DNA of 32,000 nt from Candidatus Paracaedimonas acanthamoebae. Its GTDB lineage: Bacteria > Pseudomonadota > Alphaproteobacteria > Caedimonadales > Caedimonadaceae. Below, piece by piece: positions 1 through 32,000 of this stretch. Numbering within the stretch: position 1 is the first letter of the stretch; every line of letters starts with the position of its first letter. Position numbers and translations under genes: made by a program. The DNA is taken from assembly GCA_000743035.1 (NCBI GenBank), contig CP008940.1, forward strand, positions 1 through 32,000, given 5' to 3'. Below the pieces are notes generated by a model. It made no database searches and had not been told where the DNA came from. It was given only the letters and a program-made list of their open reading frames with translations.

Positions 1-460
1 AAACCAATTTTGCATAAGTAAGTCCTTTTTGGGGGTTGGATGAATGATAATGAGCAACAGCCTTAAACCAGCTGTGATGCTGAGCTCTAAGGGAGACAAG
101 AAACTGGGCAGCAATTGAGGTATTTTTTAAAGGATTTAACAGCTCTTGAGCCGAATTTACTTTATCTTTGTGCCAGAAATAATTGATCTGGTGACACCCC
201 ACATCAAAGTTCTCAATCCCCAAAGCCAGAAGCTCCTTGATATAAATTGAAGCGACTTTCTCCGTCTTAAAGTAATAACTTTTGCCTTGAATGTGAATTG
301 ACCATGGCCACGGGGCTCTATGAGGACCAAAGCCACTTTCAACTTTAGCAATTTGCAGGAGAAGCTTTTTTGGCACATTGATTTGATCTGAGAGAAGATC
401 AATGGCTTTTAAACAAAGATTGGCTTTGGCTGGGGCCATAAAAGTCAAGAAAACAATCAT
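1..460 (-). CDS. VirB1-like lytic transglycosylase (SLT domain); 3' end cut by the window edge
   Basis: Not in the supplied track because it has no stop inside the window. My translation from ATG 460..458 gives MIVFLTFMAPAKANLCLKAIDLLSDQINVPKKLLLQIAKVESGFGPHRAPWPWSIHIQGKSYYF...DVGCHQINYFWHKD...AVAHYHSSNPQKG. It has the catalytic E-S motif and the PWPW and GCxQIN blocks typical of SLT-family muramidases. It starts 20 nt after the virB11 stop, on the same strand. Confidence 0.7.
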   Translation of the reverse strand, partial: MIVFLTFMAPAKANLCLKAIDLLSDQINVPKKLLLQIAKVESGFGPHRAPWPWSIHIQGKSYYFKTEKVASIYIKELLALGIENFDVGCHQINYFWHKDKVNSAQELLNPLKNTSIAAQFLVSLRAQHHSWFKAVAHYHSSNPQKGLTYAKLV

Positions 461-480
461 GGTTATAACAAAGGGATATC

Positions 481-1419
481 TCATGGCTGAATCCTGATAA
501 GCTCTTGTGTTTTCGGGAACATCATCTCCCCTACATAGCGCTGTCCTTTGTCGCTGCGATGTAGCTGAATGACCAAATCAACAGCTTCATACAGGAACTC
601 TTTGACACCCTTTGGCTCATGCCCTGAGAACGCAATGTTTTGCGGAATGGCCCACGAAAGAGCTGATTCACAGCTATTGGCATGAAGGGTACACATAAAG
701 CCTGCATGACCTGAGTTCAAAAGCCTTAAAATGGGATAAGAATTTGCCATTGAAAGCTCTCCCATTAAGATGATGTCAGGCCGGCTTCTCATTAAATGAT
801 CAATCATTTGAGGATAGTCTAATGTTGGGTTCTTTTCATTACGGCTAACCACATAGTGCACATGGTTTTCATGAGGAATAGTGAGTTCTCTCGTATCCTC
901 AAGCACAAGAATTCGTTTATCTTGGGGAATGGATGACAAAAGACAGTTCATAAATGTCGTTTTCCCTGAACTCGTTCCGCCTGATATAAGAATATTTGCA
1001 CCTTCTTTTATGAGAGATATGATCATCTGTTCATGTTCAAGATTAAGGCCATAATCTTCAAAGGAAAGCTTTAAATAACGCCGCATCCGAATAGAGATTG
1101 AAAGCTTAGACTCAACGTTCGATCCCAGCATTGCTTCAAATCGGTGGCCGCCTGGAAGCATAACAGATAACCGGGGTTGAATAATGGGATCAAAGGCTAA
1201 CCCCCAGTGATTGGCTAAAACATGACAGAGGGTTTCCCAATACTTTAAATCAAGCTTAGGGGTTGAGATTTTCTTATACCCTTTCCCTGAAATCTCTAAA
1301 TTCAATTCTCCTGCTTTGATCACAGAGCATTCTATTAAATCTTCTTCTTGCAAATATGGATTTAATTCGGCAAGCCATGCCGTTAATGAAGGTGAGGATA
1401 ATCCCATATCACTTATCAT
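481..1419 (-). CDS. virB11: VirB11-family type IV secretion ATPase
   Basis: Walker A motif GGTSSGKTTF, then LVLEDTRE, GELS and a GHAGxxxTLHA His-box, all typical of VirB11/TrbB hexameric ATPases. The ORF is open up to 1470. I prefer ATG 1419..1417 (MISDMG) because it overlaps the stop of the upstream 808-aa gene (AATGATAAGTGA). Confidence 0.9.
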   Translation of the reverse strand: MISDMGLSSPSLTAWLAELNPYLQEEDLIECSVIKAGELNLEISGKGYKKISTPKLDLKYWETLCHVLANHWGLAFDPIIQPRLSVMLPGGHRFEAMLGSNVESKLSISIRMRRYLKLSFEDYGLNLEHEQMIISLIKEGANILISGGTSSGKTTFMNCLLSSIPQDKRILVLEDTRELTIPHENHVHYVVSRNEKNPTLDYPQMIDHLMRSRPDIILMGELSMANSYPILRLLNSGHAGFMCTLHANSCESALSWAIPQNIAFSGHEPKGVKEFLYEAVDLVIQLHRSDKGQRYVGEMMFPKTQELIRIQP

Positions 1420-3835
1420 TTTTTCGCCATGGTCCATATACTTTCCTGCCATCTGAGTAATGAGTGACATCTCTTATGCCAGGATAATGATAAGTCATTT
1501 TCTTAATCCTATCTCCCATCTTTACTTGGTATGGAATGTTCGCATATTCATGAGTTACTTGAACAACTGTACTTTGGGGCTTGTTTTGGATAAGCGTATT
1601 TGAATTTTTGATAACTGTCGTTTGAGAGGGGCTCGATGGTTTAGTAAGTTGTTGTATAATAGGTTTGGATAACCCAGCCACCTTTTCATAAATAGTTCCA
1701 TCAGGGCGTGTCCATAGTTGAACTTTATCTTGCGGACTAATTAAAGTGTTTCCATCCATGGAAGGTGATTGAGTAAGAGACGGTCTATTGATTTCATCCG
1801 ATAAGATGTAAGGTAACCACCTATTTTCATCATTTTCTGTAAATTCTTTAATAATTAATAATGTTTTACTGCCTTTAATAGATATTTGATATCGAGGCTT
1901 CGATTTAAGCTCTTGGTCCAAATGCTCATATCCAATAATTGATAAGAAGTGGGGGAGAGGTTCATTAGAGCGTCTGCAAGATTTATCAATAAATCTGTTC
2001 TTGCCATTCCATTGATAATAAGCCCTCATCAGAGGATAAGAACGGCCTGATTCAAAATCATGTTCATACTGACCTTCACACCCCTCTTTAGTGAAGATTA
2101 AATTTGTAAGATCTTGGGGTTCACACTGCTGTGAAATAATCTTTGTCTTATCTTTATAATTAATCTGACGCCTAGCCATAGGAATGACGGTTGAACCATT
2201 AATGACTGGTTTGCATCCAGCTTTAACAAACTGATGAGCGATTGTTTCTTCTGTCTCATGACAGGGAGTGACTTCATGGGTAATTCCATTTTCAATAAAT
2301 ATATCTCTTTTTTGAATAATAGATTTATTCTGCTCATAGAGATGTTTGAGTGAGCACCCTTGCTCTGTAAGAATAATCGATAAGGGGTGATGATTTGTCG
2401 GGTGGCATGCATTAACAAGCTTTCTAGCATTGCTCCTATCATAATAGACTGTTTCTGCTTGAGGATACGCAAGGCGTAATTGAAGATCTATGTCATGAGG
2501 ACATAAGCCTCTCTCTTCTATAAAGGGGTGAGGTTGTGACTCATCTTTAATACAGTGTTCATCAAGATATATTTTATTGTTAGCATCATCGAGCCAATAC
2601 CGTTTAAAAGTTGTATAAGCAACACCAGCTTGCTGATCAATAATGTCAGAACAACAACCGTAATCTTTTTTAATATCAAAAATGAGATGAGAATCAGCAC
2701 AGTGTGTTTCATCCGTAACGACTCCATTTGTTCTAGCAATGGAGCGAGTTTGTATAATGACCTTACCTCTTTCTAGATCTATCCGTGGGGGACACCCTTC
2801 TTTTGTGACTTCCACCTCAATAAGAGGCATTTTAAACTGATCTCCCCCTAAAGCATCTTTTTGGTTAATTTTTAAGGGGTTAAATTCTTTATTGGGGCGC
2901 TCAACAAAATCTTTATGGGGATGATGAGATAAAGATGGGGGTGTTTCTGAAGAACTCTTAGAAGAAATGGGAAAAGTTTTCTCTCCTATCAGAGGCTTTT
3001 TTTGCATTTGTTGAATTCCTGATTCTTGCGGACTTGATGGTGTCACGGGAAATAATGTTTGAGATGATGAAGTTACAGGAGAAGCAGAAGGCTCATTTTT
3101 TTTATATGATGCATCTCTACCATTACCTCTTAAAGAATTCCCTGTCCTTCTCCCAGATAGTTGATTTTGAGGAGTTGAAGGTTGACGAATCATTGAAGCA
3201 GCACTTTTTCCCTCCTCAGATGAAGAAGAATTTCCTCGATAACTTTCTGATAAAAACGTCATTGACGCATTATCATGAGAACTCCTGTCTTCAACAGACG
3301 TGTCTAAATCAGAGAGATCTCTTGATAAGTGATGTTTTTTAATCTTACCTTCGATGTCCTCTAAACGCCGTTCATTTGATAATGGATTCTCTGCTTTGAG
3401 CTCATCACTTCCTTGCTCGTCTTCCCCTTTTTCAAGGCGCTCAATGGCATCTGAGAGGAAAGCCTTATCTCCATAAAGAGAAATCTTTAAGCCTTTAGGA
3501 AGGATTTCCTTTTTACTTTTGAATGTTGAAATTAAAGGCTCTTTAAATGAGGCTCTTTTTTTATCTTTGCTTTTAACACCTGTCCAAACGACTTGAACAA
3601 TCTTATCGTCTCTTTTTGAGGGGATGGAGATCGCCCGAGCCTGCCCAATTAAAGTTATTTCCTTTGGGTTATCCTTTTTCTTTTGACCTTCAAATAGGTG
3701 AGCTTTTATGAAGGATTCACTTTCCTGAAGAGGGGTGTCCTCCATTAAAATAGCCCCCATTTCTTCAGAAGGATTTGATTGCCCACAAAATGAAACACAG
3801 CAATATAGGAGAATTGATCGGTAAATAGATTTCAT
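1409..3835 (-). CDS. Large secreted hypothetical protein (808 aa): signal peptide, Ser/Pro-rich linker and a cysteine-repeat C-terminal half; embedded in the T4SS operon
   Basis: The start ATG overlaps the virB10 stop as ATGA (3832-3835), and the stop overlaps the virB11 start. The N-terminus MKSIYRSILLYCCVSFCGQ is signal-like. A low-complexity S/P/N/G region covers about aa 190-310. After it come recurring modules: TKEGCPPRIDL, ERGLCPHDIDL, TEQGCSLKHL, VKAGCKPVING, TKEGCEGQYEH. I recognise no family. Confidence 0.8.
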   Translation of the reverse strand: MKSIYRSILLYCCVSFCGQSNPSEEMGAILMEDTPLQESESFIKAHLFEGQKKKDNPKEITLIGQARAISIPSKRDDKIVQVVWTGVKSKDKKRASFKEPLISTFKSKKEILPKGLKISLYGDKAFLSDAIERLEKGEDEQGSDELKAENPLSNERRLEDIEGKIKKHHLSRDLSDLDTSVEDRSSHDNASMTFLSESYRGNSSSSEEGKSAASMIRQPSTPQNQLSGRRTGNSLRGNGRDASYKKNEPSASPVTSSSQTLFPVTPSSPQESGIQQMQKKPLIGEKTFPISSKSSSETPPSLSHHPHKDFVERPNKEFNPLKINQKDALGGDQFKMPLIEVEVTKEGCPPRIDLERGKVIIQTRSIARTNGVVTDETHCADSHLIFDIKKDYGCCSDIIDQQAGVAYTTFKRYWLDDANNKIYLDEHCIKDESQPHPFIEERGLCPHDIDLQLRLAYPQAETVYYDRSNARKLVNACHPTNHHPLSIILTEQGCSLKHLYEQNKSIIQKRDIFIENGITHEVTPCHETEETIAHQFVKAGCKPVINGSTVIPMARRQINYKDKTKIISQQCEPQDLTNLIFTKEGCEGQYEHDFESGRSYPLMRAYYQWNGKNRFIDKSCRRSNEPLPHFLSIIGYEHLDQELKSKPRYQISIKGSKTLLIIKEFTENDENRWLPYILSDEINRPSLTQSPSMDGNTLISPQDKVQLWTRPDGTIYEKVAGLSKPIIQQLTKPSSPSQTTVIKNSNTLIQNKPQSTVVQVTHEYANIPYQVKMGDRIKKMTYHYPGIRDVTHYSDGRKVYGPWRKNDK

Positions 3836-4869
3836 GGTTGTTTTATCTCCATATCTTTATTTTTTTCATGAGCTATTTTTGAACTTTCTTGGGCAAGAGA
3901 TTCTTTTGAATGCCTTAAGACTATGTCTGAGGACGGGATAATTTGAATGTGACTTCCTGGTGGAATGGTTAAGATAGGAGCTAAATTAATATTTTGTTCA
4001 ATGACTTGTGAAGTTGCCTCACTTAAATTATGCGAAAACTCATCAGAAGCTCCTGTCAAAAGCTGAGAAAGAGTGCTTTTAGATCTTGCCTCGCTTGCAT
4101 AAGAGCCTGCTTGCGCAAGAGAAGCTGTCGCTGAGATTAAAAAAGCTGCTCCATAGCGCTCCCACACCCGTTGATCTAATTCACCAATAAGACCTGTTCT
4201 TCCCGTTTGATCAGACGCTATAGACTCTTTAAGAGCGACACTGACTCCATCAGGACGAATCAACCGTTTACATTGCACAGGAAGACGTGTTTGACCGATT
4301 TCACCTAAAGGCTCATAATGGCAAATGATTCGGCTATAAGCTGGAATGAGAACAAACTTTCCATTCGGACTTAAGACATCTCGCTCCACAATGGCAATCA
4401 TTCGCCCTCCCACTTGAGAATTGACAGAATCTTCTAAAATCGCTGGAATCCGCATATCTGCTGTTAAAATTCGGGATCGGTCCACAGGAAGTGTAGAGCG
4501 AGATTCTTCAAAGCTTGCATCTTCCCATTGCTGATAATCTGGATCTTGAAGACGGGGCTTTTGTTCTTCTTCCTTTTTAGGGGGCAGGACCTTTAAGGTC
4601 TTGTTTGCTTGATATTGCCTTAATCCTCGTAATTGGCGAGCTTTATCTTCCCGTATGAGAGGTTTTGGATCTGGGAAATGAACAACCACAGGTTCAGGCT
4701 CTGGTTCCGGCTCTACAACAACAGGCTTAGGCTCTTCAGGTTTTTTAAAGACATGAAAGTCTGGGGCAAGCTTTTGCCGTGGCTCGAGGGTAGGCTTTTT
4801 TGAAGCTTCATCCTCTAAACACCCACTTAAAAGAGCTGTTGTAAGCAAAAGAAAACAAACTTTCTTCAT
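3832..4869 (-). CDS. virB10: VirB10/TrbI-family T4SS core protein
   Basis: Pro-rich stretch PEEPKPVVVEPEPEPEPVVVHFPDPKP, followed by a TrbI-like C-terminal domain (RILTADMRIPAILEDSVNSQVGG...IRPDGVSVAL...GLIGELDQRVWERYG...PPGSHIQII). The preferred start ATG 4869..4867 forms an ATGA overlap with the virB9 stop. The ORF is open up to 4902. Confidence 0.9.
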   Translation of the reverse strand: MKKVCFLLLTTALLSGCLEDEASKKPTLEPRQKLAPDFHVFKKPEEPKPVVVEPEPEPEPVVVHFPDPKPLIREDKARQLRGLRQYQANKTLKVLPPKKEEEQKPRLQDPDYQQWEDASFEESRSTLPVDRSRILTADMRIPAILEDSVNSQVGGRMIAIVERDVLSPNGKFVLIPAYSRIICHYEPLGEIGQTRLPVQCKRLIRPDGVSVALKESIASDQTGRTGLIGELDQRVWERYGAAFLISATASLAQAGSYASEARSKSTLSQLLTGASDEFSHNLSEATSQVIEQNINLAPILTIPPGSHIQIIPSSDIVLRHSKESLAQESSKIAHEKNKDMEIKQP

Positions 4870-5822
4870 TCCGCTGCCTCTTGAGGGGTCGGAAAGACGC
4901 ATACCACTCTCACGCCATTACGAAGCGTAAAAGAACCTGAATGCTGAGCAACAATCTTTGTCCCTTCTCGATTTACATTAATCGGCGTATCTACGCCATC
5001 TATCACGGCGTAAATGGCAGGAAGACCCTTCTTTTTAATTTCTTCTCCATAATCAAACCAGGTGCGGATGCCATCACTGTAAACACGGTAAGGCGCGATT
5101 TCTTTATCGCCTGCCATGGTGAAGTTAAAGTTAAGCTGAGAAGGATCAAAAGTGACTTCTTCAAGATAATCGTCTTTTGAGGTCTCGCCCTTCCCTTTTA
5201 TTTTAGTGAGAGAAGAAGAAAAATTTGAAGGCTTAGCGACTCGTATATAAACTGCCAGATCAGGCACATGATGTGTGTTATACCCTTCTGATCTTAGATA
5301 AAATGAGTAAACTTTGCCACTCGCGCCAATGACAACAAGGTTGCTGTCAAGACCAGTAAACTCTTGAGGTTGAAGGGTGAGAATATTCGCTCTCGGGTTC
5401 TCAACCTTAAAAGAAGAAGGATCACCAAGGGTGAACTTCTCAACCCTCTCCCAGCTGGGCAGGATAATACACGTTGTCATCATCTCTCGGCATCGGAGCT
5501 TAATAATTTCGCTACCTGTATAAGTGACATTATAAACTCCAGCTCCTTCTTTCGCATGATCCCAAGCATGCTGAATGGCCCCTAAAGGCAATGATTCTTT
5601 ACGCTCCAAATCAGGATAATGGCCTTTCACTTGGTGTTCTACATCTGGATGCTCAGTGAGGACATGGGATGAGCTAGATGGCATTAAATCTTCTGGGGCT
5701 GGTGTTGGCGCCATGACTGGCGGCTGATGTATAGGTTGGGAACTTGCTCTTCCTAAAGGAGAGGCAATGAGAAGCGGCGTCAATATCATAAGAGTGATAG
5801 ATTTTGAGTTATTTTTGAGCAT
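4866..5822 (-). CDS. virB9: VirB9/CagX-family T4SS outer-membrane core protein
   Basis: Signal peptide MLKNNSKSITLMILTPLLIASPLGRA. VirB9-like blocks are present: IKLRCREMMTTCIILPSWERVEKFTLGD, VVIGASGKVYSFYLRSE, YSDGIRTWFDYG. It sits between virB8 and virB10. The ORF is open up to 5894, and the chosen ATG 5822 overlaps the virB8 3' end. Confidence 0.9.
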   Translation of the reverse strand: MLKNNSKSITLMILTPLLIASPLGRASSQPIHQPPVMAPTPAPEDLMPSSSSHVLTEHPDVEHQVKGHYPDLERKESLPLGAIQHAWDHAKEGAGVYNVTYTGSEIIKLRCREMMTTCIILPSWERVEKFTLGDPSSFKVENPRANILTLQPQEFTGLDSNLVVIGASGKVYSFYLRSEGYNTHHVPDLAVYIRVAKPSNFSSSLTKIKGKGETSKDDYLEEVTFDPSQLNFNFTMAGDKEIAPYRVYSDGIRTWFDYGEEIKKKGLPAIYAVIDGVDTPINVNREGTKIVAQHSGSFTLRNGVRVVCVFPTPQEAAE

Positions 5823-6477
5823 CAAGACTTCCTTTCTGAGCAAGCGTATAGTGGGTGACGGTAAAGCCAATAGGATTGATATATTGATCCTCAATTGAGA
5901 CTGCCTGAGGTTCTAAGGAGACTGTTAATGTTGAAACCCAATGTCCTTGACCAATTACTTGTCCTTTATGACGATCACGTGATATCCACTCCACTTGATA
6001 AATATTAGGCGCACTGGGTGCTAAAGAAGTGCTTGAGAGGATTTGGATTTCTCGCGTCACTAGTTCTTCTTGTCTTTTCTTAAAAGGAGAGTCTTGATTT
6101 TCAGGCTTCATAAGGGACATGAATTCGTCATTTAATTGAGCACCTGTCATCAGACTTAATTGCTTCCACCTGAGCTCTTCTGTTTGCAGATCAATGGTCT
6201 CCCGTAAAGTAACATATTGACGAGAAAGCGTTTCCATCAGAAGGATTGTTGCTTTTTCATTGCGTGTAATAGGCTCAATGCGAACCACTTGTTCTCCTTT
6301 ATCCTTAAGAGTCACCAGCATAGGCTGCACCTCTTTTAAAGGAAGAAGCACAATGATAAGGCAAACAAGCGCAATGACGGCTAATCCCAAAACAACAGCA
6401 CATATTGTTGAAAGACGAGCCGTTGTTTGAGCCGCTTTATAAGATTCAAAGCTTTGAAGAGAAGGTTCTAAATCCAT
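5809..6477 (-). CDS. virB8: VirB8-family T4SS inner-membrane protein
   Basis: A single TM segment (LSTICAVVLGLAVIALVCLIIVLLP) is followed by a periplasmic domain ending in the INPIGFTVTHY (NPxG) motif. It sits in the canonical position. The ORF is open up to 6519, and I prefer ATG 6477 (MDLEPS), which overlaps the virB7-like stop by 10 nt. Confidence 0.85.
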   Translation of the reverse strand: MDLEPSLQSFESYKAAQTTARLSTICAVVLGLAVIALVCLIIVLLPLKEVQPMLVTLKDKGEQVVRIEPITRNEKATILLMETLSRQYVTLRETIDLQTEELRWKQLSLMTGAQLNDEFMSLMKPENQDSPFKKRQEELVTREIQILSSTSLAPSAPNIYQVEWISRDRHKGQVIGQGHWVSTLTVSLEPQAVSIEDQYINPIGFTVTHYTLAQKGSLDAQK

Positions 6478-6629
6478 TGTCCATTCCGATAAATAATTTG
6501 CTTTTTGCAAGGAGAGCATTCGCTTTGAGGCAGTTTATCGGTACCACTGCCTGTATAAGGATCACTTGTTTGAGAACACCCACTTGCCAGAAGCGTCAGT
6601 ACGAGAAGAGGAAGATATAAATATTTCAT
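6468..6629 (-). CDS. virB7: VirB7-like small lipoprotein (53 aa)
   Basis: Below the ORF-track size cutoff. My translation is MKYLYLPLLVLTLLASGCSQTSDPYTGSGTDKLPQSECSPCKKQIIYRNGQWI. It has the lipobox LASGC and an AGGA Shine-Dalgarno about 7 nt upstream. It starts 11 nt after the virB6 stop, in the canonical slot between virB6 and virB8. Confidence 0.65.
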   Translation of the reverse strand: MKYLYLPLLVLTLLASGCSQTSDPYTGSGTDKLPQSECSPCKKQIIYRNGQWI

Positions 6630-6640
6630 GGTTTTTTCCT

Positions 6641-7699
6641 TTATTCTGAACCAATAATATTGTTAAGAGCAGGGTTCTCCCATGATGAACCACGGGATGA
6701 CAGATGATTCTTGATTTTAGGCCCTGCCCAACCCTTGACAGCGCCCCATGCTTTTTGAGCCCCTTTTTGGCCGTAATGCTTTGCACCTCCCCCTATCATC
6801 CCCATGGTTGCCGAAGAGACGCCTGCCACAAATCCTGCAGCACCAGGTCCATCAGAAGCTCCTGCAATGTTCGCAATGGTGGGGACTTTAAGCTGAAGGT
6901 AGATTGAAAGGCAGGCAATGATAAAGCATGTCCAATAAGCATCACTAAAGGCAAATGAGCCTGCATCTTCCCTTAAAATACCATTTCCATCCAAAGGTAT
7001 GAGATGAAGTGATTCTTTAAGCACATATAAGCTCAGGCCCATGGCAATGACAGAAATCAAAATTGTAAAAACCCCATGCAAGACCATCTTAAGTCCTGAT
7101 GTGGATATACTTCGGGTTGATGAAAAGCCTGCAAAGATAATGAGTAAGGGAGACAAAGCTGTGACAGCCATCAGCTTGAACATATAGTCTAAACAATAAC
7201 AAAGCATAATAATGTAAAGAAAGAGAAAGGGTATTCTCATAATGATGGAAGCAAGTGTATTAAATCCTGGAATAATCCCGGTATCTTGCATCATTAAACT
7301 CATCGACTCAAAAACTTGATTGAGCGTTCCGTATTGAAACTTGAGCACGGAAAAAAGAGTGGCTTTAGACCCTGAATAATTAACCTTTATAACAGAAATC
7401 ATGGTCTCAACTAGTTTTGCAACCGTTTCATTGATGGGCAAGTAGAACCAATTTGAGAAAGTGCTAGCTGTTAGAAGAATTGAAATAGATATGCTGATTA
7501 AAAATGGTTTTAGAAAATCAGAGAAGTGGAATTCTCCTTTAATGGCTCCTTTCCAAATCAGTTGCCAGACAAACCAGCACCCAAAAGCGGCCATAAAAAG
7601 AGAAAGACACCCTACACTTAAGGCATTAAAAATTTTAACGCCATAGCTTTCCATCCTGAGCTCAAGCATTTTAATAATTTCGATAGGTTTATCCATCAT
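6641..7699 (-). CDS. virB6: VirB6/TrbL-family polytopic T4SS membrane protein
   Basis: There are at least 6 long hydrophobic segments, a Gly-rich C-terminal tail, and a position between the virB5-like and virB7-like genes. The start follows the upstream stop immediately (TAAATGATG). Confidence 0.8.
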   Translation of the reverse strand: MMDKPIEIIKMLELRMESYGVKIFNALSVGCLSLFMAAFGCWFVWQLIWKGAIKGEFHFSDFLKPFLISISISILLTASTFSNWFYLPINETVAKLVETMISVIKVNYSGSKATLFSVLKFQYGTLNQVFESMSLMMQDTGIIPGFNTLASIIMRIPFLFLYIIMLCYCLDYMFKLMAVTALSPLLIIFAGFSSTRSISTSGLKMVLHGVFTILISVIAMGLSLYVLKESLHLIPLDGNGILREDAGSFAFSDAYWTCFIIACLSIYLQLKVPTIANIAGASDGPGAAGFVAGVSSATMGMIGGGAKHYGQKGAQKAWGAVKGWAGPKIKNHLSSRGSSWENPALNNIIGSE

Positions 7700-8455
7700 T
7701 TATTTCCCTGCTTTTAATTGAGGTGAAGACATCTTTTTAAAAACTGTAGGTTGGGCTTGTGCCATATAAGTTGCCATTAACTCTAATTGTTGAGATTGAA
7801 GGAGAATAAGTTTGTCCAACTGATGAGCAATATGCTCAAGGAGTCTTGTTTGCATATTCGTTTGATATTGAAGGGTTGGGTTCTGTTCAGCTTGCACCTT
7901 TATCTGGGTGAGCTGATAGTGATCGTCCCTCAGTGTTTTCTTTTGCTGAGTTGCGATAGCTAAGGAATCCACTGTTGAAACTTGAACAGCCTCAAGTTTT
8001 TGATCTCTAAGTTGGGATAATTGTGTTGGCGTTGTTATGGACCTATCTGAAAAAAACTTCTGCTGAAAATAGTTTTTAGCATAAATATAGTTTGAAAAAT
8101 CTTTCTTTCCCCCATGTTGGACATTCATATGGTTGAGTTGCATTAAGGAATCCCCTCCTTGCCCTGTGAGGCTGCTTAAAAGAAAACTAAAATCACCGCT
8201 TAAATTTCCCACTTTCATAACTTTTTGAAGAAAACCTGGATCAAGTCTTGACCCCAGAACACTATTCATTTCCATCATCTCACCTGATAATGTTTTAAGC
8301 TCCTGTAATGATTCCCCCGCAGTACTTAAAACGTTGCTGAGAGTCTTAAATGTTTTAAAATCAAAAGTCGCTAAAGCCCCAGAATGAGATTCTTTACTAT
8401 GACCTATAAAAAGGCTGCTTAAAACTAAGCAGCATCTAAATATTTTTCGACCCAT
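7700..8455 (-). CDS. virB5: VirB5/TraC-like minor pilus or adhesin subunit candidate
   Basis: Signal peptide MGRKIFRCCLVLSSLFIGHS. The body is helical and Gln/Leu-rich, about 250 aa long, and sits between virB4 and virB6. A GGAG lies 6 nt upstream of ATG 8455. The assignment rests on position and architecture, not on a recognised motif. Confidence 0.5.
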   Translation of the reverse strand: MGRKIFRCCLVLSSLFIGHSKESHSGALATFDFKTFKTLSNVLSTAGESLQELKTLSGEMMEMNSVLGSRLDPGFLQKVMKVGNLSGDFSFLLSSLTGQGGDSLMQLNHMNVQHGGKKDFSNYIYAKNYFQQKFFSDRSITTPTQLSQLRDQKLEAVQVSTVDSLAIATQQKKTLRDDHYQLTQIKVQAEQNPTLQYQTNMQTRLLEHIAHQLDKLILLQSQQLELMATYMAQAQPTVFKKMSSPQLKAGK

Positions 8456-10878
8456 TGATGGCTCCATTGGTGTTGTAAGTGGTTAACAAGTTTGACAGCC
8501 TCTGACCCTGAGCGATAAAGCTTAAGGTGAGGCCCTAAAGATGAAAGGTCACAATCTAGAATGACCGATTCATTAAAGCGCTTAACCAGCACTGAGTGTT
8601 TGAGAGATCTCGAGATCTTGCTCTCGCCTTTAATATAAGACCATTCAGACTCTGTAAGATCAAAATCAGCATAATCTTCTCTTTTAGCGGATGGATTAGG
8701 GAATAAAAATCTTGTTGGGCATTGATCTAAGACAACGGATGAGATGCCCGATTCTTTAAGGTCTTTAATGTTCTGGAAGCAGACATTAATGCTTCCTCTT
8801 AATTTGCGATGTTCTTTAAAAAAGACTCCGACAGAGGATTTAAAATAATGATCCTGAATAAGAGGCGCTGTTTCATCAATAAAAATAAAATGAGGGAGTG
8901 CTTCTTCGCGAATCACCCGCCTTATCCGATGAATAATGTATTGAGTTACAGTGTTGGCAACTTGAGGATTGGCTTGCACATCCGTCATCTCAAAGGCAAC
9001 AAGGCGATGCGAAGTAAGGTCCAAAGCATCGTAAGCCTCAATGTTACCGTTAAGTTCTTGGGATCCGTTAAACCAACCTCCTAAAGCGCCGCCCTCAGTC
9101 CAAGGAAGCAACCTTCTTTTAATTAAACTTTGAGCCGGAAAAAGATCCTCTATAAGATATTTTAAGAGCCTTTGTTCTTTAGGGACCTTGAAAAGAATTT
9201 GGATGGCTCTTTGAGCCACCTCCAGGCTCTCTTCGTCTTGAACACTTGCCATCATACATAAAAGCTGAGGAAGGAAGGATCTTTCTTGAGGGGTGTCCTC
9301 ACAATAAAAGGGATTAAGCAAAGAGGTGTTTTGATGGCTAAAATCTATATAGTTTCCCCCCATGCTTTGAGTAAAAATCCGGGTGCCATTAAACCGATCA
9401 AAGATATAAGCTCTTAAATTAGAGTGCCTTAATGCGCCCCCTATGAGATGCTGAAAGAAAGTTGTCTTGCCTGATCCTGCAGGCGCAATCACAATTGAAT
9501 TCGCCAAAGCTTCTTTTTCTTCTGAAGAATGGATTTGAAGAGCATAAGAAGAGCCTGATGAGGTTTTAAAAAGGCGTATAGGCCCCTCTCCCCAATCACA
9601 CCTTTGAAACCCTTGAGGTTCATGATCAAAAGAAAGAAGATGACTGATATTATGCGATAAAGGATGGGTTTGTCTTAAAAAAGATTCACTGCCTGGGAAC
9701 TGAGATCGCCAGGCATATTCAAGGGACGCTGTTTCTTGAATCGGGAGGGCCCCATAAGATTTAAAGATGCGTCTTGCTTCTTCACATAAAGTTGTTAATT
9801 CGTCATATGAATCTGAAATCAATACGATGGAACATTGATACCCATAAAGGGAGGCTTGATCCGAGGTAATCAGCTCTATGGCGGCATCAAACTCTTCCAT
9901 CACTTGATCATTGGGAAACAGATCTCCCAAAAGACTTCGTTGCTTCTTTTGATCCATGAGATAAAGAAGAGCTTTTGCTTTAGAAGTTCCTTTTAAAAGT
10001 TGGCAGATGATAAATTGACCTTTAAGAGAACTTAAATCTTTCATCAGCTGTGGGCTTGAGTTTTTGTCCCATTTATTAAGAGTTAAGATGGCTCCAAATC
10101 TTTTACCAAGTTCATCTTTCCACTCTATATTCCCCTTTTGAGTGTCAAACCCAACCTGACATGAGACCATTTGATCTGAGAGATGAGAGTTTAAAGGTTT
10201 TAAAGGCGCTGATCTTCCATGAATAAGATGTGACCAAAAACTTAAAAGAGGGCTTAAACTCCCATCATTTTTGATCATGTGAGGCTCTAAATCATGAAGG
10301 GCTTCAAGGGTAAGAGAAGTAGCTTCTCTTAAGATATGTTCATGAAAAGATGTTGTTTCAGTTTTTCTGCCATAAATCTTATCTCTTAGTTTGTCTAAAG
10401 AAGAAGGTAATTGAGGAGCCACACATAAGGTAATGTAATGATGATTGAGGAACGTCCGATCAAATTGTTCCATCCATTGATCATGGACTGATTGCAGCAC
10501 CTCAGTGTCATATGTTCCTTCTAGCGTGCGGGTGATCTCTTCTCGCGTTGTTAAGACTTTTATAATCACATTCATTTGAGCCAACTCGTCAAGCCACTTT
10601 TTTCTTTTTTCAAATAGATGATGAAGTTCATCAGAGGTTAAATTATCCGTATTTGTTCCCCTGATTTTAATAAGGCGAGAGAGCATTCCATTCTTGCTTT
10701 GAAGGGTTATCTTATCCTCCCACACTGAATCAAAAGGCAGCGTGTCTTTAAGATAAGTTTCCTCGAAAGATGGCGTGAGCTTTCTTTGTAAACGATTTGA
10801 TAAAGCAACGCCTGCTCCCAAAGCTAAGGCAGAGCTCCCAGCAGCTAAGGAGGCAATACTGACCCACTCATGCGCCAT
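8425..10878 (-). CDS. virB4: VirB4/TrbE-family T4SS ATPase
   Basis: 817 aa with Walker A APAGSGKTTF, a Walker B-like FIFIDETAP, and a length and position typical of VirB4. Confidence 0.95.
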   Translation of the reverse strand: MAHEWVSIASLAAGSSALALGAGVALSNRLQRKLTPSFEETYLKDTLPFDSVWEDKITLQSKNGMLSRLIKIRGTNTDNLTSDELHHLFEKRKKWLDELAQMNVIIKVLTTREEITRTLEGTYDTEVLQSVHDQWMEQFDRTFLNHHYITLCVAPQLPSSLDKLRDKIYGRKTETTSFHEHILREATSLTLEALHDLEPHMIKNDGSLSPLLSFWSHLIHGRSAPLKPLNSHLSDQMVSCQVGFDTQKGNIEWKDELGKRFGAILTLNKWDKNSSPQLMKDLSSLKGQFIICQLLKGTSKAKALLYLMDQKKQRSLLGDLFPNDQVMEEFDAAIELITSDQASLYGYQCSIVLISDSYDELTTLCEEARRIFKSYGALPIQETASLEYAWRSQFPGSESFLRQTHPLSHNISHLLSFDHEPQGFQRCDWGEGPIRLFKTSSGSSYALQIHSSEEKEALANSIVIAPAGSGKTTFFQHLIGGALRHSNLRAYIFDRFNGTRIFTQSMGGNYIDFSHQNTSLLNPFYCEDTPQERSFLPQLLCMMASVQDEESLEVAQRAIQILFKVPKEQRLLKYLIEDLFPAQSLIKRRLLPWTEGGALGGWFNGSQELNGNIEAYDALDLTSHRLVAFEMTDVQANPQVANTVTQYIIHRIRRVIREEALPHFIFIDETAPLIQDHYFKSSVGVFFKEHRKLRGSINVCFQNIKDLKESGISSVVLDQCPTRFLFPNPSAKREDYADFDLTESEWSYIKGESKISRSLKHSVLVKRFNESVILDCDLSSLGPHLKLYRSGSEAVKLVNHLQHQWSHQWVEKYLDAA

Positions 10879-11137
10879 AGAGATTGCCTCCTTGGGGTAG
10901 CTGCCGTTTTGTTCGCTTGTATTTAAAGCGAGCTCGCATCACTTCTACAAAATAAGGATCATAAGAGCTTAGAGCAATAACAGCTCCATGAGAGAGGATA
11001 TAAGCCCCAATGGCCACCATCTCATTTGTTAAGAACCATGTCATTCCTGCTATAATCATGGGTAAAGGAATGGCTGATTGTGACGCGCACAGCCTTTGAG
11101 GAGGTTCAGAGACAGAGGAAAGCACATAAGCTCTCAT
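10868..11137 (-). CDS. virB3: VirB3-family small membrane protein
   Basis: 89 aa with two hydrophobic segments (IPLPMIIAGMTWF, VAIGAYILSHGAVIAL), followed by DPYFVEVM and a basic tail. ATGA overlap with the virB2 stop and an 11-nt overlap with the virB4 start. Confidence 0.8.
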   Translation of the reverse strand: MRAYVLSSVSEPPQRLCASQSAIPLPMIIAGMTWFLTNEMVAIGAYILSHGAVIALSSYDPYFVEVMRARFKYKRTKRQLPQGGNLYGA

Positions 11138-11451
11138 CAGCTTCCCCCCATAAATTGAACAAGGATATTAATACCGATAAGCGCACACCCAACACCACAA
11201 ATGGAGCCAATCCATTTCCAGTTTCCTCCTTGATTCGTTAAGAACTTAAAAAGAGCTGCCACCAGCGCAACACCTACACACGCCTTACCAATTAAGATAA
11301 GGCCGTTCCTTAATTCTCCTAATTTCCCAGTAAAGACTTGAGAAAAGGCAAAGGCCGGATGGCTTTCAATCAAAAGATACACGCTCAAAGAGAGAGCTAA
11401 TGTATGCTCTGAAATTGAGTCCTTAGTTTTTTTAATAAAAGAGGTGATCAT
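11137..11451 (-). CDS. virB2: VirB2/TrbC-type pilin precursor
   Basis: 104 aa. A long leader ends in AFAFS, followed by two hydrophobic helices (ILIGKACVGVALVAALF, IGSICGVGCALIGINILV). It lies directly upstream of virB3. Confidence 0.75.
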   Translation of the reverse strand: MITSFIKKTKDSISEHTLALSLSVYLLIESHPAFAFSQVFTGKLGELRNGLILIGKACVGVALVAALFKFLTNQGGNWKWIGSICGVGCALIGINILVQFMGGS

Positions 11452-11456
11452 AGTTT

Positions 11457-12146
11457 CTAGTCTCCTTTGAGGGGGTTAATGTCATGAGTTGAAGATTGAT
11501 AAGCTTCATTGCGCATGAGGAGTTCTGAACGCAAGAGTTTTAATAAGAAAGGATGAAGGGTAAATTCTTCATCTTCGCTCACTTCTTTTGCCTCTATATC
11601 AATGAGGGAACTCAAGATCTGAATGACTTCATTGGGATTATGGTTAATCGCTTGATCCACCCATTCTTGATGGGGCTTCTTGTAAGAAGGCTCCCTTAAG
11701 AGCTGTTGTCTTAAGTCTTGTCTAAGCCATAAAGGAACTATTAACGTGATAAGTTTATGAATAAGGAGTTTTTTCTGCCAAGCTTGGGAGATAATCTCCA
11801 AATAATATTCTGTGACGTCAAAAGGCTTAATGGATTTTAAAGAAGTGCTTAAAAGCTTAAGATCTTTAAAAGCCTCATTCATGAGAAAATTAGCCGGCTT
11901 CTTAAGTTCTTTGTAGTGAGGCTCTTTAAGAGCAAGAAGGATGGCACGTCTTGCCAGATCATTATAAAGAAGAGCTTGTTGCTCAATAAGACTTCCAAAT
12001 TGAAGATTAGTGAGCTGAGAGTTCACTAAGTTAAGCGTCCACTCATGCTCTAAGATAAGAGCAAAAGAGGTCTCATAGCTCTCTTTAAGAGAGAGTGAAA
12101 AAGAAGATGAATTGTTCCCAATTTTGGGTATACTGACGTTGTACAT
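11457..12146 (-). CDS. Hypothetical helical protein; first gene of the T4SS operon
   Basis: 229-aa ORF whose stop lies 5 nt before the virB2 start. It has no signal peptide and I see no recognisable motif. Confidence 0.55.
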   Translation of the reverse strand: MYNVSIPKIGNNSSSFSLSLKESYETSFALILEHEWTLNLVNSQLTNLQFGSLIEQQALLYNDLARRAILLALKEPHYKELKKPANFLMNEAFKDLKLLSTSLKSIKPFDVTEYYLEIISQAWQKKLLIHKLITLIVPLWLRQDLRQQLLREPSYKKPHQEWVDQAINHNPNEVIQILSSLIDIEAKEVSEDEEFTLHPFLLKLLRSELLMRNEAYQSSTHDINPLKGD

Positions 12147-12177
12147 CAGGATTCCTTTCTTGATATCTGGTTGTACA

Positions 12178-12218
12178 GGAGTCCTGCGCTCAAGATTGGT
12201 TGTCCGGGCGCAGACTCC
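12178..12218 (-). promoter_or_regulatory. Intergenic hairpin between the DUF3310-like gene and the T4SS operon
   Basis: GGAGTCCTGCGC...GCGCAGACTCC forms an 11-bp stem with one bulge and an 18-nt loop. No U-tract follows on the minus strand, so it may be an attenuator or operator, or a weak terminator. Confidence 0.3.
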
Positions 12219-12236
12219 GCTTAATAAATTAAAGTT

Positions 12237-12506
12237 TTATTCCTTCAAATTTTTCTTCTTCTCTAATAATTTTATTCGCCTTTCTAAATACCAGATGGCC
12301 TTCTTCAAATCCTTGACCTCATCATGTTTACGCCCAGCTCTGGAGATGTATTTCAAGGCACATGCTAAGTGATGATTTAAGTTCCAGTCCTCAGTCACAC
12401 TTATAGGTTCTATGGTACGTCCCTCTACATAATGCTTAGGAGTGTTAATATCGGAGTCTTGTTCATCATTTGAGTGAGGCTGGATGAGGGATAGTTTTTG
12501 ATTCAT
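12237..12506 (-). CDS. DUF3310-like (phage-associated) small protein
   Basis: PKHYVEGRTIEPISVTEDWNLNHHLACALKYISRAGRKHDEVKDLKKAIWYLERRI matches my recollection of the DUF3310 pattern (HY...IE..dv...w.l.f.lgNalKYi.Rag.K....DL.KA.wYL). ATGA overlap with the upstream rep-like gene. Confidence 0.55.
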   Translation of the reverse strand: MNQKLSLIQPHSNDEQDSDINTPKHYVEGRTIEPISVTEDWNLNHHLACALKYISRAGRKHDEVKDLKKAIWYLERRIKLLEKKKNLKE

Positions 12507-13957
12507 GCGCTTACTCCATCTGATTTGAGATCATTGTATTTTAAATGCAGCTCCCTTGAAAAAGACCCAGCAGCTTTTAAACTTCCAGGATAAGTTAAGG
12601 GGGAGCTTCGAAGAACACTATGTTCCTCTGCATTTGATGCTGAAGGAACATCAAAACTCTTGTTGGATAAGGAAGTAGAAGGAGAGCTATTGGGGGACCC
12701 TCCTTCTACCAACTCTGACAAGGGGAGGATGTCAGAGTTTTGGGAAACTTCAATTTTAAGGTGATCAACTGAATAGCCTAAAGCTTCTTTTAAAGCTGAT
12801 AAGATCTGAGCTTTTAAGTTCTTGCTGACCCAGTCTCTTGCAAACAAAGTAGGAGAGTGAAGACAAACCTCTTCTTGGGTAAGAGAGACAATATCCATGT
12901 CTAAAAGCCATTGACGAATAAGGGAGACTTCAAGCTTATCAGTTAGAAGTAAACACACTTTCTTCCACAAAGGATGATGTGCAGAAGAGAGAATTTGTTG
13001 GCGTAATAATTCTTCTTTTTCTGCCTTATTTTCTTCACTCTTTGCTTCTGGAAGAAAGGCAATGCGATCGCCTAAGGTAAACTGGCCTGATTCAATTTTG
13101 TGAAAGGCCTCTTCCTTAATGGCCCAAGTCAGCCACGGTTTTTGAAAATGCTTACCACCCCCCTCCCCCATTAAGAACTTACTTGAGGCAATCTTCCTGC
13201 AATAGGATCTCCAAGTGACAAGAGAGGAGCCAAAAAGGCTTTGAAAGGCTTGATGAAGATTTATGACCAAAGAAGGGGTTAACTGGCTGATCTCAAGGAA
13301 GCCAATCTCTTCCATCCAAATTTCTTTCATCTCACTTGCAATGTTTTCTTTTTCTTCTTCTGCTGATCCACATGAGGAGGAGGATGGAGAAGAAGAAAGA
13401 GTAATCTCTGTGTGTAATCTCTTATCTATATTGTTCGCTAATTTTTTAACATTCGAATGTCCATTTTTGACGTTCGAATGTTGTGAACTTAACATTCGGG
13501 AGTTATGCGGGTTTTGAGGTAATGTGAAATCACTTAAAGGATAGCCAAGTGCAAATAAGCTTTCCTGTAGTTTAACGAGGTTCAGCCTATATTTGGTCGT
13601 TTTGTCCCATTTATTATCATCAAGATATGCCTCTTCGATAACCTCAAGGTCGACAAGGTTTTTTAAAACGGTGCGCATTGTTTGACGAGAAACTCCAAGC
13701 ATTGTTTCATCAGCTAGATCTTGAGCTGTTTTAATGATCCATCCATGTCTAAGATCAACATTACACTCTGGATTGCGGTTATGTTCTTCTTGTAAAAATT
13801 TATCAAAGTCATAAACACGTTTTGTCCAATAAATAAGCTGATGCAATACCACAGCAGCTTTGTAATCTTTAGTAAGGGCAACTAAGTCCTCTCTAATGAC
13901 CGACTTCATAATAGGACGAAGCTTAAGAAGTGAAGAAGCTGTATGAGGATAATGCAT
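12503..13957 (-). CDS. Replication-initiator candidate: N-terminal winged-helix-like region plus a C-terminal DnaA_N-like domain
   Basis: The C-terminal LWKKVCLLLTDKLEVSLIRQWLLDMDIVSLTQEEVCLHSPTLFARDWVSKNLKAQILSALKEALG follows the DnaA domain-I pattern (W..cl..L......f..Wi..l........l.l..PN.F..dWv...y...i...l). It is a paralog of the 19189-20457 gene. Confidence 0.6.
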   Translation of the reverse strand: MHYPHTASSLLKLRPIMKSVIREDLVALTKDYKAAVVLHQLIYWTKRVYDFDKFLQEEHNRNPECNVDLRHGWIIKTAQDLADETMLGVSRQTMRTVLKNLVDLEVIEEAYLDDNKWDKTTKYRLNLVKLQESLFALGYPLSDFTLPQNPHNSRMLSSQHSNVKNGHSNVKKLANNIDKRLHTEITLSSSPSSSSCGSAEEEKENIASEMKEIWMEEIGFLEISQLTPSLVINLHQAFQSLFGSSLVTWRSYCRKIASSKFLMGEGGGKHFQKPWLTWAIKEEAFHKIESGQFTLGDRIAFLPEAKSEENKAEKEELLRQQILSSAHHPLWKKVCLLLTDKLEVSLIRQWLLDMDIVSLTQEEVCLHSPTLFARDWVSKNLKAQILSALKEALGYSVDHLKIEVSQNSDILPLSELVEGGSPNSSPSTSLSNKSFDVPSASNAEEHSVLRSSPLTYPGSLKAAGSFSRELHLKYNDLKSDGVSA

Positions 13958-14127
13958 CTCTCTAATCCTTCTTGATATTCATGTGAAGAAGCCCAACAGG
14001 ATAAGAGGCCAAATTAAGGTATGCGCCTGATGCATAGGGGCCATAGGAATAATTCAGTGGACAAATATGTTGAATTGGTGCATACATAGGCATGTAAACC
14101 TTTCTTCATTGGTTGGTTTTACAAGAG

Positions 14128-14281
14128 GCCCGCAATGACGTCGAAATCAATGTGCGGGCTTCTCTAACTTATTTTCTTCATACAGCTCCGTCGCTACTTC
14201 CCTTAAAAAGGTTCCAGTAACCCTAAGATTACTGGGAAACAAGTTCACAGGGAGGCTTCTCGAGAAAACTTATTCTCGAGA
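14128..14281. promoter_or_regulatory. Structured leader or intergenic region upstream of the rep-like gene (three hairpins)
   Basis: Three hairpins: GCCCGCA/TGCGGGC (14128-14159), CCAGTAA/TTACTGG (14214-14235), and TCTCGAGAA/TTCTCGAGA (14258-14281; perfect 9-bp stem, 6-nt loop). The region is GC-richer than the AT-rich DNA that begins at about 14290. Confidence 0.35.
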
Positions 14282-14595
14282 CTTAACACGAGAGCCGTGC
14301 TAAATTTAATTTTCAAAGCTGAAATATAATTATTAAATTGAAAGTAGCGTAATAGATATAAAAGTTTATTATTTAAATTTTTATATAATTTTGTTCTACC
14401 ATTGCATTGATAATGCATATCCCACCCCTAATATTATTTTCCCAAATACTATTATTTCTTCCTAATCAAATATAAATATGCTTTTCTTACATATGTTTCT
14501 CTGTTGTATGTTAAAAAGATACACACAACATGTTTTGTGGTCAAGTATATTTTTAGAGTGTTTTGCGTAAAACGATATATATGGAATTAATTTAA

Positions 14596-15486
14596 ATGAA
14601 AATCAACGACTTAAATAAATTAATTTATTTTAAGGAAGCTGCTCAGTTACTTAGTTATACAAAAGCATCGAAAAAATTGGATACAACTCCGTCTAGCGTT
14701 CAGAGAGCTGTTAAAGGGCTAGAAGAGAACCTTGAGCACAAACTCTTCGTTCGTAAATCGAAAGGGCTTGCTTTAACATCTGAAGGAAAATTATACCTTG
14801 ATAGAGTATTAAAAGCTCTTAAAGAACTTCAGATTGCGGAAAAAGAACTAGAGTCTAAAAAACAAGATCCCTTAAATAAATTAAAAATTTTAACAACATT
14901 AGGCTTAGCTGCTGACTGGGTATATAAAGTTATACCTTTAATTCAAAATGATTACCCATCATTAAAAATTGAAATGTGCACCTCTAACTTAGAGGTATCA
15001 TTAGAAACTGAAGAGTTTGATATTTATCTAGGACCCAAGATTGAAACAGCGCTTTCTTATAAAAATAAATTCATAACTAATGTAGATTTTAAACTCTATG
15101 CAAGTAAGCTATACTTAGAAAGATATGGCTTTCCTAAGGACAAGAAAGAATTAAAAAAGCATAAGTTAATAAATTTTTCAGGTTCAAGCCAAACTTACTT
15201 TTCAAATACAAATGAGATATTTTCAGATTTAGGTGATTATGAAAATTATGATTTAACGGTCGACTTCTATTTGGTAGAGCGCAATCTTGTTTTGAGCAAT
15301 TTAGGTATTGCTTCAATTGCCAAAGATATAGTAGAGGCTACATATCCAGACTTAGTCGATATATTTCCATCAGAGAAACCACTGTCTGTTCCCATATATA
15401 TTTACTACTTAACAAAAAACTTAGATGAATCTAGAATTAAAGAAATATATAACAACCTTATTAAGGTCTCACCTTACCAACGTTAA
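14596..15486 (+). CDS. LysR-family transcriptional regulator
   Basis: The N-terminal HTH LIYFKEAAQLLSYTKASKKLDTTPSSVQRAVKGLEENLEHKLFVRKSKGLALTSEGKLYLD is the classic LysR pattern. The length of about 296 aa includes a substrate-binding-type C-terminal part. Confidence 0.85.
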   Translation: MKINDLNKLIYFKEAAQLLSYTKASKKLDTTPSSVQRAVKGLEENLEHKLFVRKSKGLALTSEGKLYLDRVLKALKELQIAEKELESKKQDPLNKLKILTTLGLAADWVYKVIPLIQNDYPSLKIEMCTSNLEVSLETEEFDIYLGPKIETALSYKNKFITNVDFKLYASKLYLERYGFPKDKKELKKHKLINFSGSSQTYFSNTNEIFSDLGDYENYDLTVDFYLVERNLVLSNLGIASIAKDIVEATYPDLVDIFPSEKPLSVPIYIYYLTKNLDESRIKEIYNNLIKVSPYQR

Positions 15487-15680
15487 AAATATTTTTGATT
15501 GTTGAGGTGATATTGTTTCGAAAACTACTTTTTGCATTTTCATCTCCTATGCGTTAATTTAGAGTATACATATCATATCTTTTAAATTAAGGCAAAATTA
15601 ATTAAAATTTGAGAATTTTTTGAATAAAATTCATTTTTCTATAAAAATTTATATGTTTAATACTAAAAATTATATATTTT

Positions 15681-16769
15681 TCAATTACTTTCTTGCTTGA
15701 TTAGGTTGTGGAGCCTTTGTGGGACAGCTATTTTTTTACCGTTGCCTATCCCTAGAAAGAAAAGAGGGGCAACACTTATACCATTAATATGTAATAGCTG
15801 TGAAACTTTAGTATCTTTAAACCAAGCTGTTTCCCAAGTTAGCAAGCTTAAAGTCGTTGCTGTAAGTAAAAATGTTTGGGAAACGTGCCCTGCATCAAGA
15901 TAGACATCTTTATAACTTCTTGAGTGTACATATTTATCCCACACTTTACTAAAATGAGCGACTAAAAATACACCAAAGCTTATTCCATCCCCAAAAAATT
16001 GCCCGCACAATACTTGTTTTAGTTGCTCATAAGAACACGGATTAGCAATCTTACTTAAGTAATGTCCTTTAACGTTGTAATGATAAATGCCTGCAGGGAT
16101 ATTTTCGACATTAAAAACAATAATATAAGCTTCTATAGGATGTAACCCCCCACCAGAAGGATGTGCCTTGCGCATTCCTAAGATTTTTAAATTTTTTTGT
16201 TTAAGTTCTTCCCATTCTCCATGAAGAGGTCCAAAATTTGCAAAAAGGAGAGTACTAAAATCTTTAATACTTACTCCAGTACCATTGAAATACCGAGAAG
16301 TCATCCTCTCTTTCATTGCTTTTAAAATACTGGAGTTATCTAATTTCTCTAGATCAGGTTTGGGAAGAGTTATTTTATTTCCTGTATACGATATGTAAGA
16401 ATATTCTTCGTGAGGTGTAAATCTTTTACAAAATTCATAATAATTTTTAATAAAACTTTCATCATTATTATCATCATCATCTTCCCCATAAACATCTTGA
16501 GTTCCAATATGATAAATAAGTCCTAATTCATCCCACTTCCATTCAATTTTTTCATAGGGCTTTAAGCTTAAAAGGTTACCATCTATTAGTTCATGATCAA
16601 TTCTAGAAATCTCTAAAGTTGTTAAACTTCCAGTTTGAGAGAATTCTTTTAATCTTTTGAAATAATCATCTTCAAGCATAAACTGAGTATGATGCTTATA
16701 GTCCCAAACATAGGTTTTTCCTTCTTTTAAAAGAAAAAAAATGTAAGGATTTAAATATAAATTTTTCAT
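15681..16769 (-). CDS. SagB/ThcOx-type dehydrogenase (nitroreductase superfamily) with an N-terminal extension
   Basis: The blocks RMTSRYF, RKAHPSGGGLHPIEAYIIV..IPAGIYHYN, SRSYKDVYLDAGHVSQTFLLTATTL and APLFFLGIG fit the SagB-type dehydrogenase domain pattern (R.S.R.f, PSgGg..p.E.Y, G.Y.Y, leaGh..qn). Confidence 0.75.
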   Translation of the reverse strand: MKNLYLNPYIFFLLKEGKTYVWDYKHHTQFMLEDDYFKRLKEFSQTGSLTTLEISRIDHELIDGNLLSLKPYEKIEWKWDELGLIYHIGTQDVYGEDDDDNNDESFIKNYYEFCKRFTPHEEYSYISYTGNKITLPKPDLEKLDNSSILKAMKERMTSRYFNGTGVSIKDFSTLLFANFGPLHGEWEELKQKNLKILGMRKAHPSGGGLHPIEAYIIVFNVENIPAGIYHYNVKGHYLSKIANPCSYEQLKQVLCGQFFGDGISFGVFLVAHFSKVWDKYVHSRSYKDVYLDAGHVSQTFLLTATTLSLLTWETAWFKDTKVSQLLHINGISVAPLFFLGIGNGKKIAVPQRLHNLIKQESN

Positions 16770-16804
16770 ACATTCTTTCCGAAATTATTTTTTTAAATTA
16801 GTGT

Positions 16805-17668
16805 TTATTTCTCGATTTTTTTTTGAAAGAAGGGCTTTATCTCTGCCCCTTTCGCAAAAAGAGTACCTATTATAATCAAACTCCCACCTAACAATTCCTT
16901 ATAGCTAGGCAAATACTGCCAAAACAGATAGCCGAGTAGAACTGACCATATAGCAGAGGTATATTCAAGAGGAGAGAGCTTAACAAGATCTTCTTTTCTG
17001 AAAGCGAGAATTAAAAAGTAAAATGCAAAAAAATGAAGGGCGGCGACCAAAAAGAATATTGGAAGGTCTTTAACCTCTAAAATTAAGTTTTTATATGCAA
17101 ATAAACCACTAGTTAAGAAGCAAACTATAATATATGCAGAATATAAAATTAATGGCTCTACATTTGAAAGTCGTTTTGTTACTACTGCAGCTGAAGCGTT
17201 GAATAATGTTGAAATAATAGCAAATGTTAACCCTAATCCTATTGAAAAATCTTCAAAGGGATACAGCATAATGATAACGCCTAACAAACTCAGCATCACA
17301 GAAATAATAATTATTTGAGAAAGCCTCTCATTTAAAAAAACCGCTGAAAGCAACGCAATAAATATAGGCGACATTAAAGCGACAAATTCATGAGAAGATA
17401 AAGACAGGTTTTTTAAACTGAAAAAAGTTAGAAATAAACCTGAAGCTGCAAAGAAGTTACGAAGTATATTAAGTTTTAATTGGGGTTTATATGCTTGTAC
17501 ACCTTTGAAAAACGTTACCCAAATTACAATCACCATACCTACAGAAGATCTAAAAAATATAATTTGAGCAGGTTCATATGAGTTTGTTAAATACTTACCA
17601 ACTGCTTCGCATAATGAATATAAGAAAACAGAACATAGCATTAAAACATATCCGGAAATTCTTATCAT
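16805..17668 (-). CDS. DMT-superfamily (EamA-like) transporter
   Basis: 287 aa with about 10 hydrophobic segments in two similar halves. The size and topology are typical of EamA/RhaT-type drug/metabolite transporters. Confidence 0.75.
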   Translation of the reverse strand: MIRISGYVLMLCSVFLYSLCEAVGKYLTNSYEPAQIIFFRSSVGMVIVIWVTFFKGVQAYKPQLKLNILRNFFAASGLFLTFFSLKNLSLSSHEFVALMSPIFIALLSAVFLNERLSQIIIISVMLSLLGVIIMLYPFEDFSIGLGLTFAIISTLFNASAAVVTKRLSNVEPLILYSAYIIVCFLTSGLFAYKNLILEVKDLPIFFLVAALHFFAFYFLILAFRKEDLVKLSPLEYTSAIWSVLLGYLFWQYLPSYKELLGGSLIIIGTLFAKGAEIKPFFQKKIEK

Positions 17669-18240
17669 ATACGTTATGTTTCCCCTAATAAATTAATGTA
17701 ATAAAATTTAACATAGTTTTTATGTGAAATGCATTTATTCAATAAATAACTTATAAAACTCTTATGCTTAAAAAAAAAATCAGAAAATATATAAATAAAG
17801 TTATACTTATTTTATAAGATCTATTTCCCTATTGATACGAGGTAAAATTGAAACTTAAGGTGCATCAAATATTAGATGATATTTTTTTGTTAAAATAGAA
17901 ATTGGTGGGGGTGACTGAGAGTCTTTAAGCCTTCCCTGTTTAATCTTCTCTTAGTTCTTCTATTTGGGTATTTATTATTTCTTTTTATTTTCCCTAAAGC
18001 TCCCTCCCCTATGAGCTTACTAGAACTGTATTTCTGAAGACTATGGCAGCCCCCTGCTGCCCTTACTAAATGTAGTATATAAGAATCATTTTAAAAATAT
18101 CAAGTAAAAAGTTATTGATTTCATTATGTTTTATCTCATTTCTTGCGATAAAAGACTTATATCTCATTTTTTAAAATATTAATGTATCGTTAATCAATTA
18201 GTAAGGTATTGTTAAGATTATATTAACTGTTTGTTAACCA

Positions 18241-18843
18241 TTAGATCAATTCATCATAAGAAATGTATTTAATACTATGACAAAATGTTTCTGAGTTTGG
18301 AATTTGCAACACATTATCATCATGAGATGAGAGTATGCCTATAATGTTTCCACGGAACTCCCAATGACTAAGAAACTTAAAACCACCCCAAAAAGCAAGA
18401 TCTTTATGATCGTCTATATGATCACTGATGGTAATGATATTTTTTATCGATAATTTATCGCATATCCATGATGCATTCTTCATAATGCTCTGATAAAATT
18501 TATAGGTAATCTTATTAAACTCATCTCCATCATCATGGATTTCGCTATCAGCATAAATATGGTAGCCAACATCTCTAATGATCAATGCAAAATCTGTTGT
18601 TGGCCGATCAAAATTGATAGGGATGTCACTATTGTTATTACTATGGGAAAAGGTAACTTTCCCGATGGTCCCCTCTTCTTCGTCTAAGCATAAAAGGTAT
18701 AAATCTTCATTAAGTATATTCTTAGGATCATATAAATTAATTGCTTCAAGGTTGAATTCAAGAGGATCCTTCAGATTATCTGAAGTAGTATGTTTATCCC
18801 AAAGCTCCTCATAAAATTCCTTGTTTTGGAAAATAACAAACAT
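18241..18843 (-). CDS. Hypothetical acidic cytoplasmic protein (200 aa)
   Basis: Long ORF in an AT-rich context, starting 9 nt after the stop of the upstream 89-aa membrane ORF. No family assigned. The tail DLAFWGGFKF only weakly recalls GNAT-type folds. Confidence 0.55.
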   Translation of the reverse strand: MFVIFQNKEFYEELWDKHTTSDNLKDPLEFNLEAINLYDPKNILNEDLYLLCLDEEEGTIGKVTFSHSNNNSDIPINFDRPTTDFALIIRDVGYHIYADSEIHDDGDEFNKITYKFYQSIMKNASWICDKLSIKNIITISDHIDDHKDLAFWGGFKFLSHWEFRGNIIGILSSHDDNVLQIPNSETFCHSIKYISYDELI

Positions 18844-18852
18844 TGTGCGTTT

Positions 18853-19122
18853 CTATTGAACCTTTTTTCTTTTACTTGGTAATTTGATTAAAGGTATTTC
18901 TCCTATTATTAATTCTTGTGCCTGCTTCATAAATTGATTTTTCAAATTTCCCGCCTGAATCTTTAAGCCAAAAAAAACACCAATAAAAAATGAAAGAAGG
19001 ATTAAAGCAACAGAACCACTTAGTCCTATAAAAACCCCTAGACAGAAAAAAGTAACGATTAATGGAATAGCATTAGCCTTGATAAATGATTTTAAGGTCA
19101 TTGGTATCTTTCTCTTAACCAT
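18853..19122 (-). CDS. Small two-TM membrane protein (89 aa)
   Basis: Hydrophobic segments IPLIVTFFCLGVFIGL and VALILLSFFIGVFFGL with basic N- and C-termini. It appears coupled to the downstream 200-aa ORF. Confidence 0.45.
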   Translation of the reverse strand: MVKRKIPMTLKSFIKANAIPLIVTFFCLGVFIGLSGSVALILLSFFIGVFFGLKIQAGNLKNQFMKQAQELIIGEIPLIKLPSKRKKVQ

Positions 19123-19188
19123 TTATTATAGGCTCCTTTCCTAATTCCGATCTAAAAAATTAATTGTCATCTTCTACGTTTGTATTTC

Positions 19189-20457
19189 TTAGGCTATTGA
19201 TGTAATTCTGAAATATTCTAGAGAAGATCCTAAAAGCTCTTGTAAAGTAAGCTTTAGCTCTTTTCCTAAATTCTTATCAACCCAATTTCCTACAAATCTA
19301 TTTGGTGCTTGAAGCTCAACTTCTGTAGAGTTTATGGTAATGATATTGAGAGGATACAACCAATTCTTAACCATCTTAGGACCTAATATTTCACACAACT
19401 TTAAACAAGCCTTAATCCAAGTTTGATCTTTAGAAGAATTAAGAAGTTCCTGTTTTAATTCTTCACGAGCTTTGGTTTCTTCCTCAAGTGATATATTTTT
19501 TGGTTTTTCTTCAACCTTTCGATCACCAAGAGTAAAATCCCCAGCTTGTATTCTCTCAAAAGTTTCATGTTTAATAGCCCAAGTGAGTTTGGCTTTGAAA
19601 TTGGTTCCCCTCTTCTCTCCCATCAAGAATTGAGATGATGCAATCTGGCGGCAATAAGATCTCCAATTTTCAAGAGAACTTTTAAAAACTATTCCGTAAG
19701 ATATGCTTAACCTTGAAATGAGGGTTAATGTTAGGTGATTAACATCCAATTCCCCAATTTCCTCAATCCAAATATTTTTCATATCATTTGCAATTTTCTT
19801 CTTCTCATCAATTTTGGATGAGAGAGAGGCTGGAGAAAGAGAAGAAGTTGAAGTATTTTCTGAATTATTCTTCTTCCCCCCTATAGTCCCCCCAGATTTT
19901 CTAGCATAGGAACGACTGTTTGTGTCGTTCCTGGAACGATAGTTAGAAATAGTTTCTAACTTGCTTTCTTTCCTATCTTCTTCAGGTATTTGAGCACTAG
20001 ATTTTTGGTCTGTAGCTTCAGGATTTAAGTTGGATGAATCTTTCTCCTCAGCAGACTTCTGGTCTTTCTTTTGTGAGGGATCTTTGTTTTGTACAAAATA
20101 AGTTCTGTTGGTCTTACGATCATAATAGCTTGCATAAAGTTTACCTTGGAACTTATCTTCAGCATTCAGGAAGGCAGTTTTACTATTATAGCGAACTCCT
20201 ATGAGTTCAAAAGTAGCATTAAAGACACGACGAGAAAAACCTAGTTCTTCTGTCCAGCTATCACCTGCTCTATATAATGGATGGTTACAAGGTTCTAAGA
20301 ATTTATAAAATCCTTGAGGTTTTTTAGAAAACCAATATTCAAGTTGGCCTCTTATAAGACCTAAATATGGTGAACCTAATCCAGGCTCAGTGGTACGATA
20401 ACATAAAATTACGAATGATTTTTTAGGATACAAAATCCTTTTAGGTAAAACACTCAT
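19189..20457 (-). CDS. Second replication-initiator candidate with a DnaA_N-like C-terminal domain (paralog of 12503-13957)
   Basis: It aligns by eye with the other gene. DMKNIWIEEIGELDV...WRSYCRQIASSQFLMGE...KLTWAIKHETFERIQAGDFTLGDR matches EMKEIWMEEIGFLEI...WRSYCRKIASSKFLMGE...WLTWAIKEEAFHKIESGQFTLGDR. The end, APNRFVGNWVDKNLGKELKLTLQELLG, is DnaA domain-I-like. An AGGAG lies 7 nt upstream of ATG 20457. The ORF is open up to 20472. Confidence 0.6.
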   Translation of the reverse strand: MSVLPKRILYPKKSFVILCYRTTEPGLGSPYLGLIRGQLEYWFSKKPQGFYKFLEPCNHPLYRAGDSWTEELGFSRRVFNATFELIGVRYNSKTAFLNAEDKFQGKLYASYYDRKTNRTYFVQNKDPSQKKDQKSAEEKDSSNLNPEATDQKSSAQIPEEDRKESKLETISNYRSRNDTNSRSYARKSGGTIGGKKNNSENTSTSSLSPASLSSKIDEKKKIANDMKNIWIEEIGELDVNHLTLTLISRLSISYGIVFKSSLENWRSYCRQIASSQFLMGEKRGTNFKAKLTWAIKHETFERIQAGDFTLGDRKVEEKPKNISLEEETKAREELKQELLNSSKDQTWIKACLKLCEILGPKMVKNWLYPLNIITINSTEVELQAPNRFVGNWVDKNLGKELKLTLQELLGSSLEYFRITSIA

Positions 20458-20500
20458 TTGTTTTCTCCTCATTTTGAGGTGCTACAAACAAGCAATATCC

Positions 20501-20528
20501 TTGACATTAGCACAAAATATGCTATGTT
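20501..20528 (+). promoter_or_regulatory. Sigma70-like promoter (TTGACA, 16-nt spacer, TGcTATGTT extended -10)
   Basis: Perfect -35 TTGACA at 20501-20506 and -10 TATGTT at 20523-20528, preceded by TG. It is bracketed by the 9-bp inverted repeat AAACAAGCA (20486-20494) / TGCTTGTTT (20546-20554). The palindrome ACATCGATGT lies at 20537-20546. Confidence 0.45.
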
Positions 20529-20534
20529 ATTTAT

Positions 20535-20602
20535 GAACATCGATGTGCTTGTTTATTAGCACGGTTATTGACGAAAGACCCGGTTGCAGCCGGGTTTTTT
20601 TT
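20535..20602 (+). ncRNA. Candidate ~65-70 nt small RNA next to the rep2 start
   Basis: Defined only by the promoter above and the intrinsic terminator below. It contains no ORF and lies immediately upstream of rep2, on the opposite strand. Confidence 0.3.
20578..20602 (+). terminator. Rho-independent terminator
   Basis: ACCCGG-ttgcag-CCGGGT stem-loop followed by eight T residues (20595-20602). Confidence 0.55.
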
Positions 20603-20792
20603 CATTTATTTCCCAATTAAAGTTTCATATTAATTCCTTCAACTATTAATAAAAATCTAACCATTTTATATAGCTATATAAAACATCGGTTTAAGTTGCA
20701 AGAATAAAATTCACATATTCTTAAACCATTGTAAAAACATTCTACTGAAATAACCCAATGTAATCGTCATAAATTAACAAAATGTCTAATAA

Positions 20793-20905
20793 ATGCACAC
20801 TAAATGAATTGTATATGTATAATATATGTAAATCATAAGAATATTAAATGTACAGTGAATGTCTTGAGTGTATCTTAATCTTGATATTCATATGCACACT
20901 AAATG
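20793..20905. repeat. Two copies of ATGCACACTAAATG, 99 bp apart, in the AT-rich region downstream of the par genes
   Basis: Exact 14-mers at 20793-20806 and 20892-20905. The ACACTA core is shared with the repeats upstream of parA. Confidence 0.7.
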
Positions 20906-21127
20906 CACATTATATTTATAATATAAATGAAATTTTATAAGCCACTAATAAAAAAAGGGAAAAAAATATAATGTATAATGTGCGTATAGCATACATATGA
21001 TGTGCAGAATATCATTTTATATAGGTAAAGCTTTATGAATTAAATGAAATATGAACGCTATATGTATATTATACGTATGTTAATTGTATAGTATACATAT
21101 AACAATTGTATATAAATATGTAAAATA

Positions 21128-21610
21128 TTATGGATTATTGATGCTATTCTGTCTGAGAAATTTGCAGAAATCTTTATTAATTCTGTAGGAAGCAAACCCA
21201 CCTCTACCAGGCTTGTTTTCGTGGGCTGAAATTAAATTCTTTTGCTTTAATCGTAACAGGGAACTTGCAATAGAATTTTTAGTAGATCTTGTATATTCTA
21301 CCAGATCATGGATCGAGAATGCAAATGTATATGCGTACTGGCTATCTTCATGACTAATTTTATTGCATAAATAAAATAAGATACTTTTCTGTAAGCCAAA
21401 TAGGGCTCTTAAGGTCTTTGTATAATCAATATTATTTTCAGATGGCAACTCTTTATGATTCAATAAATCATTACTAGAGTTATGTTCCTCTTTATGATCG
21501 ATAGCGGGGGGATTTTTAGGTGTTTCAACATCAATTTCCCAAGGTCTGTAAGAAACTTTTTCAAATTTCTTACTTCTGCTTTTTAATTTAAGTTCGTCGA
21601 TATTAGGCAT
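21128..21610 (-). CDS. Small winged-helix DNA-binding protein; candidate centromere-binding partner of ParA
   Basis: 160 aa. A GGGAG lies about 7 nt upstream of the ATG, and the gene starts 16 nt after the parA stop. The C-terminal LVEYTRSTKNSIASSLLRLKQKNLISAHENKPGRGGFASYRI looks like a MarR/wHTH recognition helix plus wing. The function is inferred from position. Confidence 0.45.
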   Translation of the reverse strand: MPNIDELKLKSRSKKFEKVSYRPWEIDVETPKNPPAIDHKEEHNSSNDLLNHKELPSENNIDYTKTLRALFGLQKSILFYLCNKISHEDSQYAYTFAFSIHDLVEYTRSTKNSIASSLLRLKQKNLISAHENKPGRGGFASYRINKDFCKFLRQNSINNP

Positions 21611-21626
21611 ATCTAGCTCCCATTAT

Positions 21627-22589
21627 TTATCCGTTAACCGCAGTTAGCTCATTATCAAGATTTTCAATCTCTAATATTTCTCGTGTTAAAAGATCTATAT
21701 CTTCTTTTGCGGGAGTTATTTTAAGATTGTTAAATATATTTGTGCCGCTATATATCGCATTTGGAAAATCCTGGGATGATCGTATTATGGTCTTGCAAAG
21801 CAGCGTTTTGAAAACATCATGATTTAAAATGGATCTTAAAACTTCATTTGAAAGTGCTGTTCTACTATCAAATTTGTTAACAACTACTTTAACTGCAATG
21901 TTTTTACCAAATTTACGATTAAGGCTAGTAATTTCTTCATATGTCACCTTCATACCAGAAATACTAAATTGTTCAGGAGTTAGCGGAGAAACAATTAGAT
22001 CAGAAGAGAGAGTGGCTGCAGCTACAGATTGCCCAAGGGCCGGCGGACAATCAATCACAACTAAATCATAATTAGTTGCAAGTTTTTTTAAAATGTCACC
22101 ATATACTTTATCGAGGCTATATTTTTCCAACATTATAAGATTATCTAAAGTTGCATTTTCAATACGGCTAGGTATTAGGTCTAAACCTGGTGAAATGTTA
22201 ACAATTGCTTCCCTTGGCTCAACTTGGCCTTTTAATATATCAATCATAACGGGCGCATTATTAGCATCTACAGAAAATGCTTGGGTTAGATTTCCCTGCT
22301 GATCAAGATCAATGCAAAGTACTTTGCAACCATATAAATTGGCCCTAATAGCAAAGGAGTGTGTTAAGGAGGTTTTACCTGTTCCTCCTTTAACAACCTG
22401 AAAAGAAACAACTTTTTTCTTAAACTTTAGATCAAATAACTTTTTTGAAGTTTCATGACCAAAAAAGACCCTATTTTGGCTTTTGAAGGATTCTAAATTT
22501 TTAGCTTTTAGATTCTTGTGCACTGCTTGAGCGGTAACTCCAAGGATGGTAGCTGCATCATTGGTCGTCATCTTTGCATATAAAGACAT
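21627..22589 (-). CDS. parA: ParA-family partition ATPase with an N-terminal HTH extension
   Basis: Deviant Walker A VVKGGTGKTS, then LCIDLDQQGNLT and VVIDCPPALG. The N-terminal ~60 aa carry the HTH-like TTNDAATILGVTAQAVHKNLK, as in type Ia ParA proteins. Confidence 0.9.
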   Translation of the reverse strand: MSLYAKMTTNDAATILGVTAQAVHKNLKAKNLESFKSQNRVFFGHETSKKLFDLKFKKKVVSFQVVKGGTGKTSLTHSFAIRANLYGCKVLCIDLDQQGNLTQAFSVDANNAPVMIDILKGQVEPREAIVNISPGLDLIPSRIENATLDNLIMLEKYSLDKVYGDILKKLATNYDLVVIDCPPALGQSVAAATLSSDLIVSPLTPEQFSISGMKVTYEEITSLNRKFGKNIAVKVVVNKFDSRTALSNEVLRSILNHDVFKTLLCKTIIRSSQDFPNAIYSGTNIFNNLKITPAKEDIDLLTREILEIENLDNELTAVNG

Positions 22590-22686
22590 AATTTGCCCTT
22601 TTCTATATCAGTTGTTTGCTTAATATATATATATCATGAAATATACTATGTAAATAGTAAACGTATTATATACGTACAGTGTATGT

Positions 22687-22985
22687 ACACTATATATAGA
22701 TTTTATAAACTGTACACCATATGCACACTATATGTCTACTGTTAATCATAAAACAAGGAAAGTCATACATTTACTTTAAGTAAATATACTATACATACAC
22801 TATACATATAGTATATGAATTGCATTAATGTATATGGTTTGTATGTCATATGTATAGTATACAAACACCATATGTACATTATATTTTTAACTTTGTTAAT
22901 AATGTATTATTTTGTAAACATTAAATATGATTGGAATTAATGTATATGGTTTGTATGTCATATGTATAGTATACAAACACCATAT
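22687..22985. repeat. Array of six ACAC(C/T)ATA(T/C) motifs upstream of parA and ssb; candidate centromere or iterons
   Basis: Copies start at 22687, 22714, 22725, 22797, 22865 and 22977. Several extend to ACACCATATG(C/T)ACA. Confidence 0.6.
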
Positions 22986-23047
22986 GTACATTATATTTTT
23001 AACTTTGTTAATAATGTATTATTTTGTAAACATTAAATATGATTGGA
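22824..23047. repeat. Perfect 112-bp tandem duplication (2 copies)
   Basis: 22824-22935 equals 22936-23047 base for base (ATTAATGTATATGGTTTGTATGTCATATGTATAGTATACAAACACCATATGTACATTATATTTTTAACTTTGTTAATAATGTATTATTTTGTAAACATTAAATATGATTGGA). It ends 24 nt before the ssb ATG. Confidence 0.9.
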
Positions 23048-23071
23048 ATTTTAGATAGGGGAGATGTTTGA

Positions 23072-23518
23072 ATGTCAAGCTCAGTAAACAAAGTAATATT
23101 GGTTGGTAATTTAGGAAAAGATCCAGAAATCCGTATGGCTCAAGATGGGACAAAGATAGCTCAATTATCTGTTGCAACTTCAGAATCTTGGAGAAACAAG
23201 GTAACAGGAGAACGACAAGATAGGACAGAATGGCATCGAGTTATCGTGTTTAATCCTAATATTGCTGATGTCTGTGAGAAATATCTCCGTAAAGGAGCTA
23301 AGATCTATGTTGAAGGACAGCTCCAAACACGTAAATGGACTGATCAAGCTGGACAAGAGAAATATACAACTGAAATCGTGCTGTCCAAATTTAAAGGGGA
23401 ACTGGCGATGCTTGATGGTCGCTCAGAAGGAGAGGGGAGTACACCAACAATGGGTTATATGAGTAAATTAAGCCCGGTTGATTCTTCTTCAAATAATGTA
23501 AGCGATCTTCCGTTTTAG
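23072..23518 (+). CDS. ssb: Single-stranded DNA-binding protein
   Basis: OB-fold N-terminus NKVILVGNLGKDPEIR...TEWHRVIVF...YLRKGAKIYVEGQLQTRKW, a flexible tail, and the C-terminal tip DLPF. A GGGGAG Shine-Dalgarno lies upstream. Confidence 0.95.
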   Translation: MSSSVNKVILVGNLGKDPEIRMAQDGTKIAQLSVATSESWRNKVTGERQDRTEWHRVIVFNPNIADVCEKYLRKGAKIYVEGQLQTRKWTDQAGQEKYTTEIVLSKFKGELAMLDGRSEGEGSTPTMGYMSKLSPVDSSSNNVSDLPF

Positions 23519-23543
23519 ACACTTTTTTATTCTCAATAAATGT

Positions 23544-23588
23544 CAGCTAAGGGATGAAAGCTAACGTGAAAACCTTATCCCTTAACTG
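23544..23588. terminator. Hairpin between the convergent ssb and F-box/HU genes
   Basis: CAGCTAAGGGAT...ATCCCTTAACTG pairs at 11 of 12 positions with a 21-nt loop. There is no clear T-tract. Confidence 0.3.
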
Positions 23589-23601
23589 ATAGCTTGAGCT
23601 G

Positions 23602-24906
23602 TTATTTGTTAACAGCGCCCTTGAGCTCTTTGCCTGGCCTAAAGGCTGCAACTTTGCTTGCAGCAATCTTAATCTCTACACCAGTTCTTGGGTTTCTTCC
23701 TGTACGTGCAGCTCTCCCATTGACTTTGAAGCTTCCAAAACCTGTTAAACGGACTTCTTCACCTTTTGCAAGATAAATAAGAGGTTTCTTTGCTGAAATA
23801 TAATCCATTTGCAAAGCTTGAACTTCTGATCTTGAAAGCAATAAACAGTCAGGGCAAAGATCTTGGAAATTTGGAAAGAGTTCAGGAATCTTAATACGAG
23901 AATTTACACGATCTTCCATAAGATCATAAGCATCCTTAGTTCGTATTCTAAATAATGGTTCATTAAACGTATCAATTGTATTTGCTAAATCTTGAGCGTT
24001 TTGAAACGATCTCAAATTACTGCAAGATATTGGTTTCCCTTTAAAACTAAGCTCCCTCAAATCAGATTGACCAGGAAGCACTATTTCACAATTAAGCTTA
24101 AGTTCACCTTTTAAGTTTAATGGAGTATTGGCAATAACATGTATAAAAAGTGCTTTCTGGAGTTGTCCTTCTGGCGCCAATATTTCTTTACCATCTTCCG
24201 CAGTGCTATCCTTAACAAAATAAACCCTACCTTTAGCTTTAATATGGGGGGTTTCTTCAACAATTTCTCTTAAATGTTCTGGATCCCGAAAACGAACCAT
24301 AACAGGACCACAATTTGTTGTAACTGACCTGACCAATCTAATCGATTGAGGTTGTGGTTCAAAAGTTACTTGACTAAATCTTAAACGAAAATCGCTTGCA
24401 TAAGCGTTTTCTGAGATTAAAAAATTTGTTCTTGTAATTGTTGTTATGAAAATTCTGTAGGCTTTAGATGAAGTAAATTTAAAATTTGATAAGCTTTTTA
24501 AGTCAAGAAAGGAAGCAATATGACATAAGCTTTCATTAGGCAATAATAGAAAGAGAAGATTCAGCCTTTTTAAATTATTTTGAGAAGGAAGAAATTCTTG
24601 ATTGCTGGCTCGTTTGAACCATTTATACGCTTTAGGTTCATTATTTGTAGCATAGTATTGCATTGCAAGATTGTGTTGTGCCTTTATATGCCCTTTCTTA
24701 GCAAGTGGCTTAAAGCATTCGATAGCTCTTTGTGTATCGCCAGAATTTCGAAAATCAAGACCTTGTTTATAAAGTATTTCATCAGCTTCTTCTTTCAATG
24801 GTTTTGATGCCATAAGTGATGCAGATAAACTAAGAATAAAGCTTATGTGTACAAAAAAGAATTTAGGAAATCTCATAAGGAATTTAATCATTTTTAAAAG
24901 GCCCAT
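23602..24906 (-). CDS. Chimeric ORF: signal/TM-like N-terminus, Sel1-like repeats, F-box-like motif, unknown middle domain and an HU/IHF-type C-terminal half
   Basis: Sel1-like: [34 protein letters not shown]-box-like: [33 protein letters not shown], against the consensus LP.E.l..I.s.Ld.k.L......vsK.w. The last ~60 aa, [54 protein letters not shown], closely follow the HU beta-arm region (GFG.F.v..RaaR.GRNP.TGe.i.I.a..vp.Fk.Gk.Lk.av). Confidence 0.75.
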
Positions 24907-25045
24907 AATACTTAGAATTTTTAATTCTATAGCACACTGGTTATAAATTTAAAAATTTATTTCTCAATAGACAATTATTTATAAGGGATTACAATATTAT
25001 TGTTCATATTCGCAGAATTTAATTAAAATTGTATGGGCATTCTAA

Positions 25046-25201
25046 AAAGTTGACCAACTTAATGACTCGAAAAAAAAGATTAAAAATTGCCACGGTGTTA
25101 TGGAAGCAACAGGCAGATATGGAGAAGATTTCACAAGGTCAGATAAATCATCCATTGCCAAAGAGCTTAATATTAGTCGAGAGGCGCTTTATCAGTATTG
25201 A
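25046..25201 (+). pseudogene. Possible relic of a serine-recombinase/resolvase C-terminal HTH
   Basis: The frame ending at TGA 25199-25201 reads ...GRYGEDFTRSDKSSIAKELNISREALYQY*, which resembles the resolvase HTH pattern S...IAk.lgiSR.tlYrY. The neighbouring frame reads GHSKKLTNL (compare GRPkkLt). No catalytic domain is present. An A8 run lies at 25070-25077. Confidence 0.3.
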
Positions 25202-25424
25202 AGAGGCTAATAAGCGAGCTTTTCTATTTTTTAATAGTTATACTTTGTAACGCCCAGAATCTTAAATTCTCTTAAGTAAAATTTGTAGAAAAGCTTTAAC
25301 TTTCAAAAGATATTATTGTTTATTTATGTGGTTATTTTATCCCATAGGTAAGAATATATTTACATCTTAAAGGCAAGTCTTTTAAGGTAGTGAGCAAGTA
25401 GAGTATTTTTATTGGGGAGACAAA

Positions 25425-28400
25425 ATGAACTTTTGTGTGCCAAAGATTTTGGGATTATTGCGTGATGTGGGTCGCATCTTTCTGACCTATATTTTGATTT
25501 ATCAGCAGATATTTTTAGGTGTTGTGTGGGCGCATGAGGGGTTGGGAGCGATTCAAGCAGACCTCCAAGAAGCTCGCTTGCAAGGAGGGTCGTATGTTTC
25601 TAAACCTTTTCCCCATTCTACGATAAGCCTTTCAAAAGAGAGTGCTAAATTACGAGAAGAGTTTAAGGACTGTGATTGGGTCTTTCGAGAAAGCCAAGAT
25701 CAGCTTCAAACTTTTTATCGCTGGAAAGGGAAGGTTTATCAGTTTGTCCATCCTGCTCTTTTGAAGTCTATTCAGGTCCTGAAAAGCCCTAAAGGGGAAG
25801 ACAACAACACTCTTTACATTAAATTATTGCTTGATGGTTTAGGACAGAAGAACTCCACAGTTGGGCTCGAGAATGAGGGCGCCATTATTATTGAGGATGG
25901 GATTCAAGTGAAAGGCCTTGTGACGTGTGCGCCAAGGGTTGTGAGTCGGGCGATGGCTTCTTTAGATTTGCAGAAAGAGTTACAGGGGATTGATGTTGAG
26001 ACTTTAGCTGTACATGGAGATTTTAAGATTGAGGGGAGCAGCACCCTCAATGTGCAAGAGCTCCACCTTCATGAAGGGACGTTTTTAAACCAAGGGACTT
26101 TAAAATTTAAAGAAGATGGGACGGCTGATTTACATGGGAATAACCTGATGAATGATCATCAGATTAAAGGGGTTAAGCGTCTTACCTTTAGAAATGGCCG
26201 GGTCCTTGATCATCGGACTTCCCAGTCTCAGCTCAGGATGAAAGAAGGCCAGTTTGCCTATGAAGGGAAGGAGATGATCTCGCATCCCTCTTCTTTGGTT
26301 GAGGCTCACAAGATTCACGTGAAGACCCACCAAGGTCTCAGCACTTTTCCTCATTTGCAGGGGGATCATCTCCACCTTGAAGCCATAAACTTTGAAGGAT
26401 GTGATTTTAAGGGCTTGACGGAATTTAAGAAGCTTGAGCTGATCTCAACAACCTCTCCTTTAACTTTCTCAGATCCTCTTATCCTTAAAGGTTCTTTAAC
26501 CGCCGAAGCTGCTCTTATAAAGAACCTTGGGGGGATGAGTGGCAAAGGAACAGTTCACTTTAAAGCACCCTCCATTCTCAATGAAGCCGTTTTACACTCG
26601 GAAGAGGGGAAAGTGATTCTTCAAGGGAATGTTCAGCATACAAAAGGACTTCTTTGGGCCTATCAAGGCGTTGAGATGGAAGGTGAGACGCATGTGGTGC
26701 AAGGGGACCTTTACCCTCAATCAGCTTTTACGATCAAGAGCAAGCAAGGATTTACCTATGATCCTCAAAAGTTGAAGACCGAGAAAGCCTTAAAGCTTGT
26801 GTTTCAAGAGCCTGCAACCTTCACACAAGACATTAAAACGTTAGGACCTCTTTCCTTAGAAGGACCGTCGTTAGAGATCGGACAGCATTTAGAGGCGACC
26901 ATCACGGAAGCTCACACACCTTTCTTAAAGTTTACAGGGACTGCTTTATCCACTTCCCTCAAGGCTTGGGGAAAGGTTGAGATTGCTTCTTCAGCTTTTA
27001 CCTCAACGCAAGATCTTCAAGTTGAGGGGGACCTTAAAATATCAGCCTCAGGGCCTGTTGTGCTGAAAGGAACCGTTATCGGCAAGCAAGATATCTCGAT
27101 TGTGGGCCAATCGGTGAGCTCAGAGAAAGAGGTATTTGCCCATAACACCTTGCAAGTTGAGAGTCCGGGTCAGATCACGTTGAAGGAAAGGGCTGTGGGT
27201 ATTGAAGGTCTCACGTTGCGAGTCGGAGGGGGGCTTTCTTACAAAGACGGCGGCCCGAATATCACGCCACAAACCTCAGGCCTGCAGACAGAGGGGACTT
27301 TAGAGATTATCAGCACTCCATCTCGGCTTTATTTTAAATCTCCTCTTTCTCTTTTAGGTCATTTTCTTTTTAAAGGCCCTCAAGCCTATAATTTTTCCTC
27401 CTTACGCGCAAAACAAGGCTTTACCTTTTTGACGCCTCTTGTTGAAGAAGGGTTTGGGGTGGTGAATCGTGGAAAGCTGATGAGTGAAGAAGGTCCTCTT
27501 TATGTTGAGGGCAATACCACCCATTATCCAGAAGGGGAGATTTATACCTCTCAGCAGGCTTCTTTTAAAGGGCATTTAAATTATTTGCAGGGCCCCATGA
27601 CGGTAAAAGAGCATTTGAAGGTACATACGTTGCATAAGTGGGGTCTTAAATATTTGCCCACAGTTTTTAAGGGATGTCCTTTAGTAACCTTTGCCTTTGA
27701 TGGCAATAAGCAACTGAATCAGCCCCTTGAGAGTCCAGAGACACAGTTAACCCTGGAAGGTCCTTCTATTACAGTGACACAACCTTTTAAGGTGAAAGAG
27801 ATCAAAGGGAACACGCCGAAGCTTTCGTTTATTCTTCAAGAGGCCTTCACGTTAACGCCCCCCCTACAGACGAGGGGTGAACTTTTTATCCAAGCGCCTT
27901 CCGTCGTGGCTGAAAAAAAGATCCAGGCAGATCACGTTCAGATCACCTCGACGAAGGGGGATATTATCTTAAAGGATGTTGTTGAGGGCACTCAGAAAGT
28001 CTTATTGAAGACAGCAAAAGGCCTTTCTTATCAAACAGAGGGTCTGCAAACCCCAGGGTTGCTTCATCTTATCTTGCCGCCTTGCCAAAAATTAGAGATT
28101 CCTCTTAAATTGCTTGGACAGCTACGGGTTGAAAGTCCTGGGCTCACGAACAAGACCACCCTTGAAGCCAGAAAAGGAATTGAGATTTTAACGTCTTCTT
28201 ATAATGAGGATCTGTGGAATCTGTATAACTATGGGAAGATGATCAGCGATCAAGGGAACATTGTTTTAAAGGGGAACTTCTCGCAACGAGATACAGGAGA
28301 GGTGAGAGCGGCAAAAGTTCTTAAGATCGAGGGACATTACCATGACTTTCGAGGGGCGTTTGTTGAAGGGCGAGAAGGAATTGAGATTAAGGCCAAGTGC

Positions 28401-31400
28401 CCTGAGAGAGTGGCCAACTATGGTCTCCATTCTTTAAGAACCTTAGGCCTTTTAAAGCTGATTTTTCGGGAAGGAGGAAAGCTATGGCGTCCTCTTGAGG
28501 TGGAAGGGGGGATAAAGATTGAAGTTCTCCCTCACAAGACCGCGCAAACTTTAAAACTACACGCAAATCTGTCATCAGGCAAAGGGCTTCAGCTGAAAGC
28601 CTCAGGGCATGCTATTTGGGTTGGAGAGCCTTCTCTTCCCTTGATCAAGATTCAGAGTGGGGGTTCTTTTGAAGCGACCGATGCTAAAACGTTTGACCTT
28701 GTTCGAGGGATTGTGTTCTCCAATCATTTCTTTCACATCAAGGCAGAGCAAGACATTACGTTAGGGCGATGGATTAAAAGGAAGGTATTCTATGAGACAT
28801 CCCGCGGGAATGCGATTGGGCCAGCCATTAAGGCGCCTTATGACGTGTATATTCCCAATAAAAGTCAATTTGTCTCGAATGAGGGGATGAGGCTTGAGGC
28901 TCAAACCTTCCATGGCCATGGCGGGAATATTGTGGTTGCGGATGAGCATTTGGAAGTTGTGGCCCATCAAGAGAGTTCTTTTTCAGGGACGTCAGTGGCG
29001 GTTTGGAAGGGCAATGCGACGATAAGGGGGGCTCTCTTTAATCATTTCATTCCAGCTGTTCAGCGCGTGGGTGAAGGTCTTTCTCCGCCTTATTGGATTG
29101 ATTATTGCCTTGCTCAAGGAAGAGCGCCGAGCTTCAAGGTGAATGGCCATATAAGGTTTGATATTCAGAAAGGAAGGAACTATGGAGGATCTATTTTAGC
29201 CTCTGGAGCTATTGTTGGGAAAGAATTTATTGATCAAATAGAGGCGGTGTTTCACTTTAAGTCAGGAATTATTTATCATCTTGATAAGACGCCTTATGAG
29301 ATTTTACATCCGGCCAGATGCTCCGATTTAACCCGCCGAGGATGGGAAAATAAAAACATTCTAAAACTTCTCCAAAATGAACGGTGGAATAAGGCGTTCC
29401 CGAAACGTCCTAAAAAGAAAACGATTGATGATTATTTTACGTGGGATTCGCCCATTGAGATTGAAAGGGATGGGTTTTATTCAATCCTTCCTCAGCTGGA
29501 AGGAAGCCAGGGAATTGCCTTTACTGGAGCAAAGGAAGCCTTAGTTCAAGGAAAGATGATTGGCTCGAAGCTCCTCATTATTTTTGAAAAAGGGCTCACG
29601 GTGCAGACGGTTGGCCGGTCTGGCCGTGCCATTCCTTATCAGCCCGTCATGCCTTTATCTTTGGGAGCGTCTTCCAGCCTTGTGAAGCTGGATTCGACAG
29701 GGAAGGGGTCGACATTATTTATCCCGCTTGTTCCCATTAAGTATCCTTTGGAAGAAGAGCTTCAAAAAAGCAAACGGCTGATTTTAGGGCCGAAAGGATC
29801 AGAGAAGCTTCCGTTTGTTCTTCCTTTCTTTGCTGAGGGACAGGCTCTTATTGAGGCGTTTCAGCAGAATATCGGCTATGTGCCATTGACACCTGAATGT
29901 CCAGATTACCTTTCTTTGCATCGCAAGGTGATTCAAAATGGAGCGGATCTGTTCCCTTACCTTAAGCCTTTTCTTGACAATCCGAAGCTTTTGGGTTTGC
30001 CCGCGAATACGCCTTCTCAAGCGTTGATTGAGCGGGGCCCCCATTTATTCCAAGGCCTTCAATCCTCATTGCCGAAAGAGATGGCGCTGAAGCTGAATGA
30101 GCCGATCCTTTTTAGCCTTCCTGAAGGGCAGTATGATCGGCAAGCCTTGCGCTCTTATTTGATTACGCCGCCTTCCTATCATGATCCTCATGTCCGTGAT
30201 CACCTCGCGCAAATCATAGAGAAGGAAGCCTATCTGTTGGGGAAGAAAGGGTCTCATACGCATTTTGATCGCTCTCGCCTGATCGCCAAGAAAGGAACTC
30301 TGACGACAGGGACCTTGAAGGTGACAAAGCAGGTGGATTGTGTCGAGCAAACGCCCAAGCCTTTCATAAGAGAAGGAGCCTCGACAAAGCTGATAGGGTT
30401 TTTTAAGAAAAAGGAGAAAGAGGCGCCAAAGCTTCCTAAAAAGTTTCAGTATGTTTCCCAACCTGGGGGGGATTTATGGGTGGATCAGTTCGATCTTCAT
30501 GCCGAGCAAGCCAACATTGATCTTGGTGAGATGAAGTCAAAAATCTTGTGGTTAGATATTGAAGACTTATTGACGACAGGAACCCTTCACACAGAGCTGC
30601 TGATTGAGGATGTTGGGCATCTTGCGATTCAACGTCAGCACCACACATGGTCCGAGACGCATGAGATGAAGAAGATGTGGAAGCGGAAGAATGTTTGGGG
30701 TCGTGTGAAGAGGAAGAAGGAGATCAAGAAGCAGACAGTGACCCTATCAGAAGCGCTTCCAGAGGAGGTGAGTGGCCTTTATAAATATGGCAGGGTTTTG
30801 AAGGATCCCAAAGAGATCCAAGAGATCTTTGCCGGGTATGAGAAAGTCAGAGAGCTTCAGTCCTTGTTTGCTCAAGGCGTCACCCTTATCGTTGGGGAAG
30901 GAGGCTGGTCGCCAGAGACTCAAAAGAAGATGCACCTTTCGCCTTTGATCACGAGGTCATTAATGGAGGATTCGACGAGTTGCCGAGGGATGCGCAAGGA
31001 AGAGATGCAGCCAAGTTATAGGGTTGTGCGGGCAAAGGTCCTCTCGGAAGGGCCGATCCATCCTTTCTCTCATCAGGATATTCATCTGGTGGGGGTTGAG
31101 ATGGAGGGGAAGAAGGGGTCTGCTCTGATTGAGGCGAAGAGAGATCTGACGGTTGAAGACGCCAGTGTGATGCAGCCGCAAAAGAGGGAGCTTTATAATA
31201 AGAAGCGAGCAATCCGCGAGCGTGGAGGCTTTAAAGAGCTTCAGGTCCCGAACACCATCACGATGCCTGGCAAGGTTGTGTTGAAGGCGCAAGGGAAGAT
31301 TCAAGGTCATCGGCCTGAGGTGCGAACTGAGTTGGTCACTGAACCGCCCCAGGTTGATCTCCCCCGTCCTCTTCCTCATCAAGAGTTGTATGATCTCTGT

Positions 31401-32000
31401 GTGGGTCATCGTCCGGGCGGGAATCAAGCCCTTGCGATGGTGGCGAGATTAGGGACAAGTCTTCTTCTTTTTAACCCGGCGACAAGTTGGGCAGCGGGAC
31501 TCTTTAAGGTTGCAACGGATGGGGTGGTGGCGGCGATGGGAGGAGCAGCCTTGACGAGTGTGGCGTCTCAGACGGTGGGTTCTGCGGTGATGCATCAAGG
31601 GAACCTGAAGCAAATTGGCAAGGAGTTAACGTCATCCCATTTTACAAGAACTTTAATAATAGACACCGCCAGTGCGGGTTTGATGCATGAGCTGAGTGGG
31701 ACTTTTAATCTTCCCAAGCAACCCGAAGGATGGCAGCAGCATCTGAAAGTGAATGCGGTGAGGTCGATGGTCTCATCAGGATTGAACATGACGATAGGGG
31801 GTGTAAAGCCAGAGGAAGCCTTGTTATCTGCAGCTCGGATGATTGTTGCTGGAACACTTGGCGGCTTAGGCGCAAATGAAATCGCGCAACTCTATAGTGA
31901 TGGTCAGTTTGAGTACCTTACCCATAAACTTGCGCATGCGATTTTAGGGGGAGGGATGGGGGCGATCCTTTCGGATGATATTGAGAAAGGCTTATTATCT
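25425..32000 (+). CDS. Giant repeat-rich exoprotein (>2,192 aa; 3' end beyond the window) with an FhaB/CdiA-like DUF637/pretoxin-type region
   Basis: Not in the supplied track. I read frame 25425 codon by codon to 32000 and found no stop. An in-frame TAA lies at 25383 and a GGGGAGA Shine-Dalgarno lies 4-5 nt upstream of the ATG. The N-terminus MNFCVPKILGLLRDVGRIFLTYILIYQQIFLGVVWA-HE is signal-like. The body contains G/T/K/E-rich beta-strand-like repeats. The last visible residues, ...LGGLGANEIAQLYSDGQFEYLTHKLAHAILGGGMGAILSDD, resemble the HklAHAvlGCaag block of DUF637 in FhaB/CdiA proteins. Confidence 0.85.
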   Translation, partial: MNFCVPKILGLLRDVGRIFLTYILIYQQIFLGVVWAHEGLGAIQADLQEARLQGGSYVSKPFPHSTISLSKESAKLREEFKDCDWVFRESQDQLQTFYRWKGKVYQFVHPALLKSIQVLKSPKGEDNNTLYIKLLLDGLGQKNSTVGLENEGAIIIEDGIQVKGLVTCAPRVVSRAMASLDLQKELQGIDVETLAVHGDFKIEGSSTLNVQELHLHEGTFLNQGTLKFKEDGTADLHGNNLMNDHQIKGVKRLTFRNGRVLDHRTSQSQLRMKEGQFAYEGKEMISHPSSLVEAHKIHVKTHQGLSTFPHLQGDHLHLEAINFEGCDFKGLTEFKKLELISTTSPLTFSDPLILKGSLTAEAALIKNLGGMSGKGTVHFKAPSILNEAVLHSEEGKVILQGNVQHTKGLLWAYQGVEMEGETHVVQGDLYPQSAFTIKSKQGFTYDPQKLKTEKALKLVFQEPATFTQDIKTLGPLSLEGPSLEIGQHLEATITEAHTPFLKFTGTALSTSLKAWGKVEIASSAFTSTQDLQVEGDLKISASGPVVLKGTVIGKQDISIVGQSVSSEKEVFAHNTLQVESPGQITLKERAVGIEGLTLRVGGGLSYKDGGPNITPQTSGLQTEGTLEIISTPSRLYFKSPLSLLGHFLFKGPQAYNFSSLRAKQGFTFLTPLVEEGFGVVNRGKLMSEEGPLYVEGNTTHYPEGEIYTSQQASFKGHLNYLQGPMTVKEHLKVHTLHKWGLKYLPTVFKGCPLVTFAFDGNKQLNQPLESPETQLTLEGPSITVTQPFKVKEIKGNTPKLSFILQEAFTLTPPLQTRGELFIQAPSVVAEKKIQADHVQITSTKGDIILKDVVEGTQKVLLKTAKGLSYQTEGLQTPGLLHLILPPCQKLEIPLKLLGQLRVESPGLTNKTTLEARKGIEILTSSYNEDLWNLYNYGKMISDQGNIVLKGNFSQRDTGEVRAAKVLKIEGHYHDFRGAFVEGREGIEIKAKCPERVANYGLHSLRTLGLLKLIFREGGKLWRPLEVEGGIKIEVLPHKTAQTLKLHANLSSGKGLQLKASGHAIWVGEPSLPLIKIQSGGSFEATDAKTFDLVRGIVFSNHFFHIKAEQDITLGRWIKRKVFYETSRGNAIGPAIKAPYDVYIPNKSQFVSNEGMRLEAQTFHGHGGNIVVADEHLEVVAHQESSFSGTSVAVWKGNATIRGALFNHFIPAVQRVGEGLSPPYWIDYCLAQGRAPSFKVNGHIRFDIQKGRNYGGSILASGAIVGKEFIDQIEAVFHFKSGIIYHLDKTPYEILHPARCSDLTRRGWENKNILKLLQNERWNKAFPKRPKKKTIDDYFTWDSPIEIERDGFYSILPQLEGSQGIAFTGAKEALVQGKMIGSKLLIIFEKGLTVQTVGRSGRAIPYQPVMPLSLGASSSLVKLDSTGKGSTLFIPLVPIKYPLEEELQKSKRLILGPKGSEKLPFVLPFFAEGQALIEAFQQNIGYVPLTPECPDYLSLHRKVIQNGADLFPYLKPFLDNPKLLGLPANTPSQALIERGPHLFQGLQSSLPKEMALKLNEPILFSLPEGQYDRQALRSYLITPPSYHDPHVRDHLAQIIEKEAYLLGKKGSHTHFDRSRLIAKKGTLTTGTLKVTKQVDCVEQTPKPFIREGASTKLIGFFKKKEKEAPKLPKKFQYVSQPGGDLWVDQFDLHAEQANIDLGEMKSKILWLDIEDLLTTGTLHTELLIEDVGHLAIQRQHHTWSETHEMKKMWKRKNVWGRVKRKKEIKKQTVTLSEALPEEVSGLYKYGRVLKDPKEIQEIFAGYEKVRELQSLFAQGVTLIVGEGGWSPETQKKMHLSPLITRSLMEDSTSCRGMRKEEMQPSYRVVRAKVLSEGPIHPFSHQDIHLVGVEMEGKKGSALIEAKRDLTVEDASVMQPQKRELYNKKRAIRERGGFKELQVPNTITMPGKVVLKAQGKIQGHRPEVRTELVTEPPQVDLPRPLPHQELYDLCVGHRPGGNQALAMVARLGTSLLLFNPATSWAAGLFKVATDGVVAAMGGAALTSVASQTVGSAVMHQGNLKQIGKELTSSHFTRTLIIDTASAGLMHELSGTFNLPKQPEGWQQHLKVNAVRSMVSSGLNMTIGGVKPEEALLSAARMIVAGTLGGLGANEIAQLYSDGQFEYLTHKLAHAILGGGMGAILSDDIEKGLLS

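Follow-up and report, generated by a model that had tools for sequence, protein, structure and literature searches.

A cysteine-module protein encoded between virB10 and virB11 as a candidate mating-pair adhesin of VirB-type conjugation systems

[quoted passage not shown] A sequence-only reading of the window had described X as a secreted cysteine-repeat protein that could be a novel outer-surface or target-cell-contact component of the secretion machine and that recalls TraN of F-type systems or the repeats of CagY. Here, we conclude that X is very probably a dedicated, lineage-specific accessory protein of VirB/VirD4-type (MPF-T) conjugative T4SSs, and we propose, at about even confidence, that it may act at the cell surface as a tethered adhesin of variable length that contacts recipients or stabilises mating pairs, a counterpart of TraN in function but not its homolog.

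The 808-codon gene is a real open reading frame (808 aa counted from the first ATG), located between virB10 and virB11 as had been read (Table 1). Junction sequence bears out the claimed ATGA overlap between the virB10 TGA and the X start, and X stops at the TGA at 1411-1409. The overlap claimed at the virB11 end depends on which virB11 ATG is used (candidates at 1470, 1452, 1437, 1419 and 1407): it stands for the upstream ATGs, where it reaches at most 62 nt, and gives way to a 1-nt gap for the ATG at 1407. On our reading of the sequence, AGGA spacing is most favourable for the ATG at 1437. A search of the X strand from 400 to 5000 found no promoter-like site. X shares a transcript with virB10 and virB11 and is coupled to them in translation, its co-expression with the T4SS operon being supported by the ATGA overlap, the virB11 junction and the absence of a promoter of its own.

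The remainder of the operon lies upstream of X (4866..11451, minus strand), and the start of a VirB1-like gene overlaps the virB11 stop (ATGA). Judged by Pfam, NCBIfam, position and sequence features, the set from VirB2 to VirB11 is complete, and X is therefore an addition that replaces nothing. The possibility that X substitutes for VirB7 or VirB5 was rejected because both of these slots are filled in the operon.

Table 1. Features of gene X and of the surrounding operon in the window
Feature	Position	Strand	Basis
VirB1-like lytic transglycosylase, runs off the window	1..484	-	Synteny; translation read by eye
virB11 ATPase (longest ORF reaches 1470)	481..1437	-	Pfam T2SSE, E 8e-25
Gene X, 808-aa cysteine-repeat protein, predicted secreted	1409..3835 (stop included)	-	ORF listing, homologs, family size
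X: hypervariable C-terminal tail, aa 730-808; proposed specificity end	1412..1648	-	Homolog identity, tail swaps
X: cysteine-free beta-rich region, aa 632-729	1649..1942	-	pLDDT about 85-93, all-beta model
X: module array, aa 340-631; six homologous beta units of ~47 aa with two cysteines each	1943..2818	-	Cys spacing, hhalign, pLDDT
X: disordered linker, Ser/Lys/Pro/Gly-rich, about aa 140-335	2831..3415	-	pLDDT, composition, length variation
X: folded conserved N-terminal domain, about aa 26-140; proposed docking module	3416..3760	-	pLDDT, homolog identity, family profile
X: signal-peptide-like N-terminus, about aa 1-18	3782..3835	-	K2/R6 then hydrophobic stretch, modelled helix
virB10, TrbI family; stop overlaps X start	3832..4902	-	Pfam PF03743, E 5e-42
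virB9	4866..5894	-	Pfam/NCBIfam
virB8	5809..6519	-	Pfam/NCBIfam
virB7-like lipoprotein	6468..6629	-	Small ORF, LLASGC lipobox; position and sequence features
virB6	6641..7699	-	Pfam/NCBIfam
virB5-position gene	7700..8467	-	Position
virB4	8425..10878	-	Pfam/NCBIfam
virB3-like	10868..11137	-	Membrane ORF of B3 size; position and sequence features
virB2-like	11137..11451	-	Membrane ORF of B2 size; position and sequence features

The sequence-only reading had divided X into three parts; there are four or five, a folded N-domain (aa 27-136) having been missed. The signal-like character claimed for the N-terminus holds as a prediction: K2 and R6 precede a hydrophobic stretch (aa 7-18), the hydropathy maximum window begins at aa 3-4, and the predicted structure has a helix at aa 3-16, while distant homologs carry canonical AXA signals at this end. 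A lipoprotein identity (VSFC-G) was rejected because Cys17 is not conserved among homologs; a conserved lipobox was sought in the family alignment without success, and X yielded no sign of a beta-barrel, a lipobox or any known anchor. Signal-like N-termini across the family, together with the conserved cysteines, indicate at the level of sequence that X probably leaves the cytoplasm. The N-domain is modelled as a beta-sheet plus one helix (pLDDT about 75-85); it averages 68% identity among close homologs, its profile matches 139 of 162 family representatives, and it has no match in Pfam. The linker is disordered as claimed (pLDDT 23-37 in the structure model; 19% Ser, 9% Lys and 8% Pro) but larger, about 195 aa instead of ~120, and among close homologs it ranges from 99 to 262 aa at 35% identity.

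About a dozen cysteines in recurring (T/V)(K/E)(E/A)GC-type modules had been noticed in the C-terminal half, and both observations are sound. X has 13 cysteines within aa 348-620, and repeat detection in the suggested region (residues ~340-640) delimits six modules of 45-51 aa with two cysteines apiece, including the motifs TKEGC-344, TEQGC-490, VKAGC-537 and TKEGC-582. Cysteine spacing alternates between ~31 and ~16 residues (31/16/(33/17)/32/17/31/16/30/15/34). Modules align with one another by hhalign at up to 98% probability (E 2.7e-14); BLAST self-comparison detected no repeats, whereas profile comparison did. Across distant homologs, 11 of the cysteines are invariant in the alignment, so the pattern is far beyond chance, and the cysteine columns 445-620 are filled in 99% of 156 family domains. 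An alternative partner cysteine is anti-correlated with C428 (p = 1.7e-10, a value confounded by shared ancestry). These cysteine features, with the signal-like N-termini, favour a disulfide-bonded protein outside the cytoplasm. Structure models give the array a pLDDT of 85-96; the model is all-beta, with a pLDDT of 87 and a pTM of 0.46, and this pairing of high local confidence with low pTM is what an elongated rod is expected to produce.

Module number varies across the family from about 6 to about 33 and is correlated with protein length (r = 0.87). In one homolog (locus L020), a DNA repeat search shows that the array grew by tandem duplication of 585-nt blocks; TRF found no tandem repeats in the DNA of X and of the giant homologs because the repeat period exceeds 500 nt. 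Beyond the array, the region at aa 632-729 (52% identity among close homologs) lacks a cysteine pair that most other family members have and that is absent in the X clade. The tail that follows has a mean identity of 33% among close homologs (minimum 3%) versus 71% for the core, and tails have been exchanged independently of the core (e.g. core 80%/tail 22% and core 58%/tail 65%); even so, the tail ends in a family-wide motif, Y-[SP]-D-G...W.

The statement that X could not be placed in any family has withstood every comparison made. X and its homologs have no match in Pfam, NCBIfam, PHROGs or PADLOC, and all homologs are named ‘hypothetical’ in the databases. PDB sequences gave only noise against X alone and against the family profile (E 0.17-8.9), and tblastn of X against 50,697 phage records gave no match; homology to a mobile or cargo gene was thus found in none of these collections. 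Foldseek searches of full-length and domain models against the PDB (a set without F TraN), and of the domain model against BFVD, returned no credible fold; long alignments to beta-propellers and tail proteins were rejected as spurious because their TM-scores were at most 0.2. Other identities were also set aside: X is neither a duplicated VirB9 domain (N-domain versus VirB9, CagX, PF03524: hhalign 0.3%) nor a VirB10/CagY derivative (TrbI, PF03743, absent; hhalign 0.5% against the VirB10 of the window). Full-text literature searches found no description of a gene of this kind between virB10 and virB11.

Is X, then, a peculiarity of this replicon? A homology search recovered relatives at 52-92% identity; a second search with a full-length alignment returned the same 17 proteins and no more, one restricted to the N-domain gave just one fragment, and a related-locus search from the family alignment yielded nothing beyond MAGs of Caedibacter and two MAG contigs that had been mis-binned. 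The family nevertheless comprises at least 513 clusters at 50% identity, with proteins of 700-2100 aa. It is defined by the N-domain, the linker, a C-x~31-C-x~17 array, the Y-[SP]-D-G...W C-terminus and the slot between virB10 and virB11, all of which X has. The order virB10-X-virB11 was found in all 13 loci surveyed, the virB10 side being readable in 10 of them (it was not read in L017, L019 and L020). Across these 13 loci, homologs occurred only in T4SS operons, in the equivalent slot each time, and not mainly elsewhere. These loci come from Alpha-, Beta- and Gammaproteobacteria and from Desulfovibrio; they lie on Holosporales-type contigs and on plasmids of Magnetospirillum, Microbulbifer, Roseibium, Nitrosospira and Desulfovibrio. 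Their overall order is virB10-X-virB11(-SLT)-virD4, and locus L003 has X-virB11-SLT-virD4, as in the window. Because they also hold relaxases, VirD4, ArdC, SSB or TopA, we consider them conjugative. MOB-suite assigns pMSR-1 of Magnetospirillum to MPF_T. In PLSDB, the top nine matches to VirB11 all lie on plasmids carrying X. Pairwise similarity of X follows that of VirB9, VirB10 and VirB11 over 10 loci (Pearson 0.82-0.92, confounded by shared ancestry), and its mean normalised score is 0.105 versus 0.24-0.30 for these three proteins, from which we infer that X evolves more than twice as fast. The X family thus marks a T4SS sub-lineage and is not peculiar to this replicon or to the Rickettsiales/Holosporales.

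Among known T4SS components, the best functional analogy is offered by TraN (PF06986), an adhesin of the outer membrane that stabilises mating pairs in F-type systems and has a beta-rich base plus a tip. It is large, Sec-exported and cysteine-rich, is encoded within a T4SS operon and combines a conserved scaffold with a variable region, features that X has or is predicted to have. In a review, the variable region of TraN is described as setting specificity for recipient outer-membrane proteins (PMC12282955, citing Low et al. 2022). The likeness that had been drawn to TraN and CagY survives as analogy and fails as homology: hhalign against F TraN gives 0.3% probability, and neither PF06986 (E <= 1, in the 17 family members, X and 16 homologs) nor the NCBIfam TraN model finds a match. 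F TraN has 22 cysteines, irregular and dense (5-46 aa apart), whereas the X family has about 12 in strict 31/17 alternation; TraN is encoded in an MPF-F operon (traU, traW, trbC, traH, traF), and X in a VirB (MPF-T) operon with VirB4, B6, B8, B9, B10 and B11. Unlike TraN, X also has a long disordered tether and tandem modules in variable number.

CagY, the VirB10 homolog of the Helicobacter pylori Cag T4SS, shares with X tandem repeats with conserved cysteines and an association with VirB10; its repeat number shifts by recombination or duplication, and surface exposure has been proposed for it. X differs in that it is a polypeptide of its own, with a normal VirB10 encoded upstream of it, and lacks a TrbI/VirB10 domain; its repeats are predicted to be all-beta. 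Fibrillar adhesins resemble X in having a rod of small beta modules arranged in tandem (with copy number in the X family ranging from about 6 to about 33), in expanding through tandem duplication and in their variable terminal region. The family has the tandem-repeat stalk of variable copy number typical of such adhesins but not the adhesive domain (none is recognisable in X or its homologs with Pfam or NCBIfam) or the surface anchor (no lipobox); moreover, its module is not a known stalk domain in Pfam, and X is strictly tied to T4SS operons and does not stand alone. Finally, VirB5/TraC and Pep, adhesins of the pilus tip and cell surface in MPF-T systems such as pKM101, are Sec-exported accessory proteins implicated in target-cell contact, but they are small (about 220 aa) and helical, whereas X is predicted to be all-beta, is Cys-rich and has no sequence similarity to them; the window already has a VirB5-position gene in addition to X.

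We envisage that Sec would export X into the oxidising periplasm, where a disulfide would staple each of the six modules and the array would form a rigid all-beta rod. The conserved N-domain would dock X on the machine, probably on the VirB7/9/10 outer-membrane core, and the linker would act as a flexible tether, so that the rod could present its hypervariable, cassette-swapped C-terminal end outward onto the recipient cell surface. X might thereby form or stabilise mating pairs as an adhesin, an analogue of F-type TraN, IncI PilV and pKM101 Pep that shares no sequence kinship with them. We doubt that the periplasm could accommodate a rod of 30 modules. Against the adhesin reading, X shows no recognisable adhesive domain and no known anchor, mature X has an odd number of cysteines (13), and a Sec-exported X would still have to cross the outer membrane. 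The C-terminus, rather than the N-domain, could also be the docking end, because the whole family keeps the motif at the extreme C-terminus.

Translational coupling to VirB10, which is present in 14 copies in the core, is just as compatible with a stoichiometric structural subunit. X could instead be a lineage-specific periplasmic add-on to the outer-membrane core complex or stalk, with a role like that of Cag3, CagT and CagM in the Helicobacter Cag system or of DotC, DotD, DotH and DotK in Dot/Icm; it would then work as a scaffold, spacer or gate and not as an adhesin on the cell surface. Such a part would account for the strict virB10-virB11 slot with translational coupling, the co-inheritance with VirB9/10/11, the conservation of N-domain and module core, and the lack of an anchor or known adhesive domain, and disulfides are compatible with the periplasm. 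Yet a roughly five-fold range in module number is unexpected in a part of fixed geometry, a swapped tail and about 100-260 aa of disorder are atypical of core subunits, and X outpaces VirB9/10/11 in evolutionary rate; we regard a structural role as rather unlikely.

The swapped tails would also suit allele-specific recognition, as expected if X were a surface, entry-exclusion or self-recognition factor whose variable end spots carriers of related elements and blocks redundant donor-donor mating, and exclusion genes (TraS/TraT, TrbK, Eex) are common inside T4SS operons. Known exclusion factors, however, are inner-membrane proteins or lipoproteins of ~60-250 aa, far from the domain-linker-rod build and 700-2100 aa of the X family; position and conservation match those of core machine genes, and Pfam and NCBIfam show no exclusion-family similarity, all of which makes exclusion improbable. 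That X is a secreted substrate, i.e. an effector, toxin or host-interaction protein of an amoeba symbiont hitch-hiking in the operon, is brought to mind by the replicon, which is plasmid-type, Caedibacter/Paracaedimonas-like (Holosporales) and equipped with F-box/TPR genes like those of eukaryotes and with a gene for a CdiA-like toxin. We hold this to be very improbable: the family and its slot are kept on conjugative plasmids of sulfate-reducing bacteria and of free-living bacteria from the sea and from soil, T4SS substrates are recruited through C-terminal signals via VirD4 and not through a Sec signal peptide, Pfam and NCBIfam reveal no enzymatic or toxin domain, and X has no promoter of its own.

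Returning to the adhesin reading, we tentatively raise a bolder version of it, which we consider possible but doubtful. X may be the first member of a hitherto undescribed type of T4SS-assembled surface fibre. Each machine would carry several copies, perhaps in the 14-fold number of the VirB10 ring, tethered by their linkers around the secretion pore as disulfide-stapled beta rods of new fold; module number would tune their length, and swappable C-terminal cassettes would set recipient specificity.

No T4SSs have been studied more closely than the VirB-type (MPF-T) conjugation systems. A 2025 review nonetheless describes for them no dedicated adhesin that would stabilise mating pairs as TraN does in F-type and PilV in I-type systems (PMC12282955). 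X is a candidate for this role, its apparent build being that of a fibre that is tethered, variable in length and exchangeable at one end. The family is unnamed, is covered by neither a Pfam nor an NCBIfam model and has no structural relative among the PDB and BFVD entries searched, but it holds a fixed slot across a T4SS sub-lineage in several phyla and classes; it merits a profile model, since T4SS annotation now labels its members ‘hypothetical’. If X does set recipient contact, plasmid host range would depend in part on it, among bacteria of the sea and of soil as well as among endosymbionts of protists, and its repeat module would represent a new disulfide-stapled fold. Should the surface-fibre class exist, VirB-type (MPF-T) conjugation would gain its first described system for stabilising mating pairs, and this system would account for efficient liquid mating in marine, aquatic and intracellular settings.

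The ORF listing, the Pfam-identified neighbours, and the sequences of both junctions agree that the gene of the cysteine-repeat protein (X) is real and inserted between virB10 and virB11, as the sequence-only reading had it. The virB10 TGA and the X ATG overlap as ATGA, and the X stop falls within virB11 or 1 nt ahead of it, depending on the candidate virB11 start codon. A second ATGA joins virB11 to a lytic-transglycosylase-like (SLT) ORF, so that the chain of translational coupling takes in virB10, X, virB11, and the SLT gene. A scan of the X strand for consensus promoters between 400 and 5000 turned up no promoter-like site. The operon also contains virB4, virB6, virB8, and virB9 (Pfam or NCBIfam matches), a 53-aa lipoprotein (LLASGC lipobox) at the virB7 position, membrane proteins assigned by size and position to virB2 and virB3, and a gene assigned by position to virB5. 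All other VirB positions being filled, X adds to a full VirB set and replaces none of its members.

Coordinates of features in the window and, where named, in other X-bearing contigs
Feature	Position	Strand	Remarks
X	1409..3835	minus	808-codon ORF
X stop codon	1411-1409	minus	TGA
virB10	3832..4902		upstream of X; Pfam TrbI, E 5e-42
virB11			downstream of X; Pfam T2SSE, E 8e-25
Candidate virB11 start codons	1470, 1452, 1437, 1419, 1407		
Second ATGA	481-484		virB11 stop + SLT ORF start
SLT ORF			3' of virB11; runs off window; ATG overlaps virB11 stop
Residue-696 column of X	~1748-1750		
DnaA_N-domain paralogs	12503-13957; 19189-20472	minus	domain C-terminal
Low-GC region	14000-25000		GC ~28-34% vs ~38-45% in T4SS operon
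ParA-type ATPase	21627-22589	minus	near DnaA_N-domain paralogs
TPR/F-box/HU fusion	23602-24906	minus	434 aa
Giant ORF	25386-32000	plus	at least 2205 aa; runs off window end
P0024 gene (giant X homolog)	L006 8001-13808		
P0030 gene (giant X homolog)	L020 2081-4734		
Redoxin/AhpC-TSA gene	L017 4114-4596		thioredoxin fold; shortly 3' of virB11

Scans of X and its homologs against Pfam, NCBIfam, PHROGs, and PADLOC gave no match, and neither the protein itself nor the family profile matched any PDB sequence, which bears out the earlier remark that X cannot be placed in any family. Phage genomes likewise gave no match to X, and a full-text literature search found no description of the gene. A word-indexed search returned 17 homologs, 13 at 52–92% identity (among them those of a Caedibacter sp. 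37-49 MAG and a Candidatus Paracaedimonas acanthamoebae plasmid) and four at 29–35%. Searched exhaustively with a profile, 1.84 billion cluster representatives yielded 513 proteins at E <= 1e-3, of which 258 reach E <= 1e-30; members are mostly 700–850 aa long, some 1000–2143 aa, and in all sources are named only ‘hypothetical’, ‘uncharacterized’, or ‘secreted protein’. By tblastn against PLSDB, the cysteine-repeat part occurs on 13 plasmids, hosted by Roseibium, Thalassospira, Magnetospirillum, Magnetospira, Microbulbifer, Nitrosospira, and Desulfovibrio. One X-bearing T4SS contig type (homolog P0014; L015 and L016) was found in both ‘Francisellaceae’ and ‘Cytophagales’ MAGs from sister samples, and is probably a plasmid assigned arbitrarily by binning.

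We inspected 13 loci: the window; Magnetospirillum pMSR-1; Microbulbifer p_2; metagenomic contigs with homologs P0015 and P0014; the contig of the 1935-aa P0024; Roseibium, Nitrosospira, and Desulfovibrio plasmids; and the loci of P0040, P0065, P0146, and the 2143-aa P0030. The suggested survey of virB10–virB11 junctions thereby found the homolog inside a T4SS locus, upstream of virB11, in all 13, adjoining virB11 save in two contigs where a small SSB gene directly follows X (L006, ordered X, SSB, virB11; L020, read only as far as SSB). X lies directly downstream of virB10 in all 10 of the 13 loci whose upstream gene was readable (the 13 less L017, L019, and L020). Short overlaps or few-nt gaps towards virB10 and virB11 recur, virD4 usually comes next, and the loci contain relaxases, ArdC, SSB, or topoisomerase, which marks these systems as conjugative. 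In one locus of the 13, a marine contig (L017), a Redoxin gene recalls the F-plasmid disulfide isomerase TrbB, a companion of Cys-rich Tra proteins.

In a ten-locus comparison, pairs of loci that are alike in X are also alike in VirB9, VirB10, and VirB11 (Pearson correlation of pairwise similarities 0.82–0.92; 0.90–0.95 core to core), X diverging more than twice as fast as these proteins; the correlations, which are not phylogenetically independent, are an indication of co-inheritance with the three rather than a formal test. Among 1634 plasmid records, the nine best matches (by E-value) of the window VirB11 are X-bearing plasmids, which outrank Helicobacter, Campylobacter, and TrbB-type ATPases, so that X marks a distinct VirB-type sub-lineage. 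X is specific to one T4SS lineage, co-expressed and co-inherited with the machine.

The replicon around the operon is compositionally mosaic; the genes of its low-GC region include LysR, nitroreductase-like, and EamA transporter genes. The two DnaA_N-domain paralogs and the ParA-type ATPase look like a plasmid backbone, and since a distantly related X-bearing contig (L003) also has a DnaA_N-domain protein upstream of its T4SS, this protein may form part of the same conserved module. The giant ORF (GC 45–52% vs 30–40% in adjoining DNA, with strong positive GC skew) matches DUF637 (hemagglutinin/CdiA pretoxin) close to where its visible part ends and probably encodes a CdiA-like contact-dependent-inhibition toxin; L003 likewise has a DUF637/CDI-toxin gene, together with a CdiI gene. 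The 434-aa protein joins TPR/Sel1 repeats to an F-box of eukaryotic type and, at its C-terminus, an HU (Bac_DNA_binding) domain, an unusual fusion that fits a protist-endosymbiont replicon.

X begins with a short basic stretch and then a hydrophobic one, as Sec signals typically do; a lipoprotein reading was rejected, Cys17 not being conserved. In an AlphaFold2 model built from an 18-sequence alignment, aa 27–136 form a folded domain of beta-sheet and helix (pLDDT ~80), aa 140–334 are disordered (pLDDT 23–37; 19% Ser), aa 335–730 are confidently all-beta (pLDDT 85–93), and aa 732–753 are of low confidence, with beta-hairpins thereafter. The linker and the Cys-rich half had been seen at the outset; the folded N-terminal domain had gone unnoticed. 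A second model (aa 335–808; 30 sequences) combines pLDDT 87.3 with pTM 0.46, as expected of an elongated rod whose modules are well defined locally. Foldseek against the PDB (without a TraN structure) and viral models gave no credible match (TM-scores <= 0.2); by this comparison the module could represent a novel fold.

All 13 cysteines of mature X lie within aa 348–620, at spacings alternating between ~31 and ~16. The (T/V)(K/E)(E/A)GC modules described 40–60 residues apart sharpen, when X is cut at x-x-x-G-C motifs, to six tandem two-cysteine repeats of ~47 aa (range 45–51). Profile-profile comparison of modules from the family alignment shows them to be homologous and in register (4 vs 6, probability 98.2%, E 2.7e-14; 1 vs 4, 96.7%, 3.2e-10; 2 vs 3, 96.6%, 6.5e-10; 3 vs 6, 93.1%, 3.1e-07), module 5 being the most divergent. 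In 156 aligned family domains, columns C445 through C620 are filled at 99%, C348 at 85%, C379 at 94%, C395 at 92%, and C428 at 69%. Domains with a cysteine in the C394 column tend strongly to lack C428 (p = 1.7e-10), as expected if each were an alternative partner for C395. The pattern fits one intramodule disulfide per module, a pairing predicted from cysteine occupancy and co-occurrence, with 348-379, 395-428, 445-477, 494-525, 541-571, and 586-620 as the putative pairs. The residue-696 column holds cysteine in 83% of these domains, with a partner, by family spacing, ~36 aa further on; neither the window protein nor its close relatives of Holosporales type have this pair.

The N-terminal-domain profile matches 139 of 162 family representatives (the remainder mostly fragments), and the 31/17 cysteine alternation is preserved family-wide. 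Module number varies, from six in the window protein to ~15–17 in homologs P0029 and P0035 and ~29–33 in the giant P0024 and P0030 (1935–2143 aa); protein length follows the C-x(26-40)-C pair count (r = 0.87). The P0030 gene contains five tandem 585–591-nt blocks of four modules each, 68–75% identical, from which array growth by tandem duplication follows. Among 14 close homologs, mean identity is 68% in the N-terminal domain, 35% in the linker (99–262 aa), 71% in the Cys modules, 52% in the post-array beta region, and 33% (minimum 3%) in the last 79 residues. Core and tail identities correlate at only 0.33: they are 80% and 22% between the window protein and P0004, 58% and 65% between it and P0008, and 100% and 61% between P0010 and P0011. 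By these sequence comparisons the tails are mosaic, a terminal Y-[SP]-D-G...W motif being their only family-wide feature. Together these features make X a conserved domain linked by a flexible tether to a variable-length modular beta rod with an exchangeable end.

X is very probably a dedicated accessory subunit of the T4SS, and is unlikely to be an exclusion factor or a cargo or effector. Its signal peptide and invariant cysteines mean that it almost certainly leaves the cytoplasm. We consider the chances about even that X is an adhesin for mating-pair formation or stabilisation: the N-terminal domain would dock to the envelope-spanning machine, the rod would be stapled by disulfides, and the variable end would contact the recipient. 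The chief rival, a structural add-on to the T4SS confined to the periplasm, appears rather improbable, mainly because a ~30-module rod is hard to fit into that compartment, which favours exposure outside the cell.

Among known systems, TraN is the closest functional analogue. The initial comparison with TraN and CagY holds as analogy; homology to TraN does not, since X has no PF06986 match, scores 0.3% against F TraN in hhalign, and differs in cysteine pattern and operon type. With CagY, X shares no more than Cys-containing repeats in the neighbourhood of VirB10. Both VirB5 and Pep are small and helical, and the VirB5 position is already filled in the X operon. In a 2025 review of plasmid mobility (PMC12282955), TraN and PilV are the only adhesins named as selecting the mating partner. 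The X family, unnamed and non-homologous to the known counterparts, fills an accessory, probably adhesive, role in the T4SS. It is large, strikingly fixed in position, and unusual in architecture, and hosts that can be cultured would allow a direct test of the hypothesis.

Follow-up and report, generated by a model that had tools for sequence, protein, structure and literature searches.

The 32,000-nt window analyzed here ends inside an exceptionally long plus-strand reading frame, and the question raised by this locus is whether the frame is a gene and, if it is, what the product does and how it could leave the cell. As the first-pass annotation had stated, frame +1 contained no stop in 2,192 codons from the ATG at position 25425 to position 32000, where it left the window. 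The other five frames contained 89 to 152 stops each over the same span (longest open stretch, 162 codons), and a run of 2,192 codons free of stops had, at the gene's own base composition, a chance probability of about 1e-55. The giant ORF was missing from the ORF list because the frame ran off the window and such ORFs were omitted. The ORFs that were listed in this span were short minus-strand shadows of 81 to 155 aa, as had been supposed, and one of them (30963 to 31448, minus strand) appeared conserved in the related locus L001 solely because it lies on the strand opposite the conserved DUF637 coding sequence. Throughout its length, the translation matched AIL13917.1 (IM40_11330; P0001) with 100% identity; this protein of 2,406 aa is encoded on a plasmid of 65 kb in Candidatus Paracaedimonas acanthamoebae. 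The giant open frame was confirmed as a real gene of 2,406 residues, and, going by the size of AIL13917.1, the stop codon should end at about position 32645, past the window. The features of the locus are shown in Table 1.

Table 1. Features of the giant toxin gene and its upstream spacer (positions in the window)
Feature	Positions	Strand	Basis
Short resolvase-type HTH remnant, in the upstream spacer of 518 bp	25046..25201	+	
GGGGAG, Shine-Dalgarno-like, 5 nt upstream of the start codon	25414..25419	+	Read from sequence
Giant toxin gene, first 2,192 of 2,406 codons	25425..32000	+	Open frame; 100% identical to P0001
Leader, aa 1-36	25425..25532	+	Hydropathy; conserved in relatives
Family-specific N-terminal domain, aa 59-190	25599..25994	+	AF2; invariant columns
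Predicted beta-helical stalk, aa ~191-1250	25995..29174	+	AF2 to aa 500; beyond from composition and repeats
Central and C-proximal scaffold, aa ~1251-2038	29175..31538	+	Composition; family identity
DUF637 (PT637) pre-toxin domain, aa 2039-2190	31539..31994	+	Pfam PF04830

The first-pass reading of the product as a polymorphic-toxin scaffold of the CdiA/FhaB type was correct, and the scaffold includes a DUF637 pre-toxin region. The DUF637 match had an E value of 4e-10 and scored 40 bits against a cut-off of 26.6; the peptides that had led the first-pass annotation to place a DUF637/pretoxin region in the last ~200 visible residues lie inside it. This region could be aligned with the corresponding DUF637 domain in every relative and in orphan cassettes. 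Farther along the full protein is the junction motif AENAIRNN (aa 2252 to 2259), which has the conserved form NAxxNN. Eight family sequences aligned through DUF637 to NAxxNN and then diverged completely, and the tips found after the motif among relatives were Ntox28, LHH, an EC869-like nuclease, and tips of unknown type. Identity to L001 dropped from ~50% to ~20% past aa ~2200 to 2260. A toxin tip had been anticipated just past position 32000, and an Ntox28 tip that matched above the Pfam cut-off was indeed present at aa 2304 to 2401. The toxin at L017 carried a tip that was 79% identical over 144 aa and shared 24 consecutive residues exactly, whereas its pre-toxin scaffold was only 31% identical. 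An orphan of 316 aa at L011 was 70% identical as far as the motif, past which it carried another tip, and P0028 was an orphan Ntox28 cassette that started inside the handle.

Immunity-type genes accompanied the tips of the relatives. Specifically, a SUKH/SMI1 gene was located directly downstream of the toxin in L001, L006, L008, and L011, in L009 a CdiI (PF07262) gene followed the EC869-like tip at a distance of 3 bp, and a HEAT-like protein of 190 to 192 aa was encoded ~20 bp after both close Ntox28 tips (L011 and L017). Variable tips on a shared scaffold, each directly followed by an immunity-type gene in relatives, are the signature of a polymorphic toxin. By analogy with these relatives, the copy studied here would also have an immunity gene. 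A HEAT-like homologue was expected in Ca. Paracaedimonas because the tips were 79% identical. When the HEAT-like protein encoded beside the closest Ntox28 tips was used as the query, five proteins were retrieved, and Ca. Paracaedimonas was the source of none of them; the database searched contained the toxin AIL13917.1 itself.

The tRNase CdiA-CT of UPEC 536 also belongs to Ntox28 (PMC5562914), and family membership suggests that the tip is an Ntox28-type RNase. The published motif [DN]HxxE was not literally present in the tip, which reads YNHIEKAE; among the three close tips, only the N-H of the motif was invariant, and the structural model of the tip was poor (pLDDT 50). The imperfect motif could mean that the gene is a decaying, non-functional relic or that the product is a mere adhesin, a surface filament with an inert tip, and the closest relatives were split by frameshifts in the assemblies (L001-L005 at WINYCLP, and L020). 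It seemed very improbable that this gene is such a relic or adhesin: the frame was intact over 7.2 kb at the chance level given above, and the tip, besides scoring above the Pfam cut-off, was kept at 65 to 79% identity in three loci.

The N terminus began with a leader made up of a basic n-region, an extended hydrophobic core (IFLTYILIYQQIFLGVVWA), and a site, V-W-A / H-E, that obeys the -3/-1 rule. The leader is probably a Sec signal peptide that would be cleaved at this site. It was conserved in P0003, P0013, P0014, P0016, and L001, was also found on proteins whose bodies differ (P0004, P0022, and P0023), and had no ESPR match in Pfam, including at E <= 10. The domain at aa 59 to 190 was predicted to consist of mixed short strands and helices (AF2 pLDDT 55 to 77), contained invariant columns, and was highly conserved inside the family. 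Neither Pfam at E <= 10 nor a PDB profile search matched this domain, and an hhalign comparison of the N terminus with a canonical CdiA N terminus gave a probability of 0.2%. The family was very rare (16 matches among 1.84 billion representative proteins), and the N-terminal 190 residues were confined to these 16 representatives. Judged by its sequence, the domain appears to be new and not TPS-like.

No TPS domain was found in the protein with Pfam, even at E <= 10 on separate pieces, and a bona fide CdiA run through the same tool as a control scored 1e-39 for TPS and 1e-11 for ESPR. The first-pass annotation had described a scaffold without a recognizable TPS domain and without NPNL or NPNGI motifs in the first ~300 residues. 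Both statements held, and NPN-type motifs, including these two, were absent from the entire protein. Fil_haemagg and Fil_haemagg_2 did not match at any threshold, which did not support the proposed K/S-rich linkers between FHA-2-type repeats. There was no Omp85/TpsB gene in the 25 kb upstream, as had been noted, and no TpsB gene was present within 10 kb at ~8 family or leader-sharing loci. No outer-membrane exporter was found; the protein had no TPS domain and the gene no linked TpsB.

A structure prediction of the N-terminal residues had been proposed as a check for a TPS-type beta-helix. A beta-helix was predicted with AF2 (aa 210 to 430, pLDDT 80 to 96; stalk coils of ~17 to 19 residues), but no significant TPS structural match was obtained. 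The Foldseek matches were weak and almost all were type V beta-helices, namely, TPS domains of FhaB, HxuA, HMW1, and EtpA and passengers of IgA1 protease, Hap, and EspC; the best E value was 0.07. Past aa 500, composition and repeat-like similarity point to a continued beta-helical fold. Such similarity linked the stalk to P0004, itself beta-helical, and to the Fil_haemagg protein P0025, and P0003 was without aa ~700 to 940, an indel of whole repeats. The scaffold that follows was Pro-rich at aa 1400 to 1600 and Lys/Arg-rich at aa 1600 to 1900; it was 36 to 68% identical to L001 and 28 to 56% identical to P0003, and it had no Pfam match at E <= 10.

These results bear on whether the protein is a canonical type Vb substrate, that is, an ordinary CdiA in an unusual gene arrangement, with a TPS domain diverged beyond recognition and a TpsB/CdiB encoded elsewhere in the genome. 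The DUF637 module is listed as type V-specific (PMC3482391), the predicted coils of ~19 residues fit, the N-terminal profile weakly reached P0025, a protein with Fil_haemagg repeats (E = 9e-6), and the top Foldseek match was the FhaB TPS domain 1RWR, with the HpmA TPS domain also in the weak list. However, all Foldseek matches were non-significant (E >= 0.07, TM <= 0.26), and TPS, ESPR, and FHA models failed at E <= 10 where the control CdiA scored strongly. The hhalign result and the lack of NPNL/NPNGI motifs argue in the same direction, and canonical systems have adjacent transporter and toxin genes, which none of the ~8 loci had. We therefore regarded a hidden type Vb system as possible but doubtful.

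The window carried genes for VirB4/6/8/9/10/11, ParA, and SSB, and the earlier description of a T4SS replicon in a probably intracellular bacterium agreed with a T4SS plasmid in an obligate intracellular one. The upstream neighbor was an F-box ORF, as reported (23602 to 24906, minus strand). Another F-box gene was observed near the L011 array. The translation of the HTH remnant ended ...SSIAKELNISREALYQY* and matched HTH_7 weakly, with an E value of 0.0025 that did not reach the cut-off; the remnant may be a scar left by recombination or mobility. The last 6 kb were the GC-richest part of the window (0.45 to 0.52 versus 0.28 to 0.45 elsewhere), as had been observed. The separate acquisition read from this is only weakly evidenced because the toxin gene was GC-richer than its flanks in every relative, with the peak over the Gly/Ala-rich DUF637 region, and because a distant homologue, L009, sits on a homologous T4SS backbone.

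L009 was located between a relaxase and VirD4-SLT-VirB11, and its backbone resembled that of this plasmid (VirB11 56%, SLT 44%, and a ~810-aa protein 30% identical); the toxins were only 27% identical. Toxin genes on homologous T4SS elements in two lineages raise the idea of export by the plasmid's own T4SS, either in a pertussis toxin-like manner (Sec to periplasm to T4SS) or as a bacteria-killing T4SS effector. We considered this highly unlikely, as the chromosomal loci L001, L008, L010, and L017 had no T4SS genes within 6 to 10 kb, the relaxase and VirD4 of L009 point to conjugation, and toxin-immunity modules are common passive plasmid cargo. To our knowledge, the known T4SS substrates also look unlike a beta-helical filament of 260 kDa that has a Sec leader at its N terminus, which we counted against this route.

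The protein resembles CdiA (type Vb, e.g., of E. coli 536) in its very large size, N-terminal signal sequence, predicted beta-helical filament, and DUF637 region closed by a short, conserved VENN-like motif (NAxxNN in this protein) before a variable toxin. The downstream immunity genes of relatives, including a true CdiI after the EC869-like tip, and the orphan toxin/immunity cassettes are further likenesses, and the tip is in the Pfam family of UPEC 536 CdiA-CT. It differs from CdiA in lacking a TPS domain, ESPR, NPNL/NPNGI, and Pfam-detectable FHA-1/FHA-2 repeats, in having AENAIRNN instead of VENN and a family-specific N terminus, and in the absence of an adjacent cdiB/tpsB at any family locus. 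The E. coli 536 toxin binds CysK through a C-terminal GYGI-type tail; the tip described here has no such tail and ends ...FLKDNVDK. FhaB/FHA-type adhesins share the long right-handed beta-helix with ~19-residue coils and DUF637, originally labeled a "possible hemagglutinin" domain, but the TPS domain and Fil_haemagg repeats are missing here and a polymorphic toxin tip replaces the prodomain. As in Sec-dependent toxins ("T2SS" class, Zhang et al. 2012), such as Neisseria MafB, the signal peptide is the sole recognizable trafficking element. The variable C-terminal toxin, downstream immunity gene, and orphan cassettes are shared with this class and with the systems of Odyssella and Ca. Bodocaedibacter, which are likewise Holosporales endosymbionts of protists. 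Unlike MafB, the protein has no MafB-N (DUF1020) domain; unlike the class, it carries DUF637, which Zhang et al. assigned to type V, and a beta-helical filament of >2,000 residues. A further difference, taken from the published description, is that the Bodocaedibacter toxins were said to lack homology to any known protein.

We propose, with a probability of roughly 0.6, that the gene encodes a polymorphic toxin effector in conflict between bacteria. Counted against this proposal were the rarity with which an obligate cytoplasmic symbiont meets competitors, the missing Paracaedimonas homologue of the HEAT-like candidate, the missing exporter, the imperfect [DN]HxxE motif, and a tip model too poor for structural confirmation. 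The toxin could instead be an anti-host or "host-addiction" effector, whose filament and RNase tip act on the amoeba, manipulating it or making the symbiont indispensable; any immunity protein would then only shield the producer before export. Ca. Paracaedimonas lives free in the Acanthamoeba cytoplasm (PMC11909080), so exports reach the host, and tRNA and RNA substrates are universal. The eukaryote-like F-box protein of the neighboring gene and the F-box gene near the L011 array fit this alternative, as does the HEAT-like search, and the Bodocaedibacter study proposed host addiction by polymorphic toxin systems (PMC8163844). We judged it unlikely, as orphan toxin/immunity cassettes and swapped tips in relatives form a pattern typical of interbacterial conflict, DUF637 and VENN-type junctions have been described in delivery from one bacterium to another, and Zhang et al. 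took the Odyssella toxin-plus-immunity systems as intraspecific conflict (PMC3482391).

For conflict between bacteria, the ~36-residue leader would direct crossing of the inner membrane through Sec, and the N-terminal domain and beta-helical stalk would display the protein at the outer membrane or farther out, with a transporter encoded elsewhere than next to the gene. The NAxxNN motif at the end of the DUF637 region would be the recombination and processing junction, and the RNase past it (aa ~2260 to 2406) would be the killing domain. A small immunity protein from the gene directly downstream, HEAT-like and of ~190 aa by analogy with the two closest tips, would protect producers. The targets would likely be co-resident or incoming relatives in the same amoeba, or cells without the plasmid. 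A contact-dependent-inhibition-type weapon in an intracellular bacterium had been called unusual, which was overstated, since polymorphic toxin systems with immunity genes were already known from related endosymbionts of amoebae and protists, Odyssella (PMC3482391) and Bodocaedibacter (PMC8163844); the system described here is a variant without a recognizable TPS domain or a linked TpsB gene. On a conjugative T4SS plasmid, the toxin-immunity pair would double as a plasmid-stabilizing or "surveillance" module.

Translation of the plus strand in frame +1 from position 25425 to 32000 yielded 2,192 codons without a stop, and the frame was still open at the end of the window, as the first-pass annotation had reported. 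The sequence GGGGAG lay 5 nt before the ATG at 25425, and the remaining five frames across the span contained 89 to 152 stops apiece. Given the base composition of the gene itself, an open frame of this length would arise by chance with a probability of about 1e-55. The ORF list for the span contained only short minus-strand ORFs, which had also been pointed out earlier. Because ORFs that run off the source are omitted from that list, the absence of the giant ORF was a listing artefact and not biology. The window protein was identical (100% across its whole window length) to P0001, a 2,406-aa protein deposited as GenBank AIL13917.1, "hypothetical protein IM40_11330 (plasmid)", of Candidatus Paracaedimonas acanthamoebae. 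The plasmid that carries it is 65,130 bp, and the gene should end near position 32645, about 645 nt beyond the window. The bacterium belongs to the Holosporales and lives as a symbiont in the cytoplasm of Acanthamoeba; its genome is 1.7 Mb, with 38% GC and five plasmids (PMC11909080; PMC8163844). PLSDB plasmids gave no megablast match to the window DNA, and no exact 44-mer match was found in metagenome or viral contigs. A scan of the genome collection returned solely a Caedibacter sp. 37-49 MAG fragment, and a tip-based metagenome scan returned solely the contig of locus L011.

Features of the giant protein, the window, and the related locus L009
Feature	Position	Strand	Details
Leader	aa 1-36		basic start, long hydrophobic core IFLTYILIYQQIFLGVVWA, then HE
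N-terminal domain	aa 59-190		family-specific, strongly conserved
Beta-helix	aa ~190 onward		coils of ~17-19 residues (AF2)
Central scaffold	aa ~1250-2038		Pro-rich and Lys/Arg-rich stretches, no family match
DUF637	aa 2039-2190		E = 4e-10, above cut-off
Junction motif AENAIRNN	aa 2252-2259		sole VENN-like motif in the protein
Ntox28 (PF15605)	aa 2304-2401 of P0001, outside the window		E = 1.2e-7, 32.2 bits vs cut-off 25
TPR/Sel1-like + F-box + HU/IHF fusion	23602-24906	-	F-box E = 1e-5; C-terminal HU/IHF E = 8e-20
Resolvase-HTH remnant	25046-25201	+	51 codons ending "...SSIAKELNISREALYQY*"; HTH_7 E = 0.0025, below cut-off
Two DnaA_N-domain paralogues	12503-13957, 19189-20472	both -	C-terminal DnaA_N, no other recognised domain
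~810-830-aa protein	window 1409-3835; L009 25250-26402	both -	no Pfam match; adjoins VirB11 in both backbones

The leader resembles a Sec signal peptide of the long type and is predicted to be cleaved. The AF2 model of the N-terminal region had a pLDDT of 75 and a pTM of 0.69 overall, with pLDDT values of 80 to 96 at residues 210 to 430. At the other end of the protein, the expectation of a DUF637/pretoxin region near the visible C terminus and of a toxin tip just beyond position 32000 was borne out by the Pfam matches to DUF637 and Ntox28. The PT-VENN model did not match P0001; it gave a weak match (E = 0.008) in the orphan cassette of L011, which is 70% identical. The NCBIfam search returned nothing for the protein, and sequence searches of the PDB, made with the full protein, with the tip, and with a profile of the N terminus, were likewise empty. 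When identity was compared in sliding windows, the scaffold showed no evident hypervariable block of the receptor-binding kind, the exceptions being a repeat indel in the relative P0003 and residues 1601 to 1700, which are Lys-rich and aligned with gaps.

The UPEC 536 CdiA-CT, a CysK-activated tRNase, belongs to Ntox28 (PMC5562914), and the conserved catalytic pattern of this family consists of D, K[DE], [DN]HxxE, and E (Zhang 2012, PMC3482391). A motif search did not find a literal [DN]HxxE in the protein; across three close tips, the sequence read YNH(I/V)(E/K)KA(E/Q), in which N-H alone was invariant. At pLDDT 50, the AF2 model that covered the handle and tip was too poor for a fold check or a fold search. 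Thus, it is from family membership alone that the tip is predicted to be an RNase. PF15605 was also carried by the database protein P0028 and by a 583-aa ORF at locus L017.

When the first 500 residues were used in an exhaustive profile search, only 16 proteins were recovered among 1.84 billion representatives. The closest relatives were P0002 and its overlapping second ORF (L001-L005), with 51 to 61% identity to the toxin, followed by P0003/P0008 from Caedibacter sp. 37-49-like loci (L006-L008; 34%) and by P0019 (L009) and P0018 (L010; both about 24 to 27%). In an alignment of the C termini, all members, orphan cassettes among them, aligned through DUF637 to a junction motif, NAxxNN. Beyond it, the sequences diverged completely, and the tips were Ntox28, LHH, a CDI EC869-like nuclease, and other domains without assignment. 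Among the relatives, orphan cassettes were present at L008, L011, and L017. Sliding identity to L001 fell from about 50% to about 20% past residues 2200 to 2260. Tip exchange was directly visible in two cases. Specifically, the 583-aa toxin of L017 had a tip that was 79% identical over 144 aa and a scaffold that was 31% identical, and the 316-aa orphan of L011 was 70% identical up to the junction motif and different afterwards. The family therefore combines a conserved scaffold, a pre-toxin junction, and a variable toxin domain, which is the polymorphic-toxin arrangement.

Several other observations were made at the relatives' loci. The 357-aa orphan cassette at L008 (17445-18518) was almost identical to the P0003/P0008 C-terminal region over its first ~170 residues and then diverged. 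This pattern points to a tip in two parts, a shared domain of the entry type and, after it, a catalytic domain that varies. L001 and L008 had zero nucleotide similarity, which ruled them out as two loci of one genome. L001 (17414-23642) and L017 (3843-10415), which come from related strains, had their toxin islands at one shared chromosomal position, upstream of DUF1207-LysR-petABC, where the flank was 83% identical in nucleotide sequence. The two islands differed in their sets of tips and immunity genes, with LHH and SUKH at L001 and DUF7945 plus Ntox28 with a HEAT-like protein at L017. In the closest relatives, a frameshift divided the toxin gene into two ORFs that overlap; it fell at L001 13560-13700 (also in L002-L005), at "...HWINYCLP / QGRAP...", and at ~3253-3305 in L020. 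Since the same break was found in five independent metagenome assemblies, the L001-L005 frameshift did not arise by random error in assembly. Either a pseudogene or a programmed shift could account for it.

Every relative with visible downstream DNA had an immunity-type gene directly after the toxin. This gene was SUKH/SMI1 in several relatives, CdiI (PF07262) after the EC869-like tip in L009, and a HEAT-like protein of 190 to 192 aa, about 20 bp downstream, after both close Ntox28 tips (L011 and L017). By analogy, the pairing of Ntox28 with a HEAT-like protein predicts the likely immunity protein of the window toxin. A search with the HEAT-like protein returned five proteins, none of them from Ca. 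Paracaedimonas, and this outcome counts mildly against an immunity gene for the window copy. A 190-aa ORF at L001 was considered as an orphan HEAT-like immunity copy and was ruled out because it was unrelated when compared.

The export route was examined with models for the parts of two-partner systems. TPS, ESPR, Fil_haemagg, and Fil_haemagg_2 gave no match to the whole protein at E <= 1 or to five pieces of it at E <= 10, and an NPN motif (NPNL/NPNGI) was not found in the protein. The positive control was the CdiA of a canonical Acinetobacter cdiB-cdiA-cdiI locus, the only PLSDB protein that matched, over DUF637. It scored 1e-39 for TPS, 1.5e-11 for ESPR, and 2e-32 for DUF637, and a transporter gene lay directly upstream of its toxin gene. 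When the family N-terminal profile was aligned to the N terminus of the control CdiA with hhalign, the probability was 0.2%. A Foldseek search of the PDB with the N-terminal model found nothing significant; its weak list consisted mostly of type V beta-helices and was headed by the FhaB TPS domain 1RWR (E = 0.07, TM < 0.1). A cryptic fold of the TPS type may thus still be present. There was no Pfam match to FHA-1 or FHA-2 (PF05594, PF13332), although AF2 nonetheless predicted a beta-helix, and the N-terminal profile weakly reached P0025, a carrier of Fil_haemagg. MafB-N (DUF1020) was absent from Pfam scans of the full protein. No TpsB/CdiB (ShlB/FhaC/HecB) gene was present in window positions 1 to 25424 or within 6 to 10 kb at L001, L006, L008, L009, L010, L013, L015, and L017, which include leader-sharing loci. 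The initial statements that no NPNL/NPNGI motifs are seen in the first ~300 residues, that a TPS domain is not recognisable, and that no Omp85/TpsB gene lies upstream were thus upheld.

The leader was near-identical across the Caedimonas-like group, even on different beta-helical bodies (P0004, P0022, and P0023). A ~37-residue leader, GRxFLTYxLIYQQIFLGxVWA, was present on P0004 (L013/L014 10001-14158), P0022, and P0023 (L015 144-4022), whose giant beta-helical bodies were otherwise unrelated to the toxin. An ordinary signal peptide would not usually be conserved to this degree, and the leader may therefore have a further function in sorting or export. We consider it possible, with a probability of roughly 0.2, that this rare Holosporales family forms a class of its own among filamentous toxins of the DUF637 type, one whose export needs no TpsB partner. 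The lineage-specific leader FLTYxLIYQQIFLGxVWA and a new ~150-residue N-domain would then direct the protein to an unrecognised outer-membrane route that is perhaps T4SS-linked.

The rest of the window encoded a VirB/Trb-type T4SS (an SLT fragment, VirB11, an 808-aa protein, VirB10, VirB9, VirB8, VirB6, and VirB4), as well as LysR, a nitroreductase, EamA, ParA, SSB, and a TPR/F-box/HU fusion. At L009, the P0019 gene lay between a MobA/TraI relaxase and VirD4-SLT-VirB11, and the L009 and window backbones were 56% identical in VirB11, 44% in SLT, and 30% in the ~810-aa protein. Related conjugative elements thus carry two toxins with only 27% identity to each other, as might be expected if secretion of the toxin depended on the T4SS. 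We regard such dependence as a low-probability explanation. T4SS genes were co-located with the toxin at two of about six loci, and the other family members were chromosomal, several of them at the conserved site by DUF1207-LysR-petABC with tips that differed between related strains. The plasmid association was read as that of cargo, namely, a competition or plasmid-maintenance module. The ~810-830-aa protein appears to be a conserved, unannotated T4SS component.

The last 6 kb was the GC-richest part of the window (0.45 to 0.52), in agreement with the first description of the toxin gene. As a sign of separate acquisition it is weak, since a GC excess with its peak over DUF637 was found in the toxin gene of every relative. 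The gap was largest in this window (0.469 vs 0.363). High GC was accordingly dropped as proof of recent acquisition because it is largely a property of the gene family, and the excess is mostly intrinsic to the gene. A low-GC block at ~14000-25000 (0.28 to 0.34), which contained LysR, the nitroreductase, EamA, ParA, and the F-box gene, lay between the T4SS block (~0.38 to 0.45) and the toxin gene (~0.47). This three-level pattern indicated that the plasmid is compositionally mosaic.

The upstream neighbour of the toxin gene joined a eukaryote-type F-box to a bacterial DNA-binding domain, and a second F-box gene was located near the toxin array in L011 (6507-7718). The resolvase-HTH remnant lay in the spacer before the toxin gene, adjoining an A8 tract, and may be a scar that recombination left at the border of the module. 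The DnaA_N paralogues are presumably associated with plasmid replication or partition and of an undescribed type.

In common with CdiA-type toxins, the family had DUF637, a junction motif, a swappable tip, and, in relatives, downstream immunity genes; judged by its sequence features, the toxin is predicted to work in function like a CdiA-type polymorphic toxin. In contrast to CdiA/TpsA, no TPS domain (PF05860) was detected in the toxin and no linked TpsB gene at the loci examined, and the junction was AENAIRNN, not VENN. Because the TPS domain and the linked TpsB gene are two defining features of CdiA/TpsA, the protein should not be filed as CdiA. The core of the first-pass interpretation, a CdiA/FhaB-like scaffold without a recognisable TPS domain, stands, and several of its side claims do not. 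Zhang et al. assign the DUF637 pre-toxin module to type V (PMC3482391), and in their scheme the protein would count among the Sec-only polymorphic toxins ("T2SS" class), with a type V-assigned pre-toxin module. Polymorphic toxin systems with immunity genes have been noted in Odyssella (PMC3482391) and Bodocaedibacter (PMC8163844), so such a weapon is not new in the clade, and to call it unusual was an overstatement. What is new here is the architecture, together with the question of export.

If confirmed, these findings would mean that a CdiA-type pre-toxin and swappable-tip module works on a filament without a TPS entry domain or a partner gene, and they raise the concrete question of how a ~260-kDa protein crosses the outer membrane. 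The Ntox28 subtype and the HEAT-like protein of ~190 aa define a testable toxin-immunity pair. If an obligate endosymbiont of amoebae carries, on a conjugative plasmid, a weapon for use between bacteria or for policing plasmids, this would add to the evidence that symbionts fight within a shared host cell.
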